From contig CAWUKD010000001.1 in NCBI GenBank assembly GCA_963922815.1, forward strand, positions 36,631 to 100,630: 64,000 nucleotides of DNA. Reading direction: 5' to 3'. The notes below the pieces were generated by a model. The model saw nothing but the letters and a program-made list of their open reading frames with translations. It was not told the origin of the DNA and made no database searches. The stretch is from an uncultured Gammaproteobacteria bacterium (lineage in GTDB: Bacteria; Pseudomonadota; Gammaproteobacteria; Steroidobacterales; SZUA-146). Every line of letters starts with the position of its first letter. The first letter of the stretch is position 1. A program made the translations under genes and the position numbers. This document shows positions 1 through 64,000 of the stretch, piece after piece.

Positions 1-218
1 ACGAAGACTGTCAACAGCAGCACCAGGCCGACCTCGGAAGGAAAAATATATCTGACACCTTTTGCCACCAGTATTCACAGAAATGAAAACCCATAGTGGC
101 AGTGGTGGTGAGTTAATAAACCTGACACTTTTTTCGATAAGGCAATACCGCTTACCACGATACTATTAAGATTAAGATGCGTCACCGATACAGCGCCCTC
201 CGGAACCAATGGTTAGCA

Positions 219-2804
219 CTATCGGTGTAGCAGTACCGATACTGAGCCGGAAGAAGGGTTTGTCGCGACCAAATCAGGGCGTCCGTCGCCGTTCAGGTCA
301 CCGATTGCCACTGTGCCCTCGTCGCTCGCCGTAAAGTACGCCCCCGACCGAAACGTGCCGTCTCCGTTACCCAACAGCACAGTGAGAATCTTATTAAAAT
401 TGCCGACTGAAACGATGTCTGGAAATCCATCTGAATTCAGATCGCCGATGGATACCCAAAACGGCCCTGAATAGGTCTCGTAGGTCTGGGAAAACGACTG
501 AAACGTACCATCTCCGTGGCCCAAATTCACGATCACATTGCCGGCTCCAGCAGTGACCCGATCCAAGATGGCGTCTTCATTGAGATAGCCGACAGCAAGA
601 GCACCCGATGGGCTATTGACGTAGCCCACGTACGACCCTGATGGGGATCCGAGGGAGCCGCTGCCATTGCCTAGCAGCACTGAGAACGAAATCTCGTCCT
701 TGGTCGAGACGTTATTCGTTACCACGTCGGGAATCTCGTCACCGTTGAAATCACCCGTGGCCATTGAGCGCGGGAAGATGGTCGGGAAGTCGTAGTGTTG
801 ATTCGCGATCTCAAACGGAGCTCCAGCCTGGAGAGAACCGTCCCCAAATCCCAGAAGCACCGACACATCACGCGATTGGAGGTTTGAAGTAACGACGTCT
901 GCGATGGAATCAGAATTCATGTCTTCAATGGCTAAGGAAAGCGGAGCGTGGCCGTTCACGGTGGTCGCTAACGCTGCCTGGAATGTCCCATCGCCGTTGC
1001 CCAGGAGAACGCTGACATCATCGCTGCCGGCATTCGCCGTAACCAAATCGACGAATGAGTCCCCGTTCATGTGGGCGCTCGCAATTGAATAGGGTGCTTC
1101 TCCCATGTCCGTTGTCATCGCTACCTGAAAGGTTCCATCGCCATTACCCAGAAGCACGGAAACGTCATGGGAACTAGTATTTGCAGTGGCCAAGTCGGGA
1201 ACAGCGTCACCGTTCAGGTCCGTGATAACTACCGAGCGCGGACTGGCGCCTACAGCATATTCGGGTGCAGGCGTGGGCAGACTACCGTGGCCCTCGCCCA
1301 ACAGCACCGCTCCGGTCGACGTAACCGCGTCGACTACACCGTCACCATTCAAATCGCTGATGGCTATGTCTGGGTCAGGGAAGTTAGTACCGGTGCCACG
1401 CCCGGCATGAGGTGCCTGGGCGACGAAACTACCGTCGCCGTTGCCAAACAAGATGGCACCGCCCCCGGCAACAAGATCCGGAGCTAAGTCGCCATTTAAA
1501 TCGAAAATCTTGATGTGTCCAATAGAGTCTTCGCCATTGTCAATCACAATGGGCGCCTGAAAGCTGCTATCACCATTGTTCAGCGACACCAATATCTGGT
1601 ACTGACTAGGGCTCTGCCCAAAAATTCCAACCGTCGTTACGAGGTCTACCGCCTCATCGGCATTCAGGTCGCCGACAGCGAAGGTACGCAAACTAAGGAT
1701 GTCGCTGCCTAGCATGATCGACAACGACGGTTGAAAACTACCGTCACCGTTGCCAAGCAGTATCGACACGTCGTCAGAACCCCCATTGAGCGTCATAAGG
1801 TCAAGCGTTCTATCACCATTCATATCCCCGATAGTTATTGCGAAAGGGCCGTCCCCAGCGCCAATACTCTGGGCTGGCGCAAAACTACCGCCGCCGAATC
1901 CAAAAAGTACAGATACATCGTCGGAAGAACGATTTGCGGTGGCCAAATCCGGGATGCCATCCGCATTCAAATCACCAATGGCGATAGAGCTGGGCCTATC
2001 CCCCGCGTCGAGTTGTTCAGCCGCAAGAAAACCACCATTGCCGGTTGCGAGTAGAACGGTGATCGTATCATTAGCGCGACTAGCGGCCACGACGTCCGGA
2101 AGGTTGTCCGCGTTAACATCGCCGATTGCCACCGAATGGGCTTCGGCCCCAATGTCAAAGGTCTGTGTTTTTACAGAAAACCCGTCGCCGGTGCCTAGCC
2201 ATATCGACACGTTGCCCGAGTTTCCTTCGGCAAGCGCAATATCTGGAATGGTGTCGCCGTTCAAGTCTGCTGTATCGAGTGCATATGCTCTAGAGCCAAA
2301 TGGTATTCGCCCTCCTGGGTACATGAATTGCGGAGACTCCTGCGGCGTGGCGCAAAGGTTGTCAGCCCTACCGCTCGGACCCGGGGCCAGGAGGAAGCGC
2401 GATGTCATGATGCTAAAATCGATAAAGTTCACTGCGCCGTCGCCGTTGAAATCTGCGTCAGGGTCAGCAGTTGAGAACACAGACCCGAACAACCCAATGT
2501 CGACGAAGTTGACGATGCAATCATTATTTAAATCAGGATCGCACATGTTTCCGATGCCGTCTGCATCGGTGTCGCGTTGAAACAGGTTGAAGAGGTTTAC
2601 ACAATTGTCGCTAAGGTTAAGAGTGCCGTCGTCATCTATGTCGCCCGGAGTACGTGTCGCGAACGGAGCCGCCCACGATACGGCGGCGAACATTGTCGCC
2701 ATTAAAAGGGCACTGGTGATTAGTGTGGGGATTAACTGACGGGGCCGGTCAATCAAAGTTGTCGACCTAAGTCGGCATGCCAAGTGTGAGTGTGAGTTAT
2801 CCAT
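219..2804 (-). CDS. Secreted FG-GAP/VCBS-repeat protein, paralog A (predicted double 7-bladed beta-propeller) with N-terminal TSP3/dockerin-like Ca-binding module
   Basis: Track ORF 219..2822 starts at TTG; the ATG at 2804 is preferred and gives 861 aa, matching the paralogs. Signal-like stretch LIPTLITSALLMATMFAAVSWAAP. Module at aa ~61-157 of the track ORF: DIDDDG..DNC..QRDTDADGIGNMCDPDLNNDC..DFNGDGAVNFIDF..PGPSG. I counted 14 D-x-N-x-D loops of the type GDLNGDGxPDLV..S.DVSVLLGNGDGTFQ. Confidence 0.85.
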   Translation of the reverse strand: MDNSHSHLACRLRSTTLIDRPRQLIPTLITSALLMATMFAAVSWAAPFATRTPGDIDDDGTLNLSDNCVNLFNLFQRDTDADGIGNMCDPDLNNDCIVNFVDIGLFGSVFSTADPDADFNGDGAVNFIDFSIMTSRFLLAPGPSGRADNLCATPQESPQFMYPGGRIPFGSRAYALDTADLNGDTIPDIALAEGNSGNVSIWLGTGDGFSVKTQTFDIGAEAHSVAIGDVNADNLPDVVAASRANDTITVLLATGNGGFLAAEQLDAGDRPSSIAIGDLNADGIPDLATANRSSDDVSVLFGFGGGSFAPAQSIGAGDGPFAITIGDMNGDRTLDLMTLNGGSDDVSILLGNGDGSFQPSLSIMLGSDILSLRTFAVGDLNADEAVDLVTTVGIFGQSPSQYQILVSLNNGDSSFQAPIVIDNGEDSIGHIKIFDLNGDLAPDLVAGGGAILFGNGDGSFVAQAPHAGRGTGTNFPDPDIAISDLNGDGVVDAVTSTGAVLLGEGHGSLPTPAPEYAVGASPRSVVITDLNGDAVPDLATANTSSHDVSVLLGNGDGTFQVAMTTDMGEAPYSIASAHMNGDSFVDLVTANAGSDDVSVLLGNGDGTFQAALATTVNGHAPLSLAIEDMNSDSIADVVTSNLQSRDVSVLLGFGDGSLQAGAPFEIANQHYDFPTIFPRSMATGDFNGDEIPDVVTNNVSTKDEISFSVLLGNGSGSLGSPSGSYVGYVNSPSGALAVGYLNEDAILDRVTAGAGNVIVNLGHGDGTFQSFSQTYETYSGPFWVSIGDLNSDGFPDIVSVGNFNKILTVLLGNGDGTFRSGAYFTASDEGTVAIGDLNGDGRPDLVATNPSSGSVSVLLHR

Positions 2805-2843
2805 TTCAAATTCCGATTCCAAAATGCCCAGGGTGACTCCGGC

Positions 2844-5432
2844 TTAGCGTTGCAACAGGAGCACGAGCTCCCGTACTCCATTGTGGGTGGTGACCACATC
2901 CGGTTGATTGTCTCCATTGAGGTCTCCAACGGCGAGCTGCCCAGGCCTATCGGCGCCCATAAAGTGTGCTTTGCGAAACAGTCCATCACCAGAGCCCAAC
3001 AGCACAACGACATTGTCGTCGACCGGATTGTTGTCGATCCTATTTGTTGCCACCAAGTCCTGAACCAGGTCGCCGTTCAGGTCGGCAACCGCGATGGAAC
3101 CCAGATCAATGTCAGTGTAGGGGGTGTTTATCGTCGACGGGAAGCCGCCATCACCGTCACCAATGAACAATCTCAGGGACCCCGTCGTGTAGACGATGGC
3201 CACGTCCAAAACTTGATCGCCATCAAGATCTTCAATGGTGTAGGACTTTACCGCGAAATCTGTACTGTAAACTACAGGATCCTGGAAGCTGCCGTTGCCA
3301 ACACCCATTAATACCGAGATGACGCCAGCTCCACCCGGTCCGGAGCCATTGACCGCGATCAGATCTGGGATTGCGTCGCCATTCAGGTCCTGGATTTCCA
3401 CTCCTAGTGGTTCAATCCCGGAACCAATATCCAGTTGAGACGCAACCTGAAACTGGCCATCGCCATCACCCAAGAGTATGGAGATGTCATTGGTCAGTGT
3501 GTTCGCTGTAACAATATCGGGAAGAGCATCGTCGTTGATATCACCAATAGCTACTGACTCTGGCGACTCACCAACCAAAAATATCCTCTCAGGCTGATAA
3601 AGGCCTTCGCCAACGCCAAGAAAAACCGATACATCATTGGTGTCGATATTGGCGGCAACCAGATCTGCTATGTTGTCGGCGTTCACGTCCGCGATAGCAA
3701 CTGAGCCCGGGTCGCCTGTGCGCAGTGTAGGCAGGATGCGCTGGAACTCGCCAGCTCCGTCTCCGCGGAACACGGTTATCTTTTTGGCTGCCCTGCTGGT
3801 GGTGACCATATCAAGATTCTGATCCCCGTCGATGTCACCAAGTGTAATGGAGTCCGGTCGATTGATGTCGCTTATGGATTTCCAAGTCTGGACACCGCCG
3901 CTGAGAGTACCCGGCCACACGGCTATGGTATCGCGCAGCCGCAGCGCGCCGACGACATCGGGAATTGAATCGCCGTTCATGTAGCCCAGGGCAATGGCAA
4001 TTGACGAGTTTCTAGCACCCGTGTTAAAAACCTGGGGCGGCTCAAAACCGCCGTCGCCAATGCCCTTAGCTACCGAAACCCGCCCAAAGCTCCCCGAATC
4101 GAACGAAGTGCTTGCCATGACTAAATCCGGGATCGTGTCAGCGTTCATATCACCTATTGCCAGCCCGAATAAAAAACCGCCGCCTGGGTCCACCACAGGT
4201 GCCGGTAAAAAACTACCGTCTCCATTTCCAAGGAGAATTGAAACGTCGTTAGAGCTGCGATTTTGGGTGACGAGATCCGGCACTGAATCGCCGTTCAGAT
4301 CGGCAATTTCGACAGCCTCTGGATAGTTTCCAACACTGAAGGTTAAGGTTATCAGGAAGCCCCCTTCACCATTTCCCAATAACACCGAAACCGTATTATT
4401 CGAGTTTGCTGTGACAACGTCCAACATCGAGTCATCGTTGAGATCGGCTACGGCCACCGCGTTGGGCGAAGGCCCGACGCTGGCTAACCACGCCACCTGA
4501 AAAGTGCCGTCTCCATTTCCGATCAGAACGGATATCTCGTCCGTGTTGCGAGCGGTGGTGAACAGATCTGGAATGTTATCGCCGTTCAAATCTCCAATTG
4601 CCACAGACACTGGCTCGGGGTCAACACTGATTGCCACGGGCGCCTGAAAACCGCCGAAGCCGTTACCAAACACTATCGCCACCTCGTCGGCTTGTGCGTT
4701 AGCCGTTATGATGTCCAATATAGTATCGCCATTCAGATCGCCGATCGCCATGGCATTTGGCCGGTTCCCTACCGTATAGTTGACCGCGGTGCCTAAGCCG
4801 CCGTCGCTGTCACTCAGGAGCACGCTCAAGTTAGACGAGAACGAGTAGGTGTTAACTACATCCGGCCGACCATCGTTGTTAAAGTCACCGATCGCGACTC
4901 TATTTGGGTTGTTGCCAACTGAATACACGGTACCGGGGAACATCTCGTGCAGCGCGACGGGAACAGCCGGGCACGCGTTGTTGGCCAAACCACTCGGACC
5001 AGGAGCACCAAAAAAGCTCGTTGTCATGATACTTAGATCTAAAAAGTTGACATTGCCGTCACCGTTGAGATCCGCATCCGGGTCGAAGCCGAAAAACACC
5101 GACGTCATCATGGCCAGATCCAAAAAGTTGATCGCACAGTCGTTATTGAGGTCGGCATCACAAACATTGCCGATGCCATCGAAGTCCGAATCACGCTGTT
5201 GGAGGTTTGCGATGTTCAAGCAATTGTCGAGGGAATCGTCGATCCCGTCACCATCTAAATCTCCTGCAACCACCATTACGACCATCGCATCGTTAGTTGG
5301 GAGGGCTGATGCTGTGTGCGATAAGCCGATCAGCGAAATCAGAATCGTCATCGCGTACGCCGCAATGACAACAATAGATCGGTAACGCACGTCTGTGCCA
5401 GAAAGATAAAGCCAATGTGCGTTTGACGACAT
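2844..5432 (-). CDS. Secreted FG-GAP/VCBS-repeat protein, paralog B, same architecture
   Basis: Track ORF 2844..5531. The internal ATG at 5432 (MSSNAHW..) sits just before the hydrophobic segment IVVIAAYAMTILISLIGLSHTASA, removes the overlap with the upstream gene and gives 862 aa. Module: DLDGDG..DNC..QRDSDFDGIGNVCDADLNNDC..DLNGDGNVNFLDL..PGPSG. 14 FG-GAP loops counted. Confidence 0.85.
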   Translation of the reverse strand: MSSNAHWLYLSGTDVRYRSIVVIAAYAMTILISLIGLSHTASALPTNDAMVVMVVAGDLDGDGIDDSLDNCLNIANLQQRDSDFDGIGNVCDADLNNDCAINFLDLAMMTSVFFGFDPDADLNGDGNVNFLDLSIMTTSFFGAPGPSGLANNACPAVPVALHEMFPGTVYSVGNNPNRVAIGDFNNDGRPDVVNTYSFSSNLSVLLSDSDGGLGTAVNYTVGNRPNAMAIGDLNGDTILDIITANAQADEVAIVFGNGFGGFQAPVAISVDPEPVSVAIGDLNGDNIPDLFTTARNTDEISVLIGNGDGTFQVAWLASVGPSPNAVAVADLNDDSMLDVVTANSNNTVSVLLGNGEGGFLITLTFSVGNYPEAVEIADLNGDSVPDLVTQNRSSNDVSILLGNGDGSFLPAPVVDPGGGFLFGLAIGDMNADTIPDLVMASTSFDSGSFGRVSVAKGIGDGGFEPPQVFNTGARNSSIAIALGYMNGDSIPDVVGALRLRDTIAVWPGTLSGGVQTWKSISDINRPDSITLGDIDGDQNLDMVTTSRAAKKITVFRGDGAGEFQRILPTLRTGDPGSVAIADVNADNIADLVAANIDTNDVSVFLGVGEGLYQPERIFLVGESPESVAIGDINDDALPDIVTANTLTNDISILLGDGDGQFQVASQLDIGSGIEPLGVEIQDLNGDAIPDLIAVNGSGPGGAGVISVLMGVGNGSFQDPVVYSTDFAVKSYTIEDLDGDQVLDVAIVYTTGSLRLFIGDGDGGFPSTINTPYTDIDLGSIAVADLNGDLVQDLVATNRIDNNPVDDNVVVLLGSGDGLFRKAHFMGADRPGQLAVGDLNGDNQPDVVTTHNGVRELVLLLQR

Positions 5433-5502
5433 CCTGCCCTGTCTTAGAGATAAACAGGTCATCTTCAAGTACTCCATTCCATTCCTCCCGGCCCCGTCTC
5501 GT

Positions 5503-8085
5503 TCAGGGTTGCAGCACAACAGTGACGGCATCGTCCAGTGAATTAATGAACACCAGATCTGGACGCGAATCGCCGTTCAAATCGCCGATTGCCGGGCGAA
5601 CAGCGGACGTATCGGCAGCAAATCGAAGCGCTGCCAGAAAGTTGCCTTCACCGTCGCCAAGATAGACACTGAAAGTGCCCTCGCCGGTTAGAACAATATC
5701 TGGAATATCGTCGTCGTTTACATCCTGAATGACCGCCCCCGACGTTATATAAGGCGCGTCGTAGGTCTGAACTGTGTAGGTAAGTCCATTCCCTGTGCCC
5801 AGCGCCACAGCGTAGTGACCGTCCTCTTCCATGAAAAAATTAGTCGGGCTGGTGGCGAGCAGGTCTGGAATATTATCAGCATTAAAATCGCCAATGGCGA
5901 CAGCAAAAGGAGGATAGTTGGTGTTGGTCGGCCAACCAGCCTGAAAGCTGCCATCCCCGTTTCCCAGTAGTACCAACAAGTGGGCAATGCTGACGTTCCC
6001 CACAACCAGGTCAGCGATTTGATCCCCATTAAGGTCGCCAGTGGCCAAATCGCCCGTTCTTCCAAATCCGGCATAGTATGTTGCTGGCGAGCCGAAGCTT
6101 CCGTCGCCATTGCCGAGCATAATTGACACATAACTGTCTGAGCCCGAACTCGCCAGATCAGGAACCCCGTCGCCATCAAAATCGGATACCACTACATAGC
6201 CGCCTCCGGCCGGATAGGATTGAGCAGTTTGCATGCCACCTTCGCCATCGCCCAGAAACACCGATACGTCATTAGAGAACGCATTTGCCGTGACCACGTC
6301 CGGGATCTCGTCGCCGTTAAGATCACTAATTTTGACAGAACGTGGATCGCCACCAGTGTCGAACCACTCCTCAGGCTGGAAGCTGCTGTCGCCGTTGCCC
6401 AGCAAGACAGAGATGTCATTCGAATCCCGATTTGCCGTAACAAGATCTGGAACATCGTCACCATCAAGATCACCCATGGTGACAGATGCCGGCCGAATAC
6501 CAGTTCGGAACGATTGCGGAACAACAAAACCGCCATCGGCCCCTCTGGTTAGAATGATCAAGCTTGTGGCTGCAGCAACCACGTCAGTAATGCCGTCGCC
6601 ATTCAGGTCAGCGATGTCCACATGCCACGCTCTGTTACCGAGGTGGGCGGGATGCGCGTCCTGGAACTGGCCGTCGCCAAGTCCCAGCATAGACCAAACA
6701 TCATTGTCGCCGCCGACGATCAGATCAGGAACACCGTCGTTGTTTAATTCTCCTATCTTGATGGTACGTGAAATATCGCCCACCTCGATCGTAGGGGCCG
6801 GTTGGAAGCTCATGCCGCCGTCGCCCAGCAAGATCGTAATCGTCTCGATTCCAGGACCGGTATCAGGCTCGATGCTGGAGACCACGATGTCGAGGATTGA
6901 ATCATCGTTAAGATCACCCAGCGCCAACTGACGTAACGAACTCAAACTGGCTAATGTAATTAACATCGGCGCCTGAAAACTGCCATCGCCGTTGCCCACT
7001 AACACCGAAAAATGGTTTGAGTTAGTCTGGCTCGAGACACTTCTCAGCGTGACTAAATCCGGGATTTCGTCGCCATCAATGTCCCCAATTGTTACTGTAC
7101 CCACTCGGTCACCAGCAGGAAACGAAATCGCCGGATCAAAGTCGCTCTTACCATTTCCAAGCAATACCGACACGTTGTCGTCATTGATGTTGGCCGTTAC
7201 AATATCGGGTACGTCGTCGCCGTTGAGGTCTCCAACAGCCAGAGAAACCGGGGAGTTACCCACGGGCCTGTCAAAGGTCGTCTGGAAGTCGCCGTCGCCA
7301 GTACCAAGTAATATCGAGACATCACGTGACCCTTGATTCATCGCCACGAGATCCACAATTTCGTCACCATTCAGGTCACCGGCGAAAAGCTCCATTGTAT
7401 AGTTCCCGGCACCGAAGTATCGCGCGGGTCCAAACGAACCCGCCCCGTCGTTAAAGAATATGGCCACTGTGTCTGAGTCCAATGTCGGCGTTGCCATGTC
7501 GAGCGTACCGTCGCCGTCCAGGTCTTCGATGACTACCCACCTTGTCTGACCAACGACATCGTGCCGGTAGTTGGGGTAGAGCGCCTGGCCGTCGAGCGGT
7601 GGTATAGCGCACGCGCTGCCGGGGACGCCGCTTGGTCCGGGCACGCTATAGAAATCCCTCTTCATAATGCTAAAATCCAGGAAGTTGACCGTGCCGTCGC
7701 CGTTGAAATCTTCTTCCGGATCCGATGATGATAAAAACTCGGACGACAGTCGATCAAAATCCTCGAAGTTGATTATGCAGTCGTTGTTCAGGTCTGCATC
7801 GCAGGCGTTACCAATGCCATCTCCGTCTGTGTCCCTCTGAGCCGAATTTGCGATAAGCAGGCAGTTGTCGCTGGCATCGGCCACGCCGTCGCTATCTGTG
7901 TCGACAAGACGAGCCGATAAATTGATGTTGTGAGGCTTAGTCGCGAATTCGATGCCTTCTACAGGAGTGCTCAATAGCAAGCTCACCATTAGCGGACAGG
8001 CTAAAAACAGTAAGCTGGCTCTACGTATTTTCGACTTAACAGTAGTAAAAACGCACGTGCGACAAACATGGTCGATCGATTGCAT
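5503..8085 (-). CDS. Secreted FG-GAP/VCBS-repeat protein, paralog C, same architecture (first gene of the trio)
   Basis: Track ORF 5503..8160. The ATG at 8085 (MQSIDH..) gives 860 aa; starts at 8145 or 8160 are also possible. Signal-like KSKIRRASLLFLACPLMVSLLLSTPVEG. Module: DTDSDG..DNC..QRDTDGDGIGNACDADLNNDC..DFNGDGTVNFLDF..PGPSG. 14 FG-GAP loops counted. Confidence 0.85.
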   Translation of the reverse strand: MQSIDHVCRTCVFTTVKSKIRRASLLFLACPLMVSLLLSTPVEGIEFATKPHNINLSARLVDTDSDGVADASDNCLLIANSAQRDTDGDGIGNACDADLNNDCIINFEDFDRLSSEFLSSSDPEEDFNGDGTVNFLDFSIMKRDFYSVPGPSGVPGSACAIPPLDGQALYPNYRHDVVGQTRWVVIEDLDGDGTLDMATPTLDSDTVAIFFNDGAGSFGPARYFGAGNYTMELFAGDLNGDEIVDLVAMNQGSRDVSILLGTGDGDFQTTFDRPVGNSPVSLAVGDLNGDDVPDIVTANINDDNVSVLLGNGKSDFDPAISFPAGDRVGTVTIGDIDGDEIPDLVTLRSVSSQTNSNHFSVLVGNGDGSFQAPMLITLASLSSLRQLALGDLNDDSILDIVVSSIEPDTGPGIETITILLGDGGMSFQPAPTIEVGDISRTIKIGELNNDGVPDLIVGGDNDVWSMLGLGDGQFQDAHPAHLGNRAWHVDIADLNGDGITDVVAAATSLIILTRGADGGFVVPQSFRTGIRPASVTMGDLDGDDVPDLVTANRDSNDISVLLGNGDSSFQPEEWFDTGGDPRSVKISDLNGDEIPDVVTANAFSNDVSVFLGDGEGGMQTAQSYPAGGGYVVVSDFDGDGVPDLASSGSDSYVSIMLGNGDGSFGSPATYYAGFGRTGDLATGDLNGDQIADLVVGNVSIAHLLVLLGNGDGSFQAGWPTNTNYPPFAVAIGDFNADNIPDLLATSPTNFFMEEDGHYAVALGTGNGLTYTVQTYDAPYITSGAVIQDVNDDDIPDIVLTGEGTFSVYLGDGEGNFLAALRFAADTSAVRPAIGDLNGDSRPDLVFINSLDDAVTVVLQP

Positions 8086-8473
8086 TCTTAACTCATACGT
8101 TCTTTCGGCTTTAGTACTGCAGTGTTTCTGTAGGTGGCCTCCCATCCTGTTTGACCTCATTAGTTATCTAGCTAACTACATCTTTAGCACTATTTAGAGT
8201 GATTAATCGATAATTGAAAAGGTGGTGTCTGCTCCAAAATCAATCGTTTCAATGAGTAATCAGACGATAGTACAAGCCGAGGAAAATTCTACCATAGCGC
8301 GCCCTTCCTGGCGAACACGCCAAAATATTCCACCGGTGAGGGATACGATTGCTGCTCTAGAAACGTCATAGCCGGGAGTATTTGAAAGTTCTTACTTCGA
8401 TTCTTATTAACATAAGGTCGCGATAGGAATGCCGGTTACCAGGCACCCCTCGCAAAGATCCCAGCGTGCGCTA

Positions 8474-9565
8474 CTAACGCTCTGGGCTCCTGCCTCGGGT
8501 ATTGGCGTCAAAGCGTTGAGCCGGATAGTTGTGTAGTAAAAGAATGACTGGCGCGAACCTTTCCACAGCTTTCCGAACCGCACCCACGTCATGCGATGGC
8601 GCTGGCCTTAGTTCAGAGTAATCGGTGCGTTTAATTTCAAATTGCCCGATCAGACTGTAGAGATTGGCGCTGGATATTGCGCCAGCGACGCTGTCGCAGA
8701 ACAAGAAATTCTTTCGGCCCATGACGAACGGCCGGATCGCGTTTTCGGTAAGGTTGTTGTCGATGCGAGGTCGTCCGTCTCGTGTGTAGGTGACGAGCTT
8801 TGGCCACTGCTTATCAGCATAGTTCATGGCCTTACCCAGGGCCGATTTAGGCGGTACGACCATCAGGTGTTTATCGAGCCATTTTCTGACGTCCTTGAGC
8901 ACTGGCAATGAGCGTTGCGTTCTGATGGTGTGACGCTGCTCTGGGGTTAGGTGTTTCGCCTTGTGCTCGATGCGGTATAACAGCTGGATACGTCGCATCG
9001 CGTCTTCCGCCAGGGACACGGTTTTGTTTTTGGCTCTGGTTTCCTGGGCTTTTAAGGCCTCATCGAACTTGCGCCTGACGTGCGCCCAACACCCGAGCTG
9101 CGCGAGCTGGTTTTTGTCGCACACGGCGTTATAGCCTTCGTACCCGTCGGTCTGAAGATAGCCGGTAAAGGGGCCGAGTAAATCGACCGGCACCCTTGAG
9201 GTCCGGGACGGATCGTAGTCGTACAGGAGAATCAGACGATCCGGTGGCCGGCCGCGCTGTACCCACAAATAGCTTTGGCTTTGCGGTGATTTACCCGGTT
9301 CTCTTAAGACCTGCAGCCGGGTCTCGTCCATCGCGATGATGTCATAAGAGAGAACGGTGTCGCGCATCAGGCTAATCAGTGGCTGAACCAATATCCCGGC
9401 CTTGATCATCCAACTGGCCAGGGTCGATCGAGGCGGATCAATGTCGATACGCTTGAGCTTTTGTTCCTGCCGATACAGCGGTAAACCATCTACGTATTTG
9501 CTCACGGCCACATGGGCCAGGGTTCCGGCACTAGCCAGGCTTTTGGGAATGGGCTGCGGTGGCAA
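8474..9565 (-). mobile_element. IS66-family transposase remnant, 5'-truncated and probably non-functional
   Basis: Family-typical strings: PIPKSLASAGTLAHVAVSKYVDGLPLYRQ, IIAMDETRLQVL, YLQTDGYEGYN, LGCWAHVRRKF, NAIRPFVMGRKNFLF. The reading frame closes at a TAG near 9630, so the roughly 150-aa N-terminal zinc-finger/leucine-zipper part is missing. No IS66 orf1/orf2 lies upstream. The C-terminal ~60 aa are divergent. Terminal inverted repeats were not identified. Confidence 0.8.
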
Positions 9566-9820
9566 TGTGGCTGTTTTTGGCGTGCTGTGCCCCGCGTAAT
9601 TGGAACATAAGGGAATCGACGTGTGGATCTACGCGTCCGACCAAAACTCTATCTCGGATATCCCATTGGCAGAAGTTATCTGCACTATTCTTAATAACGA
9701 CCGCATGCATATCTAGCCAAACTGCAGAATGATTCGACTGATCTAACGCTCAACCACACACTATGGCCCTGCCACTAGGCATCGGGTCGAGCCGTACTAA
9801 TAAAGTGCGGTTTGACCTCG

Positions 9821-12004
9821 CTAGTGTTTCTTTTCAAGACGACGCTGGTGCAACAGCGGTTCGGTATAACCACTAGGCTGTGCAGCTCCCTGTAACACCA
9901 GGTCACAGGCGGCGGCGAACGCGATGCTTTTGCCAAAGTGTGGGCTCATCGGTTCGTAGGCGGGATCGTTTTCGTTTTGTCGGTCGACGACCGCGGCCAT
10001 TTCACGCATGACTTCGAGAATTTCGTCGCCGGTGCAGACTCTGTGATGTAACCAGTTGGCCAGGAGCTGACTTGAAATACGCAGCGTGGCGCGGTCTTCC
10101 ATCAGCCCTACGTCATCGATGTCCGGCACTTTGGAACAGCCAACACCCTGATCAATCCATCTGACGACATAGCCCAGAATGGACTGGCAGCTGTTGCGCA
10201 GCTCGGCGGTGACGTCAGCGGCGGACAGCTCTTCTTTGGCCAGCGGCGGCGTCAGAATATCGAGTAGTTCGGCATGATCGCGCGTGATCAGTTTGCGCTG
10301 TATGTCGAACACATCAATCAGATGGTAGTGCATGGCGTGCAGCGTCGCGGCGGTGGGTGATGGCACCCACGCACAGTTGGCGCCGGCTTCCAGGTGCGCC
10401 TGTTTGGTCTCGACCATTTCTTTGAGCTCATCCGGTTTGGCCCACATGCCTTTACCAATCTGGGCGCGACCAGGCAGCCCGCAGCGGATGCCAACGTCGA
10501 CGTTCCAGCGCTCGTAGGCATCGATCCACGGCTGCGTTTTAATTTGGTCTTTGGGTAGCATGGGCCCGGCGTGCATGCTCGTGTGAATCTCGTCCCCGGT
10601 GCGATCCAGGAAGCCGGTGTTAATGAACACCAGCCGATCCTTAACGGCGCGGATACATTCTTTGAGGTTCACCGTCGTGCGTCGCTCTTCGTCCATAACG
10701 CCAACTTTTAGCGTGTTTCGTGCGAGTCCCAGCATGTCTTCGACGCGTGCAAACAGCGTGTCGGTAAATGCCGCTTCATCCGGTCCGTGCATTTTTGGTT
10801 TCACAATGTAAACGCTGCCGGTACGGGAATTGCGGCTGCCGGAGTCTTTGCGCAAGTCGTAAAGCGCACAGGTGCTGGTGATAATGGCGTCGAGAATCCC
10901 CTCTGGCACCTCGTCACCATGCGCATTCAATAGGGCGTTGTTGGTCATGAGGTGACCGACGTTTCTGACCAGCAGCAGACTGCGGCCCGGCAGCGTAACG
11001 TCCTGTCCATCCGACGCGCTGTACACGCGGTCTTTCGCAAGCACGCGCTCCAGCGTGCGCTGCCCTTTGCTGAAGCTCGCCGACAGAGTGCCCCGCATCA
11101 GTCCAAGCCAGTTTCGGTACACGCCGACTTTGTCTTCGGCATCGACCGCAGCGACCGAATCTTCGCAGTCCTGAATGGTGGTCACCGCCGCTTCCAGAAT
11201 CACGTCGGCCACATGCGCGTTGGCCTGGCTGCCCACCGGATGATCCGGATCAATCAGCAGCTCTATGTGCAGATTGTTATTCCTGAACAATATGGTCAGA
11301 CGACCGTCTTCCGTTCGATGCCCGATGAACTGACCCGGATCGGCCAGCACGGACTCGCCGTCATCAAACAGCACTTCAATACTGGTCACGTCATCGTGGT
11401 GATGCAGTTTGTAGATCTGCACGTCGGCGTGACTGCCCTGCTTCAACGGTACGGCGTTATCGAGAAAGGCGGCGGCGTACGCAATGACCGCATTTCCGCG
11501 AGAGGCGTTATAACCGCCCGAACGGGTCTTGCCGTCACGTTCGTCGATAACATCCGATCCGTAGAGCGCGTCGTACAAACTGCCCCATCGGGCGTTTGCG
11601 GCGTTCAGCGCAAACCGCGCGTTGCTGACCGGCACGACCAGCTGCGGACCGGCGATCGACGCGATCTCGGCGTCAACCTGCGCGGTGGTAATGGCAAACT
11701 CGTCGCCCTCGTCGACGAGATACCCGATATCGCGAAGCATGCCCACGTAGGCGTCCGAGTCCCACGGCTCCCGATGGTGCTTTTGATGCCACTGATCGAT
11801 ATCTTGCTGAAGCTTCTCCCGGGTATCCAGCAGCCTGCGGTTTTCCGGGGCCAGTTCGGTCAGAATGCGCTCGACGCCGCTCCAGTAGGCCGTGCTGTCA
11901 AGCTCAAGATCGGGGAGCAGCTCCTCTTCAACAAACGATTTGAGCGAGGACGCGACCTGCAGCGTTCCGGCGTCAATGTAATCGGGCGAAGAAGACTGAC
12001 TCAT
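9821..12004 (-). CDS. glcB: Malate synthase G
   Basis: Collinear with E. coli GlcB as I recall it: GPQLVVPVSNARFALNAANARWGSLYDALYGSD, CEDSVAAVDAEDK, RTGSVYIVKPKMHGP, FINTGFLDRTGDE, MEDRATLRISSQ. The ATG at 12004 (MSQSSSPDY) has an AGGAG upstream. The track start at 12133 adds 43 unlikely residues. Confidence 0.95.
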   Translation of the reverse strand: MSQSSSPDYIDAGTLQVASSLKSFVEEELLPDLELDSTAYWSGVERILTELAPENRRLLDTREKLQQDIDQWHQKHHREPWDSDAYVGMLRDIGYLVDEGDEFAITTAQVDAEIASIAGPQLVVPVSNARFALNAANARWGSLYDALYGSDVIDERDGKTRSGGYNASRGNAVIAYAAAFLDNAVPLKQGSHADVQIYKLHHHDDVTSIEVLFDDGESVLADPGQFIGHRTEDGRLTILFRNNNLHIELLIDPDHPVGSQANAHVADVILEAAVTTIQDCEDSVAAVDAEDKVGVYRNWLGLMRGTLSASFSKGQRTLERVLAKDRVYSASDGQDVTLPGRSLLLVRNVGHLMTNNALLNAHGDEVPEGILDAIITSTCALYDLRKDSGSRNSRTGSVYIVKPKMHGPDEAAFTDTLFARVEDMLGLARNTLKVGVMDEERRTTVNLKECIRAVKDRLVFINTGFLDRTGDEIHTSMHAGPMLPKDQIKTQPWIDAYERWNVDVGIRCGLPGRAQIGKGMWAKPDELKEMVETKQAHLEAGANCAWVPSPTAATLHAMHYHLIDVFDIQRKLITRDHAELLDILTPPLAKEELSAADVTAELRNSCQSILGYVVRWIDQGVGCSKVPDIDDVGLMEDRATLRISSQLLANWLHHRVCTGDEILEVMREMAAVVDRQNENDPAYEPMSPHFGKSIAFAAACDLVLQGAAQPSGYTEPLLHQRRLEKKH

Positions 12005-12291
12005 GAGGGACTCCTGAAAACTGTGACACCGGGTATGACCGGCTAGCGATCTGGCAAGTAATTGCCCGGCTACCCGAACAAACGAGGTGTGGAATGGCGC
12101 ATACAGACTGACAGATTCAGCCAGTCCGTACACTGTCTATTCTACAGTCGCGAGGAATTACTGGCCAGACCTGTCTGCGCCGGGAAGGATCTGAGATCAG
12201 GCTTGCCTGGGGCTACCTTCGAAGCCGCTGAAACCAACCCCCTACCCAGGTGGTACGCGGAGAGCTGGCGCTAAGGGCAGTCGCCGCTTTC

Positions 12292-14469
12292 TTATGCAGA
12301 CCCGCTTTTTCTGATCAGCGCGTCTACCGCAATAGCGCCCGGATACGATGAAGCGTTCTCAGTCGAATCGTCGACTAGACTCGGCGGGGTCTGGCGTTCA
12401 TGAGCGGCTGATACGTCGGTGTCCTGCGTATTCAATCCGGCCACCGAACGCACCAGCAGCGGATTCACATCCAGCTCCAGCAAACACTCGCGGTTTGCCT
12501 GAGCGTATCGGCACACCGACTCGATGGCATCCAGAGCGCCTTCCAGATCCCCCGATTGATCACGATAGCCCGTGATCAATCGGGCAACTCTGAGTGACAG
12601 CAGCGCCGTTTTAATCTCCTCGCGAGATGCCGGCAACAGCAGCTGCACCGAATCGTCGAGCATCTCGACGTTGACCCCACCGGCACCCAGTACCAACACC
12701 TGTCCAAAGTCCTTGTCGAAGTTTACACCGACAAACAGCTCAGCCACGGCGTCGCCAATCATCGACTCGATCAACAGCTCATCGCCAAGAGTCGTCAGCT
12801 CAGTCGCGTGTTTCGAGACCTCGGCGAGCGACAGCACACCGACCCGAACGGCACCCAATTCCGTCTTGTGCGCCAGGTGCGCACCCAGCGCCTTCATGAC
12901 CACCGGAAAACCCAGGGACATGACGGCCGCTCCGGATTCTTCGGTGCCACAGCGAACCGAAGCCGGTACCGGCAGGCCAAACTCTTCGAGCGCCTGCTTG
13001 CTGGCATGCTCGTCCAGGCAATGCGTCGACTCGGTGTCAATCTCAATGTGCTCGATGGCCTCAAGGTTGCTCGCCTGCTGCTGCGCACGCCCAATCGCAT
13101 ACGCATGGTGAATCGCCTGAACGCATTCTTTCAAGCCCTGCATGGGCGCTACGTTCAGTGTGCACAGTCGCGCGCGAGCCGACTCCGGCAGATTCTCAGG
13201 CAGTGACGAGACCAGCGCCACTCGCGTACCGGTAGCCTGCGACGCTGCGCACAGTGCCCGCTCGGCCGTCTGCCACAGCGTTACGTCGTATTGATCGGGC
13301 GGCGGATAGTCCAGAATCAGCAGCGCACAGTCGAGCGGCTCCTTTAATAACGCCGTAAACACCTGAGTCAGCACCGGCTCATCGCCCCAGACGTAGGTGT
13401 GGTAATCAAGCGGATTTGACACGTGCACGCGCTCACCCAGCAGGTTCGACAGCGAACTGACGGTAGTGGACGAGAGCTCTGGAAACCTGAGTCCCTCCGC
13501 CTCCGCCAGATCAGCAAGATGAGAGGCCTCGCCGCCCGAACAGCTCATTGAGGCTATGTGAGGCTTCTCGTTACCATCGCTCCGATTCGGCGTGATGGCT
13601 CCGCCCAGCGATACAAACTTTAAAGTCTCCAAAAGCTCAGTCAGAGAATAACAGCGCGCGACTCCGAATCGCTCAAACATGACGCTGACCAGGTCATCCG
13701 GATTGGCGAGCGACCGCGTATGACTCAGGGCCATCTCGGCACCCAGCTCCGAGCTTCCTGTTTTAATCGCTATCAGCGGCACGCCCTGGCGGAGTGCGCG
13801 CAGAGCAGCGGCCGTGAATTCGGGGACATTAGCGATCCCTTCCAGGTGCATGCCTATGGCGGTTACCCTGGGGTCGTCGAGCATCGCGTGAAGGTAGTCG
13901 TGAATCTGAAGCTGCGCGTTGTTACCCATGGCCACGACGTAGCTGAAGGCAAGCGCTCGCTGCTGAAACGTCACGTTGATGCCAATGTTCCCGCTTTGCA
14001 TCAGCAGCGCAGGGCCTCGTTCGGTCTGCTCGCCGCCGAAATGATCCGGCCAAAGTGCAACCCCGTCCAGGTAATTCACAAAGCCGTGGCAGTTGGGGCC
14101 GACCAGCGGCATCTCTCCTGCCGCGTTTAGCAACGCGCTCTGAAGGCGCTTGCCACTCTCGCCGGCTTCGGCAAATCCGGACGCGTAGCAGACCACACCG
14201 CCCGCACCTTTCTGCTTAAGCTGTTCAACGACCTCAACCGTGCGTTCTGGCGAAACGCCAATAAAGCACGCATCGGGCACTTCAGGCAGCGCATCAATGT
14301 TGGGCACGCACGTGACGCCGGCAAGCTCGTCTCGCGTGGGGTGTACGGCGTAAAGCCTGCCACCAAAGCCAATGCGGTGGCACTGAGTGGCGACCGTTGC
14401 CGCCGACTGACCGCCAATCACCGCAATGGACTTAGGTGACAGGAGGCGCGACAGATCGTTGCACGACAC
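12292..14469 (-). CDS. NDP-forming acyl-CoA synthetase (CoA-binding + succinyl-CoA-ligase-like + ATP-grasp domains); candidate betaine-CoA ligase of the operon
   Basis: N-terminus LLSPKSIAVIGGQSA..RLYAVHP..PDACFIGVSPERTVEVVEQL..GAGGVVCYASGFAE is typical of the ADP-forming acetyl-CoA synthetase family. 725 aa. Last gene of the carnitine cluster. Confidence 0.8.
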   Translation of the reverse strand: MSCNDLSRLLSPKSIAVIGGQSAATVATQCHRIGFGGRLYAVHPTRDELAGVTCVPNIDALPEVPDACFIGVSPERTVEVVEQLKQKGAGGVVCYASGFAEAGESGKRLQSALLNAAGEMPLVGPNCHGFVNYLDGVALWPDHFGGEQTERGPALLMQSGNIGINVTFQQRALAFSYVVAMGNNAQLQIHDYLHAMLDDPRVTAIGMHLEGIANVPEFTAAALRALRQGVPLIAIKTGSSELGAEMALSHTRSLANPDDLVSVMFERFGVARCYSLTELLETLKFVSLGGAITPNRSDGNEKPHIASMSCSGGEASHLADLAEAEGLRFPELSSTTVSSLSNLLGERVHVSNPLDYHTYVWGDEPVLTQVFTALLKEPLDCALLILDYPPPDQYDVTLWQTAERALCAASQATGTRVALVSSLPENLPESARARLCTLNVAPMQGLKECVQAIHHAYAIGRAQQQASNLEAIEHIEIDTESTHCLDEHASKQALEEFGLPVPASVRCGTEESGAAVMSLGFPVVMKALGAHLAHKTELGAVRVGVLSLAEVSKHATELTTLGDELLIESMIGDAVAELFVGVNFDKDFGQVLVLGAGGVNVEMLDDSVQLLLPASREEIKTALLSLRVARLITGYRDQSGDLEGALDAIESVCRYAQANRECLLELDVNPLLVRSVAGLNTQDTDVSAAHERQTPPSLVDDSTENASSYPGAIAVDALIRKSGSA

Positions 14470-14535
14470 CGGCGTTAAACCCCGTAACCCGTCAGGGCAT
14501 CACCGTATCGTACCGACACCGTCAACATGGAGCGA

Positions 14536-15333
14536 CTACTTGCCACGCCAGACCGGGTCTCTCTTCTCGGCAAAAGCCTTGAACCCTTCCAGGTTGTCTT
14601 CACTGTTGTACAGCGTATCCACCGTCGCGAGCTGACTCTTGGTGATACTGTTGAGCGCATCCTGAAACTTCATGTTTTCGGCTTCGCGCACCACTTCCTT
14701 GATTGCCGCGTAAACGAGCGGCGGCCCGCCAGCCAGCAGTCGCGCCATGTCCCAGGCTTTGTCGCTAAGTTCGTCGGCCGGCACCACGTGGTTCACGAAA
14801 CCCCATCGGTGCGCTTCGTCGGCATCCAGCCAGCGACCCGTCAACAGCATTTCCATCGCGATGTGATACGGAATGCGTTTGGGCAGCTTGATGGACGCTG
14901 CGTCAGCCAGCGTTCCCGAACGTATTTCAGGCAGCGCGAACGTGGCGTGACTCGCGCTGAGTATAATGTCAGTCGACAGGGCAAGCTCCAGACCTCCGCC
15001 ACAGCAAATGCCGTTCACCGCACAAATCACCGGCTTGTTAAAATTACCCAGCTCCTGAAGGCCACCAAAACCACCCACACCGTAGTCGCCGTCTACGGCG
15101 TCGCCATCGGCGGCCGCCTTCAAATCCCAGCCGGGGCAGAAAAACTTTTCACCGGTAGCGGTAACAATGGCTACCTTGAGTTCGGGATCGTCGCGAAACT
15201 CTCTGAAGACCTGCCCCATAATGCGGCTGGTCGCCAGATCGATGGCATTGGCCTTCGGTCGATCGAGCACAACTTCGAGTACGCCGCCGTCCGTGCGCGT
15301 GCGAATGGGGCCGGTGTCATTTTGCATAGTCAT
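14536..15333 (-). CDS. Carnitinyl-CoA dehydratase / crotonobetainyl-CoA hydratase-like enoyl-CoA hydratase (CaiD-like)
   Basis: Near-collinear with E. coli CaiD as recalled: LDRPKANAID, GEKFF..GWDLKAAA, NKPVI.AVNG, FALPE, FAEKRDPVWRGK at the C-terminus. Confidence 0.85.
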   Translation of the reverse strand: MTMQNDTGPIRTRTDGGVLEVVLDRPKANAIDLATSRIMGQVFREFRDDPELKVAIVTATGEKFFCPGWDLKAAADGDAVDGDYGVGGFGGLQELGNFNKPVICAVNGICCGGGLELALSTDIILSASHATFALPEIRSGTLADAASIKLPKRIPYHIAMEMLLTGRWLDADEAHRWGFVNHVVPADELSDKAWDMARLLAGGPPLVYAAIKEVVREAENMKFQDALNSITKSQLATVDTLYNSEDNLEGFKAFAEKRDPVWRGK

Positions 15334-15360
15334 AGCAGATTCCGATTCAATTAAAGTGTT

Positions 15361-16521
15361 CTAGGTTTCGTAAGGCCGCAGCAGTTCGCGGCTGATAATG
15401 TGTCGTTGTATTTCCGAGGTGCCGTCCCAAATCCGCTCGACTCGCGCGTCACGCCAGAAACGCTCAAGCGGCAGGTCCTGCATCAGCCCCATGCCGCCAA
15501 AAATCTGCACGGCTTCGTCAGTAACCCGGGCCAGCATCTCGGTCGAAAACAGCTTGGCGCTGGCAATAGCACGATTCGCAGGCTCACCCTGTTCAAGCTG
15601 CCACGCGGCGGCCAGCGTCAGATAGTCGGCGGCGTCAATCGACGTCACCATGTCCGCGAGCTTGAACGACACGCCCTGAAACTTGCCAATGGCCTGACCA
15701 AACTGCTTGCGCTCGGCGGCGTAGGCAATCGACAGATCCAGCGCGCGACGGGCACGGCCCACGCACATGGCGGCCACCGTAAGGCGGGTTCCGGCCAGCC
15801 AGTTGTTAGCAAGCTGGAACCCCTGGTGAACCTCTCCGAGCATCTGGCGTTTATGCACCCGGCAGTCGCTGAAACTCAGCACGCAGTTGTGATACCCGCG
15901 ATGCGACACCGAGTGATAGCCGGGCTGAATCTCGAAGCCGGGCGTTCCGCGGTCAACCAAAAAGCAACTGATCTTCTTTTTGGGACCTTTCGGCGTTTGC
16001 TCTTCGCCGGTGGCAACAAAAACAATGACAAAATCGGCGATGTCGGCGTGGCTAATGAAATGCTTGGTGCCGTTAATGATCCAGTCATCGCCGTCCTGTT
16101 TGGCCATGCACTGCATGCCGCGCAGGTCGGACCCGGCACCCGGCTCGGTCATCGCCAGCGCATCGTATTTCTCGCCGCGTACAGCCGGCAGTAAATAACG
16201 TTCGCGTTGCTCGCCTTCACACGCCGCCAGAATGCCGGACGGTCGACCGAAGAAAACGCTGAGCGCCATGGACGCCCGCCCCAGCTCACGCTCTATCAAA
16301 GTAAAATCCAGCTCGCCGAGGCCACCGCCACCGCATTCTTCAGGCATGTTTGCTGCGAAGAATCCCAGATCACGGCATTTCTGCGCGATCTCTTCGCCGA
16401 GCTCACGCGGTACGACACCGGTACGATCAACTTCATCTTCGTGCGGATAGATTTCCTGTTCGACAAACTTGCGAACGGTATCCACCAGCATGTGCTGTTC
16501 GTCACTCAATCCAAAATGCAT
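15361..16521 (-). CDS. Acyl-CoA dehydrogenase (candidate gamma-butyrobetainyl-CoA dehydrogenase)
   Basis: ACAD family: MHFGLSDEQHMLVDTVRKFVEQEI, ALAMTEPGAGSD, QFGQAIGKFQGV, IWDGTSEIQR. The ATG at 16521 has a GGAGAG upstream. The track start is 16569. Confidence 0.85.
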   Translation of the reverse strand: MHFGLSDEQHMLVDTVRKFVEQEIYPHEDEVDRTGVVPRELGEEIAQKCRDLGFFAANMPEECGGGGLGELDFTLIERELGRASMALSVFFGRPSGILAACEGEQRERYLLPAVRGEKYDALAMTEPGAGSDLRGMQCMAKQDGDDWIINGTKHFISHADIADFVIVFVATGEEQTPKGPKKKISCFLVDRGTPGFEIQPGYHSVSHRGYHNCVLSFSDCRVHKRQMLGEVHQGFQLANNWLAGTRLTVAAMCVGRARRALDLSIAYAAERKQFGQAIGKFQGVSFKLADMVTSIDAADYLTLAAAWQLEQGEPANRAIASAKLFSTEMLARVTDEAVQIFGGMGLMQDLPLERFWRDARVERIWDGTSEIQRHIISRELLRPYET

Positions 16522-16659
16522 GACCTGCTCTCCGCCCCGCCGGGCTTGTCTGTTGTTATCACCTTCCACGCAGTTCGTGGACGCACTACCCTTGACCTTG
16601 CGAATATGAATTGCCGTCGGAACACACGTGAGACACAGCCGCCGGCATCATTAACCATG

Positions 16660-18135
16660 TCATCCCCGCTTCTGCCCGACGAATCGCCCCGCCCCGTCCG
16701 GCGGCTCAAGCGCCTGATGCTGCTGGTGTATGGCCGTCAGCCGGTCCAGCACCTCGTCGCCAGCCGCACAAACAGAACCGGCTTTGCTGTCCACATGCAG
16801 CAGCATCTGTTCGGCGTTCGCAACCAGCACGTCGCCATCGGCCCGATAAATACTGTGAAAGACATGCAGCCTCTTTGAATCTACGTGCAGCACCTGGGTC
16901 GTACTGTAAAGGCGCTGTCCCAGCCTGGCCTCGTCACGATGCTGGATGTGGGTTTCCACCGTGTAATAGCTGTGACCGCCTGCCACGTAGTCGGCGTTAA
17001 CACCAACCATTTGCAACAATCGGTCGGAGGTATCACCAAACACCTGCAGATAGCGAAACTCCGTCATGTGGCCGTTGTAGTCTATCCAGGCCGGCAGCAC
17101 GTCAAACTCCAGCATGTGCAGCGGCTCACTGGAGTCATCTTCCGTCACCGGGTCATCCGCAGTACGCAACCGCACCCGCTCATCGTGCTGAGCCAGTACG
17201 TCGCCAGCGCCCCATCGCCGATCTTTCAAAGCGCGCAGAATGCCCACCAGGTTCTGATCGCGAATACGTTCCAGTTCGCGAATACCGTAGCGGCCCGATT
17301 GTGCATCGGACTGTGTGGCGATCTTGTCGATCAGTTCGTCGGTGAGCTCCGGCACGTCCATCAGCTTGGTCCACGGCCATGCAAGCGCCGGTCCAAACTG
17401 GCTAATGAAATGCGCCATACCCTCTTCGCCGCCGGCCAGTCGATAGGTTTCAAACAGCCCCATCTGGGCCCACCGAAGACCAAAGCCGTAGCGAATGATG
17501 TCGTCGATTTCCTGCGTGGTGGCAACGTCGTCATTCACCAGCCAGAGCGCTTCGCGCCACACGGCCTCGAGCAGTCGGTCGGCCACATGAGCGTCGATCT
17601 CTTTACGTACAGCCACCGGCTTCATGCCGATCGACTCAAGCGACTCGCGCACCTGATCCAGCATGGCTCCGGAGCCTGCACCGACTATCTCAACAACCGG
17701 AAGCAGATACACGGGGTTGAACGGATGCGCGACAATGATCTGCTCAGAAATCGCGGCTCCTTCACGCAGTTGGGTAGGCGTAAATCCCGACGTGGACGAT
17801 GCTACTACGGCGTCACCAGATACGGACGCCTGAATATCAGCCAGCACCCGGTGCTTAAGATCAATGGACTCCGGCACGCTTTCCTGCACCCAGTCCGCAC
17901 CGGTCACAGCCTGCTCAATGGTTGGGGAAAACTCAAGCGTTCCTTCCGGGCCAAGCGGTACATCGAGCGTCGCCGGCACGCTGAGCCGCGCGTTGTCGAT
18001 GACTTCCATGACTTTGCGCTTGGCCTGCGACGCAGGATCGTAAACCCGCACGTCCCAGCCGTTCAGCAGAAACCGGGCGGCCCACCCGCCGCCGATAACG
18101 CCGCCACCGACAATGGCTGCACAGCGCCGTGTCAT
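16660..18135 (-). CDS. lcdH: L-carnitine 3-dehydrogenase fused to a C-terminal 4HBT-type (betainyl-CoA) thioesterase domain
   Basis: N-terminal Rossmann motif AIVGGGVIGGGWAARFLLNGWDVRVYDP with a 3-hydroxyacyl-CoA-dehydrogenase-like core. The C-terminal ~150 aa (VLPAWIDYNGHMTEFRYLQVF..YTVETHIQH) look like a hot-dog thioesterase. The start overlaps the BKACE stop by 4 nt. Confidence 0.85.
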   Translation of the reverse strand: MTRRCAAIVGGGVIGGGWAARFLLNGWDVRVYDPASQAKRKVMEVIDNARLSVPATLDVPLGPEGTLEFSPTIEQAVTGADWVQESVPESIDLKHRVLADIQASVSGDAVVASSTSGFTPTQLREGAAISEQIIVAHPFNPVYLLPVVEIVGAGSGAMLDQVRESLESIGMKPVAVRKEIDAHVADRLLEAVWREALWLVNDDVATTQEIDDIIRYGFGLRWAQMGLFETYRLAGGEEGMAHFISQFGPALAWPWTKLMDVPELTDELIDKIATQSDAQSGRYGIRELERIRDQNLVGILRALKDRRWGAGDVLAQHDERVRLRTADDPVTEDDSSEPLHMLEFDVLPAWIDYNGHMTEFRYLQVFGDTSDRLLQMVGVNADYVAGGHSYYTVETHIQHRDEARLGQRLYSTTQVLHVDSKRLHVFHSIYRADGDVLVANAEQMLLHVDSKAGSVCAAGDEVLDRLTAIHQQHQALEPPDGAGRFVGQKRG

Positions 18136-19052
18136 GCCGGCGCTCTCTTGACCAGACCCAGCTTGTCCCGCACGTCCTGAGGCGACATCAAGCGGGCACC
18201 GAGACTGGTCACGATGCCAGCTGCGCGTTCTACCAGCTGTTCGTTCTTAGCAAGGACCCCTTTGTCGAGATACAGATTGTCTTCCAGCCCAACGCGCACG
18301 TTACCACCGGCTAAAACGGCCGCGGCCACATACGGCATTTGATGCCGACCGATAGAAAACGCGGAGTACACCCAGTCCGGTGGAATGTTGTTCACCATTG
18401 CCATCAGCGTGTTGAGATCGTCAGGCGCGCCCCACGGAATACCCATGCACAGCTGCACGAGCGCAGGTCCCGGCAACGTACCTTCATCAACGAGCTGTTT
18501 GGCGAACCACAGGTGTCCGGTATCAAACGCCTCGATTTCGACGCGCACACCGCACTCGACCATCATGCGTGCCATTTCACGCAGCATGCCCGGCGTATTG
18601 GTCATGACGTAGTCGGCTTCGGCAAAGTTCATGGTGCCGCAGTCCAGGGTGCAGATTTCGGGACGGCACTCGAGCACGTGCTCCATGCGTTCTTCGGCGC
18701 TGACCATATCCGTCTGCTCCGGATTCAACGGCAGCGGCCGACTCGCCGGACCAAACACCATGTCGCCGCCCATACCGGCGGTCAGATTAAGCACAACGTC
18801 CGTATCCGATGCGCGGATGCGTTCGGTGACTTCACGATACAGGTCCACGCGTCGCGACGGAGCTCCGGTTCGCGGATCACGTACGTGACAGTGCACCACG
18901 GCGGCGCCCGCCTTTGCCGCCGCGATGGCGCTGTTGGCGATTTGCTCCGGGGAGCGCGGCACGTGTTCTGACTTGTCCTGCGTACCCCCTGAGCCCGTGA
19001 CGGCGCAGGTAATAAAAACGTCTTTGTTCATGGTTAATGGCATGTCGGTCAC
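18132..19052 (-). CDS. Beta-keto acid cleavage enzyme (BKACE/DUF849), candidate dehydrocarnitine cleavage enzyme
   Basis: VFITCAVTGSGGT..VPRSPEQIANSAIAAAKAGAAVVHCHVRDP is the BKACE signature. It is positioned next to the carnitine dehydrogenase, as in cdhCAB-type clusters. Confidence 0.85.
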   Translation of the reverse strand: MTDMPLTMNKDVFITCAVTGSGGTQDKSEHVPRSPEQIANSAIAAAKAGAAVVHCHVRDPRTGAPSRRVDLYREVTERIRASDTDVVLNLTAGMGGDMVFGPASRPLPLNPEQTDMVSAEERMEHVLECRPEICTLDCGTMNFAEADYVMTNTPGMLREMARMMVECGVRVEIEAFDTGHLWFAKQLVDEGTLPGPALVQLCMGIPWGAPDDLNTLMAMVNNIPPDWVYSAFSIGRHQMPYVAAAVLAGGNVRVGLEDNLYLDKGVLAKNEQLVERAAGIVTSLGARLMSPQDVRDKLGLVKRAPA

Positions 19053-19091
19053 CCTGGTCAGACAATCGGTAAATTTTTTGTTGGGTTAAAA

Positions 19092-20210
19092 TCAGGCGGA
19101 CGCACTTCTCTCGATGACTCTGAGGCAGCTGTTAATTTCATTCAGGTCAATATAGTAGCCGCGCAAATGTCGATAGCCGGATGCCGGATCGAAACCGGTG
19201 CGACCATGAAGCACGCGCTTGTTGGCCATCATGACCATCTCGCCTGGCTGCAATCGATACTCAACGCGATACTTCTCGCTGCGAACCCGATGCATGAGAT
19301 TTTGATACGCGGCATAGAACTGCAACATCTCGTCAGTTTCCAGATCCGGCACGTCGGCAATGTGTGCGTTAAACGTGAAAGCGTCGAACTGACCGTCGGC
19401 CCGCTGCGTAATCACCGGCCAGCGAGACACGATGTCGCACGTGTCGTCGAAAAACCGCCACGGCAATGTTATGCGCTTCAGCGTTTCGAATGCGTCAGGC
19501 TCCTCACGCGCCAGGTCCTGGCAGATTTGAAAACCGTCGGCAAACACCGAATCGCCGCCTTCGGCGCTGTTGGCGATACAGTGTAAAAACTGCGCACCGG
19601 GAATGTAGTCCTGGTTGGGCAAGTCCGTGTGCAGCGGCAGCGACAAGGCGGTGTACGCCAGATTGTTCGCATCTGGCTTGTTCACCACGTCGAACATCAC
19701 ACCAAAGTTGGTGCGCCGTTTAAACCCGATCAGGTCACCGAACGCTTCGCCGGCCATAGGATCATCATCAAGCTGATCGATTATCACGATGCCATGCGAT
19801 TTGAAGGCCGCCAGCATGTTCCCAAGCTCGGCCGCACTGTCGCGACAGGCCTTCGCTGAAAACCTCGGGATGGTGCCCAGCGTATCGGCCGTCCAGGTTT
19901 GCTGCTCGATGGCGGCCGCGTCTGCACGGGGCACGCCTGGCCGGTGCCGATAGAGCCAGCCCGCATCGAACACCGATTCGGCGTCTTCGTCCGGCCAGCG
20001 CAGGAGAAGGCTGTTCGCAGTAAAACGAGGTTGTTTGGGGCGGATATCGAGAGCAACGGTCGTCAGGTCAAACGTGCGTTCGTGGGTGACCGGATGAAAG
20101 CCGGCGGGATCATTGTCGCGAAGCCAGATGTGGGGAAACGACGCCCGCACGCCATTGCCAAAGGACACATGAATGCTGGCATGGTCACAGTCAATTGCCG
20201 TTAAGATCAT
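19092..20210 (-). CDS. Gamma-butyrobetaine dioxygenase-like Fe(II)/2-oxoglutarate oxygenase (DUF971 + TauD/TfdA fold)
   Basis: N-terminal FPHIWLRDNDP (DUF971-like). H-x-D in LPLHTDLPNQ and a distal His in NKRVLHGRTGF. First gene of the cluster. Confidence 0.8.
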   Translation of the reverse strand: MILTAIDCDHASIHVSFGNGVRASFPHIWLRDNDPAGFHPVTHERTFDLTTVALDIRPKQPRFTANSLLLRWPDEDAESVFDAGWLYRHRPGVPRADAAAIEQQTWTADTLGTIPRFSAKACRDSAAELGNMLAAFKSHGIVIIDQLDDDPMAGEAFGDLIGFKRRTNFGVMFDVVNKPDANNLAYTALSLPLHTDLPNQDYIPGAQFLHCIANSAEGGDSVFADGFQICQDLAREEPDAFETLKRITLPWRFFDDTCDIVSRWPVITQRADGQFDAFTFNAHIADVPDLETDEMLQFYAAYQNLMHRVRSEKYRVEYRLQPGEMVMMANKRVLHGRTGFDPASGYRHLRGYYIDLNEINSCLRVIERSASA

Positions 20211-20563
20211 CTGAGCTTCCCTTTGGAGCGACAGCCTCTGATGAGTCTGATCGCATCACAACCGATCGGGATTAACCTGGTGCTTTCTGGAACAGAGTCG
20301 TCATCACCGGTTTAAATCGGTAAACACATTGGCCGTACCCGAGACTAACAGCCGTTGGTACGACGCACCCGTGGCAGCGGGAGCTGCCTGAGATTCAGGA
20401 AGTGGGTGGTGGCCACCAATCCAGAGTTTTTACGTAACCGCGCATGTGGGACATAGTACTTTCTCTCCCTCTGTCCTTTGAAGCTACTCCAAGATTTGCC
20501 CTGTGGCAACATATTTAACGGAGAACATCAGGTTAAAACGGGCAGGCGCAACCCCAAACGCAA

Positions 20564-20595
20564 CGCGCCGTCCGAAGCGAGCTCCGGACGGCGCG
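20564..20595 (-). terminator. GC-rich hairpin just downstream of sat-cysC (putative terminator)
   Basis: An 11-bp perfect stem, cgcgccgtccg / cggacggcgcg, with a 10-nt loop. On the minus strand it is followed by ttgcgtttggggtt, which is only moderately U-rich. Confidence 0.4.
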
Positions 20596-20622
20596 AAACG
20601 TACTTATGATAAAAATCGGGTG

Positions 20623-22335
20623 CTAGCGTACGTAGCCCAGCTGCTCGAGCTTGATCAACATGCGATGGGCCGCAAGGTCAGGCGTGAGCTGTCCCGTATC
20701 AATCACCATCTCAGGATTTTCAGGCACATCATACGGATCATCGATTCCGGTAAAGCCTTTAATCAAACCGGCGCGTGCTTTGGCGTAAAGACCCTTACGA
20801 TCCCGCGCTTCGCACACTTCGATGGGCGTAGCCACATGAATTTCGATAAACCCGCCGTTCTGCGAAATCAGCTCGCGAACCTGGCGACGCGTTGCGGCGT
20901 ACGGTGCGATCGGTGCACAAATGGCAATTCCGCCGTTCTTGGTAATCTCGCTCGCCACGAAACCAATACGCTGGATATTCAGGTCGCGATGCTCTTTGGA
21001 GAAGTTCAGCTCACTCGACAGGTTCTTTCGCACGATGTCTCCATCGAGCAACGTCACCGGTCGTGAACCGTCTTCCAGCAGCTTGACCATCAGCGCATTA
21101 GCAATAGTTGATTTGCCCGAACCGGACAGGCCGGTAAAGAATACGGTAAAGCCCTGCTCGTGCTTGGGTGGATGAGCCTTGCGCAACTCTTCGACCACTT
21201 TCGGGTACGAAAACCACTCCGGAATATCCAGCCCTTCGCGAAGGCGACGGCGGAACTCGGTGCCCGACAGGTTGAGCACGGTATCCGTCTTGTCGACTTC
21301 GTCGGCCGGCATGTACTCGGCTTTATTCTCGACGTACACCATCATCTTGAACGGTACCATCGCGATATCGAGCTCTTTCTCGTGTTTCAGAAACAGCTCC
21401 TGCGCCTCGTACGGGCCATAAAATGGATTGCCGTCCTTGTCGTTGCCAGGCCCCGCATGGTCCCGGCCAACTACAAAGTGGGTACAACCGTAGTTCTTGC
21501 GAATAATCGCGTGCCAGATCGCTTCGCGCGGTCCGCCCATACGCATCGCAAGGTTCAACAGGCTCAGCTGAGTGGTTTGCTCAGGGTACTGCTCAAGCAC
21601 GTGCTCGTAGCATCGTACGCGCGTGAAGTGATCGATATCGCCAGGCTTGGTCATACCAACCACCGGCTGAATAAGAAGGTTGGCTTCGACATCGCGTGCG
21701 GCGCGGAACGTCAGTTCCTGATGCGCGCGGTGCAGCGGGTTACGGGTTTGAAACGCCACCACTTTGCGCCAGCCCATTTTGCGAAAACGACCGCGAAGTT
21801 CTGACGGCGTGTCGCGCAGCAGTTTGAAATCGTAATAGGTCGGAGGTTCGATGCCTCGAACGATACCGCCGAGGTAAACAGGGTTCGACTGGTTCTTCAA
21901 AAAGGCTACGGCAGGATGCAGGTCGTCCGTCGTACCGTAAACCCGCTCGGCTTCCGACATCAGGTCAGGCGCGTAAATATCGGAGACCTCGAACGTCGCC
22001 AGCAGCACGCCTTCAAGATCGCGTAGCGCAATGGTCTGGCCCGCTTTGATCGAATCGGCAAACTCCTGACTCACATCAAGCGTAACCGGCATTGGCCACA
22101 ATACGCCGCTGGTCAGACGCATGTCGTCGCACACGCCGTTGTAGTCAGCTTCCGTCATGAAACCTTCAAGCGGGGAAAAGGCGCCGTTCATCATCAGATC
22201 AAGATCACAGATCTGTCGCTGCGTCAGGTCCCAGGATGGATAATCCTTGGCCAGTTCCTTTTCCTGGTCTGCCCGGTCCTCGGACATGTACAGCTCTTTG
22301 AGTTTGCCGCCATGCGGCTCTTTAAATGCGCCCAC
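20623..22335 (-). CDS. sat-cysC: Bifunctional sulfate adenylyltransferase (Sat-type ATP sulfurylase) / adenylylsulfate kinase
   Basis: N-terminal PHGGKLKEL..NGAFSPLEGFM, then QTRNPLHRAHQEL and HFVVGRDHAGPG (ATP sulfurylase motifs). The C-terminal domain has an intact P-loop, FFTGLSGSGKSTIANAL (APS kinase). GTG start with AAGGAA upstream. Confidence 0.9.
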   Translation of the reverse strand: MGAFKEPHGGKLKELYMSEDRADQEKELAKDYPSWDLTQRQICDLDLMMNGAFSPLEGFMTEADYNGVCDDMRLTSGVLWPMPVTLDVSQEFADSIKAGQTIALRDLEGVLLATFEVSDIYAPDLMSEAERVYGTTDDLHPAVAFLKNQSNPVYLGGIVRGIEPPTYYDFKLLRDTPSELRGRFRKMGWRKVVAFQTRNPLHRAHQELTFRAARDVEANLLIQPVVGMTKPGDIDHFTRVRCYEHVLEQYPEQTTQLSLLNLAMRMGGPREAIWHAIIRKNYGCTHFVVGRDHAGPGNDKDGNPFYGPYEAQELFLKHEKELDIAMVPFKMMVYVENKAEYMPADEVDKTDTVLNLSGTEFRRRLREGLDIPEWFSYPKVVEELRKAHPPKHEQGFTVFFTGLSGSGKSTIANALMVKLLEDGSRPVTLLDGDIVRKNLSSELNFSKEHRDLNIQRIGFVASEITKNGGIAICAPIAPYAATRRQVRELISQNGGFIEIHVATPIEVCEARDRKGLYAKARAGLIKGFTGIDDPYDVPENPEMVIDTGQLTPDLAAHRMLIKLEQLGYVR

Positions 22336-22346
22336 GTTATTATTCC

Positions 22347-22973
22347 TTAAGTTATCGATGCCGAGGCATCAGTTAGTTCATTGGTTGTTAGTCCACTGAG
22401 CAGCAGGTCGGTGCAGTGCTGCACGACGCTGAACAAATCCAGTTCCGGATCCCTGACAATCAGGTGTCCCCAGGAATTACACAGCCCAATCACCGAATGG
22501 GCGGCCATCCTGCAGTTGACGCCGGTGCGCACGTCTCCACGCGCCTGAGCCTCAACAAAAATATCTTCCAGCGACTGCCGGTAACCGCTGCCCAGTTCAT
22601 GCAGCGTGGTTCGCTTCTCTTCCGGCAAATACAATCGCTCGTCGTTGTAAACCTTGAGCGCCTCGTTGTTTTCCCGATAGCACGACAAATGCGACGTCAC
22701 GCTGGCCATCAGCTTGGCCGCGAACGGCTGCTCAAGCGCGACGATAGAGGCCATGCGGCCCGCGTATTCGCTCAAACCGAGCAAACACACTTCGTGCAAC
22801 GCTTCTACTTTTGATTTGAAGTAGTAGTAGAGGCTGCCCTGCTTGATGCCCAGTTTCGTCGCGATGTCTTTTGTCGTCGCCCCATGAAAGCCCTTGTCAG
22901 CGAACACGCTGGCAGCGGCCCGTATGGCGGCTACCCGTTGCAGCTGATACTTGTCGTCGTCCGTTGTCGTCAT
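22347..22973 (-). CDS. TetR/AcrR-family transcriptional regulator
   Basis: HTH region AASVFADKGFHGATTKDIATKLGIKQGSLYYYFKSK. The stop lies 11 nt before the sat-cysC start on the same strand. Confidence 0.9.
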   Translation of the reverse strand: MTTTDDDKYQLQRVAAIRAAASVFADKGFHGATTKDIATKLGIKQGSLYYYFKSKVEALHEVCLLGLSEYAGRMASIVALEQPFAAKLMASVTSHLSCYRENNEALKVYNDERLYLPEEKRTTLHELGSGYRQSLEDIFVEAQARGDVRTGVNCRMAAHSVIGLCNSWGHLIVRDPELDLFSVVQHCTDLLLSGLTTNELTDASASIT

Positions 22974-22998
22974 GGCTTGGTTCTCAAGAGGAAAACGA

Positions 22999-23018
22999 AT
23001 TCTATTGATCTATAGAAT
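22999..23018. promoter_or_regulatory. Candidate TetR operator (18/20 palindrome)
   Basis: ATTCTATTGATCTATAGAAT lies 26 nt upstream of the tetR start, inside an AT-rich divergent promoter region. A second imperfect palindrome, AATTAATTTATTAATT, lies at ~23042-23057. Confidence 0.4.
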
Positions 23019-23488
23019 AATTGCAAGGGATTTATCATGCGAATTAATTTATTAATTATAACAAATAGTTATAAATCAATATTCTGAATTATGTTCTATC
23101 GCTCAATAGTTTATTGATTTCGCGCGCTCATCACGGTCGTTTGAATAGACTCACGGAGCGTCAGAAAAGAGCAGGCAACAGTACGCGGACAGCCAGCACT
23201 GCAAGTGAGACGCCTGTCACAGTTTCGTCATCGGAGATTAGAATAATCCCCGGATTTTCAGTAGATTGTCGCGTTAGTGCTTTGATACTCTGTCAGCTAT
23301 CAGGCATAAGCGCATGAATAGAATCGTGTTTATGAGCAATCACGAAGACGCTAAAAACCCGTTCCAACCATGTGACCAATGCACAACAAAGTGATATCCT
23401 CCGCGCACTTTTACCCACGCTCGATCCATTAATGGGCACTCCTTAATAGATAGAGCAACAACGTTTACTCCCACACAGGGGAAATTTG

Positions 23489-25975
23489 ATGTTCAAACGA
23501 TTGAGTATTTTCAGCACGTCGGCACTGCTTGCCTTCGCAATCGGCATGCCGGCCATGGGCCAGGGCCTGGAAGAGGTGGTCGTCACCGCAACCAAGCGTG
23601 AAACGACCCTTCAGGACGTGCCCGTTGCAGTAACCGTCACTGATGGTGAAACGCTGCAACAAGCACAAATCATCGATATCGGCGACCTACAGTCGATCGT
23701 ACCTTCGCTGCGTATCACGCAGCTGCAAACGTCCGGTAACACCAACTTCGTGATTCGCGGATTCGGTAACGGCGCCAACAACCCCGGCATCGAGCCCTCG
23801 GTTGGTGTGTTCATTGACGGCGTTTACCGCTCTCGCTCTTCGGGTGCGATTTCGGATCTGACCAACATCGAGCGTATCGAAGTCCTGCGTGGACCACAGA
23901 GCACACTGTTCGGCAAGAACGCATCCGCCGGTGTGATCAGCGTGATCACCAGCAAGCCGTCATTCGAGTTTGGCGGCGGCGGTGAACTCACCGTAGGCAA
24001 TTTCAATACCCTGATGGGTCGCGTGAACGTCACAGGCCCTATAAATGACAAGGTTGCTTACAGCCTGAGCGCCAGCGGCAACCAGCGCAAAGGTTACTTT
24101 GACAACCTGCAAACCGGCAACGAGTCCAACGAACGCGAGCGCTGGTCTCTGCGCGGTCAGCTCTTGTTTGAACCCACTGAAAACAGCTCCTGGCGAGTGA
24201 TCGCCGATCTGGACCAGATCGATGAGTACTGCTGCGGTGTGACCAATCTTCAGGATGGACCCACCGGCGACGTCATCCGCCTGATCGGTGGACAAGTGTT
24301 CTCGAACGACCCGTTCTCACGAGCCGGCTATTTCAACATTGATTCGGTGAACGATATTGAGAACAGCGGTATTTCATTACAGGGCGACGTCGATTTCGAT
24401 CGCTTCTCGCTGACCACCATCACCTCCGTTCGCAGTCAGGACAAATTTGAAGTGGCTGACTCTGACTTCACCAGCGCCGACCTGATTGGCTACAACCTGC
24501 TGGAGACAGAACTGGACACGTTTACTCAGGAAGTTCGCCTGACCTCAAACAGTGACGGCAACGTCGACTGGATGATTGGCGCTTTCTACTTTGACGAAGA
24601 AGTGAAGTTTGCCAACGATCTGGTGTTCGGTCAGGACTTCCGCGCCTATGCTGACACGCTGGCCATGGGCGGCATTAGCGGTCTCGAAGCGGCACTGATG
24701 CTGCCTGGCGGTACGTTCTCCGCACCTGGCCAGGGCACATTCGACGTTTCAGGACAGGACGATACGGCGCTATCCATTTTTGGTCAGGTTGACTGGCATA
24801 TTAATGATCGCACCACGTTGACTCTCGGCCTGAACAACACGAACAACGAAAAAGACGCGTTTGTTACCTCTGTTTCTACAGACGTGTTCTCAGCGGTTAA
24901 TCTGGTTGATGTCGGTTTTGCCGGACTCTTCTCAGCGCTCACCGGTGGACAGGCCCCAACGCCTGCCAACTTTGCCGCGTTCCCGGCCCAGTTCACCCAG
25001 GCGCAGGCATTGAGTACGGTTCCGTGTTCACCAACCACCGGCCCGCTGTGTAACTCGGCGCTGGGACTTCAGCCGCTGCAGTTCATTCCGCCGTTTGTGA
25101 ACTTCCCTAACGCGGTTGAATCAGGTAACTCTGATGACAGCGAAACGACCTACACGGTTCGTCTTGCGTTCGAAATCAATGACACCGTTAACATGTACGC
25201 CAGTGCCGCTACCGGTTTCAAATCGACGTCATGGAACCTGTCACGCGACTCTCGCCCGTTTGCTTCGGACATTCCAGCGCTTACAGCCGCCGGCCTGAAC
25301 ACACCCAACCTGCGCGCAGGTACGCGCTTCGCCGGCCCTGAAGAAGCCACCGTGTACGAAATCGGTTTAAAAGCACAGTTCGAGCGCGGCGCTGTAAACC
25401 TGGCCGTTTTCGATCAGAGCATTGAAGGCTTTCAGTCAAACATCTTTACCGGCACCGGTTTCGACCTGGCTAACGCCGGTGAGCAGTCCACGACTGGTCT
25501 TGAAATCGATACGGTGTTCACACCTAACGACCAGTGGAAGTTTACTTTCGCCGGCACATTCCTCGATCCAACGTATGACTCGTTCGTAAATGGCACAGGC
25601 GTCAACGGACCTGAAGATCTGACGGGTCGCGACCCTGCCGGGATTCACAAAGTGAGTCTTAACACATCGGGCACGTACTACCACGACTTCAGCAACGGCC
25701 TGGAAGGGTTTATCCGCGCTGACTATACGTACGAAGATAAAGTACAGATCGTCGAAAACGTTTCGGCCGACCTCGCGTCACGCGAAGTCAGCATGCTGAA
25801 CGCCAGTTTTGGCCTGCTGTTCGACAACGGATTTGAGCTGACGGTCTGGGGCCGCAACATCACCGATGACGAGCACCTGCTCAGCGCCTTCCCTACCGTA
25901 GTACAGACCGGTAGCTTTAGCGGCTACCCTAACCCGCCGCGAACCTACGGTCTGACCGTACGTAAGAGCTTCTAA
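23489..25975 (+). CDS. TonB-dependent outer-membrane receptor
   Basis: Signal peptide MFKRLSIFSTSALLAFAIGMPAMG, TonB-box/plug LEEVVVTATKRETTLQDVPVAVTV, IERIEVLRGPQSTLFGKNA, and a C-terminal beta-barrel ending in ..TYGLTVRKSF. The ATG at 23489 lies directly after the TTG start used by the track. Confidence 0.9.
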   Translation: MFKRLSIFSTSALLAFAIGMPAMGQGLEEVVVTATKRETTLQDVPVAVTVTDGETLQQAQIIDIGDLQSIVPSLRITQLQTSGNTNFVIRGFGNGANNPGIEPSVGVFIDGVYRSRSSGAISDLTNIERIEVLRGPQSTLFGKNASAGVISVITSKPSFEFGGGGELTVGNFNTLMGRVNVTGPINDKVAYSLSASGNQRKGYFDNLQTGNESNERERWSLRGQLLFEPTENSSWRVIADLDQIDEYCCGVTNLQDGPTGDVIRLIGGQVFSNDPFSRAGYFNIDSVNDIENSGISLQGDVDFDRFSLTTITSVRSQDKFEVADSDFTSADLIGYNLLETELDTFTQEVRLTSNSDGNVDWMIGAFYFDEEVKFANDLVFGQDFRAYADTLAMGGISGLEAALMLPGGTFSAPGQGTFDVSGQDDTALSIFGQVDWHINDRTTLTLGLNNTNNEKDAFVTSVSTDVFSAVNLVDVGFAGLFSALTGGQAPTPANFAAFPAQFTQAQALSTVPCSPTTGPLCNSALGLQPLQFIPPFVNFPNAVESGNSDDSETTYTVRLAFEINDTVNMYASAATGFKSTSWNLSRDSRPFASDIPALTAAGLNTPNLRAGTRFAGPEEATVYEIGLKAQFERGAVNLAVFDQSIEGFQSNIFTGTGFDLANAGEQSTTGLEIDTVFTPNDQWKFTFAGTFLDPTYDSFVNGTGVNGPEDLTGRDPAGIHKVSLNTSGTYYHDFSNGLEGFIRADYTYEDKVQIVENVSADLASREVSMLNASFGLLFDNGFELTVWGRNITDDEHLLSAFPTVVQTGSFSGYPNPPRTYGLTVRKSF

Positions 25976-26010
25976 GACTGGCTCTAACGCAGCACCACGC
26001 AAGATCAGAA

Positions 26011-26037
26011 AAGCCGGAGTTTATCTCCGGCTTTTTT
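26011..26037 (+). terminator. Rho-independent terminator of the TonB-dependent receptor gene
   Basis: agccggag-tttat-ctccggct followed by a run of T. Confidence 0.75.
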
Positions 26038-26055
26038 GTTGGCGATTTGTGAACG

Positions 26056-27051
26056 GTGACAGGTAGACTTCACCAATTGTTCACCGCAAGTTCACCCGGG
26101 TGCGGGCAATCTGAGTATCCATCAGATTCACTCACCGGGGAGACGATCATCGACTCTTTAAGCAACCAGCAAAGGGAGACAGGCATCCACCCTTCAACCA
26201 AACGCGGCATCATAGGGATTGCCATCGCCGCCGTACTCGGCATTCTCATCGCACTGGCCGGTAACTCAGGCAGCGTTACAGCCTTCGGCACAGGACTATT
26301 CGGCCTGTGTGTCCTGCTTGCGTTCGCGATTCAGGTGGTCGTGTTTCTGCCCTCGTTCATGGCGCAGACCGAACACTATTTTGATCTGACCGGGTCCGTG
26401 ACCTATCTGTCGGTTGTCGTACTGGCGCTGGCACTAAGCCCCGTACTCGACACCCGTTCGCTGATCATTGGTGCGCTCATTGCGGTCTGGGCGATCCGAC
26501 TTGGAACGTTTCTGTTTCGACGCATTAAGAAAGACGGTTCCGACAGCCGCTTTGACGAGATCAAACCCAATTTCGCCCGCTTCCTGATGGCCTGGTGCCT
26601 GCAAGGTGTCTGGGTAAGCGTCACGGCAGCGGCCGGACTTGCAGCCATCGCCAGCCAGACCAAGACCGAACTGGGCCTGATCGGCTGGGCAGGTATCGCG
26701 ATCTGGCTCACCGGGTTTACGATCGAAGTCATCGCCGACTGGCAGAAGCGGCAGCATCGCGCCGAGCACCCGGGCGAGTTTATCAGCAGCGGGCTGTGGG
26801 CCTGGTCCCGACACCCGAACTACTTTGGTGAAATCGTTCTGTGGATCGGCGTCGCCATAATCGCGCTGCCGGCACTTTCCGGCTGGCAATACGCCACGCT
26901 GATTTCGCCCGTGTTCGTGTATCTGCTGCTGACTCGCGCCAGCGGCGTGCCGTTACTTGAGGCCAAGTCAGATAAACGCTGGGGAGACGACCCCGCGTAC
27001 CAGCACTACAAGGAAAACACGCCGGAACTCATGATGCGAAAGCCTCGATAA
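26056..27051 (+). CDS. DUF1295 / steroid-5-alpha-reductase-like polytopic membrane protein
   Basis: Multiple TM segments and the family signature WSRHPNYFGEIVLWIGVAI. The exact start is uncertain; the first ~50 aa may not be translated. Confidence 0.7.
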   Translation: MTGRLHQLFTASSPGCGQSEYPSDSLTGETIIDSLSNQQRETGIHPSTKRGIIGIAIAAVLGILIALAGNSGSVTAFGTGLFGLCVLLAFAIQVVVFLPSFMAQTEHYFDLTGSVTYLSVVVLALALSPVLDTRSLIIGALIAVWAIRLGTFLFRRIKKDGSDSRFDEIKPNFARFLMAWCLQGVWVSVTAAAGLAAIASQTKTELGLIGWAGIAIWLTGFTIEVIADWQKRQHRAEHPGEFISSGLWAWSRHPNYFGEIVLWIGVAIIALPALSGWQYATLISPVFVYLLLTRASGVPLLEAKSDKRWGDDPAYQHYKENTPELMMRKPR

Positions 27052-27066
27052 CGATAGATTTTCAGC

Positions 27067-27096
27067 GCGGGCTGTTACCTCAGCGTGACAGCCCGC
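27067..27096 (+). terminator. Hairpin after the DUF1295 gene (putative terminator)
   Basis: A 9-bp stem, gcgggctgt / acagcccgc, followed by tgtcttcgtgg (weak U tract). Confidence 0.35.
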
Positions 27097-27329
27097 TGTC
27101 TTCGTGGTGCAATAGCGGAAACCCACCAGGTTACGACTATGTCACTTACCCATCACCGCGCACACGCCGCTGTTCCTCAATGCTGCAAGGGACACTTCGA
27201 TTTTGCCCATGATCGGCTAACCTCGCCTTCGTCGGATATCAGGCTTTGTAGCCGGCGTCATGACGTCGGCCAGAGCTCGCGCGGCCCTGCTCCGGCCCCA
27301 GTTCCGGCTTCGGCTTCGGTTCAATCGCA

Positions 27330-28448
27330 ATGACACGCCCACAGGATGTCACCCAGCCGCTGGCAGGACTGCGTGTACTGGACCTGTCGCGCGTACTGGC
27401 CGGCCCGTTTGCGGCGCAAATGCTCGGCGACCTTGGTGCAGATGTCATCAAGGTTGAGCATCCCGACCGCGGGGACGACACGCGCCGATGGGGCCCACCG
27501 TTCGTACCAAACAACGCAGGCGAGCGCGGTAACGCCGCGTATTTTTACTGCGCGAACCGCAACAAAACCTTTAAAGGCATCGACTTCAAAACCGCCGAAG
27601 GCCAGCAGCGTATTCGGCGCATGGTCACTGACGTCGACATACTTATCGAAAACTACAAAGTCGACACGCTGAAGGAGTACGGCCTCGACTATGCGTCGCT
27701 TAAAGCAATCAATCCCGGTCTGATTTACTGCTCGATAACCGGGTTTGGCCAGACCGGACCCTATCGGAACCGGCCCGGATACGATTTTATTATTCAGGGC
27801 ATGTCGGGACTCATGAGCATCACCGGAAAACCCGATGACCAACCGGGCGGCGGCCCGCTGCGAGCCGGTATCGCCGTCGCCGACCTGTCGGCCGGACTGC
27901 ACGCCGTTACCGGCATCCTATCGGCACTGCATGCGCGCCTCTCAACTCAACAAGGCTGCCACATCGATATCTCGCTGCTGGATACGCAGGTGTCAATGCT
28001 TACTCACCACGCCAGCAACTACCTCAACGGCGGCGGCGTACCTGCTCGAATTGGCAACACGCACCCGAACATTGTGCCGTACCAGGTGTTTGATACCGCC
28101 GATGCGCCGATCATTGTTGCCGTAGGCAACGACCAGCAGTACGGAAAACTCTGCAGCGCGATGGGCCAACCTGAATTAGCCACAGACAGTCGGTTTGCCC
28201 ACAACCACGATCGCGTTACCCATCGAGAGACACTCGTTGGAATCCTGCAGGATATTCTGAAAACACAGACCGCTGATCACTGGCTGGATTTGCTGATCAG
28301 CGCCGACGTGCCGGCGGGCCCGGTTAACAATTTGCAGCAGGTGTTTGAAGATCCTCAGCTGGTGTCCCGGCAGATGTGTCTGGAATTCGATACCGAAGAC
28401 ACCAGCGGCGTTCGAGCGGCCGCCAATCCGATTGTGTTTACCAGGTAA
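27330..28448 (+). CDS. Family III CoA-transferase (CaiB/BaiF/Frc family)
   Basis: PLAGLRVLDLSRVLAGPFAAQMLGDLGADVIKVE..GDD.R is the canonical N-terminus of the family. Also contains PGYDFIIQGMSGLMSITG. Confidence 0.85.
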   Translation: MTRPQDVTQPLAGLRVLDLSRVLAGPFAAQMLGDLGADVIKVEHPDRGDDTRRWGPPFVPNNAGERGNAAYFYCANRNKTFKGIDFKTAEGQQRIRRMVTDVDILIENYKVDTLKEYGLDYASLKAINPGLIYCSITGFGQTGPYRNRPGYDFIIQGMSGLMSITGKPDDQPGGGPLRAGIAVADLSAGLHAVTGILSALHARLSTQQGCHIDISLLDTQVSMLTHHASNYLNGGGVPARIGNTHPNIVPYQVFDTADAPIIVAVGNDQQYGKLCSAMGQPELATDSRFAHNHDRVTHRETLVGILQDILKTQTADHWLDLLISADVPAGPVNNLQQVFEDPQLVSRQMCLEFDTEDTSGVRAAANPIVFTR

Positions 28449-28548
28449 ACTTCCCGGGGAATCTTGCCGGGTGAGCCATTCGCGAATGACTCATGCAGGG
28501 TCGGTCGTGTTGACGGGAGAATCAGCACTTCGAGAGTACTGACCGCGA

Positions 28549-30036
28549 TTACTTCACGGCGACGAGTCGCGGCCCTGGCAGCTTGTGGCTTGTACGCAAA
28601 GCGCGGCGATCATAATCAGCCACAATCTCCTGAAGAGCTTTGCTGATCTTCGTGCAGTTGCGGATCATTTCAATTTTCGGATACGTGGCCTGCTGCCCTT
28701 CGGTGATCAGGCTCATGAGTTCTTTTTCAGTCAGCCGGGTCAGCAGTCGCATCGGATTGAACCAGCGCGAGCGCGGGGTAATCGTAATGTCGCCGGTGTA
28801 TTCCTGCGTCGCTATCGAGTAAAAACTGCGATACAGATACTCAATGGAAGGAAACGAACGAACCATCTTGTGAGTCATCGGCTGGGTAGCGCGCAGCCAT
28901 TCCTGATAGCTTCTGAAAGCGGCATTAACGCCCGTGGACCACAGATTCTGCCTCGCTTTCGGATCCTGCAGGAACCACAGCACGTGCGGGTTAACCTGGC
29001 TGGCAATATAGTGATTGGTACCGTAAAGACGTGACAGTCGCTTAACCGGCATGTCCTGACTCATCGACCCGTCAATCCATTTGCGCGATGGCAAATACGG
29101 ACGACGTTTTCCGGTGCTCACGCTTTTCGCATCCAGCGTGACGGCCGGAAATACGCCCGGTATGGCGCACGACGCCATGACCGCTTTGCGCACGTAGACA
29201 TTCGGAGAAGTAATCGCATTGAGCAGTCGGGATGTCTGATGCTGTTCGTAAGGAGCCACCGACACATTGATCCATCGGCCGCTGATTTCAAACGCTTCAG
29301 CGAAAGTCACGTCGGGCAACATCCGTTCGAGCACACCCTCGAGATCACGAACGTCAAGACGAGGCGCCACAAAGGGCAGCAGGTTTTGCATCCAGCTGGC
29401 TTCGGTTTTTGCTTCAATGACCAGGTTGGATGGCTCGAAAAAGTAGTGCAGCTCATCATCGCTGTGCGTGCCCAACACGGCGGCAACCAGAGACCCGCCG
29501 CTGGAGCCTGAAATCACGGACGGCAATACAGACTCGTCGCTAAGCGCTTTGGCCACGCCCACGTGAAAATGGGACAGCGTTGCGCCACCGCTGAGCATTA
29601 ACCCTGACTGGCCAAAGCAGTGGCTCGCCCGATGAAAAAACTCGAGTCGCTCGGTAAAACTGATGGTGCGGGATCGCGTTGTGGCCAAATGCTGGAGCGC
29701 GGTGACCTGCTCATCGATGTAGTCGCTGATCAGGTCCTTGGTACCAAACTTCGCCTGACGATACAGCTTGCTGCTGCCCATGCCGCCGATGTTGCCGTGA
29801 ATGCCCTGATTAAGCGTATACAACAAACCGCGATGATCGTTGGCCTTGCGTAAGGCACGAAGCTCATCCAGACGCTGCTGAATAGCTCGATAGTCATACA
29901 TTGGAGACTGGGCTTTTTTGCGCCAGGCTGCTTTGCCTGTGGCAATATCATGCGCCTTGGCGGCCTTTACCCAGGCAGAGTAAGAAGGCGCATCGCGCAT
30001 TTGAAGGAGAAGTTTGTTCTTACTGACTAATGGCAT
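28549..30036 (-). CDS. DUF3336 + patatin-like phospholipase
   Basis: The N-terminal region (SYSAWVKAAKAHD..YDYRAIQQRLDELR) is DUF3336-like. It has the oxyanion GGATLSHFHVGV and the nucleophile elbow GSSGG (GxSxG). Confidence 0.8.
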   Translation of the reverse strand: MPLVSKNKLLLQMRDAPSYSAWVKAAKAHDIATGKAAWRKKAQSPMYDYRAIQQRLDELRALRKANDHRGLLYTLNQGIHGNIGGMGSSKLYRQAKFGTKDLISDYIDEQVTALQHLATTRSRTISFTERLEFFHRASHCFGQSGLMLSGGATLSHFHVGVAKALSDESVLPSVISGSSGGSLVAAVLGTHSDDELHYFFEPSNLVIEAKTEASWMQNLLPFVAPRLDVRDLEGVLERMLPDVTFAEAFEISGRWINVSVAPYEQHQTSRLLNAITSPNVYVRKAVMASCAIPGVFPAVTLDAKSVSTGKRRPYLPSRKWIDGSMSQDMPVKRLSRLYGTNHYIASQVNPHVLWFLQDPKARQNLWSTGVNAAFRSYQEWLRATQPMTHKMVRSFPSIEYLYRSFYSIATQEYTGDITITPRSRWFNPMRLLTRLTEKELMSLITEGQQATYPKIEMIRNCTKISKALQEIVADYDRRALRTSHKLPGPRLVAVK

Positions 30037-30265
30037 AGGCGGTGTGTGTTCTCATCTGGGTGTTCATTACAGGCACGGCCTTGTGCGCTTGCAGCATTAT
30101 ACCCACAGCTCGGCCTCGCAGACCAGAGCAAAGATTATGTCTAACCTGCGGGTTTTCTATGAATAACAACAAGTTGGGATATATGCGTAGCATTTTTTAA
30201 CCGCCCCATCGCCTGATTAAGTCCTGCATGACCCCCGACTGACCGGATTCCAGCCGTCACGCGGG

Positions 30266-31060
30266 ATGAATCTCATGCGAAAAATGTTGCCCGGTGCATA
30301 CCGGTATACTCCCGCCATGCAGGATCTCACCACACTGTCGTTAGGCATAATGATCGTCGCCGCGTTCCTTACCGGCGTTCTTCACGGTGCCGTTGGCCTG
30401 GCCGGCGGCGTGCTGATGGCCCTCGTGCTGACCCACTTCGTCGGCCTGAAAGTTGCCATTCCGATCATGACCTGCGCCCTGCTGTTCAGTCACGGCAGTC
30501 GGGTGTTTCTGTTTCGACGAGATACGGAATGGCATACGGCGGCCTGGGTACTCGCCTTCGGGCTTCCGACGATCGCGTTCGGCGCGTGGATCTTCACGCG
30601 CATCAGCGAACAAACGGTGGCCGTGATTTTTGCCGTGTTTCTTTTGACGTCGCTACCCGTCAAACGCTGGGCCAGAACCCACAAACTGACCACGACCCGC
30701 CCGCTGCTCGCCGGAGCCAGCGCCGTCTGGGGTGTTCTTGCAGGCAACGTGATCGGACCCGGCTTTTTCCTTGCCCCGTTTCTGCAAGGCACCAACATGA
30801 ATCGGCTCGCGTTTGTCGGCACGATGGCCACCATTACGCTCGCCATGAACGCGACCAAACTGATGGTGTTCAGCTCGAACCAGCTAATGGACGCGCAGGC
30901 GTTCGCACTGGGCGTGATGATTGGCGTCGCCACGATACCGGGAAACTGGGTGGGCAAGCGACTGCTTCACCGGATGACGGACGGTCATCATGGGTGGGTG
31001 ATCGACGTGTTCACGCTGCTGATGATTGCGAACTTTGTCTACATCGCACTGACGGCCTGA
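30266..31060 (+). CDS. TauE/SafE (TSUP) family sulfite/anion exporter-like membrane protein
   Basis: A polytopic membrane protein with the repeated motif FLTGVLHGAVGLAGGVLM. The start could be the ATG at 30317. Confidence 0.7.
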   Translation: MNLMRKMLPGAYRYTPAMQDLTTLSLGIMIVAAFLTGVLHGAVGLAGGVLMALVLTHFVGLKVAIPIMTCALLFSHGSRVFLFRRDTEWHTAAWVLAFGLPTIAFGAWIFTRISEQTVAVIFAVFLLTSLPVKRWARTHKLTTTRPLLAGASAVWGVLAGNVIGPGFFLAPFLQGTNMNRLAFVGTMATITLAMNATKLMVFSSNQLMDAQAFALGVMIGVATIPGNWVGKRLLHRMTDGHHGWVIDVFTLLMIANFVYIALTA

Positions 31061-31109
31061 CCATCTCGCCAGCTCCAGATCGAAGTCAGCGGTAATCCGG
31101 GAAAAAATT

Positions 31110-31150
31110 GCCCTTGCCCTTGCCCTTGCCCTTGCCGATTGGTGATTGGT
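31110..31150. repeat. Short tandem repeats (GCCCTT)x4 then (GATTGGT)x2 in a convergent intergenic spacer
   Basis: Read directly: gcccttgcccttgcccttgcccttgcc gattggtgattggt. Confidence 0.9.
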
Positions 31151-31201
31151 AACAGGTGACTGGTGGCCAGTAGTTAGAGTCGACGGACTAACGGTCTGCG
31201 G

Positions 31202-32317
31202 TTATCGCAAATCCAGACGAACGCCTTCCCGTGCCACGTTGTATCCGGCCGCTTCAACCAGGCGGGTTTCCTCGCTGTCAGCCCTCAGCAGAGGGTTGGT
31301 ATGGTTCATGTGAATAAACCACACCTTGTTTCGCTCGCTCTGGTCCAGGTCATCCAGCAGCGCCATGCTTTCGCTGACAAACGGATGCGGAATTTTCGAC
31401 ATGTCTCTGCCCGGCAGTTCACCGTCGGCAAAAAACGCTGCATCGATCAGCGCATAGTCTGTCGCGGCTACAACGGCGGTCAGACGTTCATCCCACTGAT
31501 TCCATTTGTCGATATCGGGAATAAATACAGCGCTTTTCCCGGAACCTTCAATACGATAGCCAGCGGTTTCCGAAAACTCGTCCCGATGCGGCACAACAAA
31601 CGGCGTTACGGTGACGCCGTCGACGTTCACCGCTTGATTGTTCACCAGCTCACGCAGCGTAATATTTTCAAACTCAACCAGCTGACTCCACGGGCCATTG
31701 TTTTGCAGATAGCTCGTCATGCGTGGCATGGCATACACCGGCACCTGGCGCGCGCCCATGGCTTCGTGTCCGAAGAACATCAGACCCGCGTAGTGCCCGA
31801 TGTGCGCGTGCGTCACGAACACGCCCGAGAGCGGGTGGGATGACGAAGGCGCCTCCTGCTCCAGTCGGTATAGCTGCGAGGGTAAATCAGGCGTCGCTTC
31901 GAACAGATATTTGCCGTTAGCCGTTATCAGACCAAGCGATACGGCACCACGCTGACCGCCCGGGGTTTCCCAGCCTGGAAGACAATGCGGCTGGTAGCAG
32001 CCCGCCTGGGGATAACCGGCGTCCTGCACGACGCCGAGGATATAAAGATACTGCGTGAGCGTATGCGGTACCGCCTCGCTGCCAGCGACGGCCGGCGTGT
32101 GAAACGAATCCGGTGCCGCGCCGGGCAAGCCTCTCTCGCCGGATCCTGCATCCGACGGTGAGCTGACTATCACACCGGGTCCGGCCGTTCTGAAACCCTT
32201 TACAAACCCGGCAAGACCGGATATCACCGCTACGACTATCAGCAACCAGACGCTTGCCTTGCCAGCGGCAGGTAAACCGACGTTACGCGCGCGAACCTTC
32301 CTCCCGGAACGTTGCAT
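31202..32317 (-). CDS. MBL-fold metallo-hydrolase (PqqB-like), membrane-anchored or secreted
   Basis: VFVTHAHIGHYAGL metal motif and an N-terminal hydrophobic anchor VWLLIVVAVISGLAGFV. Confidence 0.7.
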   Translation of the reverse strand: MQRSGRKVRARNVGLPAAGKASVWLLIVVAVISGLAGFVKGFRTAGPGVIVSSPSDAGSGERGLPGAAPDSFHTPAVAGSEAVPHTLTQYLYILGVVQDAGYPQAGCYQPHCLPGWETPGGQRGAVSLGLITANGKYLFEATPDLPSQLYRLEQEAPSSSHPLSGVFVTHAHIGHYAGLMFFGHEAMGARQVPVYAMPRMTSYLQNNGPWSQLVEFENITLRELVNNQAVNVDGVTVTPFVVPHRDEFSETAGYRIEGSGKSAVFIPDIDKWNQWDERLTAVVAATDYALIDAAFFADGELPGRDMSKIPHPFVSESMALLDDLDQSERNKVWFIHMNHTNPLLRADSEETRLVEAAGYNVAREGVRLDLR

Positions 32318-32393
32318 AGTGTCCTCCGATTAAAGCTCTAAAACAGCGCGTGCGAGTCCGCCAGGCGCCTGCTACGTCACCGACAATAGTCGA

Positions 32394-34004
32394 TCAGGCT
32401 ACCCGACTGTTAGCCGCATCCAGCTGAGTGCTCAGATATTCTTCGTACGTGCCGGAATAGTCGTTGATTCCGGTGGGTGTCATTTCGATAATCCGCGTCG
32501 CCAGTGACGACACAAAATCGCGATCGTGACTGATAAAAATCAGCGTGCCTTCGTAGTGCTCCAACGCCAGATTAAGGGCCTCAATCGATTCCATATCCAG
32601 GTGATTGGTGGGCTCATCCATAACCAGCACATTAGGTTTGAGCAATATCAGCTTGCCAAACATCAGCCGGGCCTCTTCACCACCGGAAACCACGTTCACG
32701 GATTTTTCAGAATCGTCGCGAGAAAACAGCATGCGGCCAAGCGTACCGCGCAGGAACTGATCGTCCGCGCCTTTCGGCCGCCACTGCGCCATCCAGTCGA
32801 ACAGCGTCATGTCTGTGTCAAAGTCGGCCGAGTGATCCTGTGCAAAATAGCCAACGCTGGCGTTCTCGGACCATTTCACTTCGCCACCACCCAAAGGCTC
32901 GTCACCAATGAGGCAGCGTGCCAGCGTGGTCTTGCCGATACCGCTGGGTCCAATGATGGCCACGCGAGAGCCGGCATCGACGTTCAAACTGAGGTCTTCA
33001 AAGAGCGAGCCTTCGTCGAATGCTTTGGTCAGGCCTTCGGCCTCAACTGCAAAACGACGCAGGGGTTTTTCCTGCTCGAAACGGATGTACGGGCTAACAC
33101 GGCTCGACGGTTTAATGTCATCAAGCTTGATTTTCTCAAGCTGTTTGGCACGCGATGTTGCCTGCTTGGCTTTCGACGCATTGGCCGAGAACCGGCTGAC
33201 GAACGCCTGCAGATCGGCCATCTTGGCTTTCTTCTTGGCGTTGTCAGCCTGTCGACGCTCCAGCGCCTGGGTGGCCGCCGTCATGTATTCATCGTAGTTG
33301 CCGGGGAACAGCTGCAGCCGACCGTAGTCGAGGTCGGCCATGTGCGTGCACACCGTGTTCAGAAAGTGGCGATCGTGCGAAATGATCACCATGGTCGAAC
33401 GGCTTTCATTCAGAAACTCTTCGAGCCAGCGAATCGTATTGATGTCGAGGTTGTTGGTGGGCTCGTCGAGCAGCAGCACGTCCGGATCGGAAAACAGCGC
33501 TTGTGCAAGCAGCACACGCAACTTCCAGCCCGGCGCGATTTCACTCATGGGCCCTTCGTGCTGGTCGGTTGGAATACCGATACCTTCGAGCAGCTCGCCG
33601 GCCCGCGATTCAGCCGAATAGCCGTCCATCTCGGCAAACTCGATTTCAAGGTCAGCGACGCGCATGCCTTCGTCGTCACTCATGTCGACTTTGGCATACA
33701 GCTCATCGCGTTCCTTCATGACTTTCCAGAGCGTCTCGTGACCCATCATCACCGTGTCAAGCACCCGGTATTCCTCGTAGGCAAACTGGTCCTGACGCAG
33801 CGTTCCGACGCGTACGTTAGGTCCCACCGACACATTACCGGAACTCGGCTCCAGCTCGCGCGACAGCAGTTTCATAAACGTGGATTTGCCGCAGCCATTG
33901 GCCCCGATCAGGCCGTAGCGCTTGCCGTCGCTGAAGGACGCAGACACGTTTTCGAACAGAGGCTTGGCGCCAAACTGGATGGAAAGATTGGAAGTTGTAA
34001 TCAC
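32394..34004 (-). CDS. ybiT: ABC-F family ATPase (YbiT-like)
   Basis: Two ABC cassettes: [12 protein letters not shown] and [11 protein letters not shown] Walker A motifs, with signatures LSGGWKLR-like and VSGGEEARL. The N-terminus is collinear with E. coli YbiT as recalled. The GTG at 34004 ([12 protein letters not shown]) gives 536 aa. The track start 34100 adds an implausible extension. Confidence 0.85.
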
Positions 34005-34196
34005 GATAAAATCCCGGCCGACGTCGGCGCTACATATAGAGAAAAAACGCCGGCCGTTACGGCTGGCGCGGGGATCATAACAGAATCCGGCCCGAACCAC
34101 CGCTTCGCCGCGACAGGCCTTAAAAATACCTTCCCGTACAATAAGATAGCGTAGTCGGAAGAACGCATGGCCGCGCCGGAACGGGTGCTGTTGTTC

Positions 34197-35096
34197 CTAC
34201 CGCAGCCGGGCCTCGACCCAGGCGATCACGTCGTTCACCACGTCAACTCGCTCAGGCTCATTGAAGATTTCATGATAGAGACCAGGAAACAATTTCAGCG
34301 TCTTGTCTGTAGAGCCAATACGCTCAAACAGTATTCGGGAAGCGTCAGGGGTCACAAGGGTATCGGCTTCGCCGTGCATAACCAGGGCCGGCAGCGTGAT
34401 GCCAGGCAGGCCTTCATGCGTTCGCTTCATGCCGGTAAACATCGCCACCAGCATGCTCGCCGTGAGCTTGCCGGTGTAGACCAGCGGATCATTGACATAG
34501 CGGGAGACGACTTCCGCGTCCCGACTTACCCCGGCCGCGTCAAGTTGCAGCGCGCCCATGGACGGCGCAATTTTGGCCAGAACCCGCATGATGGCTACCT
34601 GCATCCAGCCCGGTTCGGGATCGGCAAGCACCGCCGCGCCGGAAAACACAGCGCCCTGAAAGCGCGTTTGATGGCGCTGAAGGTAGAGCGATGCCACCAG
34701 TCCACCCATGCTGTGACCGACAAGAAAAAAAGGCACCGGAACTACGGCCTCCGGGTTATTGGAAGTGCTTGATCGACTGTCCACAGTAAAGTCTTGTTCT
34801 GCATAATCGTGTGCCAACTCGACGGCTCGCAGGTACTCATCGATATCGCGTACACAGCATTGCTTTCCATAGGACTTGCCGTGGCCCGGAAGGTCTACCG
34901 TGGTGACGGCAAATCCCTGCGAATTCACCTGCGACGCAAAGTCCGCATAGCGGCCACCATGTTCAGCGGCGCCGTGTACGACCAGCATCACAGCCCGCAG
35001 CGGTCCATCCGGTCGCCAGGACTGATAGTGGAGTGACTGACCATTGCCGGCGATAAGTGTGTGTACGCTGTGCGTCAACGGGAGCTCCCGGGTCAA
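34197..35096 (-). CDS. Alpha/beta hydrolase (lysophospholipase / monoacylglycerol-lipase-like)
   Basis: VVHGAAEHGGRY..LPGHGKS and the nucleophile elbow GHSMGG. Confidence 0.75.
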   Translation of the reverse strand: MTRELPLTHSVHTLIAGNGQSLHYQSWRPDGPLRAVMLVVHGAAEHGGRYADFASQVNSQGFAVTTVDLPGHGKSYGKQCCVRDIDEYLRAVELAHDYAEQDFTVDSRSSTSNNPEAVVPVPFFLVGHSMGGLVASLYLQRHQTRFQGAVFSGAAVLADPEPGWMQVAIMRVLAKIAPSMGALQLDAAGVSRDAEVVSRYVNDPLVYTGKLTASMLVAMFTGMKRTHEGLPGITLPALVMHGEADTLVTPDASRILFERIGSTDKTLKLFPGLYHEIFNEPERVDVVNDVIAWVEARLR

Positions 35097-35218
35097 TCGC
35101 TATGTCGATAGCATGATCGGACAAAGCGGATATGTGAGTTTAGCGGCCATACTCGAATTCGCTGACCCGTTGTGAAACGTATTGCGTTGGCCAGCGCCAG
35201 ACCGTGATTGTTCGCTGC

Positions 35219-36640
35219 TTAAAAATGCAGTGTTTTAACTTCCTGGTAATCCTCAAGCCCCATAACGCCACCCTCGCGCCCGTTGCCGGACTGGCGATAA
35301 CCGCCAAACGGCGATCCGTAGTTGTACGCGGCTCCGTTCACATGCACGGCACCGACACGCAGCTGACTCGCCACACGTTCCGCGCGCTGACGATCACTGG
35401 TCTCGATATAGGCCGCCAGCCCGTAAGGCGTATCATTAGCCAGTCGTACGGCGTCCTCTTCGCCGTCAAACGGAATGATGACAACCACCGGCCCGAAAAT
35501 TTCTTCCTGCGCCACGCGCATATCGTTAGTCACACCGGCAAACACCGTTGGCTTTACAAACCATCCGGTATCACAACCCGCCGGCTTGCCTGTACCGCCA
35601 GCGACCAGAACGGCACCCTCATCGATTCCGACCTGAATCATGTGTTGAACGCGGTCAAACTGAATCTTGTCAAACAGCGGCCCCAGATGATCCCCTTCCT
35701 GCAGCGGATCACCTACGCCTTGTCCTTCGGCCGCCCGCTTTGCAATATCAACTACCTGATCATAGCAGCTGCGTTCAACCAGCAGTCGCGTCGGCGCGTC
35801 GCAGGACTGGCCCGTGTTGCTGAAACAATTCAGTACCGAATCGGTGACGCACTTTTCAAGATCACAGTCGGCAAACACCAGATCAGGCGACTTGCCGCCC
35901 AGTTCAAGCGTCACGCGCTTGACCGTATCAGCGGCAGTGCGCATCACGGCAGTACCTGCCCGGGTTGAGCCGGTAAACGACATCATATGAATGTCCGGAT
36001 GCGCCGACAGGGCTGCCCCCACGGAGGGCCCATCGCCCTGCACCAGATTGAACACACCGGGAGGAAATCCCGCTGCGTGAATGATTTCGGCATAGATCAT
36101 TGCCGACACGGGCGTGTACTCGGAAGGTTTGAGAATACACGTACAGCCTGTGGCCAGCGCCGGGATGACTTTTAACGCAACCTGATTAATGGGCCAGTTC
36201 CAGGGCGTGATCAGCCCGCATACGCCAATGGGTTCGCGTACCAGAATGTCGCCGTTGCCCAGCGTCTCACGCTCTTCCAGTGATTGAAGCGATTCGACAA
36301 AACCTTCCAGATGTCCCACGGCCGCATCGGCCTGCATGGATCGGGAAAACGATATGGGCACACCCATCTCCGCCGTCATGGCCTGGGCCATGTCTTCCAT
36401 GCGCTTGCGCGTTTCCACCAGCAGCGATTCAAGCAGATCGAGGCGCTCCGACTTCGACGACTGGCCAAAGCTCGCAAAGGCCTCGGAGGCCGCCGCCACC
36501 GCGTTGTTTACATCGTGCTCATCGCCGAGATGAATTGTGCCAATCTGAGCTTCCGTAGCAGGATTGTTAACGGCGAACTTGCGAGTACTGTGTGGCAACA
36601 CCCACTCACCGTTAATATAAAACTTGTCGAGATTCTGCAT
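35219..36640 (-). CDS. NAD(P)+-dependent aldehyde dehydrogenase
   Basis: FYINGEWV, ITPWNWP, LELGGKSP and FSNTGQSCDAP (catalytic Cys region) with EEIFGPV. ATG at 36640. Confidence 0.9.
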   Translation of the reverse strand: MQNLDKFYINGEWVLPHSTRKFAVNNPATEAQIGTIHLGDEHDVNNAVAAASEAFASFGQSSKSERLDLLESLLVETRKRMEDMAQAMTAEMGVPISFSRSMQADAAVGHLEGFVESLQSLEERETLGNGDILVREPIGVCGLITPWNWPINQVALKVIPALATGCTCILKPSEYTPVSAMIYAEIIHAAGFPPGVFNLVQGDGPSVGAALSAHPDIHMMSFTGSTRAGTAVMRTAADTVKRVTLELGGKSPDLVFADCDLEKCVTDSVLNCFSNTGQSCDAPTRLLVERSCYDQVVDIAKRAAEGQGVGDPLQEGDHLGPLFDKIQFDRVQHMIQVGIDEGAVLVAGGTGKPAGCDTGWFVKPTVFAGVTNDMRVAQEEIFGPVVVIIPFDGEEDAVRLANDTPYGLAAYIETSDRQRAERVASQLRVGAVHVNGAAYNYGSPFGGYRQSGNGREGGVMGLEDYQEVKTLHF

Positions 36641-36877
36641 GGTTAAGTCCCGTCGTCTGTTTGGCAAATGCCTGGCTGATACAAGAGTGCCATCTTAACT
36701 GACCGGCCGCCATGCCAGTGTGCTGTATACGCCATCATGTAATCTGCTATAACGGGGCCTGGTACAAAGTCCAGGGACCGCAAGGGTAACCCGGGACACA
36801 TTGGGCCAGCAGGTGGCGATGCCGCATTCGTCAGTGACGACGGCTTCGGAAACCTTTTTCGGGATCGGAGATCGGCC

Positions 36878-37468
36878 ATGCCATGCTCAACAACCCCATT
36901 TGATTCTCTGCACCAGTCCATCCTGGACTGCCGGCTATGCGCTGAGGAACTTGAACACGGTGTAAGACCGGTCGTACAAGTGCACCCCGCCGCAAGAATC
37001 CTCATTGCCGGACAGGCACCGGGCAGCAAAGTGCACGCAAGTGGCATTCCCTTTGACGATGCCAGCGGCGACCGTCTGCGAGCGTGGATGGGTATCGATC
37101 GTGATACGTTCTACGACCGAGCGCGTATTGCCATTGTGCCAATGGGGTTTTGTTATCCAGGCACAGGCAAATCAGGCGACCTGCCTCCCAGAACCATTTG
37201 TGCAGCAACCTGGCGTACACGGCTGCTCGCCGAGCTACCCAACATTCGGCTAACGCTTGTTCTTGGCCTGTACGCACAGAAATGGCATCTGACTTCGCCG
37301 GGCAAGAATCTGACGGAAACGGTCTCGAACTGGAAAGACTACGGCACTGCAATCATGCCCATGCCGCACCCGAGCCCTCGCAATGCACTCTGGCTCAAAA
37401 AGAACCCGTGGTTCGAAAAAAACGCGCTACCGACACTCAAAAAGCGCGTCACCAAAGCGCTCGGCTAA
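36878..37468 (+). CDS. Uracil-DNA glycosylase superfamily protein
   Basis: CRLC near the N-terminus, ILIAGQAPG (the GQ/EAPG motif of UDG families 4/5), PMPHPSPRN. Confidence 0.7.
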   Translation: MPCSTTPFDSLHQSILDCRLCAEELEHGVRPVVQVHPAARILIAGQAPGSKVHASGIPFDDASGDRLRAWMGIDRDTFYDRARIAIVPMGFCYPGTGKSGDLPPRTICAATWRTRLLAELPNIRLTLVLGLYAQKWHLTSPGKNLTETVSNWKDYGTAIMPMPHPSPRNALWLKKNPWFEKNALPTLKKRVTKALG

Positions 37469-37647
37469 CATTTTGACTCATTCATGACGGCACCCACCGA
37501 GCGTTGTTGCCGACAAAATCCCCTTGGTTTCGCAATGACAACGTTGGACAATGCGTTTCAGATTTGGCGACAAAACATAACGCCATTCCATCAACGCGCC
37601 AGGTCGCAGCCGTCGGTTGGATCAGGGCATCGTTTTCTTTACACTAC

Positions 37648-37680
37648 GGGCGTCCAATTCGGGGCACGACGCCCTTTTTT
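37648..37680 (+). terminator. Rho-independent terminator 180 nt after the UDG gene and 38 nt before the gap start
   Basis: gggcgtc-(13 nt)-gacgccc followed by tttttt. Confidence 0.55.
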
Positions 37681-37718
37681 CTATTAGAACAACCCCCTTT
37701 TGCCAGAAGGAATGCACT

Positions 37719-39173
37719 GTGAATCAGGATCTCGAACAAGAACTGCTGAATAGCTGGATGGAGCGTCAGGAATACGCCGAGCTGATGCAGCCACTCGTAG
37801 GTAAGCTCTATCGCGAGCGGTCAGTCGAAATCAGCGTCTTCGGCCGTTCGCTGGTCGGTGCGAGTGCTATCGACATTATCAAGGCCCATCGCAGTGTGCG
37901 CCTTCACAAAGGCACCAAACTGAGACTCCGGGAAAGCTATCCGCTACTTGAAGCCATTAGTAAACTGTCCCTGCCTCAGCTCGAAATCGATCTGGGCAAA
38001 CTGGCCTATCAATTCGAATACGAAAACGAATCTGATCAGTCTGTCGAAGACTACCTGCAGGACACCTTCAAGGACGTTCTGGGCACGACAGACCAACGCG
38101 AACCGGTTGATATTGTTCTCTACGGTTTCGGTCGTATTGGACGACTGATGGCGCGCCTGCTGATCGAACGACAGGGCAAAAACAACTCCCTGCGTTTGCG
38201 CGCGATTGTCACTCGGGGCGGCAAAGACGGCGACCTCGAAAAACGGGCGAGCCTGTTGCGACGAGACTCGATTCACGGACCGTTCAACGGCAGCATCACC
38301 GTGAATCAGGAACGCAACGCGATCAAGGCCAATGGTGCCTTCATTCAGATGATCTACGCCAACAGTCCTGACGAAGTGGATTACACCAAGTACGGTATTC
38401 ACAACGCGATCGTCATTGACAATACGGGCATGTGGCGCGATCCCGAAGGGCTGGGCCTCCACCTGAAAGCCAAGGGTGCGAAGAAAGTCATTCTGACGGC
38501 TCCCGGCAAAGGCGACATCAAGAACATTGTTTACGGCGTCAATCACAGCGACATCGAAAACACCGACACCATTCTGTCTGCGGCCAGCTGTACCACCAAC
38601 GCAATAACGCCCGTACTCAAAGCACTCAACGAAGAGTTTGGCATTGAAAACGGTCACGTCGAATCCGTTCATTCGTTTACCAACGACCAGAACCTGATTG
38701 ACAACTATCACAAAGCCGATCGTCGCGGTCGCAGCGCTGCGCTTAACATGGTGATTACCAGCACGGGCGCGGCAAAAGCGGTGGCGAAGGCCTACCCGGA
38801 GCTTGGCGGTAAACTGACCGGCAACGCGATTCGGGTGCCAACGCCGAACGTCTCACTCGCCATTCTCACGCTCACCCTGAACAAAGACACCGACAAAGAG
38901 AACCTCAACGATTTCCTGCGTAAGCAATCGCTCTTTTCCGACCTGCAGCACCAGATTGACTATACGCAATCCAAGGAAATTGTATCCACCGACCTGGTGG
39001 GCTCTCGAGCCGCCTGTGTGGTAGACGCGCAGGCCACCATTGTGTCCGAGAATCGCGCCATACTGTATGTGTGGTACGACAACGAATTTGGCTACAGCTG
39101 CCAGGTCATGCGCGTCGTGAAACGCATGGCGGGTATCAGCAGCCTGACACCGCACTGGGCCTACCAGGCTTAG
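37719..39173 (+). CDS. gap: Glyceraldehyde-3-phosphate dehydrogenase, long form (~484 aa, with an N-terminal extension)
   Basis: LYGFGRIGR, the catalytic SCTTN, and RVPTPNVS. The GTG at 37719 has a GAAGGA upstream. Long-form Gap-2-type enzymes of this size are known in pseudomonads. Confidence 0.9.
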   Translation: MNQDLEQELLNSWMERQEYAELMQPLVGKLYRERSVEISVFGRSLVGASAIDIIKAHRSVRLHKGTKLRLRESYPLLEAISKLSLPQLEIDLGKLAYQFEYENESDQSVEDYLQDTFKDVLGTTDQREPVDIVLYGFGRIGRLMARLLIERQGKNNSLRLRAIVTRGGKDGDLEKRASLLRRDSIHGPFNGSITVNQERNAIKANGAFIQMIYANSPDEVDYTKYGIHNAIVIDNTGMWRDPEGLGLHLKAKGAKKVILTAPGKGDIKNIVYGVNHSDIENTDTILSAASCTTNAITPVLKALNEEFGIENGHVESVHSFTNDQNLIDNYHKADRRGRSAALNMVITSTGAAKAVAKAYPELGGKLTGNAIRVPTPNVSLAILTLTLNKDTDKENLNDFLRKQSLFSDLQHQIDYTQSKEIVSTDLVGSRAACVVDAQATIVSENRAILYVWYDNEFGYSCQVMRVVKRMAGISSLTPHWAYQA

Positions 39174-39193
39174 GTCGTACGGGACAAGATCTG

Positions 39194-39218
39194 CGCCGCC
39201 CCGGCTCGCGGGGCGGCG
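39194..39218. terminator. GC-rich hairpin between the convergent gap and cysB genes
   Basis: cgccgccccg-gctcg-cggggcggcg, with no clear U tract on either side. Confidence 0.3.
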
Positions 39219-39322
39219 ATTGCACTACCTTCAGAATCATCTGCCGCATGGCCGGTCGCACGCGCGTGTCGGTAACACCACGTGGATGGCCGAAACCTTA
39301 AACTACGGTACTGTGAGGGTCG

Positions 39323-40300
39323 CTAGTCGAGTACGGGCAGCGGCCAGTCTTCGAAATCGCTTTCTGCCACCGCCGCCTCCCCGGATCCATTCGCACTTTG
39401 AAAGCTGATATCGATACTCTGCGGTGACACCAGGTGAATAAACTCTTCCATATGGGGCTGAATGACCGCGTTTTTCTTGAACCCGATCCAGGTTGTGCTG
39501 CGTGGAAATAACCCGGACGCATCCAGTGCCACCAGATCGGACTCCTGCCCGGCGTCGAACGCCATGCTCGCGACAATGCCAACCCCCATACCCATACGCA
39601 CATAGGTTTTAATGACATCGGCATCGCGCGCGGTAAACACCACATCCGGTTTCAGGCTGCGAACATCAAACGCCTGGGTCAACGATGACTCCCGGCCAAA
39701 ACTGAACACGTAGGTCACCAATGGGTAGTCCGCAAGGAGCTCAAGCGTCAGAGGCGTGTCCAGCCGGGCCAGCTCGTGCTCGACCGGCACCAGCACAATC
39801 CGGTCCCACTGAAAACAGGGCACACGCACCAGGTCGCTGAAATGTTCGTCCGAGCCACTCGCCATGGCGAAATCGATTTCGTCGCGCTGAACCAGCTCGG
39901 CGATCTGTTCCGACGTTCCCTGGTGCAGATTCAGTTTGACGTCCGGATAGCGTTCGCGAAAACGAGCAATAATTTCCGGAAGCACGTATCGGGCCTGGGT
40001 ATGCGTCGTCGCGATGGACAACACGCGCTCTTCGTCCCGGTGCTCTGCGGTACGTGACTTGATGCTCTCCACGTGGAACATAACGCGGCGAGCATGCTCA
40101 ATCACTTTTTCGCCGGCGGGCGTTATCCCGGTCAGACTCCGCCCTTTACGATCAAACAGAGGCACACCCAGCTCGTCCTCAAGCAGCTTGATCTGCTTGC
40201 TGACACCGGGCTGCGACGTATACAGCCGCTCCGCAGCGGCTGTGATACTGAGGCGGCTGTCCACCACCGCAAGTAAAAATCTGAGTTGCTGTAATTTCAT
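39323..40300 (-). CDS. cysB: LysR-family regulator CysB
   Basis: MKLQQLRFL..LYTSQPGVSKQIKLLEDELG is collinear with E. coli CysB as recalled. 325 aa. Confidence 0.9.
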   Translation of the reverse strand: MKLQQLRFLLAVVDSRLSITAAAERLYTSQPGVSKQIKLLEDELGVPLFDRKGRSLTGITPAGEKVIEHARRVMFHVESIKSRTAEHRDEERVLSIATTHTQARYVLPEIIARFRERYPDVKLNLHQGTSEQIAELVQRDEIDFAMASGSDEHFSDLVRVPCFQWDRIVLVPVEHELARLDTPLTLELLADYPLVTYVFSFGRESSLTQAFDVRSLKPDVVFTARDADVIKTYVRMGMGVGIVASMAFDAGQESDLVALDASGLFPRSTTWIGFKKNAVIQPHMEEFIHLVSPQSIDISFQSANGSGEAAVAESDFEDWPLPVLD

Positions 40301-40514
40301 ATCCTGATGCTACAGACCGCTCAAGACGGCCATACATTTCGTGCACGGAAAATAAAGTGTCCAAAGACACATCGTCAGGCTCGACGTAATTACATTGCGG
40401 ACAAAAACGCACGAAGGAGTCGTTGCGCTCCCTCTTTAGCGGAATTTTTTACGCGCCCGCAAGCTGAGATCAAATCGGCGCAGTCCTTACTTTAGCGTCG
40501 GTCGTTCACTTGAG

Positions 40515-41954
40515 TCAATTCACGGCAACCGGTTTCAGTTGCAAGGTATTTTCTGACTGCGGCTGAAACCACTGCTGGGTCTTTGCGTACGCGGCAACTT
40601 CACCAATAATCAGCATGGCCGGCGCCTCAATGCGCTCGCGTTTCGCAAGCTCGGCGAGCCCCCGAAGCGTGCCCACCGATACGCGCTGATCAGGCCTCGT
40701 ACCGCGCTCAATGACCGCTACCGGCGTGTCGCCGTGCCGGCCATGCAGCTGAAGCTTTCTCGAGATCTCGCCAAACCGGGACACGCCCATATACAGCGCC
40801 AGCGTTTGCCGGTCACGAGCCAGAGCACGCCAGTCGTGCGTATCCTGGGAGTCTTTGCCATGGCCTGTGATCAGCGACACCGACTGCGCGTGATCACGAT
40901 GGGTCAGGGGTATGCCTGCGTAGGCCGCGCAGGCCGACGCCGCCGTAATCCCGGGAACGATCTGATAGCGCAATCCCTCCGCCTGCAAGGCGGTTACCTC
41001 TTCTCCGCCGCGACCGAACACAAACGGATCACCACCCTTCAGCCGGCACACGCGCTTACCTTCACTAACCAGCCTGATCAGCAGGGCGGTCGTCTGGTCC
41101 TGCACGTGGCTGGCGCAGCCGGTTCCCGGCAACGGCTTGCCGACGTCAATAAACTCGGCGTCACGTCGTGCCATGGCGAGAATCGCATCCGGCACCAGGC
41201 GGTCGTGCAACACAACATCGGCACGATGCAGCAGCTGCTGGGCACGCAGGGTCAGCAAGGACGGATCGCCAGGACCCGCTCCGACCAGCCACGCTTCCCC
41301 TTCTCCGCTTGCTGCCGAATCACGTGCAAAAGCTTCCAGCTGGTGATCCATCGCGTCATCGAGCTGCTGCGGGTGTTGTGTGTGAGCCGCCTCAACATGC
41401 CGCGAAAAAAACGTTTCCCAGAACCGTCGCCTCGCCGTTAGCGACACCAGCCTGAGCTTGACGCGGTCTCGCCAGCGAGCAGCCAGACGGGCAAGCGACG
41501 CGTACCCGTCTGACAGTTCCCGCTCGAGCTTTTCCCTGACCATGCGCGCCAGCACGGGCGCCGAGCCACCGCTTGAAATGGCAATTACCAGAGGCGACCG
41601 GTCGACAATGGCCGGCGTAATGAAACTGGAGTGATCCGGATCGTCAACCGAGTTGCTTAACATCGCGCGTTGTTCAGCGTCCTTAAAAACCTGCGCATTG
41701 ACGTCCGGCGAATTCGTCGCAGCAATGACCAACACGTTACCGGGCAGAAACATCGGTGAATAGACGCCAGGTACGTAGTCAACGAGCGCCGCAGCACTCA
41801 TCGCCTGAACCTGCGGATTAAGCTCTGGTGCTACCACGGTAACGCGGGCGCCAGCCTCCTTCAGAAGGCGGATTTTGCGCAAGGCCACGTCGCCGCCGCC
41901 GACGACAAGACAGCGGCGGCCCGACAGGTTCGCAAACAGGGGAAAATAGTCCAT
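40515..41954 (-). CDS. cysG: Siroheme synthase (precorrin-2 dehydrogenase/ferrochelatase + uroporphyrinogen-III methyltransferase)
   Basis: MDYFPLFANL..RCLVVGGGDVALRK, LVGAGPGDP, RLKGGDPFVFGRGGEE. The ATG at 41954 lies 2 nt after the cysH stop. Confidence 0.92.
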   Translation of the reverse strand: MDYFPLFANLSGRRCLVVGGGDVALRKIRLLKEAGARVTVVAPELNPQVQAMSAAALVDYVPGVYSPMFLPGNVLVIAATNSPDVNAQVFKDAEQRAMLSNSVDDPDHSSFITPAIVDRSPLVIAISSGGSAPVLARMVREKLERELSDGYASLARLAARWRDRVKLRLVSLTARRRFWETFFSRHVEAAHTQHPQQLDDAMDHQLEAFARDSAASGEGEAWLVGAGPGDPSLLTLRAQQLLHRADVVLHDRLVPDAILAMARRDAEFIDVGKPLPGTGCASHVQDQTTALLIRLVSEGKRVCRLKGGDPFVFGRGGEEVTALQAEGLRYQIVPGITAASACAAYAGIPLTHRDHAQSVSLITGHGKDSQDTHDWRALARDRQTLALYMGVSRFGEISRKLQLHGRHGDTPVAVIERGTRPDQRVSVGTLRGLAELAKRERIEAPAMLIIGEVAAYAKTQQWFQPQSENTLQLKPVAVN

Positions 41955-41956
41955 GG

Positions 41957-42742
41957 TCAGGAATCCGCGACCGACTCGAGTTCGTGAATACCGCATTCAC
42001 GTTTCAGGCCGAAGAAACGCGTGTCTTCAACGCGATCCACCTCATGCAGCGAACGCGTGGTGTGCACGTCGCCAATAGACACATAGCCCTGCTCCCACAG
42101 CGGGTGGTACGGCAGGTTGTGACGCTTTAGATAAAGAAAAACGTCTTTGTCCGTCCAGTCGAGGATCGGATGCGCTTTCCACACGCCGCCGCGATATTCC
42201 ACAAACGGCAGTTTGCTTCGGCCATCGGATTGACCACGACGCAAGCCCGCAAACCAGGTACCCGCGTTCAGCTCGCGCAGCGCGCGGCGCATGGGCTCAA
42301 CCTTGTTTTCCGCATTGTACGACTCGATGCCGCTCACACCGTGCGCCCAGCGCTGGCCGCTGCGTGCCTCCTGCCAGGCCGCACTGACCTTCGGGCGAAA
42401 CACCTGCAGATTCAACTCAAGCCGGTCGGTCAGCTCGTCTATGAACTGATACGTTTCAGGAAACAGATACCCGGTATCCAGCAGAATAACGGGTATATCG
42501 GGAACCTGCCGGGTCAGCAGATGCAGGGAAACAGCCGCCTGTGCGCCGAAGCTTGACGACAGCACGTGAACCGATGGCAGGGTTTCGAGCGCCCAGGTTA
42601 CGCGCTGCTCTGCCGTGAGCGCCTGCAGGCATTCGTTAGCTCGGGCAATCGCAACCTGCCGGCTACCCGACTCATCAAGCGTCAGCGCGCCGCAGGGCAA
42701 GGATCGGGGAAAGTTTGAGACGACGGATGCCTGTGCGTTCAT
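41957..42742 (-). CDS. cysH: Phosphoadenosine phosphosulfate (PAPS) reductase type CysH
   Basis: [13 protein letters not shown], and a C-terminal ECGIHE as in E. coli CysH. No CC...CxxC iron-sulfur cysteine cluster of APS reductases is visible. ATGA overlap with the cysI stop. Confidence 0.88.
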
Positions 42743-44466
42743 ACCGAAGCCTCCTTGAGCACCGTGTGATCGTGAAAATCAACGCCATGCCGGGTTGCGA
42801 CGACCACGCCGGTACGCACGCAAAAATCACCGAACGCTTCGTCCGGATGGCGTTGTTGTGAATAGTCTTTAAACAACGGATCCAGCACCGCGAGAATGCG
42901 AGCCTCGTCAATGTTTTCAGCCACCAGTTTGTTCAGTCGCTCACCGTTGTGACCGCCACCCAGGTACAGGTTGTAGCGACCGGGCGCCTTGCCTACCAAT
43001 CCGATTTCGGCAACAAACGGTCGCGCGCAGCCGTTAGGACACCCGGTCACGCGCATCACGACCGGCTGATCTTCCACGCCATGACTACTCATCAGCGCAT
43101 GCACTTTATTGACCAGATCCGGCAGATACCGCTCTGCGTCAGCCATCGCAAGACCACAGGTCGGTAGTGCGACACACGCCATGGCGTGGGCATGCAGTGC
43201 GGATACCGGCGCATGCAATCGATACTGCTCAAGCAACGCCTCAATGACCGGCTTGTTCGATTCGCTGACGTTGGCAATCACCAGATTCTGATTGGGGCTG
43301 ATGCGAAACTCGCCGTCGTGCACGCGGGCAATGTCTCGCAGTCCGGACTTTAGGAAACGACCACTAGAGTCGGTATCTTTTACCCTTCCGCTGTCGATAA
43401 ACAGCGTGAAGTGATACACACCGTCGGCACCCTGCTCCCAGCCCAGCCGATCGCCCGTTCCTCTGAGCACCACCTTGTGTGCGGGCTCAAATACCCAGCC
43501 CAGTCGCGATTCGACTTCGCGCCTGAACCAGTCGATGCCGTGCGTATCAATGGTGTACTTGAGACGTGCATGTTTGCGATCGGTACGATCTCCATAGTCG
43601 CGCTGAGTCGTTACAACCTGGGTTGCGACGTCCAGCACCTGATCCGGCGTGCAAAAGCCCAGGGTGTCGGCAAGCCTCGGATACGTGGTGACATCACCGT
43701 GCGTGCTGCCCATACCACCGCCTACGGTAACGTTGAACCCGATGAGTCGTTTGTTTTCGACGACTGCGATAAAGCCCAGGTCCTGCGTGTAAATATCCAC
43801 ATCATTTTGCGGCGGAATAACCACCGCGGTTTTGAATTTTCGCGGCAGGTAGGTATCGCCATAAATCGGCTCCACGACTTCTGGCTCATCCGTGATGCGC
43901 TTTCCATCCAGCCAGATCTCGTGATAGGCGTTGGTCTGCGGCGTCAGATGCGCGCTGATTTTGGCAGCCCAGTCATGCACTTCCTGATGGACATCAGACA
44001 AGTACGGATTCGGGCTGCACATGACGTTTCGATTCACATCACCACACGCGGCGATCGTATCCAGCAAGGTCTGATTGATTCCCTGAATCGTCGTTTTCAA
44101 CTGCCGCTTAACGACACCGTGAAACTGAAAGGCCTGACGGGTAGTGAGTCGCAGACTGCTGTTGGCGTGAGCGTCGGCGAGCTGATCGACGGCAAGCCAC
44201 TGCTCGGGGGTGCATACGCCACCCGGCAGGCGAGCGCGAATCATAAAGCTGTAGGCCGGCTCCAGTTTCTGGCGCTTGCGTTCGCTGCGACGATCCCGGT
44301 CATCCTGCTGGTAGATTCCATGAAACTTGGACAGCTGCGTATCGTCCTCGGCAATCGCTCCGGTAATGGCATTGTCCAGACTTTCCGCCAGGGTGCCACG
44401 CAGGTGTCGACTGTGCGTTTTGATGCGCTCAACGTCACTCAGTGCTCTTTTTTCCATGTTAGTCAT
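42739..44466 (-). CDS. cysI: Assimilatory sulfite reductase (NADPH) hemoprotein beta subunit
   Basis: [23 protein letters not shown] and [12 protein letters not shown] (siroheme/4Fe-4S Cys motifs). Confidence 0.93.
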
Positions 44467-44467
44467 C

Positions 44468-46300
44468 TCAGTAGACGTCGCGCAAATAACGGCGCTCGCG
44501 TTTCATGTTTTTAAGATAGGCGTTCGCCGCTTCTTCACTGTGCCCGCCTTCACTGGCCACGATCGAAACAAGCGCGGCATGTACATCAGGCGCCATTGAA
44601 GTCGCGTCGCCGCACACGTAAATACTTGCCCCGGAAGTCAGCCAGGCATAGATTTCGGCACGGTTCTCCAGCAAGCGGTCCTGTACATAGACCTTGTTGC
44701 TCTGGTCACGTGAGAACGCGACGTCCAGCCGGTCCAGTGCGTGACGTTTCAGATGCTGCTGCCATTCGGTCTGATACAGAAAATCTTCGTCAAACTGCCG
44801 ATCGCCAAAGAACAGCCAGTTGCGACCTTTGCCGGTGCTTTCAGCGCGCCGCTGTACGAACGCACGAAACGGCGCCACGCCGGTGCCCGGCCCGATCATG
44901 ATAATGTCGGTGTCACGACTTTCGGGGAGTCTGAAGCGCGGGTTTTTGTCGATAAACAGCGGCACCCGATCACCTTCTTCGAAGGACTCGATCAGCGCCG
45001 TGGAAGCAACCCCGCTATGCGCGACACCGAATGCGTCGTAGGCCACGTGCGCTACCGTGAGGTGCACTTCGTCAGGATTCGACTCGAGCGACGACGAGAT
45101 GGAGTACACGCGAGGGGTCAGAGGGCGCAGAGTCTCTACAAACGACTGTATTGAACGGGCCTCACTAACAGCGTTAAACGGCCATTTGCGCAGCACATCA
45201 ATCACCTGATAGTCATCCAGCAGAGCCTGCCGTTGCCCGGCGTCATCCAGCGCGGTCGCCAGCTCGTCATAGCCCGTCAGAGCGGCATACTGAGTCAGGA
45301 ATGCACCGCTGTTAAGCGTCAGCTCCAGGCGGTGGGTCAGCGCATCTTCGATAGTCACTGACTCGCCGCCAATGCTAACGAAATCGCCATCTATGCCCAG
45401 GAGGTCCACGACTTCAGCCACCAGTTCGGCCGGGTTTGGGGTGATGACCCCCACGGCGTCACCAGGCTCGTAGTCGAGACCCGAGCCTTCCAGTGACAGT
45501 TCAATATGATGAACCGTCTTGGTCGAACCGCTGCCAGTTATGCGTTGATTGGCCAGCACTTCGGCTTCAAACGGACGGGTTTTCGAATACTGTGGACGAT
45601 TATCCACAACCTGGAGAGGCACGCGCGCTACGGCGTTATCAGCCGAGGCAGAGCCCATTTTGTCAACGGCAATATCAAGCGTTGATTCAAACCATGCCGC
45701 CGCCGGTGCGTCGTAGTCTACGTCGCAGTCGACGCGATCTGACAAACGCGTGCCGCCAAGCGCAGCGAGTCGCTCGTCAAACTCCCTACCCGTCTGGCAA
45801 AACTGTGCATAGCTTGAGTCTCCAAGCGCCAGTACGAAAAAGCCAAGTGCATTGAGATTGGGGGCTCGCTTGCTGTTTATGTACTCGAGCAGCAACTCGG
45901 CATCATCCGGCGCATCGCCTTCGCCGTGAGTGCTGACAATCACCGCCAACCAGCGCTCTTTGGCAATGTCGCGAATGGTAAATTCGGCCATATCAACCAG
46001 CGCAGCGTTAACACCTCGGGCGCTGGCCTGCGCGTACAGCGTTTCGGCCAATGCGCGGCCGTTGCCGGTCTGGGAACCGTACAAAATCGTCAGTGTTTCT
46101 GTTGTTTCTGCAGCAGCCGCACCGTCGACTGCCGCCGGCTGTACGACGCCGCCTGACGCCGAAGCAAGACCGGCAAGATAGCCGCTTGACCAGATAAGCT
46201 GCTCTTTTGACAACCCTTCCGCGGCGCTGTCCAGGCGTTCAGCCTGTTGCCGGTCGAGAGAAAGTGGAACGATAGCTTCGTTAGAAAGTGCCACGCGCAT
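44468..46300 (-). CDS. cysJ: Assimilatory sulfite reductase (NADPH) flavoprotein alpha subunit
   Basis: Flavodoxin-like ILYGSQTGNG, FAD/NADPH part RVYSISSS and MIGPGTGVAPFR, C-terminal RYLRDVY. Confidence 0.93.
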   Translation of the reverse strand: MRVALSNEAIVPLSLDRQQAERLDSAAEGLSKEQLIWSSGYLAGLASASGGVVQPAAVDGAAAAETTETLTILYGSQTGNGRALAETLYAQASARGVNAALVDMAEFTIRDIAKERWLAVIVSTHGEGDAPDDAELLLEYINSKRAPNLNALGFFVLALGDSSYAQFCQTGREFDERLAALGGTRLSDRVDCDVDYDAPAAAWFESTLDIAVDKMGSASADNAVARVPLQVVDNRPQYSKTRPFEAEVLANQRITGSGSTKTVHHIELSLEGSGLDYEPGDAVGVITPNPAELVAEVVDLLGIDGDFVSIGGESVTIEDALTHRLELTLNSGAFLTQYAALTGYDELATALDDAGQRQALLDDYQVIDVLRKWPFNAVSEARSIQSFVETLRPLTPRVYSISSSLESNPDEVHLTVAHVAYDAFGVAHSGVASTALIESFEEGDRVPLFIDKNPRFRLPESRDTDIIMIGPGTGVAPFRAFVQRRAESTGKGRNWLFFGDRQFDEDFLYQTEWQQHLKRHALDRLDVAFSRDQSNKVYVQDRLLENRAEIYAWLTSGASIYVCGDATSMAPDVHAALVSIVASEGGHSEEAANAYLKNMKRERRYLRDVY

Positions 46301-46494
46301 TGCCTGTTTAAATGGGAGATATTTAAACTACGCGATGCCGCGGCAAATCAGAACGAACTTAAATGCACATACTCATAACCAAATGATATGGACGCTCAGC
46401 TACGCACGAGACAGCGAGTTTGTCTGGTCCGCGGCCAACACGTCATCGCGTCGAATGGCTCTCATTAATTAGAGGCTAACGGTTACGCCGAAAA

Positions 46495-47712
46495 CTAATC
46501 GAGCTTGAAGGTCAGACCGGAATGCATTTCGAGACGCTCTATCAGCGTGTCACCCAGTAATGTCGCCGGCGTCCAGAAACCACCGGGAGTTGTCTCAGGC
46601 ACATCCTGTGCTATCGAAGCGGCCGCCTGCCCCAGCATTTTTGCGGTTGAACCATAGCCCGGATCACGGTCACCGGTGACGCGGCCCTTGATGGTGTTAC
46701 CACCCGGCGTGGTGCCTCTGAACAGCAGCACGTATTTTCCCTTCTCCTGCTGTTCTGGCGTCGGACCGCTACCCGGTTTCGGCAAAATATAGTTTTCCAG
46801 CAGCCACCGTACAGGACCAACGGAAGCACCGGCCATAAAGGCACCCAGGCCCCAGAGCATTTTGCGTGCACGACTTTTGCCGGCGTTGCCGCTTCCGGTC
46901 ATCATGGCTTCTTCATAGGTGAAATCATCACCGTAGCTATTGCCACTCAGGGCATTGGACCGATGAACGATCCGCGTGTTAATAGCGGCCATCACAAAAG
47001 GCGCCAGCCAGCTTTCAACGTGATCGTCATATTCCATCTTGATGTTGCGCTGACGAGCTGAAAACCCGTGTCCCGGCGGGCACAGCGAATACGGATCCGT
47101 CATCACCCTGCGCAGTTTCGGATCTTTTCTGACTTCCTTGAAAATATTAATCATACTGGCAATGGTGCCACCCGACGCGCCACCTTTCATTACCGCAACG
47201 CGCATGCGAACGTCATTGCACATTTCACCGAACTGGCTTTGGGCCTGCTGCTGAAGAAAGTGCACGCCAAGATCGGACGGTATCGAATCAAAGCCACAGC
47301 AGTGCACAATCCAGGCACCGGATTTTTTGGCCGCGGCCTCGTAGCGCTCCTGCATTTGCCGGATCCACTGCGTTTCGCCGGTAAGGTCACAGTAGTGCGT
47401 ACCGGATTCGGCGCAGATCTTCAGCAGCGGCTCGCCGTAAAGTGCGTACGGGCCAACGGTTGACACAATTACTTTCGCCCGGGCGCACATGGCCTTTAGC
47501 GCCGCTTCGTCGGTTGCATCGGCAATAATTTCATCAAGATCCGGTGCGTTGAGCTCGGTTTTCAGCTCAGCGAGCTTGCTGTGGGATCGACCCGCCAGCG
47601 CAAACGACAAGGAACCGTCCGCAAAATGTTCGTTCATGTAACGAGCGAGAATCTGACCGACGAAGCTCGTCGCGCCATACACAACGACATCGTACTCTTT
47701 ACTCTTACTCAT
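46495..47712 (-). CDS. Saccharopine-dehydrogenase-family NAD(P)-binding protein
   Basis: MSKSKEYDVVVYGATSFVGQILARY Rossmann N-terminus. The ATG at 47712 has a GGAG upstream. Confidence 0.7.
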   Translation of the reverse strand: MSKSKEYDVVVYGATSFVGQILARYMNEHFADGSLSFALAGRSHSKLAELKTELNAPDLDEIIADATDEAALKAMCARAKVIVSTVGPYALYGEPLLKICAESGTHYCDLTGETQWIRQMQERYEAAAKKSGAWIVHCCGFDSIPSDLGVHFLQQQAQSQFGEMCNDVRMRVAVMKGGASGGTIASMINIFKEVRKDPKLRRVMTDPYSLCPPGHGFSARQRNIKMEYDDHVESWLAPFVMAAINTRIVHRSNALSGNSYGDDFTYEEAMMTGSGNAGKSRARKMLWGLGAFMAGASVGPVRWLLENYILPKPGSGPTPEQQEKGKYVLLFRGTTPGGNTIKGRVTGDRDPGYGSTAKMLGQAAASIAQDVPETTPGGFWTPATLLGDTLIERLEMHSGLTFKLD

Positions 47713-47934
47713 TGAATTCTCTACTCCGAAAGACAGAAAGCCTGTTGAAACCAGCCGCGCATCAGCGACAGGCGGCGCCATTCAAACACCGGAGTATACG
47801 CGTTTCAATAGGCGACGGCCGCACTTACCTGTGCTCGTCCGCGCGCCGGACAGGGCCTGTATACGACCGATCAGCCGCACGGGACTTCAGTTAATTCAAA
47901 CTACTGGACGGAAGTCTTAACCCGCTGGCTACTG

Positions 47935-50391
47935 TCAGAGCAAGCCGCTGGGACCCGGCGGTAACAAAAAGAATTCGCCGAGCAGTTCAAAGTCGAGAAA
48001 ATCCACCTTGCCGTCGCCGTTGAAGTCGGCGTCCTCATCATCAGACTGAAAGCGCTGTGCAAACAAAGCTATATCGACAAAGTTGGTGACCTGATCATCA
48101 TTAAGGTCCGTATCGCAAGCGTTCCCGAATCCATCCGCATTGCTGTCTCGCTGATCGCTATTGGCCCGATCCAGACAGTTGTCCGCCGTATTGGCAACAC
48201 CATCAAGATCGCTATCGGCCTGCGCCGCTACTCCGAGGGTTAGTCGCGTTGGGCTCAGACCCACGGCATCCGGCACCAGCAACACACTGCCGTAATAAGG
48301 CCCATCCTGTGCGCTTGCCATATCGAACACAACGTCGATAGCTTGTTCCTCGCCGGCGTCGAGCGTAAAACTTTGCGGAATAGCCGAAACGATTGGGCCC
48401 GCCTGATCGGTCTCCACCACTACCGTCCAGCTAGCAGGCGCCACGGCCTTGACCGTGCGAGACCAGGAGCATTCGTTTACGCAGTTCAGATCAACCAGTC
48501 CGGCCAAATTCATGCGCGACGGCTGACCGCCCTGAGCGGGGTTCGCCGCTTCAAACCCGGCGATCGTTTCGTTCAGTAATAACCCGGCCTGAACCGCAGC
48601 CGCCACGTCGATGCGACCGCCGCCGTAATCAAAGGGAGTGGTCGGATCATCTTCAAATTGCTCGTCCAATGGACCCACACCGGTGGTCATCAACGCTGAC
48701 AGCACTTCAGCGTCGGACCAATCAGGCCTGGCCGATTTAATCAGGGCTATCGCACCGCCACCGGGCCCCGCTGCCGGACCGGTCGCCACCTTGAACGACG
48801 CTTCCCCGGTTGGAACAATGACATCAATCGACGGTACGGCAACCGAAGGGGCCAGATAGTCAAGCCCCAGCACCGGGCCCCGGCTGCTCGCGCCGGAAAC
48901 ACGATCGGCCAGCTCCGGATCAATGGGCGCGTCGTTAAGCGTGATAGAGGCTGCATGCCCGCTTCCGCTGGCAAGCCAGGTCCGCAGTAAAGTAGAGTCT
49001 GCGGCATTCAGATGAATACCGGGAAACGGGAAGAAATCCGCGTGTACAGAATCAAAGCCGCCGACCACATTAGCGAGCACCATGCCACCGGCACCGGAAT
49101 CCAGTGCGTTCTGGGCTTTTTGTATGCGTGCAATCTGACCGCGATCACAGACCAGAATTTCACCGTTAAGCGTGCCAGGAGGAAACGGCTCAAGGCACTG
49201 CGCAGGGTCAGCAACCGGCACATCGAGACTACCGGCGTACACAATGTTCGCGGTAATTGGTCCGCCGAGAGAACCGCCCAACAAATCACCGGGAGGTGGC
49301 GTATCACCGCCGCTAAAGTTTGTCAGCACCTTGAAATTATTGGTTCGGCCATGGGTGCTCGAGATAAACGTTGCCGTCCACGGAGCGGCCAGACTGAGGC
49401 CCAGCGTTCCGGGTTCAGGTCCGCCGTTGCCAGTTATGTATGCCAGGCTGACGCCGTTGGCCCTGAGTGAAAGACCCGCCAGCCCGTAGAGGCCGTCCCA
49501 GGCCGTACTGATTGACGAGCCGATAAAATGCACGAGCACGTCAACGTCATCGTTGATGGCCTGCTCGAATGCGCTTAGCACACTGGTTGCTGCGCAGCTG
49601 GATTCACACGTTCGATACACGATCAGATTGGCATGAGGTGCAACCCCGGTAACGATCGGAAGCCCAATATTGCCAAGACTGGTCTCGCTCAACCGGTTGC
49701 CCGCAGCCTGACTGGCCGCCGAGTTGCTGGCACCGTCAAGCTCTTCCGAGGTCAGCTGTGAATCATTGCTGAACGTGTAGCGCCCGATCAGCTTGCTGTT
49801 GCACAGGACTTCCGGTGCGGTAAGGCACTCTCCCAGATACACGCCGTCGCCCAGCGGATTGGTGTGCGTGTAACCGTCATCGCCGGTAGCCGCAAAGGCA
49901 GGATGACTGCCGCTGATTCCGGTGCCGGTAATACCGATAACAACACCTTCTCCAAGGTGTCCACTATCATTCGTTGCCGAGCCGTCCCAGACTTCGTTAG
50001 CACGAATCAAATCCACGACAGGATCACCGCTACCGCCCGCACCATTGCGTTCCACCGTGGCCGTCAGTTCGGTCAATTCACGGGGCGATAGAGACGGAGT
50101 CAGCAGTTCGAACACTTCGTCTTTGATAACGGCTTGCACGCCTGGATGGCGACTAAGCCTGGACGCCTCGACGTCGTCCATCAGCGTCGAAAAACCATTG
50201 ATGACGTGTCGGTACTCCCGCACGACTTTTAGTTCGCGTCCAAGATCGGCGTTAAGCTGTGATCGCACCGACGCCGCATTTGCCGACGATTCAAGATGGA
50301 CGATGTAGCTGGCTTCCTCCGCCTGAACGGCACACGTCCCGGCAAGAGCCAACACGCAGGCTACGATGGTGTTTCTTAATGACTGAATCAT
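47935..50391 (-). CDS. Subtilase (peptidase S8, pyrolysin/plant-type with I9 propeptide and PA insert) homolog with Asp/His/Ser all substituted, plus a C-terminal TSP3/dockerin-like module; predicted pseudo-protease
   Basis: Signal peptide ..AGTCAVQA. I9-like YIVHL..VVREYRHVINGFS. Asp box reads VVIGITGTGI (expected ..DTG/DSG..). His box reads DGASNSAASQAAGN (expected DGHGTHTAS.AAGN). Ser box reads VATGPAAGPGGGAIALIK (expected SGTSMA.PHV.G). The oxyanion Asn is kept (ITGNGGP). PA-like ILVCDRGQIARIQK. The last 93 aa match the module of the FG-GAP trio. Confidence 0.85.
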   Translation of the reverse strand: MIQSLRNTIVACVLALAGTCAVQAEEASYIVHLESSANAASVRSQLNADLGRELKVVREYRHVINGFSTLMDDVEASRLSRHPGVQAVIKDEVFELLTPSLSPRELTELTATVERNGAGGSGDPVVDLIRANEVWDGSATNDSGHLGEGVVIGITGTGISGSHPAFAATGDDGYTHTNPLGDGVYLGECLTAPEVLCNSKLIGRYTFSNDSQLTSEELDGASNSAASQAAGNRLSETSLGNIGLPIVTGVAPHANLIVYRTCESSCAATSVLSAFEQAINDDVDVLVHFIGSSISTAWDGLYGLAGLSLRANGVSLAYITGNGGPEPGTLGLSLAAPWTATFISSTHGRTNNFKVLTNFSGGDTPPPGDLLGGSLGGPITANIVYAGSLDVPVADPAQCLEPFPPGTLNGEILVCDRGQIARIQKAQNALDSGAGGMVLANVVGGFDSVHADFFPFPGIHLNAADSTLLRTWLASGSGHAASITLNDAPIDPELADRVSGASSRGPVLGLDYLAPSVAVPSIDVIVPTGEASFKVATGPAAGPGGGAIALIKSARPDWSDAEVLSALMTTGVGPLDEQFEDDPTTPFDYGGGRIDVAAAVQAGLLLNETIAGFEAANPAQGGQPSRMNLAGLVDLNCVNECSWSRTVKAVAPASWTVVVETDQAGPIVSAIPQSFTLDAGEEQAIDVVFDMASAQDGPYYGSVLLVPDAVGLSPTRLTLGVAAQADSDLDGVANTADNCLDRANSDQRDSNADGFGNACDTDLNDDQVTNFVDIALFAQRFQSDDEDADFNGDGKVDFLDFELLGEFFLLPPGPSGLL

Positions 50392-50643
50392 CCCTAATCC
50401 CCCCGGATTACTAATTCTTAACGGTCGCAGTTCTTATCCCTTTACTATACACCCACGTTGAAACAGTGTTTAACAAGCTGATTAATATTATTTTTTCAAA
50501 GGGTCGTGCGCGCAGACACGAAAAACAGGCCCGGCAAAGAGCTTGGGTACTGACCACGGGCTGTTTTGATGCAGCGCCTGTGTGCGAGGACAGGCGATCA
50601 TTTGCGGTACGCCCGATCAAACACTCACAGCGCGAATGGCGGG

Positions 50644-51588
50644 CTAATCATTGGCGGCAATGTGTCGATCTATCAACCGCACAAAGCGTGGCAGTAATTC
50701 CTTCGGCAGATCGTGACCCATACCCTCAAACAGCTTGAGTTCAGCGCCATCGATACAGTTGGCGGTGTCGATGCCACCGGCCACCGGAATGAGCACATCG
50801 GCCTTGCCGTGAATCACCAGGGTTGGCCGATCAATAGACGACAGCATTTCCCGCCGGTCTCCGTTGTGCACGATGGCCGCCAACTGGTGCCGATAGCCGG
50901 GTGGGTATAACGAACGTCTTATCGAGCGCATCAGGCGCTGTCTCAGCTCCTGCTCGCTCGGCATGTAATCCGGACTGCCAATTATTGACCAGGTTCTTAG
51001 TCCGTGACTGATCAGCTCTTCTTCATCGGCGCCCTGAGGTCGCGTGAGCAACTGCCGGGTCGCGCGCCAGCTGGTGCCCGGCAGCTTGGGGTTGCCGGTT
51101 GTTGACATGATGGACGTTAACGAACGAATGCGCTCCGGAAATTGCGCCGTCACGATTTGCGAAATCATGCCGCCCATTGACGCACCAACGATATGAGCCG
51201 CGTCGATATCGAGCGCATCAAGCACGCCAATCGTGTCCTCAGCCATATCATGCAATGTGTAAGGGACATTTACCGACATGCCCAGTTGCGACCGGAACAA
51301 GATGCGCGGGATCGAAATGGGTTTCTCAAACGGAATTTTCTCGGAGAGTCCGATATCGCGATTGTCGAAACGAATCACCCGATAGCCGCACTGGGCAAGG
51401 CCATGGCAAAACTCGTCTGGCCAGGCAATCATCTGCGTACCCAGTCCCATTACCAGAACCAGGGGCGTATCGTCGGGATTGCCAAACTCTTCGTAGGCAA
51501 TTTTCAGATTGTTGGCCACCAGAAACTGTTCGTTTCGTTCCTCTTCCATCGCAGCGTGTGTCGCAGGGTCCGTCATTGTTCGATTCAA
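50644..51588 (-). CDS. Alpha/beta hydrolase
   Basis: LVLVMGLG..FDNRDIGLS and the nucleophile elbow GASMGG. It starts 15 nt after the WS/DGAT stop. Confidence 0.75.
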   Translation of the reverse strand: MNRTMTDPATHAAMEEERNEQFLVANNLKIAYEEFGNPDDTPLVLVMGLGTQMIAWPDEFCHGLAQCGYRVIRFDNRDIGLSEKIPFEKPISIPRILFRSQLGMSVNVPYTLHDMAEDTIGVLDALDIDAAHIVGASMGGMISQIVTAQFPERIRSLTSIMSTTGNPKLPGTSWRATRQLLTRPQGADEEELISHGLRTWSIIGSPDYMPSEQELRQRLMRSIRRSLYPPGYRHQLAAIVHNGDRREMLSSIDRPTLVIHGKADVLIPVAGGIDTANCIDGAELKLFEGMGHDLPKELLPRFVRLIDRHIAAND

Positions 51589-51603
51589 TTCCTGGCTGGC
51601 CGT

Positions 51604-53373
51604 TTAATTCGGGTCGACTTTCGACATCTTGCGCGCACGCTTGCGAATCACAGGCTTTTTGAATGCACGTTTGGGTTTCACTGCAGGCGGACTGCTGGTC
51701 GCTTCCGTTTTATCGTCTGCAGCCTTTACAGATGCTTTGCTGCTTGACGCTTTCGTCGCACCTTTTTTCTTGCTCGCCGATTTGCCCGAGGCCTTTTTCT
51801 TTGTGGCAGCACGTTTCCCCGACGCTTTTTTGGCTGACGATTTTTTTGCCGTCGCTTTCTTGCTGGTCGCTTTGCGGCCGATCACTTTCTTTTTCGCCGC
51901 CGGTTTCGTTGTTTTCGCGCTCACCTTACTGACCGCTTTGCCGTCTTCATCGGCTTCGACAATATTCCGGGTGGCGTCATAAAGCTCGTCGAATGATTCC
52001 TGCAGACACTGCGCGTAAAACGCCGGGTCCGGCATCATTTCGCGGCAGCAACATACGGCAATATTAAACGTGCCACAGTAGCTGCCAATGGCGTGGAACA
52101 GTCCTGTCCCGTCAATGGGCGGCCCCATACCAAAGCTGCTGATCATGCGGGCGCCGGTAAAATATAGCGGTACCTGCGGACCGGGTACGTTAGTGATCAC
52201 ACAGTTATAAAGCGGCTTGATCCGATTGACCAGCCCCATGCGACTCGCCAGTCGTGCCGCCGACGCGGTCAGGGTTGACGGTATGAACTGCGCGTAGTCC
52301 GTCATGCTCTTGGCACCTATGGCATTGGTCAGTTCTTTGGCGTGACGCGTACCCTTACTTACCGACAGCAGGCGCTCGATCGGGTCTTCGATATGACTGC
52401 CTATACGGACCGTCATTTGAGACACCTGATTACCCGCCGTACCGAGCTTGTCTTTGGTGCGCACGTTAATGGGCGCCATTGCTGCCAGCGACTTTCGGGG
52501 CAATTCGCTCTTGCTCTCAAGATATTTGCGTAGCCCGCCTCCACAAATGGCAAGCGCCACATCGTTAACCGTTACACCTTCAATCGAGCTTTTAATGGCC
52601 TTGATGTCTTTGAGCTTGAAGAGCACCGAGTCGAACACACGGTGAGGGGAAACATTGGTATTGAACCGGGTGCGCGGCAAGTCGGTAACGCGATTGATAT
52701 TGCCTGCGGCCATGCCGGTAACAAACCTGGTCAGCCCGGGCAGCGTATTGCGCGCGACTGAAAACACCCGCAGCGGTGTTTTAATGGTGTTGATCTGAGC
52801 GCGCCAGAGCAGTTCGAGGTTGGAAGGCATGCGTTCGGTTTCAATCGGACGAACTTCAGGATATTTTTCAGGTGACGGTTCAAGATCATGAATAATGGAC
52901 GCAATCTCCACCCCGGATGCGCCGTCTATGGCCGCGTGGTGCATCTTGCTTAATACGGCGAAACAGCCTGGCGGGTATCCCTCGACATTATCGAGCCCTT
53001 CGATAATGTACATTTCCCACAGCGGATGGGCCCGATCGAGCGGTCGTGCGTGCAGACGGGATACCTGAATACAGAGCTGGCGCCAGTCGCCGGGTTTGGG
53101 TAGCGCGATGTGCCGGATATGAAACTCCGGGTCAAAGTCGCCATCGGCTCGCCAGTAGGGGTGATCAAGACTCAGGGGGACTTCAACCAGCGTATTGGTC
53201 AGTGCGGCAATGCGCTGTGCACGAGCGGTCAGGTTGGCCAGAATTTGCTTGAACGTGACGTGACCGCCTTCCGCCGTAGACGGATCGTAGATGGACAGCC
53301 CTCCAATGTGCATGGGTGTATTGGCTGTTTCCAGATACAAAAACGATGCGTCGAGTCCACTGAGCTGCTGCAC
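51604..53373 (-). CDS. Wax ester synthase / diacylglycerol acyltransferase (WS/DGAT) with a ~104-aa C-terminal Lys/Ala/Ser-rich histone-H1-like tail
   Basis: MQQLSGLDASFLYLE..PMHIGGL and the active-site HHAAIDGASG. The C-terminus reads AKTTKPAAKKKVIGRKATSKKATAKKSSAKKASGKRAATKKKASGKSASKKKG..KPKRAFKKPVIRKRARK. Confidence 0.88.
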   Translation of the reverse strand: MQQLSGLDASFLYLETANTPMHIGGLSIYDPSTAEGGHVTFKQILANLTARAQRIAALTNTLVEVPLSLDHPYWRADGDFDPEFHIRHIALPKPGDWRQLCIQVSRLHARPLDRAHPLWEMYIIEGLDNVEGYPPGCFAVLSKMHHAAIDGASGVEIASIIHDLEPSPEKYPEVRPIETERMPSNLELLWRAQINTIKTPLRVFSVARNTLPGLTRFVTGMAAGNINRVTDLPRTRFNTNVSPHRVFDSVLFKLKDIKAIKSSIEGVTVNDVALAICGGGLRKYLESKSELPRKSLAAMAPINVRTKDKLGTAGNQVSQMTVRIGSHIEDPIERLLSVSKGTRHAKELTNAIGAKSMTDYAQFIPSTLTASAARLASRMGLVNRIKPLYNCVITNVPGPQVPLYFTGARMISSFGMGPPIDGTGLFHAIGSYCGTFNIAVCCCREMMPDPAFYAQCLQESFDELYDATRNIVEADEDGKAVSKVSAKTTKPAAKKKVIGRKATSKKATAKKSSAKKASGKRAATKKKASGKSASKKKGATKASSSKASVKAADDKTEATSSPPAVKPKRAFKKPVIRKRARKMSKVDPN

Positions 53374-53550
53374 AGGGCACCTCCCTACAAAAAGGCTGAT
53401 TAGCCGTTCAGACTAAAAGGCCCACCCGCGAAAGTCTATACTTTTACTGGCGCCCATCGATTCCCGTACTTGTCATAATTGAATAACGGGCAATTTGCAG
53501 GAATAGCCGATCTATGGCGAACACGCGCCACCAGCTGACTACGGGGGCTG

Positions 53551-54246
53551 TTACCCATCAAGCGCAAACTGCACGGCGCGGGCTGCGTGCAGGCCGGTCG
53601 TATCGTAGAGCGGCACATCCGTGTCGTCCTGACCGATCAACAACGCGATTTCCGTACATCCCAGTATGACAGCCTCGGCGCCGCTGGCCTTCAGCGACCC
53701 GACTATCTGCAAATACGCCTTCGCCGATTCGTCACGGATTTCTCCGAGGCACAGCTCATTGAAAATCACATCATGGATCAGGTTCCGGTCATCCGCTTCC
53801 GGAACAACAACATCAATGCCGAATTTATCTTGCAGCCTGCCTTTGTAGAAGTCCTGCTCCATGGTGAAGCGCGTACCCAGCAAACCCACCCGACCGATAT
53901 TGTCGGCAACGAGTTTTTCCGCCGTTGCATCCGCAATATGCAGCATGGGAATCGCCACCGCGGACTCGATAGCAGGCGCTACTTTGTGCATGGTATTCGT
54001 ACACAGAACGATGCACTCGGCGCCGCCTGCCTCTACCGACCTGGCAGCATTCGCCAGAGTGCTACCCATTGCCTCCCAGTCACCTTCACGCTGCTGCTTT
54101 TCGATCTCGTCAAAATCCACGCTGTACAGGCAGATTTTCGCCGAATGAAAACCTCCCAGCGCGGCTTTGACGCCCCGGTTTATCTGGGTGTAGTAACTCG
54201 CGGTGGATTCCCAGCTCATCCCGCCTATCATGCCGATGGTTTTCAT
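53551..54246 (-). CDS. Aspartate/glutamate racemase family protein
   Basis: MKTIGMIGGMSWEST, and the two catalytic-Cys contexts LCTNTMH and LGCTEI. Confidence 0.85.
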   Translation of the reverse strand: MKTIGMIGGMSWESTASYYTQINRGVKAALGGFHSAKICLYSVDFDEIEKQQREGDWEAMGSTLANAARSVEAGGAECIVLCTNTMHKVAPAIESAVAIPMLHIADATAEKLVADNIGRVGLLGTRFTMEQDFYKGRLQDKFGIDVVVPEADDRNLIHDVIFNELCLGEIRDESAKAYLQIVGSLKASGAEAVILGCTEIALLIGQDDTDVPLYDTTGLHAARAVQFALDG

Positions 54247-54728
54247 TGTTCTACCTCAGTGGTCACGCCCGACGAAGGATTGATATCGAAATGTAATACT
54301 TCCTCGCGAGTTCCGAGCTTTTCGTATAACGCAATAGCCGGTGCATCTTCAGGACCCGTATCCGCCTGAACGAATACTACATACGCGCCCCGCGCTCTGG
54401 CGATTTTCTTAAGTTCATCGATCAAAGCAGTAGCAACACCTTTACGACGGTGGGCCTCGAGAACAGCAAGGTCGTAAAGATAGATCTCGCTGCGCTCCTG
54501 CTCAAACTTTTTGAGTTCATAGGCCGCCAGACCGCCTGCGACTTCGTTGTCGACAGAAGCAATCAATGCAATAAACGTGTCATCTGCGAGGAGCGCCCGT
54601 AAGTAATCAGGGCCTGGCCGGTTTGAGGAATAGTTTTGCTCATCTTCAAATGCCTGACTGAAGGCGTCCAGCAACATACCCATCAGGTCTGGATCAGTTG
54701 GATGAATTCGTTGAACTCTGGTGTCCAT
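54243..54728 (-). CDS. GNAT acetyltransferase closely resembling aminoglycoside 3-N-acetyltransferase AAC(3)-I
   Basis: KFEQERSEIYLYDLAVLEAHRRKGVATALI..ARGAYVVFVQAD..AIALYEKLGTREEVLHFDI is near-collinear with AAC(3)-Ia as I recall it ([60 protein letters not shown]). ATGA overlap with the racemase start. The track start is 54749. Confidence 0.8.
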   Translation of the reverse strand: MDTRVQRIHPTDPDLMGMLLDAFSQAFEDEQNYSSNRPGPDYLRALLADDTFIALIASVDNEVAGGLAAYELKKFEQERSEIYLYDLAVLEAHRRKGVATALIDELKKIARARGAYVVFVQADTGPEDAPAIALYEKLGTREEVLHFDINPSSGVTTEVEQ

Positions 54729-54788
54729 GTCAGTTTTATCCCGCTCCATGTCCCTTAGTAAGATAGCTTGCCAGGTTCGACGATCGAT

Positions 54789-55079
54789 TCAGACGACCGT
54801 TTCCACCAGAAAGATCATTCCGGAGCCCGTCATCTGACCACCCTTTTCTACCAGCAAAGTAACGCCTTCGTGATCGTTAATCCGAAACTCGTCCCTGATG
54901 TGTTCCCACTGGAGTTCGCCCGCCCGCTGCAGCGACGCTAAAAACTCGAATTCCTTTGTGCTCTCAATGGCCTTATCCGCGGCAATCGATCGAATCGCAC
55001 AGTCACCGGCATCCGGCCCGCCTGACATCACGATAAACCCCAAATGGTCGCCATGTATGTTTGATATAGCGTACGTCAT
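54789..55079 (-). CDS. Hypothetical 96-aa cytoplasmic protein, translationally coupled to the sensor kinase
   Basis: Its ATG overlaps the kinase TAA (TAATG). No signal peptide or TM segment, and no family recognised. Confidence 0.5.
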   Translation of the reverse strand: MTYAISNIHGDHLGFIVMSGGPDAGDCAIRSIAADKAIESTKEFEFLASLQRAGELQWEHIRDEFRINDHEGVTLLVEKGGQMTGSGMIFLVETVV

Positions 55080-56593
55080 TAGTGTCCTGTCAGATTCGTC
55101 TGGCGAACAGCGGGTATGGTCATGCGAACCCGCAGGCCAGAAGGTTCAACATTTTGGGTTTCAACTCGCCCGCCGTGCTGCCTCATCGCGCGTGCCACGA
55201 TGGCCAGACCCAGGCCATAGCCCTGACCTGGCGCGCTGTTTGACGCGCGATAGAACGGCTCAAAGAGTGCGGCATGTTCATTCGGAGGAACTCCAGGCCC
55301 CTGATCCTGAACATCCAGTACGGCGACTCCGTCTTCAGAACGACACGATACGGTAACCGCGCCGCCCTCGGGGCTGTACTTGATGGCGTTGCGCACCACG
55401 TTCTCAATGGCCCGATCCAGCAGCTCACCTTTTGAACTGACCGAAACGTCATGATTCATCGTATCGAACTCAATTCGTACGTTTGCTGCCTGTGCATCCA
55501 TGGCGACGCGCTCTGCCGTTTCCTCAACAAGCTGTGCCAGTGATACGACCGTTTCCGCTATCGGGTTTGCGTCATTCTCGCTTCGTGCCAGCTGCAGCAT
55601 TTCATCCATCAATTTATCAAGGCGGTCAATTTCAAGGTCTGCACGATCAATATAGGTATCGTCCTGCGTATCCGCACCTCTTGCCAGTTCCAGTGCAAAC
55701 CGCAACCTCGCCAGCGGCGAACGCATTTCATGAGACAAATGATGCAGCAATCGATCGCGACCGCGAATCATTTCCTCAACGCCATCGGCCATGTGATCGA
55801 AATCTCGGGCCACGCGACCCATATCGTCGCCACGTGTCGACAAGTGCGTTCCAACGCGCGCCGAGAGGTCGCCGTTGGCGAATTGATTGATAGCGGCCTG
55901 TACCGACCTCAAAGGCGCAGTCAGATTGCGAGCCACAACCCATCCCGCCACGGCGATGCCCACCATTAACAAACCCAGATACACCAGCAGCGTCGTCCGC
56001 GTGGCGCCATGCAACAGGTTGCCTGACTCGTCGGGCAGGCCACCGGAACTGCCTCCGGGGCCGCCACCAGGTTCGCCACCCGGGCCGCCCGGAGGACGAC
56101 CCGGTCCACCGGGTCTGTGTTCCGGCCCTCCCGGCCCACCAGCCCGCCTTCCCGGCCCGACTCGATCCAGCGAGAGTGGTCTTTGGTGCACTATGAGCGC
56201 CGTGTCAGGGGGGATACCCTCTCCAATTAACGGCAGGGAGTGCAATTGCTGGCCGTTACGGGGGAGCTCAATGGTGGATCGTTGACCAAGAGACAATCGC
56301 GTACTGGAGTCCATTAGCGGGCGCGGCATTTCGCTGTCGGCAGTCTCGCCGTTTTCAAACAAGAACAGAGACAGGCCCCGTGCTGAATACTTGCGGTTAA
56401 GCGCCCGCACTCCCGATGCGCCATCGGTTAGATAAGTCTGCCTGGCCAGCGCCTGCAGCGCATCGAGATCGATGTCGTGTTCCACCACGGTCTCACTGTC
56501 TATGAGCAAACGTGTACCGAAAATACTGATGCCCAGAACGATAAAATTGGCCAGCATAAAGGCGAGAAGCAGACGCACGTAGAAGGTGTTCAC
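55079..56593 (-). CDS. CpxA-like sensor histidine kinase (2 TM, periplasmic domain with a Gly/Pro-rich insert, HAMP, HisKA, HATPase)
   Basis: H-box LSHEMRSPLARL, N-box VRNAIKYSP, G-boxes DQGPGVP and GYGLGLAIV. A GTG at 56593 lies 4 nt after the regulator stop. The track start 56623 would overlap the regulator gene. Confidence 0.85.
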   Translation of the reverse strand: MNTFYVRLLLAFMLANFIVLGISIFGTRLLIDSETVVEHDIDLDALQALARQTYLTDGASGVRALNRKYSARGLSLFLFENGETADSEMPRPLMDSSTRLSLGQRSTIELPRNGQQLHSLPLIGEGIPPDTALIVHQRPLSLDRVGPGRRAGGPGGPEHRPGGPGRPPGGPGGEPGGGPGGSSGGLPDESGNLLHGATRTTLLVYLGLLMVGIAVAGWVVARNLTAPLRSVQAAINQFANGDLSARVGTHLSTRGDDMGRVARDFDHMADGVEEMIRGRDRLLHHLSHEMRSPLARLRFALELARGADTQDDTYIDRADLEIDRLDKLMDEMLQLARSENDANPIAETVVSLAQLVEETAERVAMDAQAANVRIEFDTMNHDVSVSSKGELLDRAIENVVRNAIKYSPEGGAVTVSCRSEDGVAVLDVQDQGPGVPPNEHAALFEPFYRASNSAPGQGYGLGLAIVARAMRQHGGRVETQNVEPSGLRVRMTIPAVRQTNLTGH

Positions 56594-56597
56594 AGAC

Positions 56598-57314
56598 TTA
56601 GTCCCCGCCGCCGGTGTCAGCATTGAGCGTCAGAATATAACCCGCGCCCCGAACCGCATCGATGACGGGTGCTTCGGTCCCGGCCGCCCCGAGTTTCTTG
56701 CGCAGGCGGCTGATATGAACGTCAATGGCGCGATCTTCCCGTTCCAGCTCGCGGTGCAGGCCCTGTCGGGTAAGCTCTTCGCGACTGATCACCGTACCCG
56801 CCCGTTGCATTAATACGGCGAGCACGTCAAATTCTGCGCCGGTCAGACCAAGCTCGGCATCGCCTGACGTCACCAGCCGGCTGGCTGGCGTCAACGACAG
56901 GCAACCTGCAGTCAGCGTCGAGGGTGTTACCACTTCCTGGTGGCCACGCCGGCGTACCAGCGCATTGATTCGTGCGAGCAGTTCGCGAGGCAGACAAGGT
57001 TTGGACAGATAATCGTCTGCGCCCAGTTCCAGGCCCACCACACGGTCTACCGGCTCTCCGCGCCCCGATAGCATGAGCACCGGCAGAGTGTGGTTCTCGC
57101 GGATACGACGCAGTGCCGTAAGGCCGTCGATACCCGGCAACATGACATCCAGCACCAGTACGTCAATATCAGCCTGTCCGAGCGCCAGGCGCTCAATCGC
57201 CGCCTCCGCCGTCAGAACGGTGGAAGCACTGAGCCCCTGCCCGCCGAGATAGTCGACCAGCAGGTCGCCGAGCTCCGCATCGTCATCCGCTATCAGTACC
57301 TTTGTCTTCGTCAT
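56598..57314 (-). CDS. OmpR-family response regulator, CpxR-like
   Basis: VLIADDD..LDVMLPGIDG..DRVVGLELGADDYLSKP..DRAIDVHISRLRKKL..GAGYIL is collinear with E. coli CpxR as recalled. Confidence 0.88.
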   Translation of the reverse strand: MTKTKVLIADDDAELGDLLVDYLGGQGLSASTVLTAEAAIERLALGQADIDVLVLDVMLPGIDGLTALRRIRENHTLPVLMLSGRGEPVDRVVGLELGADDYLSKPCLPRELLARINALVRRRGHQEVVTPSTLTAGCLSLTPASRLVTSGDAELGLTGAEFDVLAVLMQRAGTVISREELTRQGLHRELEREDRAIDVHISRLRKKLGAAGTEAPVIDAVRGAGYILTLNADTGGGD

Positions 57315-57373
57315 TCCGTTCCATCCTGTTCTGTTCCGGAACTATGCCAGAGCACCGCCCGGCCGGCACAAAC

Positions 57374-57388
57374 TTTACCTAACTTTAC
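57374..57388 (-). promoter_or_regulatory. Perfect CpxR-type box GTAAA-N5-GTAAA
   Basis: The plus strand reads tttacctaactttac, so the minus strand reads GTAAAGTTAGGTAAA. It lies 60-74 nt upstream of the CpxR-like start codon. Confidence 0.55.
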
Positions 57389-57399
57389 GCAGCCGTAAC

Positions 57400-57615
57400 C
57401 CTACTTAAACCAGCCCGGTGTTCCAATACTCAGCACAAACGCTACAAACATGGATGAGCCTGAACCGCAATCTCTGCCAAGAGCATTGGCTTGATTCCCC
57501 TGACGCTCGAATAGCCTGTTCGATGAGCCCGGCTTAGCTCGTCGGTACCACAGGCAATGAGTAACGCGGTTCTGTGAATACGGCATCGGCGACGTTCGCC
57601 GGTGCCGGTTTTTTT
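57400..57615 (+). ncRNA. Candidate small RNA / ORF-less transcript divergent from the Cpx-like operon (5' end unknown)
   Basis: A plus-strand intrinsic terminator at 57581-57615 has no plus-strand CDS upstream. The longest plus-strand ORFs in 57315-57580 are 20 aa or shorter. The unit occupies the position of cpxP relative to cpxRA. Confidence 0.25.
57581..57615 (+). terminator. Orphan rho-independent terminator
   Basis: cggcatcggcg-acgtt-cgccggtgccg: an 11-bp stem including one G-U pair, followed by g + ttttttt. Confidence 0.65.
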
Positions 57616-57715
57616 GGAGTTGCTCATGCGTCGCATCGAACTTTCAAAGGGCGTAACCCGCAAGCCATCTCGCGGCTTGTACAGACCGAAACGGCTCGCC
57701 GAACGCACGCAATGA

Positions 57716-58297
57716 TTATGGCCGCAGCGCTTCAATAAACTGACGAACGGTCGCCTCCTGTTTCGCCACGGATGTCGCAGGCTCTCGATGCAGCGCGGCC
57801 AGCGCGGTTTCGGCAAGCATGGCATTGATCAATCGGGCCGACAGCTCCAGCGAAGGAACCTGCACTTCGCCGGCGTCCATGGCACGCTCAAGCCCGCGAA
57901 GCATGATCCCAAGACTTGAACGTGCCTCAAGATCCCTCGCCCGTTTCCAGCCAAGCACCTGCGGCCCCTGATCCAGTAATATGGACGCGAATTGCGGGTG
58001 CCTGACGGTTTTCAACCAGGCCAGACAGGCTAGAGTCAGTTCCTCCAGCGGGGAGCTCCTTCTTCCGCCGCGTCTTACGGCGCGAGTAATCGCGTCGTCC
58101 GAGGCCGCAACAAATACCGCCTCAAACAATTCCTGTTTGCTGCCGAAATGGTGATAAAGCGCTCCGCGCGACAGGCCGGCACGAGCAAGAATGTCGTTCG
58201 TATGCGTGTTGTCGTAACCGTCGCGAACAAAATGGACGCGTGCCGCATCAACGAGTTTGGCGCGGGTAAGCTCCCGCCTTTCCTGCTGGGTTGCCAT
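57716..58297 (-). CDS. TetR-family transcriptional regulator
   Basis: HTH region ARVHFVRDGYDNTHTNDILARAGLSRGALYHHFGSKQELF. Confidence 0.88.
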   Translation of the reverse strand: MATQQERRELTRAKLVDAARVHFVRDGYDNTHTNDILARAGLSRGALYHHFGSKQELFEAVFVAASDDAITRAVRRGGRRSSPLEELTLACLAWLKTVRHPQFASILLDQGPQVLGWKRARDLEARSSLGIMLRGLERAMDAGEVQVPSLELSARLINAMLAETALAALHREPATSVAKQEATVRQFIEALRP

Positions 58298-58346
58298 ACA
58301 GATACTTTACAGACTCCATGTCGGTTTGCTAGTGTAATCCGATATT

Positions 58347-58363
58347 ACCGACACCGTGTCGGT
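58347..58363. promoter_or_regulatory. Candidate TetR operator, perfect 8-1-8 palindrome
   Basis: ACCGACAC-C-GTGTCGGT lies in the 83-bp divergent spacer. The half-site tgtcggttt occurs again at ~58318-58326. Confidence 0.45.
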
Positions 58364-58380
58364 TTATTGAGGAGCTGACC

Positions 58381-58743
58381 ATGGCCGATTATCCGGAATC
58401 ATTCGATCACATGCTGGCCGCCTGGAATGAACAGGACGCCACCCTGGTACGCGGGCACCTTGAGCAGGCGCTGGCACCTGGCGTACGGTTTGTGGACCCT
58501 TCTGTTGATGTGACCGGCATCGATGAATTTGAAGCCAATGTTCACGAAGTGCATGGCCGACTGCCTGGCGCCGTGTACTCGCGCACTAGCGGAATTGATT
58601 CACAGCGCGGGTTTCATCGCTATTCCTGGGCGATTCACCTCGAAGGCAAGCTCGTACTGCCAGGTTTCGATGTGGTCGAAACAGATAAGTCTGACCGGGT
58701 CGTTCGCGTCATCGGATTCTTTGGACCCTTGCCTGATAAATAG
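58381..58743 (+). CDS. NTF2-like (SnoaL-type) small protein
   Basis: 120 aa with an alpha+beta-barrel-like pattern. GGAG RBS. Divergent from tetR. The family call rests on overall resemblance only. Confidence 0.55.
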   Translation: MADYPESFDHMLAAWNEQDATLVRGHLEQALAPGVRFVDPSVDVTGIDEFEANVHEVHGRLPGAVYSRTSGIDSQRGFHRYSWAIHLEGKLVLPGFDVVETDKSDRVVRVIGFFGPLPDK

Positions 58744-58806
58744 CCGCGGCCTCACAGCAGACTCAACCGAACTCAACCGCTGCGAAAGCGCATGCCAACC
58801 GGTTCT

Positions 58807-58827
58807 ACAGAGCACAGAGCACAGAGC
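58807..58827. repeat. Heptanucleotide tandem repeat (ACAGAGC)x3
   Basis: Read directly in the convergent intergenic spacer. Confidence 0.9.
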
Positions 58828-58860
58828 AGCAGCGCGCCCTCAAGCCAGGCGCACAACGCT

Positions 58861-59499
58861 TCAGGGAGAAACGCAGGGGTAAAAGTCGTGTTTCATTCTA
58901 AAATCATACCGAACGCGCCTGACCGAATCAGTGAACCCCTCTTGCAGTACCGGTTTAAACTGCCAGCGACTCATTGCGATTTTGATCGCCGGAAAGTAGG
59001 GCTGGTCTTTTGACGCGTTCACCAGGCGAATGCCATACGCCTTACCCACCGGAGAGATCTTGAACGTAACGGCAATATCCGGGTGATCACAGCTCCCCCC
59101 TTCATCATTAGGTAATCGGGCAAGCTGCTTATGCCGGACCAGCGGCCCGTCCGTGAACAAGGGCTTGTAGTCACCGGCCTTTACCGAATCGGACGCAGCG
59201 GCACTTATCGACGCGAAAGCCAGAAAGACAAGCCCTATGGCGCGCCAGGACGCATGCGCTCGCGCAGTTCTTTTTATTGCAACAGATACCTGCTGAACCG
59301 ATGAAACGGAACGTGTACTCAAGATGCCAGAGGAAACGACCGCGCACCACAGACCGTCGTACCGACCGTCGGTAAGATATCCGAAAACTGATGGCTGTAA
59401 TAAGAGTCGCATCCTGAACCGCCCTGCCGTGCTGTCCGTTTTGAAGATTCGCGCCTCAATGAGCAACGCGAAGCTCAGCGTACGATAACGCCCCTGCAC
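58861..59499 (-). CDS. Hypothetical exported protein with a TonB-C-terminal-like domain; start uncertain
   Basis: The C-terminal pattern VTFKISPVGKAYGIRLVNAS..FPAIKIAMSRWQFKP fits the TonB_C motif (V.F.I...G......V..S....F..A...A...W.F.P). An internal signal-like segment is WRAIGLVFLAFASISAAAS. The first ~70 aa of the track ORF are doubtful. Confidence 0.4.
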   Translation of the reverse strand: MQGRYRTLSFALLIEARIFKTDSTAGRFRMRLLLQPSVFGYLTDGRYDGLWCAVVSSGILSTRSVSSVQQVSVAIKRTARAHASWRAIGLVFLAFASISAAASDSVKAGDYKPLFTDGPLVRHKQLARLPNDEGGSCDHPDIAVTFKISPVGKAYGIRLVNASKDQPYFPAIKIAMSRWQFKPVLQEGFTDSVRRVRYDFRMKHDFYPCVSP

Positions 59500-59520
59500 A
59501 AACCGGAAAGATCAATACAG

Positions 59521-59559
59521 TACAACAAATAAATTACGGCCCGACAGGCGGGCCGTAAT
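59521..59559 (-). terminator. Rho-independent terminator of the PEP-CTERM gene
   Basis: An 11-bp perfect stem, attacggcccg / cgggccgtaat, with a 5-nt loop. On the minus strand it is followed by ttatttgttgta. Confidence 0.65.
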
Positions 59560-59581
59560 CTGAATTCACCGGTTCTTCCGG

Positions 59582-60214
59582 CTACTTCCTTCTCGAAAAC
59601 CCCAGCAGGCCAGCTATGCCAGATAGTAACAGCCAGACAGCTGCAGGCACAGGCACGGGTGCCGCCACGACCAGATAGCTTCCATAAGGCTGAATATTGG
59701 ACAGTGAATCAGAGATCACGGTGAGGCCTTCAACTTCGTACGTAGTAAAACCAAAATCAGTCTGATAAGCACCCATAGCATCGTGACCCGCACCATTGAC
59801 GTTGGCCGTCAGGCCCGAAACACCTGCCGGATAATCAAATGCCGCGTAAATCGTCCAGGTATTACCTAAAAAACTGCCGGCCAGTGCCACATTGGGGTCA
59901 GCACCGGGGCTCGAAGTCGCAGCACCAGCGGACAGGTCTATACCGAAGTTTGCCCACAGTGCCTGGACTTCGGCGTTAGTTGCGTAGCGAAAGCCTTCAA
60001 ATTCTCCGCCGGCGCCAAACTCGCCGCTTACGTAGTCGTACGTCAGCCCATACGTTTCCGTCAGATCCAGCCACTGAAGTCCGCTCACATCATCATACGT
60101 CAGCAGATTATCTCCGGCGCTCTGCCAGTCCGTACTGACGACCGATGCCCCCACACCCACCGAACAAAAAGCGAAGCAAACAGCCGCTGCTTTTACTAGT
60201 GTATTAATACTCAT
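59582..60214 (-). CDS. PEP-CTERM sorting-domain protein (exosortase substrate)
   Basis: Signal peptide MSINTLVKAAAVCFAFCSVGVGA. The C-terminus VPVPAAVWLLLSGIAGLLGFSRRK gives the VPxP motif + TM + basic tail. N-terminal body: GLQWLDLTET..Y..V..GFRYATNAEVQAL. Confidence 0.88.
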   Translation of the reverse strand: MSINTLVKAAAVCFAFCSVGVGASVVSTDWQSAGDNLLTYDDVSGLQWLDLTETYGLTYDYVSGEFGAGGEFEGFRYATNAEVQALWANFGIDLSAGAATSSPGADPNVALAGSFLGNTWTIYAAFDYPAGVSGLTANVNGAGHDAMGAYQTDFGFTTYEVEGLTVISDSLSNIQPYGSYLVVAAPVPVPAAVWLLLSGIAGLLGFSRRK

Positions 60215-60457
60215 ATTTGAACCCTCTTATTCTTTTGAAGGCAACAGGCGCTGCCTGTATCCAACGATAGAGGATGGTTCTATTAATTTCCAATCAGAAT
60301 AATTCCAAAGAGAACATTTTTACATAAGCGAGTTGTTATAAAAACGTAATGAGAATCGTTACCATTATTCGTAGCCGATGGCACAATTGAACCACTGCCG
60401 AATCAAACGTTCACTCTGAAATAGTTAACGAATACTCTGGAACTTTGAACCGCTGCA

Positions 60458-61765
60458 TCAAAACACCAGACTGATCGTCGTCCCTTCTGTATCGGATTTG
60501 ATGGCAATCTCGCCACCATGAGCGATCATGATTTGACGGCTCAAACTTAGTCCAATACCGCTGCCGTCCCGCTTGGTGGTAAAAAACGGCACAAACACCT
60601 GGTCGAGCACACTGTCCGGTATGCCCGGGCCATTGTCCTGCACCTGGATAACCGTTCTCCCATAGTTCAGCCTGGCGAGCAGCCGGACTCGCGGCGCTGT
60701 CGTTGACTCCAGCGCCGATACGGCGTTCTTCACGATGTTCAACAGCAGCTGATCAAACAGCGTGCGGTCGGCGACCAGTTCAAGCGACTCCGGAGTAATG
60801 CCCACCTCAACATCGATGTCGTTTAATTCAGTTTTCAGCAGCGTCACCGCGTCGTCGACAGCGGCGCGAATTGAAAACGTTTCGGGGTTGGGCTGCGGAA
60901 TGTGCAGCAGCTCACGATACTTTGAAACAAACCGCATCAATCCATCGCTGCGTCTGGCGATCGTGCTAACGGCCGACCGAATGTCCTCGGTGGCGTCTTC
61001 GTCGTCGAGCAGTGACTCGCACGTATTCGCCAGCGAGGTCACCGGAGTCAGCGTATTCATGATTTCATGGGTCAGCACCCTGATCAGGTTTCGCCACGCG
61101 CTCGTTTCGCGCTCGGTTAACTCACCCGACAGGTTTTCAATCGAATACAGCCGCTCGGTTTCTCCCGCCATTCGAATCTCGGATACCGACACGCGCAGCT
61201 CAACCGGTACTTCGCGTATCCGGGTTTGCAGCAGCTGTTGATCACCGGCACGAATAGCCCGCACCAAAGCCGGAAGCTGGGCATCGAGTTCGGCCAGTTC
61301 GTCAAGATGGCCCAGGTTGGGCATACCCGTCAGCCGTCGGGCCGGATTATTCACCAGACTCAAACTACCGTCTGCTTTCGCGGCGAAAAAAGGCACCGGC
61401 ACGTGTCGCACCACCGTTTCAAGGTAGTTGGCCTGAAGGTCCCGCTCGGCGCGAGAATCCTGAAAACGCTCGAGTATGCGGTTGAATGCGTCTTTGAGTT
61501 CGGCGTCGACGTCGTCCGCGATAAAACGACGCGTAAAGTCTTCATAGTTAATCGAGGCAAAAAAGTCCTGCAGCGTTTCCACGTGCGCCTCAACCGAATG
61601 CAGCAAAGCCACTACCTGCAGGACCACGACCACTCCCAGCACGATCGGAACAGCCGTGTGCCCCGTTGTGAACACAGCGTAAACCAGCGCCGCGATGGTT
61701 ATGACCAGCAGCACTACCTGCAGCGTGATGATCAGCCTGAAGCGTGCACGATAGCGCGGTTTCAC
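60458..61765 (-). CDS. Sensor histidine kinase (2 N-terminal TM, PAS-like region, HisKA, HATPase)
   Basis: H-box LTHEIMNTLTPV, N-box NIVKNAVSAL, DNGPGIP, GSGIGLSLSRQI. There is a 4-nt overlap with the upstream regulator gene. Confidence 0.85.
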   Translation of the reverse strand: MKPRYRARFRLIITLQVVLLVITIAALVYAVFTTGHTAVPIVLGVVVVLQVVALLHSVEAHVETLQDFFASINYEDFTRRFIADDVDAELKDAFNRILERFQDSRAERDLQANYLETVVRHVPVPFFAAKADGSLSLVNNPARRLTGMPNLGHLDELAELDAQLPALVRAIRAGDQQLLQTRIREVPVELRVSVSEIRMAGETERLYSIENLSGELTERETSAWRNLIRVLTHEIMNTLTPVTSLANTCESLLDDEDATEDIRSAVSTIARRSDGLMRFVSKYRELLHIPQPNPETFSIRAAVDDAVTLLKTELNDIDVEVGITPESLELVADRTLFDQLLLNIVKNAVSALESTTAPRVRLLARLNYGRTVIQVQDNGPGIPDSVLDQVFVPFFTTKRDGSGIGLSLSRQIMIAHGGEIAIKSDTEGTTISLVF

Positions 61766-63105
61766 AGGTCGAACTTCTCAATGCGACGATACAGGGCCGC
61801 ACGCGTAATGCCGAGCACATCGGCGGCGCGCGAAATATTGCCTTCATTGCGCTGCAGAGCTTCGACAATCAGACGCCGCTCGTTTTGTTCGAGATTCAGT
61901 GACGCGTCCGGTGCCGCGTTGACCGCCGGTTTGAGTACAAAGTCGTCCACACCCAGCGCGTCGCCTTCCGACAGGATCATGGCGCGTTCTACGACGTGCG
62001 ACAGTTCACGCACGTTGCCTGGCCACCCGTGCGCTCGAAGCGCCGCGAGCGCAGCCGCACCGACGGACTTTTCTTTAAGGCGGTACTTGCGGGCAAATCG
62101 CTTGATAAAGTGTTTGGTCAGTGCCGGCAAATCTTCCAGTCGTTCGCGCAGCGGTGGTAGTTCAATCTCAATAGTATTCAGTCGAAACAAGAGATCCTCC
62201 CGAAACCGCCCCTCGGCTACCATGTATTCAAGCGGCTGATTGGTAGCGGCCACCAGGCGCACATCAATCGCAACGGGCTGATCACTGCCCAGCGGTACCA
62301 CTTCCCGACTCTCCAGTACGCGAAGAAGCTTGGTTTGTAGTGCCAGAGGCAGGTTGCCAATTTCATCCAGAAACAGCGTGCCCTCGTGAGCGGCCTGAAA
62401 GCGACCGGCACGCGAGCTTGTGGCGTCAGTAAACGCGCCCTGCCTGTGTCCGAACAACTCGCTTTCAAACAGATTCTCGGGAACGGCACCCAAATCGACG
62501 GTCACCAGCATTTTCTCACTGCGCGCACTCTGCCGATGCAGCGCCTGAGCGATGAGTTCTTTACCCGTACCGTTTTCACCACGAATTAAAACGTTGACGT
62601 CCGTGGGGGCTACTCGTTCAACGACTCGCAGTACATCCTGCATCGCACTGGAGCCGGCCACCATATCCGTGACCGGGCGCGGCACGCTCATGGCGCTCAC
62701 AGTAGCCCGGGTTTTTCGAAGCGCCGCGGCCACGCCGAGCGTTGCCAGCAGTTTGTCGTTCTGCCACGGCTTCAGAATGAAATCGGCAGCACCTTCACGC
62801 ATGGCCCGCACCGCCATATTAAGATCACCAAAGGCCGTCATGAGTATCACTACCGCATCAGGATCGAGTTCGATAATGCGGTTGAGCCAGTGCAACCCCT
62901 CTGCCCCGGTATTGCGGCCAATGGCAAAGTTCATGTCCACCAGAAACACATCGATACTTTCGCTGCGCATCAGCGTTTCGATGTTGGACGGGTCTTCCGA
63001 GGTCAATACGCGCGAACAGTGCTTGCGCAGCAGCAACCGCGCGGCGGTCAAAACATCAGCGTCGTCGTCTACGATCAGTATGGTTGCCTGCATCATGCTG
63101 GCCAC
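61762..63105 (-). CDS. Sigma-54-dependent (NtrC-family) response regulator
   Basis: Receiver [18 protein letters not shown]+ domain with Walker [15 protein letters not shown] (the GAFTGA-type loop) and FLDEIG. C-terminal [23 protein letters not shown]. Confidence 0.9.
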
Positions 63106-63137
63106 TCTATCGGCATGAGTGTCCGAAATCGATCACT

Positions 63138-63153
63138 TTGTACGATTCCGTAC
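63138..63153. promoter_or_regulatory. Candidate enhancer (UAS) inverted repeat for the sigma-54 activator
   Basis: TGTACG-attc-CGTACA, centred about 75 bp upstream of the -24 element. Confidence 0.3.
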
Positions 63154-63205
63154 ACTGCTCCCACCCCACACCCACCCTATCTTATTGATTTTCTTGGCAT
63201 CTGGA

Positions 63206-63222
63206 TTGGCACAGAGATTGCA
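63206..63222 (+). promoter_or_regulatory. Sigma-54 (-24/-12) promoter
   Basis: TTGGCACagagaTTGCA, with GG and GC separated by 10 nt. This matches YTGGCACG-N4-TTGCW closely and lies immediately upstream of the HlyD-type gene. Confidence 0.7.
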
Positions 63223-63233
63223 TTTTTAAAGGC

Positions 63234-64000
63234 ATGAGCCCATCAAATACCCAAACCCGTCACTCGTCCATGGATCGGGGCATCGAAAAAAGCCGCCGCA
63301 AACCGATCATGGCAGGCGTCATCGTCGCGGGCCTCGCCGCTCTGGCGTACATCGCCTGGTCGTCCATCGACGCCACGACCTCGTTCACGCTGGACGGCCA
63401 GCGCATTCGCATTGCCGAAGTCGACAGCGGTGTCTATGAGGATTTTATTCCGCTGCGGGCGGCCGTTGAACCCGAGCGCACGATCTATCTGGACGCGATC
63501 GAAGGTGGCCGCGTCGAAGCCGTGCTCGTAGAAGAAGGCGCGATGGTTGAAAAAGGCGATCCGCTCATCGAACTGTCCAACACGGCTATGCAACTCGACG
63601 TCATTGCACGCGAGGCGCAGGTCAGCGAACAGCTGAACAACCTGCGCAACACACAGCTGGCCATCGAGCAGAACCGATTGGCCCTGAAAAGTGAGCTGAT
63701 CGAAATCGACTATCAGATCATTCGCCTAAACCGTCTGGTCAAGCGCTACGACGAACTCGATGGCAAACAGTTTATTTCCCGAACCGAATACGACAACGGT
63801 CGCGACGAACTGGCGTACTGGAAGAAACGTCGGGACGTCACGCGCGAGAGTCAGGCGCAGGACGAAAAGATTCGACTCGCCCAGATCGAACAGCTCAACG
63901 GTTCTGTGACCCATCTGGAAAAAAACCTGGAGTTAACGCGGGCCAACCTCGACAGCCTGCTCGTACGTGCCCCCCGCTCGGGCCACCTGACCTCGCTGAA
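63234..64000 (+). CDS. HlyD-family / efflux periplasmic adaptor (membrane fusion) protein, 3'-partial at the window edge
   Basis: Not in the ORF track because there is no stop inside the window. My translation: MSPSNTQTRHSSMDRGIEKSRRKPIMAGVIVAGLAALAYIAW..VEEGAMVEKGDPLIELSN..QLNNLRNTQLAIEQNRLALKSEL, that is, TM anchor, lipoyl-like hairpin and coiled coil. Given the promoter position, the true start may be the ATG at 63270 (MDRGIEK). Confidence 0.75.
   Translation, partial: MSPSNTQTRHSSMDRGIEKSRRKPIMAGVIVAGLAALAYIAWSSIDATTSFTLDGQRIRIAEVDSGVYEDFIPLRAAVEPERTIYLDAIEGGRVEAVLVEEGAMVEKGDPLIELSNTAMQLDVIAREAQVSEQLNNLRNTQLAIEQNRLALKSELIEIDYQIIRLNRLVKRYDELDGKQFISRTEYDNGRDELAYWKKRRDVTRESQAQDEKIRLAQIEQLNGSVTHLEKNLELTRANLDSLLVRAPRSGHLTSL

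Follow-up and report, generated by a model that had tools for sequence, protein, structure and literature searches.

What is a bacterium likely to gain from three large neighboring genes that encode similar repeat proteins? This question is posed by one end of the 64,000-nucleotide stretch of gammaproteobacterial DNA analyzed here (the window), where three intact ORFs of 2.6 kb each (219-2822, 2844-5531 and 5503-8160) lie side by side on the minus strand between positions 219 and 8160. The reading favored here, at a probability of roughly 0.6, is that they encode Sec-exported, acidic, 14-blade propellers that carry a TSP3-dockerin tag, act as non-catalytic binding platforms tethered through that tag, and belong to one operon in a mobile stretch of the genome (Table 1).

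Table 1. Coordinates of the trio genes, their domains, and related features of the surrounding DNA
Feature	Position	Strand	Remarks
Gene A	219..2804	(-)	861 aa from ATG at 2804; alternative TTG starts
14 blades, gene A	222..2312	(-)	Period ~49 aa; fourth strand missing from last repeat
TSP3 + dockerin module, gene A	2361..2651	(-)	132 bits (module HMM)
Gene B	2844..5477	(-)	877 aa from ATG at 5477; sequence identical to public protein P0001
14 blades, gene B	2847..4940	(-)	Modeled pLDDT ~93 there; ~56 beta-strands
TSP3 + dockerin module, gene B	4977..5279	(-)	146 bits (module HMM)
Gene C	5503..8085	(-)	860 aa from ATG at 8085; in-frame upstream ATGs at 8145 and 8160
14 blades, gene C	5506..7578	(-)	14 repeats
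TSP3 + dockerin module, gene C	7618..7914	(-)	139 bits (module HMM)
Layout, genes A, B and C alike			Signal-like N-terminus, then TSP3-dockerin module, then 14 FG-GAP/VCBS blades
IS66-family transposase remnant	8474-9565	(-)	DDE domain only, 363 aa, without IS66 C-terminal element
Fourth TSP3-dockerin module	47941..48231	(-)	Extreme C-terminus of subtilase, gene 47935-50391
Diverged inverted IS66 partner	L001 15533-15934, just past window position 1		133 aa, DDE tail + IS66_C

Three old paralogs with probable export signals

Protein lengths at this locus depend on the choice of start codon. An earlier sequence-only reading gave 861, 862 and 860 amino acids, and these values hold with ATG starts at 2804, 5432 and 8085. 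However, the best ribosome-binding site, a strong GGGAGG located 6 nucleotides 5' of the ATG at 5477, makes the gene B product 877 amino acids long, as in the public gene call, and genes A and B might also begin at a TTG or GTG nearer the hydrophobic core. A sturdier measure than total length is the span between the first Asp residue in the N-terminal module and the stop codon, which is 807, 805 and 799 amino acids for A, B and C, respectively. The genes are closely spaced, as was stated, but with revised starts the gaps are 21-39 and 25 nucleotides instead of ~40-70. The gaps are short and no terminator-like hairpin is found between the trio genes, which is consistent with co-transcription as proposed in the sequence-only reading, and the three probably form a single operon.

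The trio proteins are likely secreted, judging from sequence features that can be recognized heuristically, by eye and by hydropathy. The sequence-only reading called the N-termini signal-like. In all three proteins, a basic n-region leads into a hydrophobic core of at least 15 residues and then an AXA-like site, with putative cleavage at SWA/AP, ASA/LP and VEG/IE. The n-regions are unusually long when the ATG starts are used, a point against the main reading. The proteins are extremely acidic, and once the signal peptide is removed, every Cys residue falls inside the N-terminal tag.

The paralogs are 38-42% identical in pairwise comparisons, and at the DNA level no near-identical repeats connect the genes. 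Long-term purifying selection is indicated because all 14 blades, the calcium loops and the four Cys residues of the tag have been kept at this level of divergence. In bootstrap analysis, A and C group at 95%, and the monophyly of all three receives just 48%, a value that counts against the main reading.

Searches for relatives yielded 7,893 homologs, and at least 13 of the best 120 also carry a PF00404 dockerin. Clusters of FG-GAP paralogs occur elsewhere, with five genes at one locus (L085) and three at another (L086). No homolog match covers more than 89% of the query, and the exact architecture is therefore unseen outside this contig. The trio genes are real but ordinary members of a very large bacterial family. 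These bacterial FG-GAP/VCBS repeat proteins (PF13517, PF01839) share with the trio the same repeat, the Dx[ND]xDG...D calcium loop and the 14-repeat module.

Fourteen FG-GAP/VCBS blades per protein

The repeats are FG-GAP/VCBS units, as was first recognized from the letters. Pfam FG-GAP_3 (PF13517) matches proteins A, B and C at E-values of 3.8e-64, 3.2e-73 and 2.2e-71 (213.6, 242.7 and 236.8 bits; cut-off 26.9), and FG-GAP (PF01839) matches them at 4e-28, 1.6e-28 and 5e-25 (97.2, 98.5 and 87.3 bits; cut-off 22.1), scores that are far over the curated cut-offs and cannot be put down to chance. The original count of 14 repeats is also correct: a motif scan finds exactly 14 Dx[ND]xD calcium-loop anchors in each of the three proteins, and in the AlphaFold2 model for the gene B protein (pLDDT 83.5, pTM 0.77), DSSP assigns ~56 strands, as expected of 14 four-stranded blades. 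The repeat unit had been put at 55-60 amino acids, which is too long, since the modal period is 49 and the range is 45-57.

Two 7-bladed rings (7+7) are suggested for the modeled structure by its blade number together with its PDB matches. For the earlier proposal of two 7-bladed propellers per protein, this support is indirect: the 14 blades are modeled with confidence, and the ring size comes by way of PDB matches. The best Foldseek matches to the gene B model are DDB1, SF3B3, the tandem WD protein Utp21 and Elp2, aligned over ~760-890 columns, and all four are multi-propeller proteins built of 7-bladed rings. The 14 blades of WRAP fold as two 7-bladed propellers (PMC9218822). In the trio, the blades most likely form two interlocked 7-bladed beta-propellers, in which the N-terminal strand that precedes blade 1, at residues 168-171 of protein B, would supply the fourth strand missing from blade 14.

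A closed propeller requires a fixed number of blades. Because of this constraint, and because the same 14-repeat module shows up when 37 of the 7,893 homologs are condensed to a consensus (a 40-sequence alignment), a conserved repeat number does not set the trio apart, and the original argument from it read too much into the count. Blade-by-blade orthology among the paralogs is barely detectable (diagonal mean 66-78 versus 63-65 off the diagonal), and no signal relates blade i to blade i+7 within the repeats. With so weak a diagonal and no such signal, neither an internal 7+7 duplication nor a recent whole-gene triplication can be read from the sequences.

Calcium blades of this type (treated in PMC3123361) also build the integrin alpha propeller. 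A profile search of the PDB reached the calcium blades of integrin alpha-V and alpha-IIb (E ~1e-8 to 1e-9), CRTAC1, the YenB/TcdB2 propeller and a secreted esterase, whereas a single-sequence search with protein B found COMP alone, through the tag, and the integrins were reached by the profile search only. Integrin and trio blades are homologous, and both place a calcium hairpin between strands 1 and 2. In integrin alpha, however, there are seven blades with calcium hairpins in blades 4-7, whereas all 14 blades of the trio proteins have predicted calcium sites. The trio proteins also differ in being bacterial and, by prediction, secreted, with no thigh or calf domains, transmembrane segment or beta-subunit partner.

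The pattern of variation among blades offers a clue to function. The calcium loops of all 42 blades are free of indels, and all variation in blade length is confined to the loops between strands 2 and 3 and between strands 4 and 1. In integrins, these same two loops make up the ligand face. Because length varies only there while the calcium loops are invariant in length, the three old paralogs probably present different ligand faces. VCBS propellers are typically tied to carbohydrate recognition (PMC9218822), and those of the trio would probably serve as non-catalytic platforms that bind carbohydrate or protein ligands.

A TSP3-dockerin tag reused on unrelated proteins

The acidic, Cys-containing module noted in the sequence-only reading measures ~100 amino acids, is ~16% Asp and has four Cys residues that are invariant across the trio. 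By sequence and modeled fold, it is one thrombospondin type 3 (TSP3) repeat followed by a dockerin, as had been guessed. This identity follows from a Pfam gathering score reached by one copy, a match to COMP and a dockerin fold. For gene C, Dockerin_1 (PF00404) clears its cut-off of 22.9 bits, at 29.2. The same Pfam check fell short elsewhere: E < 0.01 was not reached with Dockerin_1 for genes A and B alone, and TSP_3 (PF02412) stayed just below its gathering score of 25 (21.6 bits for B, 20.1 for C). Both shortfalls count against the main reading. The modules of A and B are 55-57% identical to that of gene C. The NCBIfam "GC-type dockerin" model (NF041540) was also tried and set aside, at 11.7-17.6 bits against a cut-off of 29.

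By sequence, the tag matches COMP 3fby (E = 1.7e-29), TSP-2 (1.2e-25) and dockerin 2y3n_B (3.1e-5), and its motif DxDxDGxxDxxDNCxxxxNxxQxDxDxDGxGNxCD aligns to COMP at ~50% local identity. The AlphaFold2 model of the gene C tag (pLDDT 90.2) places helices at residues 63-71 and 91-99, one behind each calcium loop. Foldseek superimposes this model on dockerin 2y3n_B with an rmsd of 1.1 A over 52 columns (target-normalized TM 0.79), with several other dockerins next, and on COMP TSP3 with an rmsd of 1.3 A over 38 columns at 50% identity.

Type I dockerins and the tag have in common a duplicated calcium loop plus helix, a usually C-terminal position, and occurrence on many different secreted proteins per genome. 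Unlike type I dockerins, the tag is fused to TSP3, is probably stapled by two disulfides, and is N-terminal in the trio; the N-terminal position and the preceding TSP3 repeat also set the trio apart from other dockerin-bearing FG-GAP/VCBS proteins. Thrombospondins and COMP have a "wire" of 7-13 type 3 repeats, whereas the tag has a single repeat unit. Its host likewise differs from those of cellulosomal dockerins, being a Gram-negative gammaproteobacterium without cellulosome context. There is neither a scaffoldin nor a CAZyme within the window, and no cohesin domain among the 47 ORFs scanned in the 64-kb window and 7 kb beyond it, the latter result being a further point against the main reading.

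The tag is not confined to the trio. A fourth copy, missed previously, ends the subtilase encoded at 47935-50391, which consists of Inhibitor_I9, Peptidase_S8 and PA domains and then the tag. This copy is 52% identical to the gene A module and lacks both the third and the fourth Cys. In related uncultured Gammaproteobacteria, the tag was collected at 80 genome loci, where it lies mostly within 15 amino acids of the stop codon, is found up to 7-8 times per MAG, and is joined to unrelated passengers, among them Exo_endo_phos, NHL, SBBP and RHS domains. Its bearers include a protease, propellers, a nuclease/phosphatase-family protein and an RHS protein. Run as a profile against 1.84 billion representatives, the tag gave 82,222 matches at E <= 0.001, mostly to long multi-TSP3 proteins, a total that gauges the abundance of TSP3 and not that of the composite tag. 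A scan of 46 related loci for a recurring tag-less neighbor that might be the partner gave nothing but antisense shadow ORFs and passenger families.

What the trio might do

The trio proteins are likely calcium-stabilized extracellular binding proteins that are tethered via their dockerin tag. After Sec export, the predicted calcium-binding tag, with its single TSP3 repeat and dockerin-type pair of loop-helix sites, would probably tether each protein in a calcium-dependent manner to a surface partner, cohesin-like or otherwise, whose gene lies elsewhere. The best functional analogy is provided by Bap1 and RbmC, secreted proteins of the Vibrio cholerae biofilm matrix that have FG-GAP repeats and an EF-hand calcium site and act as matrix and surface adhesins (PMC3161981). 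The likeness would be one of function and does not amount to a claim of close sequence kinship: in Bap1 and RbmC, a beta-prism lectin domain is inserted into the one propeller, whereas a Pfam scan finds no beta-prism or StcE-like domain in the trio.

An unlikely alternative is that the propellers are enzymes, such as VCBS/RGL11-type polysaccharide lyases or esterases, held at the surface by the tag in the manner of cellulosomal enzymes. The VCBS/FG-GAP hub does include enzymes, both RGL11 lyases (PMC9218822) and a secreted esterase, and this counts against the main reading; moreover, that esterase (8w20) is the top PDB profile match (E = 1.2e-13, over ~100 residues only), and the tag is found on other enzymes, namely the S8 protease in the window and the Exo_endo_phos protein of a relative. 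However, no catalytic-family HMM matches any trio protein, matches to solved enzymes span generic blades only, and all 14 blades follow the plain calcium-blade consensus without conserved extra pocket residues.

The remaining alternatives draw on homologs and on the genomic setting. As the sequence-only reading stated, none of the ORFs adjoining the trio codes for an enzyme, a transporter or a regulator. The IS66-family remnant in the window, which had been overlooked along with its inverted downstream partner, forms the upstream boundary of the trio. The two remnants share only a 235-nucleotide inverted stretch with 74% complementarity, and an IS66 composite transposon was rejected since both flanking transposase genes are fragments. 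Synteny with two relatives stops at this IS66-bounded site, right after malate synthase G. Given the inverted remnants and the break in synteny, the trio probably sits in an accessory, horizontally mobile stretch. The GC content of the trio is 53-54%, versus 59% in adjacent metabolic genes. A SAM_alpha riboswitch match hinted that the DNA came from an alphaproteobacterium, an origin that was rejected since malate synthase G matches proteins from Gammaproteobacteria and Pseudomonadota MAGs at 78-80% identity.

Farther downstream of the trio, ~3-7 kb beyond the window edge, are genes of a type IV pilus or pseudopilus system: genes with N-terminal methylation motifs, one for a LamG/CBM96 protein whose N-terminus is pilin-like, and one for a pseudopilin with TSP3-like Asp-rich repeats. 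PilY1 is among the calcium-blade propellers (PMC3123361), and by analogy the trio proteins could be accessory adhesins of this nearby system. This is improbable: the pilin genes lie on the opposite strand, with an IS66 remnant, orphan ORFs and a tyrosine recombinase intervening, and the trio proteins show neither a pilin-like N-terminus nor a PilY1/PilC domain match.

It is very unlikely that the trio proteins belong to a system for self-recognition or to a polymorphic toxin, roles put forward for some VCBS/RHS-linked propellers. A part in self-recognition has been suggested for VCBS proteins (PMC9218822), several FG-GAP homologs carry RHS/YD repeats (e.g., P0020, P0022, P0071, P0072 and P0096), and the profile matches Tc-toxin B propellers, but no RHS, toxin or immunity domain occurs in the trio or in adjoining genes. 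Finally, the truncated IS66 copies on both flanks, the synteny break and the lower GC content might suggest decaying or functionless insertion-sequence cargo whose repeats persist through recent origin alone, an idea that has almost nothing left to it given the intact ORFs, the absence of near-identical DNA repeats among the three genes, and the retention of every blade, calcium loop and tag Cys at 38-42% identity.

The favored reading of the trio as tethered binding platforms assigns domains to three metagenomic proteins, which become probable double propellers of the FG-GAP/VCBS type, likely secreted and bearing a TSP3-dockerin tag. The 14-repeat architecture turns out to be shared throughout a very large family and is no hallmark of this locus. 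What merits following is the tag, a single ~100-amino-acid module that occurs on many unrelated secreted proteins and in several copies per genome among uncultured Gammaproteobacteria. A tentative and rather doubtful extension is that it defines an undescribed, non-cellulosomal docking system in this uncultured lineage of Gammaproteobacteria. Such a system would group double propellers, the S8 protease, the nuclease/phosphatase-family protein, NHL/SBBP propellers and RHS proteins, unrelated secreted proteins that may be sent in a calcium-dependent manner to one cohesin-like or cell-surface receptor, and the three diverged double propellers may be the ligand-binding subunits of a surface assembly. 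Finding the partner of the tag would reveal how these Gram-negative bacteria organize part of their exoproteome.

Propeller architecture of the three FG-GAP proteins

The three FG-GAP proteins encoded at the left end of the window, lettered A, B and C by rising coordinate and transcribed in the order C, B, A, are best interpreted as old paralogs of a double-propeller binding protein that is secreted and calcium-loaded, and as being tethered via a tag made of a thrombospondin type 3 (TSP3) repeat and a dockerin. Their translations have a common layout, in which a hydrophobic N-terminus is followed by a module of ~100 amino acids (aa) and then by a long series of repeats with the pattern AIGDLNGDxxPDLVT...VSVLLGNGDGxF. 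Pfam FG-GAP_3 (PF13517) matches A, B and C with E = 3.8e-64, 3.2e-73 and 2.2e-71, FG-GAP (PF01839) matches them with E = 4e-28 to 5e-25, and each protein has exactly 14 calcium-loop anchors in a motif scan. Thus, the core observation of the sequence-only reading, that each protein carries 14 FG-GAP/VCBS repeats, is real and far beyond chance. The repeat unit had been put at 55-60 aa, but the period is 49 aa (mode; range 45-57).

Lengths of 861, 862 and 860 aa, as first proposed, are recovered with the same ATG starts but hinge on that choice, and gene callers differ on it (public calls of 827, 877 and 880 aa). In gene B, the ATG at 5477 has GGGAGG 6 nt ahead of it and gives 877 aa; this start is also the public call, with a product identical to the public protein P0001. 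In-frame TTG or GTG codons closer to the hydrophobic core are present in genes A and B. Measured between the module's first Asp and the stop, and hence independently of the start, the sizes are near-equal (807, 805 and 799 aa). The gaps between genes, previously given as ~40-70 nt, come to 25 nt between C and B and 21-39 nt between B and A with better starts, and neither contains a terminator-like hairpin. From gene layout, a single operon is plausible.

Protein B was modelled by AlphaFold2 from a 40-sequence alignment (mean pLDDT 83.5, pTM 0.77). Confidence averages ~93 over residues 160-862, and the low-confidence residues all fall in the signal peptide and N-terminal module, which only three alignment rows span. 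DSSP assigns ~56 strands, corresponding to 14 four-stranded blades, so the predicted blade number holds. The final repeat is three-stranded, and an extra strand (168-171) lies ahead of blade 1. Propellers are usually closed by an N-terminal strand that completes the C-terminal blade ("velcro"), and the strand list suggests that strand 168-171 does so here. Foldseek matches in the PDB (E ~1e-15 to 1e-17) are DDB1, SF3B3, the Utp21 tandem WD domain and Elp2, each with two or three 7-bladed propellers, in alignments spanning ~760-890 columns. Their TM-scores are ~0.3, as expected when one ring superposes and the geometry between rings differs. The modelled blades are likely split 7+7, and the structural identity of the trio is well supported.

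Among solved structures, the alignment-derived profile matches the calcium blades of integrin alpha-V and alpha-IIb, CRTAC1, the YenB/TcdB2 propeller and a secreted esterase. Propellers acting as enzymes, or as a toxin or self-recognition component, have some support, less than the binding-protein reading has.

The N-termini are signal-like by heuristic criteria, as had been claimed: each has a basic n-region, a hydrophobic core of at least 15 residues (mean Kyte-Doolittle 2.1-2.6) and an AXA-like site (SWA↓AP, ASA↓LP and VEG↓IE). With ATG starts the n-regions are unusually long (19-27 aa, more with upstream starts). A homolog locus with the same N-terminal module, L002, encodes a textbook signal peptide, MKRLTYTAGALLCALAASTAFA↓QAG, immediately ahead of it. 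The mature trio proteins are extremely acidic (Asp+Glu 106-129 vs Lys+Arg 23-28), and all four Cys lie within the module. Together with the signal-like N-termini, this acidity and the confinement of Cys fit an extracellular or periplasmic location.

Divergence and distribution

Pairwise identity within the trio is 38-42% overall, 35-46% in the propellers and ~57% in the N-terminal module. Blade-by-blade orthology between paralogs is barely detectable, and no near-identical DNA was found between the three genes. In a neighbour-joining tree that includes 37 outside homologs, A pairs with C at 95% bootstrap, and the grouping of all three is weak (48%). Judged from sequence, the duplication behind the trio is old.

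Across an alignment of all 42 blades, the calcium loop is free of any indel, and length variation is confined to the stretch between strands 2 and 3 and to the connection from strand 4 to strand 1. In integrin alpha propellers, ligands bind at the face made by the 2-3 and 4-1 loops, opposite the face that bears the calcium hairpins. Thus, what is conserved among the paralogs is the scaffold, and what varies is the presumed binding face. Ligands would be bound through such diversified faces.

Homologs of B number at least 7,893 (E <= 1e-10, among 8,000 candidates scored). Most align to ~80% of B, corresponding to its propellers, and a 40-sequence alignment drawn from them likewise has a 14-repeat consensus. 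A dockerin is also present in at least 13 of the top 120, and FG-GAP paralog clusters occur at other loci (five genes in L085, three in L086). No match among the homologs scored covers more than 89% of B, and the exact order of signal, TSP3-dockerin and 14 blades was not seen elsewhere among them. Both parts of the architecture, and their combination, are already known, and the trio is not very unusual. VCBS/FG-GAP is one of three great propeller hubs, over-represented in bacteria and typically linked with the recognition of carbohydrates (PMC9218822). Calcium blades are an established concept (PMC3123361), and FG-GAP proteins of Vibrio cholerae serve as biofilm matrix adhesins (PMC3161981).

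Certain top homologs (P0006, P0018, P0031, P0038, P0044, P0057 and P0083; ~1,100-1,480 aa) bear bdelloid rotifer names (Rotaria, Adineta), which could reflect horizontal transfer into rotifers or bacterial contamination of assemblies.

Genomic setting

The contig is public as ENA ERZ23491891 scaffold_1 and as a 116-kb NCBI contig. Two truncated IS66 genes bracket the trio and have a 235-nt inverted repeat in common (74%); both are fragments, and thus do not form an active composite transposon. Past the second remnant, in the public locus L001, lie a tyrosine recombinase and then a pseudopilin cluster on the other strand. That the trio proteins are pilus-associated adhesins has a measure of support that falls short of that for the binding-protein reading.

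The gene that comes next, upstream of the first remnant, encodes malate synthase G, for which two MAGs named Gammaproteobacteria and Pseudomonadota have proteins at 78-80% identity. Both MAGs share with the window the order ATP-sulfurylase, TauD, BKACE, 3HCDH, ACAD, ECH, CoA-ligase, malate synthase; in the MAGs a TonB receptor and methylcitrate-cycle genes follow, with no IS66 and no trio there. Synteny with the related MAGs (L082, L084) stops right after malate synthase G, and GC content is 53-54% in the trio region vs 59% next door. The IS66 bracketing and the synteny break place the trio in an IS-bounded, lineage-specific variable region. Its genes are probably co-transcribed within this accessory region; decaying cargo is an alternative with some support, again less than for a binding protein.

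Features of the window and of the adjoining public locus L001
Feature	Position	Strand	Remarks
ORF A	219-2822	-	Leftmost of three adjoining ORFs at the window's left end
ORF B	2844-5531	-	Middle ORF of trio
ORF C	5503-8160	-	Rightmost ORF of trio
IS66-family transposase remnant	8474-9565	-	DDE domain only; directly upstream of C
Second IS66 remnant	L001 15533-15934	inverted	DDE tail + IS66_C; just beyond window position 1
Tyrosine recombinase, LamG/CBM96 gene, three pseudopilin-like genes	L001 17339-22508		2-7 kb beyond the window's left edge
Catabolic-type cluster	12292-20210	-	Conserved, with synteny in two related MAGs; lies upstream of the malate synthase G gene
LysR-type regulator gene	39323-40300		
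SAM_alpha (SAM-II) riboswitch	40415-40491	-	44.8 bits
Subtilase (Inhibitor_I9 + Peptidase_S8 + PA)	47935-50391	-	Module is last 97 residues
Wax ester synthase/diacylglycerol acyltransferase (WS/DGAT) and adjoining alpha/beta hydrolase gene	51604-53373	-	

The 650-aa LamG/CBM96 protein has a pilin-like hydrophobic N-terminus, and its sequence is broken by an assembly gap. Of the three pseudopilin-like genes, two carry an N-methylation motif, and one contains a lengthy stretch of Asp-rich, TSP3-like repeats. The catabolic-type cluster encodes a TauD-family dioxygenase, BKACE, a 3-hydroxyacyl-CoA dehydrogenase-thioesterase fusion, an acyl-CoA dehydrogenase, an enoyl-CoA hydratase and an ADP-forming CoA ligase, and looks like a pathway that degrades a small substrate, either a quaternary amine or a beta-keto acid. 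The SAM_alpha riboswitch sits between the genes for a sirohaem synthase and the LysR-type regulator and adjoins a cysH-cysI-cysJ cluster. A housekeeping gene on its contig suggests Gammaproteobacteria; such a host and such a downstream gene are both unusual for this class. The WS/DGAT gene suggests neutral-lipid storage in this uncultured gammaproteobacterium.

The N-terminal module as a reusable tag

An acidic, Cys-containing N-terminal module had been proposed and is present in all three proteins as an Asp/Cys-rich segment, with 56 invariant positions, the four Cys among them. Its first half is a canonical TSP3 repeat (DxDxDGxxDxxDNCxxxxNxxQRDxDxDGIGNxCD), matching COMP (3fby, E = 1.7e-29) and thrombospondin-2 (E = 1.2e-25). 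The second half consists of two copies of a calcium loop followed by a helix and matches several dockerins (among them 2y3n_B at 3.1e-5). In Pfam, Dockerin_1 exceeds its gathering score in protein C (29.2 vs 22.9 bits), but TSP_3 falls just under its cut-off. A model built from an 80-sequence alignment (pLDDT 90.2) has two helices, one following each loop, and in Foldseek aligns with a dockerin at 1.1 A rmsd over 52 columns (target TM 0.79) and with the COMP/TSP-2 type 3 repeats at 1.3-3.6 A. The GC-type dockerin of NCBIfam was rejected as a poor fit.

A module HMM run over all six-frame ORFs of the available loci finds a fourth copy in the window (116 bits), on the subtilase. It is 52% identical to that of A, ends in PGPSGLL-stop and lacks both the third and the fourth Cys, a joint loss that fits a disulfide between these two in the other copies.

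When one genome per species was scanned, 422 module matches were confirmed. Most of the best 80 belong to MAGs of uncultured Gammaproteobacteria and Pseudomonadota, with eight loci in SGMAG-48, seven in J06555_7 and five in SRR18550245_binner23. At these 80 loci the module is mostly found no more than 15 residues from the stop codon and is occasionally N-terminal (L002, L007, L051 and the trio) or internal. Its passengers are mutually unrelated (Exo_endo_phos, NHL propeller, SBBP propeller, RHS repeats with Ig domains, and unknowns). Cellulosomal dockerins behave in the same way, as one tag on many unrelated proteins, and dockerins outside cellulosomes were described earlier (Peer et al. 2009, as cited in PMC6487960). 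Many tag matches are very small proteins on long contigs, for example P0136 (100 aa, 1.7-Mb contig), P0200 (110 aa) and P0183 (212 aa, 3.2-Mb contig), and may be free-standing tags with little beyond a signal peptide and the module.

The window and the 7 kb beyond it yielded no cohesin, and a search of related loci for a recurrent tag-less neighbour of module genes returned none. The trio would dock to a putative partner, and the reusable tag, together with this missing partner, is the single lead worth following.

What the first reader, a model, noticed from the sequence alone, without database searches (positions are those of the whole stretch)
47935..48216. A shared ~95-aa TSP3 + dockerin-like module ending in PGPSG links the FG-GAP trio to a subtilase homolog 40 kb away, with correlated loss of a Cys pair
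Seen: the same module occurs four times. It is N-terminal, just after the signal peptide, in the three FG-GAP proteins (about 2352-2642, 4971-5261 and 7609-7902). It is at the extreme C-terminus of the subtilase homolog (47935-48216). Consensus by eye: D.D.DG....DNC.....N..QRD(S/T).(A/G)DG(I/F)GN.CD.DLN.D..(I/V)NF.D........F.....D..(D/E)(F/L)NGDG.V(N/D)F(L/I)D(F/L)........F...PGPSG. The FG-GAP copies have four Cys: DNC, GN.C, NNDC and one 5-6 residues after PGPSG. The subtilase copy keeps the first two. It has Gln in place of the third, and it ends three residues after PGPSG, so the fourth is also absent. Known: D-x-D-x-DG..D repeats are thrombospondin type-3 Ca-binding repeats. Paired DxNxDGxVNxxD loops are the dockerin/EF-hand signature. 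Inference: this is a portable Ca-dependent targeting or assembly module, possibly dockerin-like binding to an unidentified cohesin-like partner or surface polymer. It would place four otherwise unrelated extracellular proteins in one functional set. The joint loss of Cys3 and Cys4 suggests they form a disulfide in the FG-GAP versions. I do not recognise this exact module-plus-PGPSG arrangement as a named domain.
Basis: partly seen in the sequence, partly recalled or inferred. Interest (0 to 1): 0.75.

Follow-up and report, generated by a model that had tools for sequence, protein, structure and literature searches.

The report
TSP3-capped dockerin tag on secreted proteins
Four secreted proteins in this window share a ~95-residue calcium-binding tag (a thrombospondin repeat fused to a dockerin), and in other uncultured bacteria genes carrying this tag sit next to a small cohesin-like surface-anchor gene, which points to a cellulosome-style docking system unrelated to cellulose.

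Summary
Four minus-strand ORFs carry one ~95-aa module, 51-63% identical, with HMM E-values of 1e-49 to 1e-55 and no fifth copy in the window. It consists of one thrombospondin type-3 repeat, a compact dockerin (two duplicated Ca-loop/helix segments) and a conserved PGPSG tail. An AlphaFold model (pLDDT 96.6) matches dockerin chains from cohesin-dockerin crystal structures best. The module is widespread: at least 1,508 protein clusters and at least 381 loci in species-representative genomes, mostly uncultured Gammaproteobacteria. It is usually at the extreme C-terminus, occurs many times per genome, and is attached to more than 50 unrelated passenger families. No dedicated Pfam or NCBIfam model exists.

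New here: a ~200-aa cohesin-like protein with a PEP-CTERM/VPLPA-CTERM anchor lies beside module carriers in 9 of 29 genomes. Of 31 metagenome loci seeded only on that protein, 16 carry a module gene nearby. The predicted Cys3-Cys4 pairing covaries strongly (60 both, 137 neither, 13 discordant).

No cohesin-like gene lies in this window, and no binding was tested. The window "subtilase" lacks all three catalytic residues.

The parts
47938..48216 (-). C-terminal TSP3-dockerin-PGPSG module of the subtilase homologue (aa 726-818). This is the no-Cys3/Cys4 variant, ending PGPSGLL.
   Evidence: HMM E 5e-49. AF2 pLDDT 96.6. Foldseek to dockerins and TSP3.
48112..48216 (-). Thrombospondin type-3 repeat (aa 726-760: DSDLDGVANTADNC...QRDSNADGFGNAC D) with the Cys739/Cys759 pair.
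   Evidence: phmmer versus COMP 3fby_A 5.7e-19 and thrombospondin-2 and -1. Pfam TSP_3 18.0 bits, below the 25-bit cut-off.
47968..48108 (-). Compact dockerin (aa 762-808). It has two duplicated segments, each a 12-residue Ca loop plus a helix: DLNDDQVTNFVD-IALFAQRF and DFNGDGKVDFLD-FELLGEFF.
   Evidence: Pfam Dockerin_1 18.8 bits, below the 22.9 cut-off. Foldseek 2y3n_B E 2.7e-4, rmsd 1.2 A. Model helices at positions 52-61 and 79-87.
47938..47961 (-). PPGPSGLL tail (aa 811-818), the conserved end of the module. In the Cys variant the tail continues to Cys4.
   Evidence: P, G, P and S are invariant or nearly so across 122 sequences. Tails of 232 homologues were examined; 210 could be parsed.
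2352..2642 (-). N-terminal module of FG-GAP protein 1 (aa 61-157), Cys3/Cys4 variant, after a signal-peptide-like stretch.
   Evidence: (E 1.1e-55).
4971..5261 (-). N-terminal module of FG-GAP protein 2 (aa 91-187), Cys3/Cys4 variant.
   Evidence: (E 6.3e-55).
7609..7902 (-). N-terminal module of FG-GAP protein 3 (aa 87-184), Cys3/Cys4 variant. This is the only window copy above the Pfam Dockerin_1 cut-off (29.0 bits).
   Evidence: (E 5.5e-54).
219..8160 (-). Tandem trio of FG-GAP/VCBS beta-propeller carrier genes (219-2822, 2844-5531, 5503-8160). They are paralogues at 35-39% identity.
   Evidence: Pfam FG-GAP_3 E 4e-64 to 1e-72. blastp between the three.
47935..50391 (-). Carrier gene: I9 propeptide + S8 subtilase fold + PA domain + module. 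The catalytic Asp, His and Ser are replaced (Gly, Ala, Gly), so it is a pseudo-protease.
   Evidence: Pfam. Alignment to 8jmw_A. Orthologue alignment.
59582..60214 (-). Context only: a VPLPA-CTERM/PEP-CTERM sorting-signal protein. It is not cohesin-like, but it shows that this genome uses exosortase-type anchoring.
   Evidence: TIGR03370 27.4 bits versus 25.35 cut-off. The cohesin-like HMMs match only its signal peptide and tail.

Best explanation
The module is a self-contained, Ca2+-binding docking tag. It has three parts: one thrombospondin type-3 repeat with an internal Cys1-Cys2 disulfide, a compact dockerin made of two duplicated F-hand loop-helix segments, and a PGPSG tail.

The tail probably folds back as an intramolecular clasp. 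In about 30% of family members, including the three FG-GAP copies, the clasp would be made covalent by a Cys3-Cys4 disulfide. Cys3 is position 6 of Ca loop 1. Cys4 lies about 6 residues after PGPSG.

The tag is appended, usually C-terminally and sometimes just after the signal peptide, to many unrelated Sec-exported proteins. After export it most likely binds, in a Ca2+-dependent way, to a small cohesin-like protein that is itself fixed to the cell surface or exopolysaccharide matrix through a PEP-CTERM/VPLPA-CTERM (exosortase) anchor. That would tether the tagged proteins near the cell.

In this window the tagged proteins are three FG-GAP beta-propellers and a catalytically dead subtilase. 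All four are therefore more likely binding or adhesion proteins than enzymes.

Shown: homology of the four copies, the fold, the distribution, the gene-neighbourhood link and the Cys covariation.

Inferred: Ca binding, the disulfides, the physical cohesin-dockerin contact, surface location, and the existence of a partner in this particular genome.
For: Homology and chance:
- Identity is 51-63% with 40 invariant columns, and the HMM finds only the four copies.

Composition:
- The first half matches TSP3 repeats in PDB (5.7e-19).
- One window copy passes the Dockerin_1 cut-off, and 21 of 66 carriers hit it at E < 1e-4.

Fold:
- AF2 gives pLDDT 96.6 and pTM 0.84.
- About 19 of the 25 Foldseek PDB hits are dockerin-containing chains, mostly from cohesin-dockerin complexes. 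The best is 2y3n_B (prob 1.00, rmsd 1.2 A, 37% identity). TSP3 structures make up most of the rest.
- The family consensus shows the internal duplication typical of dockerins: DLNNDGxVNFxDLGxxKxVFF and DLNGDGxVNFxDLGIxKxxFF.

Tag-like distribution:
- 1,508 clusters at E <= 1e-5 and at least 381 confirmed genome loci.
- At least 12 loci in one MAG and at least 9 in another.
- 83 of 112 hits lie at the extreme C-terminus and 16 are N-terminal.
- 52 Pfam families occur among 66 carriers: S8 peptidases, PKD, sortilin/BNR, penicillin amidase, di-haem peroxidase, FG-GAP, multicopper oxidase, M4, M64 and others.

Partner:
- Clustering the neighbours of carriers gave a ~190-210 aa family (signal peptide + ~140 aa domain + PEP-CTERM/VPLPA-CTERM tail). 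It lies immediately beside carriers in 9 loci from 9 of the 29 genomes sampled.
- Its profile hits mainly cohesins in PDB (3l8q_A 5e-6, 6kg8_A 1e-5; about 25 of 31 hits). Pfam Cohesin matches 8 of 35 members and PEP-CTERM 25 of 35. One member is named 'cohesin domain-containing protein' by NCBI.

Reverse direction:
- In five look-ups that started from cohesin-like proteins, the neighbouring gene carries the module in three (E 5e-35, 1e-25, 9e-18) and a canonical dockerin in one. An S8+TSP3 gene lies two genes away in the fifth.
- Of 31 metagenome loci seeded only on the cohesin-like domain, 16 carry a module gene on the same, mostly 1-5 kb, contig. It is usually less than 600 bp away on the same strand.

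Analogy:
- A homologous S8-PA protease of a cultured Shewanella (P0367) carries a GlyGly-CTERM anchor at the same C-terminal position.
- The window genome encodes a VPLPA-CTERM protein.

Disulfide and clasp:
- Cys3/Cys4 covariation is 60/1/12/137 (p = 4e-39).
- N-to-C-terminal clasps are a documented stabilising feature of dockerins (PMC3821032).
Against: - No cohesin-like ORF lies in the 64-kb window, and the rest of the source genome could not be examined.
- In the MAGs with the most carriers (SGMAG-12, SRP268394_co1_214), no cohesin-like gene was seen within +/-6 kb of the fetched carriers.
- Only 46 cohesin-like clusters were recovered against 1,508 carrier clusters.
- The cohesin assignment rests on sequence profiles with E of about 1e-5 to 1e-6.
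The copy that was modelled lacks both cysteines.
- Dockerin-like modules without any known cohesin are common, and their function outside cellulosomes is stated to be unknown (PMC5244752).
- No experiment supports binding.
Confidence: 0.6

Rival explanations
1. The module is an autonomous Ca2+-dependent folding or stability module. It would help large exported proteins fold or resist proteolysis in Ca-rich seawater or sediment, and it would have no protein partner.
For: - TSP3 repeats and F-hand loops are general Ca-binding structural elements.
- The window has no cohesin-like gene.
- Most carriers in the fetched loci have no cohesin-like neighbour.
- The module works at either end of a protein.
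Against: - It does not explain the two-way gene-neighbourhood link with a cohesin-like family.
- It does not explain why the duplicated helix faces (NFxDLG..K..FF) are conserved more strongly than the passengers: 58-65% versus 35-39% identity in the FG-GAP trio.
Confidence: 0.2
2. The module binds a non-protein surface ligand directly, such as exopolysaccharide, LPS or a mineral or host matrix. It would act as a Ca-bridged lectin-like anchor.
For:
- Acidic Ca-binding repeats can bridge to anionic polymers (general knowledge).
- PEP-CTERM systems are linked to exopolysaccharide production (general knowledge; NCBIfam names).
Against: - The best structural matches are protein-binding dockerins.
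- No carbohydrate-binding family hit the module.
- The genomic partner is a cohesin-like protein.
Confidence: 0.12
3. The module is a C-terminal secretion or sorting signal that a dedicated export or processing machine recognises and removes, by analogy with T9SS CTDs or PEP-CTERM.
For: - It is predominantly at the extreme C-terminus with a very conserved end (PGPSG + 2-3 residues such as IAP or LVP).
- There are many carriers per genome.
Against: - No transmembrane helix or basic cluster follows the motif.
- 16 of 112 hits, and the three FG-GAP copies, are N-terminal, just after an ordinary signal peptide, with PGPSG internal.
- The fold is a dockerin, not a beta-sandwich CTD.
- No conserved processing enzyme emerged from neighbour clustering.
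Confidence: 0.05
4. The resemblance is a chance similarity of Asp-rich, low-complexity Ca-binding motifs, and the four regions are not homologous.
For: DxDxDG motifs recur in FG-GAP, TSP3, dockerin and EF-hand proteins (PMC3123361 was listed but not read).
Against: - Gap-free alignment shows 51-63% identity, 40 invariant columns including hydrophobic and Cys/Pro/Gly positions, and E of 1e-49 to 1e-55.
- The FG-GAP repeats in the same proteins score E > 30 against the module HMM.
Confidence: 0.01

Closest known systems
Type I/II dockerins of clostridial and Ruminococcus cellulosomes (Pfam PF00404; e.g. PDB 2y3n_B, 4fl4, 2ozn)
   Same: - Two duplicated ~21-residue segments, each a 12-residue Ca loop (D1, N3, D5, D12) followed by a helix.
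- The same fold (rmsd 1.2 A to 2y3n_B).
- A terminal tag on many different exported proteins.
- A cohesin-like gene nearby.
- An N-to-C-terminal clasp is plausible.
   Different: - It is fused to an obligatory upstream TSP3 repeat.
- The inter-segment linker is very short (6-8 residues), and the model shows two helices rather than three.
- It has a conserved PGPSG tail and an optional Cys3-Cys4 bond.
- Hosts are Gram-negative, mostly uncultured Gammaproteobacteria.
- Passengers are peptidases, propellers and oxidoreductases, not cellulases.
- The putative partner is a single-cohesin protein with a PEP-CTERM anchor, not an SLH- or sortase-anchored scaffoldin.
Thrombospondin/COMP type-3 repeats and bacterial TSP3 repeats (PF02412; PDB 3fby, 1ux6, 2rhp; OmpA-like TSP3)
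   Same: The DxDxDGxxDxxDNC...NxxQxDxDxDGxGDxCD motif with its Cys pair. PDB phmmer E = 5.7e-19.
   Different: There is a single repeat serving as the N-terminal cap of a dockerin, not a long array wrapped around a Ca core. The window copies score below the Pfam gathering threshold.
Proposed non-cellulosomal cohesin-dockerin assemblies: the 'planctosome' of freshwater Planctomycetes (PMC6461901), ANME cohesin/dockerin proteins (PMC5244752), and Omnitrophota dockerin/TSP3 giant proteins (bioRxiv 10.1101/2023.11.21.568195)
   Same: Cohesin/dockerin modules on peptidases and other non-cellulolytic exoproteins. TSP3 repeats occur in the same proteins. The function is hypothetical and inferred from domain co-occurrence.
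   Different: - Those reports do not describe this fixed TSP3-dockerin-PGPSG unit, its Cys3/Cys4 variant, or a PEP-CTERM-anchored single-cohesin partner.
- The anchoring proposed there is different (lamin-tail domain, S-layer).
- No paper in the searchable library contains both 'PEP-CTERM' and 'dockerin'.
C-terminal sorting/anchor signals of Gram-negative exoproteins (PEP-CTERM/exosortase, GlyGly-CTERM/rhombosortase)
   Same: They occupy the same C-terminal position in homologous S8-PA proteases (a Shewanella homologue has GlyGly-CTERM). There are many carriers per genome. The presumed outcome is retention at the cell surface.
   Different: The module has no transmembrane helix or basic tail, also works N-terminally, and would act through non-covalent docking onto a separately anchored partner. 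It would not be processed by a sortase-like enzyme.

Membership tests
Dockerin (Pfam PF00404 Dockerin_1) | Two tandem duplicated segments, each with a 12-residue F-hand Ca loop (D/N at positions 1, 3, 5; D at 12) followed by a helix | tested here: met
   Subtilase copy: DLNDDQVTNFVD + IALFAQRF and DFNGDGKVDFLD + FELLGEFF. The same pattern is in the three FG-GAP copies and in the 122-sequence consensus. Model helices at 52-61 and 79-87.
Dockerin (Pfam PF00404 Dockerin_1) | Score above the Pfam gathering threshold (22.9 bits) | tested here: inconclusive
   FG3 scores 29.0 bits (passes). FG1 15.4, FG2 14.6 and the subtilase copy 18.8 are below. 21 of 66 foreign carriers hit at E < 1e-4.
Dockerin (Pfam PF00404 Dockerin_1) | Dockerin three-dimensional fold | tested here: met
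   AF2 pLDDT 96.6. Foldseek top hits are dockerin chains: 2y3n_B E 2.7e-4, TM 0.79 normalised to the target, rmsd 1.2 A; also 4u3s_B, 3kcp_A, 6kgf_D, 2ozn_B and others.
Dockerin (Pfam PF00404 Dockerin_1) | Ca2+-dependent binding to a cohesin | not testable with these tools
   No complex prediction or experiment was available. The only support is gene neighbourhood.
Dockerin (Pfam PF00404 Dockerin_1) | A cohesin encoded in the same genome | tested here: inconclusive
A cohesin-like gene lies next to carriers in 9 of 29 other genomes, and a module gene lies beside the cohesin-like gene in 16 of 31 loci seeded on that gene.
Thrombospondin type-3 repeat (Pfam PF02412) | DxDxDGxxDxxDNC...QxDxDxDGxGDxCD motif with the Cys pair | tested here: met
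   Motif present in all four copies. phmmer versus COMP 3fby_A 5.7e-19 and thrombospondin-2 4.6e-9.
Thrombospondin type-3 repeat (Pfam PF02412) | Score above the Pfam gathering threshold (25 bits) | tested here: not met
   18.0-21.5 bits in three copies and no hit in FG1. 40 of 66 foreign carriers hit at E < 1e-4.
PEP-CTERM / GlyGly-CTERM / MYXO-CTERM type sorting signals | Short motif + hydrophobic transmembrane helix + basic cluster at the extreme C-terminus | tested here: not met
   The subtilase ends ...FFLLPPGPSGLL with no helix or Arg/Lys cluster. The module is N-terminal in the FG-GAP trio. No such NCBIfam model hit the four carriers, apart from local TSP3 similarity to MtsC.
MtsC cell-cell cohesion protein (NCBIfam NF047638) | Full-length equivalog score (cut-off 350 bits) | tested here: not met
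   44.7-48.2 bits covering about 70 of 428 profile positions. This is local TSP3 similarity only.
GC-type dockerin domain (NCBIfam NF041540) | Domain score above the 29-bit cut-off | tested here: not met
   17.5 bits in FG1 only.
Cohesin (Pfam PF00963), for the neighbouring ~200-aa family in related loci (not in this window) | Sequence-profile similarity to solved cohesins or the Pfam model | tested here: inconclusive
   A profile of 35 members hits cohesins in PDB (3l8q_A 5.2e-6, 6kg8_A 1e-5, 6kgc_A 1.7e-5; about 25 of 31 hits). Pfam Cohesin matches 8 of 35 members, best 5e-9, but the closest neighbours of carriers score 19 bits, below the 24.1 cut-off. No structure was predicted.
Subtilase S8 (active peptidase), for the carrier at 47935-50391 | Catalytic Asp-His-Ser triad | tested here: not met
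   Aligned to 8jmw_A: Asp->Gly, His->Ala, Ser->Gly. The same loss is seen in orthologues P0318-P0324, while P0325, P0326, P0342 and others keep D/H/S.

The most novel reading that the evidence does not exclude
Many Gram-negative bacteria, mainly uncultured marine and sediment Gammaproteobacteria but also some Myxococcota and Desulfobacterota, would run a cellulosome-like display system that has nothing to do with cellulose. Single-cohesin proteins would be fixed to the cell envelope or exopolysaccharide matrix by exosortase (PEP-CTERM/VPLPA-CTERM). They would capture dozens of secreted proteins carrying a TSP3-capped, sometimes disulfide-clasped, dockerin tag. These include peptidases, pseudo-peptidases, beta-propellers, oxidoreductases and multihaem cytochromes. 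This would be a general non-covalent surface-retention route for T2SS/Sec-exported proteins in diderm bacteria.
Probability: 0.4. Interest if true: 0.8.

Novelty: new variant of a known kind. Interest (0 to 1): 0.62.

Why it matters
How Gram-negative bacteria in open water or sediment keep secreted enzymes close to the cell is poorly understood. The function of the many cohesin- and dockerin-like modules found outside cellulosome-producing Firmicutes is explicitly described as unknown (PMC5244752).

This finding defines a compact, highly conserved and very common tag. It predicts the tag's structure with high confidence. It also names a specific candidate receptor: a ~200-aa cohesin-like protein with a PEP-CTERM anchor encoded right next to tagged genes.

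That makes the question directly testable with two small recombinant domains. If the interaction is real, three things follow:
- It links the exosortase/PEP-CTERM system to cohesin-dockerin assembly.
- It gives an annotation rule for thousands of 'TSP3 repeat-containing' hypothetical proteins.
- It offers a new orthogonal Ca-dependent docking pair, with an optional covalent clasp, for protein engineering.

For this window, it suggests that three FG-GAP propellers and a dead subtilase are co-displayed binding proteins.

Tried and rejected
- AF2 on the four-sequence alignment gave an unusable model (pLDDT 46). It was replaced by the 122-sequence run.
- phmmer-style profile of only 8 cohesin-like neighbours against PDB gave no cohesin hit, only weak Ig-like hits (E about 0.1). 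The cohesin signal appeared only with the 35-member profile.
- The exhaustive representative search returned 80,141 / 28,607 / 6,283 hits at E <= 1e-3 / 1e-10 / 1e-30. The list is dominated by giant proteins with 10-46 TSP3 repeats, so it is not a count of the composite module and I do not use it as one.
- The look-up of encoding contigs failed for the window subtilase and for its identical database entry P0317. The listing of cluster members gave no name. The source organism stays unidentified; closest relatives are Gammaproteobacteria MAGs.
- Contexts of two stand-alone ~175-aa module proteins showed more carriers nearby but no cohesin-like gene.
- A literature search for 'PGPSG' returned only collagen peptides. 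Peer et al. 2009 (PMC3035643) is not held.
- The window's VPLPA-CTERM protein (59582-60214) was considered as the partner and rejected. The cohesin-like HMMs match only its signal peptide and sorting tail.
- The histidine kinase at 60458-61765 is not PrsK by NCBIfam: 66.9 bits against a 300-bit cut-off.
The closer subset A6 worked.

Full report
**1. The observation**

The window holds four minus-strand ORFs with the described module.
- Three tandem FG-GAP proteins: 219-2822, 2844-5531 and 5503-8160.
- A subtilase homologue: 47935-50391.

The module begins at the first Asp of D-x-D-x-DG. It ends at PGPSG, plus six residues to Cys4 in the FG-GAP copies.

The four copies align almost without gaps (a single one-residue indel). 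They are 51-63% identical, and 40 columns are invariant, including Cys, Pro, Gly, Phe and Val positions. An HMM of the four finds only these four in the six-frame translation of the window. E-values are 5e-49 to 1e-55, and the next hit has E = 1.5. The many FG-GAP Ca loops in the same proteins score E > 30. So this is homology, not Asp-rich low complexity.

Minor corrections:
- The subtilase ends two residues after PGPSG, not three.
- The three FG-GAP proteins are paralogues at 35-39% identity overall, but 58-65% in the module.
- The window modules are no closer to each other than to modules from other genomes.

**2. What the module is**

Pfam sees a TSP_3 repeat (18-21.5 bits, below the 25-bit cut-off) followed by Dockerin_1. 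Dockerin_1 scores 29.0 bits in FG3, above the 22.9 cut-off, and 14.6-18.8 in the other copies. NCBIfam gives only local TSP3 similarity to MtsC (45-48 of 350 bits) and a sub-threshold GC-type dockerin hit. Neither library has a dedicated model.

Against PDB sequences, residues 4-53 match COMP and thrombospondin type-3 repeats (5.7e-19). Residues 39-87 match dockerins weakly (2y3n_B, 0.019).

A four-sequence AlphaFold run failed (pLDDT 46). With a 122-sequence alignment the model reached pLDDT 96.6 and pTM 0.84. Foldseek against PDB returned mostly dockerin-containing chains from cohesin-dockerin complexes. The best was 2y3n_B (probability 1.00, rmsd 1.2 A over 51 columns, 37% identity). Thrombospondin and COMP structures were also among the hits.

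The family consensus shows the internal duplication that defines dockerins:
- DLNNDGxVNFxDLGxxKxVFF
- DLNGDGxVNFxDLGIxKxxFF

The module is therefore one TSP3 repeat, a compact dockerin and a PGPSG tail.

**3. Distribution**

A profile search of 5.8 billion clustered proteins found 1,508 clusters at E <= 1e-5. Where annotated, they are called 'thrombospondin type 3 repeat-containing' or 'dockerin type I domain-containing'.

Most are in uncultured Gammaproteobacteria (including Thiotrichales, Chromatiales, Acidiferrobacterales, Methylococcales and Oleiphilaceae). A few are in Myxococcota, Desulfosarcina, Deferrisomatales and Spirochaetaceae. Among the 80 best loci kept, one MAG contributes 12 and another 9.

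In those loci, 83 of 112 module hits lie at the extreme C-terminus, ending 0-5 residues after PGPSG or at Cys4. Sixteen lie just after a signal peptide, as in the FG-GAP trio. Thirteen are internal or partial. Carriers are often in tandem: five in L017, and three each in L018 and L078.

Sixty-six carriers contain 52 different Pfam families: S8 peptidases (7), PKD, sortilin/BNR, penicillin amidase, apiosidase-like, di-haem peroxidase, FG-GAP, GSDH, LTD, multicopper oxidase, M4, M64 and others. This is the distribution expected of a portable tag.

**4. A candidate partner**

I clustered all neighbours of carriers after masking the module. The most recurrent non-carrier family is a 190-210 aa protein with a signal peptide, a ~140-aa domain and a PEP-CTERM/VPLPA-CTERM tail. 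It lies directly beside carriers, mostly on the same strand. It occurs in 9 loci from 9 of the 29 genomes sampled: L016, L017, L018, L022, L031, L034, L051 and L056, and as a domain of a 1,652-aa PKD protein in L067.

Evidence that this family is cohesin-like:
- One close member scores 19 bits on Pfam Cohesin, below the 24.1 cut-off.
- The family connects at E = 3e-12 or weaker to relatives that Pfam calls Cohesin, and NCBI names one member 'cohesin domain-containing protein'.
- A 35-member profile hits mainly cohesins in PDB: 3l8q_A 5e-6, 6kg8_A 1e-5, and about 25 of 31 hits.
- Pfam finds PEP-CTERM in 25 of 35 members and Cohesin in 8 of 35.

The link also holds in the reverse direction. There were five look-ups starting from cohesin-like proteins:
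- In three, the neighbouring gene carries the module (E 5e-35, 1e-25, 9e-18). One of these carriers is a 1,300-aa multihaem-cytochrome-like protein.
- In one, the neighbour carries a canonical dockerin.
- In one, an S8+TSP3 gene lies two genes away.

A metagenome scan seeded only on motifs inside the cohesin-like domain returned 31 loci. Sixteen carry a module gene on the same contig. Most contigs are only 1-5 kb, and the module gene is usually less than 600 bp away on the same strand.

The window itself has no cohesin-like ORF. It does encode a VPLPA-CTERM protein at 59582-60214, next to a sigma-54 response regulator whose best NCBIfam match is the PEP-CTERM-box regulator. The genome therefore probably has an exosortase system.

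**5. The cysteines**

Cys1 and Cys2 are invariant or nearly invariant across the family. They correspond to the Cys pair of thrombospondin type-3 repeats.

Cys3 is position 6 of Ca loop 1. Cys4 lies about 6 residues after PGPSG. Across the 210 of 232 homologues that could be parsed:
- both present: 60
- both absent: 137
- Cys3 alone: 1
- a tail Cys without Cys3: 12, several of which have two tail Cys forming their own pair

The Fisher test gives p = 4e-39, uncorrected for phylogeny.

When both are absent, the protein usually ends 2-3 residues after PGPSG, as the window subtilase does. Dockerins are known to be stabilised by a non-covalent clasp between residues before the first Ca loop and the C-terminus (PMC3821032). 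The Cys3-Cys4 bond would be a covalent version of this clasp. I could not measure distances because model coordinates are not returned.

**6. Mechanism proposed, and rivals**

The most likely mechanism is as follows. After Sec export and outer-membrane transit, the module binds Ca2+ and folds. It then docks onto a cohesin-like protein held at the surface or in the matrix by its PEP-CTERM anchor, so the passenger stays near the cell.

An analogy supports a retention role. A homologous active S8-PA protease of a cultured Shewanella carries a GlyGly-CTERM anchor at the same position.

Rivals:
- A partner-less Ca-dependent stabiliser (0.2).
- Direct binding to a polysaccharide or other surface (0.12).
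- A cleaved sorting signal (0.05). This is contradicted by N-terminal copies and the lack of a transmembrane helix.
- Chance similarity (refuted).

**7. Comparison with what is known**

Cohesin- and dockerin-like modules outside cellulosomes are known, but their function is described as unknown (PMC5244752). Hypothetical assemblies have been proposed for Planctomycetes peptidases (PMC6461901). Dockerin plus TSP3 repeats have been noted in Omnitrophota giant proteins.

I found no description of this fixed TSP3-dockerin-PGPSG unit, of its Cys variant, or of a PEP-CTERM cohesin partner. No paper in the searchable library holds both 'PEP-CTERM' and 'dockerin'. The library lacks most subscription journals, so absence there is weak evidence.

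I classify this as a new variant of a known kind.

**8. Verdict**

- Observation: confirmed.
- Interpretation: supported. The physical interaction, and the presence of a partner in this particular genome, remain untested.
- Confidence: about 0.9 that this is a TSP3-capped dockerin-fold tag, about 0.55 that it docks to PEP-CTERM cohesin-like proteins, about 0.8 for the Cys3-Cys4 bond.
- Interest: 0.62.

Noticed in passing
window 47935-50391 (-): The 'subtilase' is a pseudo-enzyme. Aligned to the S8 peptidase 8jmw_A, the catalytic Asp, His and Ser are Gly, Ala and Gly. Orthologues at 41-62% identity (P0318-P0324) also lack the triad, and all end in the module. More distant homologues keep D/H/S. 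This is a conserved family of dead subtilases with I9 and PA domains, so a binding role is likely.
   Followed up: partly
window 59582-60214 (-), 60458-61765 (-), 61762-63105 (-): A 210-aa VPLPA-CTERM/PEP-CTERM protein lies next to a histidine kinase and a sigma-54 response regulator. Its ~160-aa domain has no family hit. The regulator's best NCBIfam match is the PEP-CTERM-box regulator PrsR (392 bits, below the 502.6 cut-off). This suggests an exosortase system in the genome, but no exosortase gene was seen in the window.
   Followed up: partly
L009 869-1519, L016 11524-12072, L051 3198-4502, L069 2629-3273: A third recurrent neighbour: a ~180-435 aa lipoprotein-like protein with no Pfam hit. 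It lies next to the cohesin-like gene or a carrier in four loci from different genomes. It could be another component of the system.
   Followed up: partly
P0057, P0065, P0096, P0100, P0111 (proteins); L084 8001-8525, L085 8001-8537: A subfamily of stand-alone ~175-aa proteins: signal peptide, a ~60-aa region with repeated S-x-S/N-Y-x-L motifs (SSNYxLxWDVVDxGGG...SASYRL), then the module ending PGPSGIAP. The role of so small a passenger is unclear. More carriers lie nearby in L085, but no cohesin-like gene was seen.
   Followed up: partly
P0178 (407 aa), also P0272 (499 aa): The representative search found short proteins matching the full module profile in 4 and 8 stretches. They appear to be made almost entirely of tandem modules and might act as multivalent adaptors.
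   Followed up: no
L080 8877-12779: A 1,300-aa multihaem-cytochrome-like protein (Cytochrome_C7 and MtrC/MtrF-like hits) carries the module N-terminally and lies directly downstream of a cohesin-like PEP-CTERM gene. This hints that extracellular electron-transfer proteins may be docked this way.
   Followed up: no
window 8474-9565 (-): An IS66-family transposase ORF (NCBIfam 320 bits, covering profile positions 77-367 of 387, so probably N-terminally truncated) lies about 300 bp upstream of the FG-GAP trio.
   Followed up: no
window 51604-53373 (-): A 589-aa protein with an N-terminal domain that looks like a wax-ester synthase/DGAT (HHAAIDG motif, by eye). It ends in a ~110-residue Lys/Ala/Ser-rich, histone-H1-like tail (AKKKVIGRKATSKKATAKKSSAKKASGKRAATKKK...). 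It was not searched against any library.
   Followed up: no
window 55079-56623 (-): A sensor histidine kinase with a Gly/Pro-rich insertion (GPGRRAGGPGGPEHRPGGPGRPPGGPGGEPGGGPGGSSGG) between the periplasmic part and the HAMP-like region. It is paired with an OmpR-type regulator at 56598-57314 (by eye).
   Followed up: no
window 20623-22335 (-), 42739-46300 (-): Assimilatory sulfate reduction genes are spread over the window: bifunctional sulfate adenylyltransferase/APS kinase (949 bits) and, by eye, sulfite reductase CysI/CysJ. This is ordinary housekeeping context showing that the tagged genes sit in the chromosome core.
   Followed up: no

Follow-up and report, generated by a model that had tools for sequence, protein, structure and literature searches.

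The gene at positions 47935–50391 (minus strand) of the window, which is the 64,000-nucleotide stretch of DNA from an uncultured Gammaproteobacteria bacterium analysed here, encodes a complete subtilase homolog that has lost its catalytic triad. The triad is gone and yet the protein has been kept by natural selection, so that we are dealing with a "dead enzyme" that probably has a new, non-proteolytic job. The explanation that we favor, to which we give a probability of roughly 60%, is that of a secreted pseudoprotease carrying an uncleaved I9 propeptide, with a binding or scaffolding role and docked via a shared Ca-binding module. We infer the binding or scaffolding role by exclusion.

Layout of the gene and of the protein

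The gene was taken from the ORF list together with its Pfam S8, I9, and PA matches. It runs on the minus strand from an ATG start to a TGA stop (stop codon at 47935–47937), with 818 codons and, as described in the earlier note, no interruption; the 818-aa product is identical to entry P0001 of a public sequence collection. The gene has a GC content of 0.58 (window, 0.56) and lies in a gammaproteobacterial housekeeping region. Upstream of it there is a 252-bp AT-rich intergenic region, for which a consensus scan gave a candidate sigma-70-like promoter (TAAACA-17-TATAGT, 50444–50472, minus strand), and a putative Shine-Dalgarno-like G-rich stretch, GGGGGGATTAGGG, can be read immediately 5' of the ATG.

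The protein is a cucumisin/pyrolysin-type S8 subtilase homolog with a signal peptide, an I9 propeptide, a PA insert, an fn3-like domain, and a C-terminal module of TSP3 repeats followed by a dockerin-like part; all coordinates that follow are on the minus strand. Residues 1–24 (50320–50391), MIQSLRNTIVACVLALAGTCAVQA, were judged by eye to be a Sec-type signal peptide, likely cut after VQA so that the mature protein begins with EE, and every member of the clade begins with a hydrophobic stretch. A lipoprotein signal (LAGTC) was considered and rejected by eye, as the Thr at -1 is atypical and the signal-peptidase-I site between VQA and EE comes after it. The propeptide domain, including its tail ending in DEVFEL, occupies residues 25–96 (50104–50319; Pfam Inhibitor_I9 on residues 28–96, 38.9 bits, gathering cut-off 21.2, 1.5e-9) and is followed by an insertion at the junction, residues 97–121 (50029–50103). 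The S8 domain, whose active site has degenerated, comprises residues 122–612 (48556–50028), as delimited by Pfam and Foldseek (PF00082 on residues 147–571, 38.4 bits, gathering cut-off 21.8), and within its span sits the PA domain, residues 380–466 (48994–49254; 34.8 bits, gathering cut-off 23.9, 1.9e-8). The propeptide and PA insert reported from the sequence at first reading are thus both confirmed by matches above the gathering cut-offs. A beta-rich fn3-like domain of the plant/pyrolysin-type subtilase kind follows at residues 613–724 (48220–48555), based on its all-beta AF2 prediction and on relatives with Pfam fn3_6. The protein ends with TSP3-like Ca-binding repeats, residues 725–760 (48112–48219), which contain a conserved Cys739–Cys759 pair, and with a dockerin-like pair of F-hand Ca loops, residues 761–818 (47938–48111), which ends in PPGPSGLL; these two assignments come from Pfam TSP_3 and Dockerin_1 matches below the cut-offs. 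Five Cys pairs are conserved in the protein.

The solved structures nearest in sequence are Bacillus subtilis Vpr (8jmw), 7eox, cucumisin (3vta), and SBT3 (3i6s), with E values from 5e-24 to 3e-18. An AF2 model, built on an alignment of 58 sequences that were mostly active homologs, reached an overall pLDDT of 87.5 and a pTM of 0.86, with pLDDT values of 95–97 in the I9 domain, about 81 in its tail, below 50 in the junction insertion, and 91–98 in the all-beta fn3-like domain. A run on the 8 clade sequences alone gave a pLDDT of 54 with the S8 core unresolved and was discarded. Foldseek with the model retrieved 7eox, cucumisin, and SBT3 at E values from 1e-41 to 1e-34, with a probability of 1.00 to cucumisin, SBT3, and subtilisin BPN', and the cucumisin and SBT3 alignments extend over the fn3-like region. 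The top matches were plant subtilases, the cucumisin-propeptide complex 4yn3 being second, and uncleaved pro-subtilisins were matched too.

The catalytic machinery has been lost

The catalytic positions were placed by three independent alignments, namely HMMER to solved structures, MAFFT with 39 homologs, and a ruler based on subtilisin BPN', and the three agree that Gly156 (49924–49926) stands where active enzymes have the catalytic Asp (BPN' Asp32), Ala221 (49729–49731) in place of the catalytic His (BPN' His64), and Asn322 (49426–49428) in the position of the oxyanion-hole Asn (BPN' Asn155). The Asp-to-Gly and His-to-Ala changes proposed in the earlier note are therefore borne out; Gly is invariant in the clade at the first site, and A, S, Y, or F occur at the second. 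The third change is less simple than the Ser-to-Gly swap first read. The loss of the Ser holds in all three alignments, in which the nucleophile position is neither Ser, Thr, nor Cys, but the Ser-Met of the GTSM motif (BPN' Ser221-Met222) corresponds to a 2-residue deletion, GP--AAGP, beside Pro539-Ala540 (48772–48777), and the Ser column meets Ala540, Pro539, or Gly538 according to the placement of the gap, Gly being one of several equivalent readings. By comparison, D, H, and S are all present in 31/31 active sequences of the alignment.

The possibility that the triad had moved was also considered, and no Asp, His, or Ser was found at a plausible alternative position nearby in the alignment columns. 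The protein has 12 His residues, and those in conserved columns (His163, 176, 347, and 479) are conserved in the active relatives as well. Likewise, in the alignment of clade against actives, the clade gained no new invariant nucleophile or acid-base residue, the sole clade-specific invariants being P124, V125, G156, R204, F359, A598, L629, and G631. The flanking strings CNSKLIG, GVAPHANL, ITGNGGP, APW, SSRGP, and LMTTG, noticed at first reading as intact, were all found again.

The degeneration extends beyond the triad. The strands that bind substrate (equivalents of BPN' 125–127 and 152–155) are more than 90% conserved in the actives and variable in the clade; in the window protein, the S-I-G and S-A-G strands read F-I-G and I-T-G. 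With such strands, a plain "substrate-trap" mode of binding in the former cleft is less likely. Retention of the oxyanion Asn had been described, which is correct for the window protein but not as a feature of the clade: it is kept only there and in P0002 and P0004, while 5/8 clade members have S or V, and its retention consequently carries no weight. The Pfam S8 score is 38 bits for the window protein vs 133 bits for its nearest active relative, P0123. Taken together, the triad is gone and the strands lining the cleft are degenerate, i.e., the catalytic machinery has been lost.

The loss is shared by a clade and the gene is under purifying selection

The triad loss is common to the about 12 known sequences of the clade, 41–62% identical, all of which come from metagenomes or MAGs of uncultured marine bacteria. 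In each of two data sets, 100/100 bootstrap replicates place them in a single clade. Its sister group is made up of active S8 proteases, and several of these (P0123, P0124, P0127, P0129, P0009, and P0010) end in the same module. The loss is thus common to one clade, whose members have drifted apart to about 41% identity. Mean pairwise identity is 0.48 inside the clade vs 0.51 among the actives. Scanning metagenomes with a clade profile yielded one extra variant of the clade (L056), the rest being active relatives. A syntenic ortholog on L001, the kind of comparison that the earlier note had suggested, has the same triad substitutions and is 62% identical, which equals the value for the neighboring cysJ, while other neighboring genes are 70–83% identical; the region best conserved with this ortholog is PA (77% identity).

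The dN/dS between the window gene and the syntenic ortholog was undefined because synonymous sites are saturated (pS 0.80), and the pair L004/L056, with 3 nucleotide differences, was uninformative. At a usable distance (dS 0.39), the pair P0006/P0121 gave a dN/dS of 0.12, with a bootstrap range of 0.09–0.16. By domain, omega was about 0.06 for S8, 0.10 for PA, and 0.04 for the fn3-like domain, with S8, PA, fn3-like, and TSP3 all in the range 0.04–0.10, and the former catalytic boxes, pooled, gave 0.04. The entire protein, including the former catalytic boxes, is therefore under strong purifying selection, the least constrained domain within the clade being I9 (omega 0.41). The monophyly of the clade, the ortholog with the same substitutions, and the dN/dS strongly support the earlier view of a maintained non-catalytic scaffold that is neither an artefact nor decayed.

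Beyond the closest ortholog, no conserved gene neighborhood was found among the clade-member contexts examined, so that context offers no functional clue. No cohesin, secretion system, or adjacent active paralog was found in these contexts or among the window genes scanned.

The propeptide is probably retained behind a clade-specific insertion

In pro-subtilases, the I9 tail fills the cleft. In the subtilase homolog, we consider it probable that I9 is uncleaved and still attached, given that autoprocessing would be impossible over such a site. A feature of the clade that fits this picture is the insertion at the junction, which is variable in sequence and predicted to be disordered, is 16–27 residues long in 9/9 full-length clade members, and occurs in none of the actives examined (its columns are 92% gaps in the actives). 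It is directly followed by the clade-invariant D123-P124-V125 (50017–50025), of which P124 and V125 are absent in the actives. I9 itself is conserved to a similar degree as in the actives (0.29 in the clade vs 0.32). A linker predicted to be disordered could also be an easy target for another protease, in which case I9 might go in trans.

The C-terminal module is shared with other proteins

In the window protein, both halves of the C-terminal module score below the Pfam cut-offs: TSP_3 (PF02412) at 18 bits vs a cut-off of 25, which is passed by the clade member P0128 with 25.6 bits, and Dockerin_1 (PF00404) at 18.8 bits vs 22.9, with 29 bits for a paralogous copy in the ORF at 5503–8160. The TSP3 D/N/C columns are invariant in the clade, both dockerin-like Ca loops are visible (DLNDDQVTNFVD... 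and DFNGDGKVDFLD...), and AF2 predicts two helices. Conservation of the module is 0.52 in the clade vs 0.29 in the actives that carry it.

The sharing of this module, noticed at first reading, proved to be wide. Three tandem FG-GAP/VCBS-repeat proteins at 219–8160 of the window (219–2822, 2844–5531, and 5503–8160, minus strand; Pfam FG-GAP_3, TSP_3, and Dockerin_1) bear it N-terminally, at about 2370–2642, 4986–5228, and 7624–7914, and tblastn of residues 716–818 against these copies gave 52–57% identity. As they carry the module of the subtilase homolog, the three proteins are possible co-docking partners. Elsewhere, in the loci retrieved, the proteins that bear the module include active S8 proteases and one with an HExxH motif, among others. 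When the module alone was used as a query, the matches were short contig-end fragments and no architectures, the PGP(S/G) ending matched no described sorting or docking signal, and no cohesin-like receptor, ligand, or partner was identified or encoded among the window genes scanned. The sharing of the module suggests a so far unexplored Ca-dependent docking system for proteases, the pseudoprotease, and FG-GAP and metalloprotease-like proteins on or around cells.

Proposed mechanism and alternative explanations

We propose that an active dockerin-bearing PA-domain subtilase was duplicated and that its catalytic machinery may then have been lost in a single ancient event. The disulfide-bonded protein would be exported via Sec, and I9 would continue to act as a folding cap, its tail stretched across the degenerate cleft. 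Room for this tail may come from the invariant Gly that replaced the Asp and from the small residues where the Ser used to be, as in CspC. Being located P' of the point where cleavage once occurred, the flexible insertion of 16–27 residues would provide the slack otherwise given by cleavage, such that the N-terminus of the subtilase domain could reach its mature position uncut. The protein would then act as a binding, scaffolding, or regulatory subunit through surfaces outside the canonical cleft, for which the PA domain, the C-terminal half of the S8 domain, and the fn3-like domain are candidates, and the TSP3 and dockerin-like module would tether it Ca-dependently at a docking site common with active S8, FG-GAP, and metalloprotease-like proteins.

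A more specific role was considered, in which the protein associates with a paralogous subtilase that is active and regulates it, by allosteric activation or inhibition or by competing for the same docking site or substrate. This is a narrower version of the explanation that we favor. Precedents exist, since CspC and CspA regulate CspB and c-FLIP does likewise with caspase-8. The sister group is made of active S8 proteases, several with the same C-terminal module, and a module common to the clade and its active sisters would bring both to the same place. Pseudoenzymes, moreover, mostly regulate their own active paralogs (PMC7200643). However, no active S8 gene lies beside clade members in six contexts or in the 64-kb window, and we consider this role unlikely, although it has to be taken seriously.

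The protein could also be purely an adhesin or a structural protein of the surface, with its subtilase, PA, and fn3-like parts serving only as a stable, protease-resistant spacer that presents the Ca module or the PA domain. Its task would then be to attach to particles, polymers, or other cells, and proteolysis would play no part in it. A secreted, disulfide-bonded type of architecture would suit such a role, the same module is found on FG-GAP/VCBS repeat proteins, a type often involved in adhesion, and the closest solved sequence is that of the fibril-forming Vpr (8jmw). There is also a weak NCBIfam match, in the TSP3-like region, to the cell-cohesion protein MtsC (1.8e-12), but with 47 bits it is far below the cut-off of 350. 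The within-lineage omega of 0.04 in the former boxes and the invariant Gly at the Asp site exceed the needs of a passive spacer, which makes this alternative quite improbable.

A third possibility is that the degenerate active site does more than hold the uncleaved propeptide and was rebuilt as a new ligand pocket, i.e., an extracellular sensor or receptor for a small molecule or anion on a subtilase fold. The former boxes are glycine-rich: the Asp box reads G-x-x-G-x-G-[IL]-x-G, a GxGxxG-like string in most members, the His box x-G-[YSAF]-[GS], and the Ser box G-R-G-S-x-P-G-A-G. Within a lineage they are strongly constrained (omega 0.04), and as loops they would lie where helices begin and where the parallel sheet has its C-terminal edge, a classic geometry for the binding of anions, phosphate, or small molecules. 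If this were true, the clade would be to Gram-negative marine bacteria what CspC, a sensor of bile acids, is to its host, and the I9 cap could move on and off the pocket thanks to the flexible insertion at the junction; we regard this as a long shot.

That the protein is still an enzyme, with a different catalytic center or chemistry and thus not truly a pseudoenzyme, is hardly credible. It would account for strong purifying selection on the boxes of the degenerate site, and the presence or absence of a canonical triad is an imperfect predictor of activity (PMC7200643). However, the position of the nucleophile has been deleted, neither the oxyanion Asn nor the substrate-binding strands are conserved, and none of the invariants specific to the clade is a Ser, Thr, Cys, His, Asp, Glu, or Lys, Arg204 being the only polar one. 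Finally, a decaying pseudogene, an artefact of sequencing or assembly, or an allele inactivated recently is effectively refuted, for although all sequences stem from metagenomic assemblies and the variant P0006 is truncated within the dockerin module relative to P0121, the reading frame is intact, about 12 independent assemblies of this depth of divergence carry the same changes, the ortholog is syntenic and as diverged as cysJ, and omega is low.

In summary, a secreted pseudoprotease with a retained propeptide remains our preferred explanation. To our knowledge, bacterial subtilase pseudoenzymes have been studied functionally essentially only in the Csp germination system, and the clade is an independent and more radical case, found in secreted proteins of uncultured marine Gammaproteobacteria, in which triad and cleft have been lost and a compensating junction insertion may have been gained. 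The clade is a natural experiment on the needs of a subtilase that can no longer process itself, and, if the linker insertion replaces cleavage, this could point to a general rule on prodomain-dependent folding. Clade members carry the database name "S8 family serine peptidase", as given by annotation pipelines, and counts of extracellular proteases in marine metagenomes therefore include members that do not cut.

Comparison with known systems

The order signal peptide, I9, S8 with PA insert, and fn3-like domain is that of the cucumisin/SBT3/pyrolysin-type subtilases (MEROPS S8A with PA insert; 3vta, 4yn3, 3i6s, and 7eox), whose solved structures are matched in sequence at E values from 8e-24 to 3e-18, and disulfide Cys pairs and structural Gly and Pro residues are conserved between the clade and active PA-type subtilases. 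The active marine gammaproteobacterial S8-PA proteases P0123, P0124, and P0127 have the TSP3 and dockerin module in common with the clade. Unlike these enzymes, the clade lacks the Asp, His, and Ser, has degenerate cleft strands and the 2-residue deletion in GTSM, and carries the 16–27 residue junction insertion; in addition, it lacks the middle region of about 400–600 aa (PPC, DUF11-like, and other domains) that precedes the module in its active relatives.

Like non-cellulosomal dockerin/TSP3 modules, which are found on varied secreted proteins, the module has DxDxDG-type TSP3 repeats before two F-hand Ca loops, each with a helix after it. Here it is N- or C-terminal, with a conserved PGP(S/G) ending and no known cohesin partner.

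PCSK9 is a subtilase-fold protein that acts by binding, with a prodomain that stays bound and occludes the cleft. It keeps an intact triad that is used once, for autoprocessing, whereas the triad is absent from the window protein, where even this single autoprocessing is impossible.

S8 pseudoproteases are already known, in the form of CspA and CspC of Clostridioides difficile and of the MEROPS "non-peptidase homologues", family members without catalytic residues (PMC5753285). The definition of the latter fits the clade, the category being a matter of bookkeeping and not a functional family, and no description of an S8 non-peptidase homologue of the same architecture was found in the literature searched.

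There is a parallel in kind with CspC and CspA, which, like the clade, are bacterial S8 proteins with a degenerate triad, non-catalytic and kept by selection (PMC6636752, PMC7200643, PMC12880746). The CspC prodomain stays uncleaved across the degenerate site, where bulky substitutions are not tolerated (PMC6636752, PMC7200643), and a prodomain that cannot be autoprocessed, lying over a degenerate site, is what we expect for the clade. In CspC and CspA, small residues (Gly and Thr) in place of the catalytic ones are important for stability, and small residues are found in the clade too. The origins are nevertheless independent and the S8 subfamilies different: Csp proteins have a jelly-roll insert of about 130 aa where the window protein has a PA insert, and no Csp chain was among the sequence matches listed or the top 50 fold matches. 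CspC has lost two catalytic residues and keeps the Asp, while the clade has lost all three together with the cleft. The Csp hosts are spore-forming Firmicutes, with cspB alongside, whereas the host here is a Gram-negative marine bacterium and there is no adjacent active paralog; and, unlike Csp, the clade protein is predicted to be secreted and bears a dockerin-like module.

The pseudo-subtilase is an S8 protein without a catalytic triad

The pseudo-subtilase is encoded on the minus strand by a single ORF, uninterrupted over its 818 codons as the earlier note had read it, which runs from an ATG at 50391 down to a TGA at 47935. Upstream lies an AT-rich intergenic region of 252 bp, in which a possible promoter and a G-rich stretch resembling a ribosome-binding site were recognized by consensus only. 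Pfam places an Inhibitor_I9 domain at residues 28-96, Peptidase_S8 at residues 147-571 and, inside the S8 span, a PA domain at residues 380-466, all above the curated cut-offs; TSP_3 and Dockerin_1 matches at the C-terminus are both sub-threshold. The S8 score is only 38 bits, compared with 133 bits in the nearest active relative. Among solved structures, B. subtilis Vpr (8jmw), a Euphorbia protease (7eox), cucumisin and tomato SBT3 come closest in sequence, and a confident AlphaFold model (pLDDT 87.5, pTM 0.86) retrieved with Foldseek the same plant subtilases as best matches (E 1e-41 to 1e-34), followed by streptococcal C5a peptidases. The plant/pyrolysin-type architecture previously proposed was thus correct, and the protein belongs to the S8 superfamily and to its PA-containing cucumisin/pyrolysin-type subgroup. 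A signal peptide and five conserved Cys pairs suggest that it is exported.

We placed the triad by HMMER against solved structures, by MAFFT with 39 homologs and with subtilisin BPN' as a numbering ruler, and all three agree. Asp32 corresponds to Gly156, His64 to Ala221 and Asn155 to Asn322, in line with the first two replacements noticed in the sequence. The third, Ser to Gly, needs correction: the nucleophile is indeed lost, but the glycine is a product of ungapped alignment, and in gapped alignments the Ser221-Met222 pair is absent (GP--AAGP versus GTSMxSPH). The nucleophile position holds no Ser, Thr or Cys whatever the gap placement, and no substitute Asp, His or Ser is available near the old triad; His163, 176, 347 and 479, which lie in conserved columns, are kept in active relatives too. 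The loss of the triad therefore stands, and the protein lacks the feature that defines an active peptidase.

A monophyletic triad-less clade is maintained by selection

Among the 5.8 billion proteins searched, the matches form a graded series, in which P0002 is 62% identical to the pseudo-subtilase and P0003 to P0008 are 41-49% identical. All of these, together with the fragment P0011, carry Gly in place of Asp, one of Ala, Ser, Tyr and Phe in place of His, and a common two-residue Ser-Met deletion, and every match from P0009 onward has D, H, N and S intact. When 1.84 billion cluster representatives were searched exhaustively with a profile, scores dropped from >1200 bits to 826 bits, and P0128 and P0179 were recovered as additional members. 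Neighbour-joining trees group the triad-less proteins as monophyletic in 100/100 bootstraps, next to active S8-PA proteases, and no newly gained invariant residue of catalytic type was found in this clade. Every member stems from a metagenome or MAG labelled Gammaproteobacteria, and NCBI lists them as 'S8 family serine peptidase'; literature searches returned no description of the clade.

A degenerate triad could also reflect a decayed pseudogene or a sequencing artefact. The gene order of the window (alpha/beta hydrolase, pseudo-subtilase, saccharopine-dehydrogenase-like, cysJ, cysI, cysH) is repeated on the contig of P0002, which is thus a positional ortholog and shares the substitutions. 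The 62% identity of this pair equals that of cysJ and lies not much below the 70-83% of the other neighbours. Synonymous sites are saturated between the window and the P0002 genome, and dN/dS was obtained from the clade pair P0006/P0121 (dS 0.39, dN 0.047, omega 0.12, bootstrap range 0.09-0.16). Within this pair, omega is 0.06 in the two halves of the S8 domain, 0.10 in the PA domain, 0.04 in the fn3-like domain, 0.07 in TSP3, 0.22 in the junction linker and 0.41 in I9, and the pooled former catalytic and cleft boxes give 0.04. The degenerate site varies across deep lineages and stays fixed inside a lineage. The clade-wide loss, the positional ortholog and the omega of 0.12 effectively exclude the pseudogene and artefact readings, in agreement with the earlier note.

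Two gene models in these loci are irregular. On the P0002 contig (L001 4323-5469), the saccharopine-dehydrogenase-like gene is present as two ORFs (193 and 180 aa) that correspond to the two halves of the single 428-aa gene of the window, reflecting either a frameshift or an assembly error. P0006 (L078 1668-4112, 814 aa) ends within the dockerin-like module (..LGLLREQ*), and P0121 (L079 8001-10574, 857 aa), 91% identical to it, has the complete module and ends in APGPSG; the shortened end of P0006, which lacks the second F-hand, results from natural truncation or from an error in assembly.

The clade differs from active relatives beyond the triad

Three segments conserved at more than 90% in actives are variable in the clade and are its least conserved windows relative to them, namely the substrate-binding strand at BPN' 125-127, which reads 'SIG' in actives, the oxyanion segment 'SAGN' and the start of the 'GTSMxSPH' helix. 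The oxyanion Asn, reported as retained, is present in the pseudo-subtilase as Asn322; as a clade trait this does not hold, given that among the other members only P0002 and P0004 keep it. Gly at the old Asp position is invariant across the clade, which looks like selection for 'no side chain' and not drift. Every member also carries a variable, predicted-disordered insertion of 16-27 residues at the I9/catalytic junction, followed by an invariant (D/E)-P-V, both absent from all active relatives examined. The AlphaFold pLDDT is below 50 in this insertion, 95-97 in I9 and about 81 in the I9 tail. A middle region of 400-600 residues before the C-terminal module is found in active relatives and missing from the clade. 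We consider the junction insertion, the invariant Gly and the shared putative docking module the most useful new leads.

The C-terminal module is shared with other proteins

The module consists of two TSP3-like repeats with a Cys pair, two F-hand loops and PGPSG. The idea that this Ca-binding unit is shared with other proteins held true, both in the window and on related contigs. In the window, three paralogous FG-GAP/VCBS-repeat proteins encoded in tandem (219-8160, minus strand; 867, 895 and 885 aa) carry it N-terminally, where a signal/TM segment is followed by TSP3, a dockerin-like part and 'APGPSG', with 52-57% identity to the module of the pseudo-subtilase; ORFs two and three share a 29-bp overlap. 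In related MAGs (L055 5050-6690; L053 1970-3259; L002 9493-11080; L003 7699-8982) it occurs on unrelated secreted proteins: it forms the C-terminus of an HExxH (HETGHCIGLAHP) metalloprotease-like protein and of proteins without recognised domains, and is N-terminal in a YD-repeat-like protein; active S8 proteases of related contigs carry it as well. As it is found at either protein end, the module is a domain and not a C-terminal sorting signal, and its obvious reading would be Ca-dependent docking to a common partner. No such partner was found, and neither a cohesin nor a secretion system nor an active S8 paralog is encoded in the 64-kb window. To our knowledge, no known sorting or docking signal matches the conserved terminal PGPSG.

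TSP3, dockerin and a 'PPGPSG' ending are also present on the near actives P0123, P0124, P0127, P0129, P0009 and P0010. Because it is shared by these close active relatives, the module probably predates the catalytic loss, and the ancestor of the clade was probably an active, module-bearing protease.

Genomic context

The window is ordinary chromosome, with genes for sulfate assimilation (cysG, cysH, cysI, cysJ, ATP sulfurylase/APS kinase) and acyl-CoA metabolism, a TonB-dependent receptor and malate synthase. In the contexts examined, more distant clade members have no conserved gene neighbourhood. Directly after P0006 and P0121 comes a gene for a T6SS_Tle1-like (DUF2235) hydrolase (at L078 4243-5436 and, as two ORFs, at L079 10705-12011), which was not seen beside other clade members.

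Several further features of the window were recorded. The stretch that separates the FG-GAP cluster from malate synthase G holds a transposase ORF (8474-9565, minus strand; 363 aa, TTG start), recognised as IS66-family-like by eye from its translation and probably fragmentary. A SAM-II riboswitch (SAM_alpha, RF00521; 40415-40491, minus strand; 44.8 bits against a gathering cut-off of 36) sits between the genes for sirohaem synthase (40515-41996) and a LysR-type regulator (39323-40300), hence directly upstream of a transcription factor gene, an unusual target for a SAM riboswitch. A predicted wax-ester synthase/DGAT-like protein of 589 aa (51604-53373, minus strand), which shares 83% identity with its L001 ortholog over the compared stretch, has a Lys/Ala/Ser-rich C-terminal tail of about 110 residues (..AKKKVIGRKATSKKATAKKSSAKKASGKRAATKKK..) resembling histone H1-like or lipid-droplet-binding tails. 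Finally, in a GAPDH-like ORF (37617-39173, plus strand; 518 aa, TTG start), Gp_dh_N begins only at residue 165, which points to a listed start placed too far upstream or to an unusual N-terminal extension.

Proposed mode of action and comparison with known pseudoproteases

With the triad absent, I9 would not be autoprocessed, and the propeptide would remain uncleaved. During subtilisin maturation, the N-terminus of the mature domain shifts away from the active site once it is cleaved. In the pseudo-subtilase, the flexible P'-side insertion may give this N-terminus its freedom without a cut, which could explain why the insertion is a strict character of the clade. By analogy with CspC, Gly156, which is invariant in the clade, and the small residues of the former Ser box may provide room for the I9 tail. 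CspC, the documented precedent, keeps its prodomain uncut over the degenerate site and unfolds when bulky residues are introduced at that site (PMC6636752, PMC7200643). As the canonical cleft is degenerate, capture of substrate-like peptides is unlikely as the new function, and binding through other surfaces would be more likely, the candidates being the PA domain and the clade-conserved windows 504-518, 563-577, 589-603 and 628-642. The core of the earlier interpretation, a maintained non-catalytic scaffold, is supported, and its functional part, a putative repurposing for binding, is plausible.

In mode of action, the closest proposed analogue is the Csp pseudoprotease pair of C. difficile, followed by PCSK9, which still autoprocesses. 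Membership in the Csp family itself was rejected, because the pseudo-subtilase has a PA domain where Csp has a jelly-roll insert, no Csp structure is among the listed sequence matches or the top 50 fold matches, and host and gene context differ. In MEROPS, the protein would be taken up as an S8 'non-peptidase homologue' (PMC5753285). Subtilase pseudoenzymes are already known, and the pseudo-subtilase is a further variant among them.
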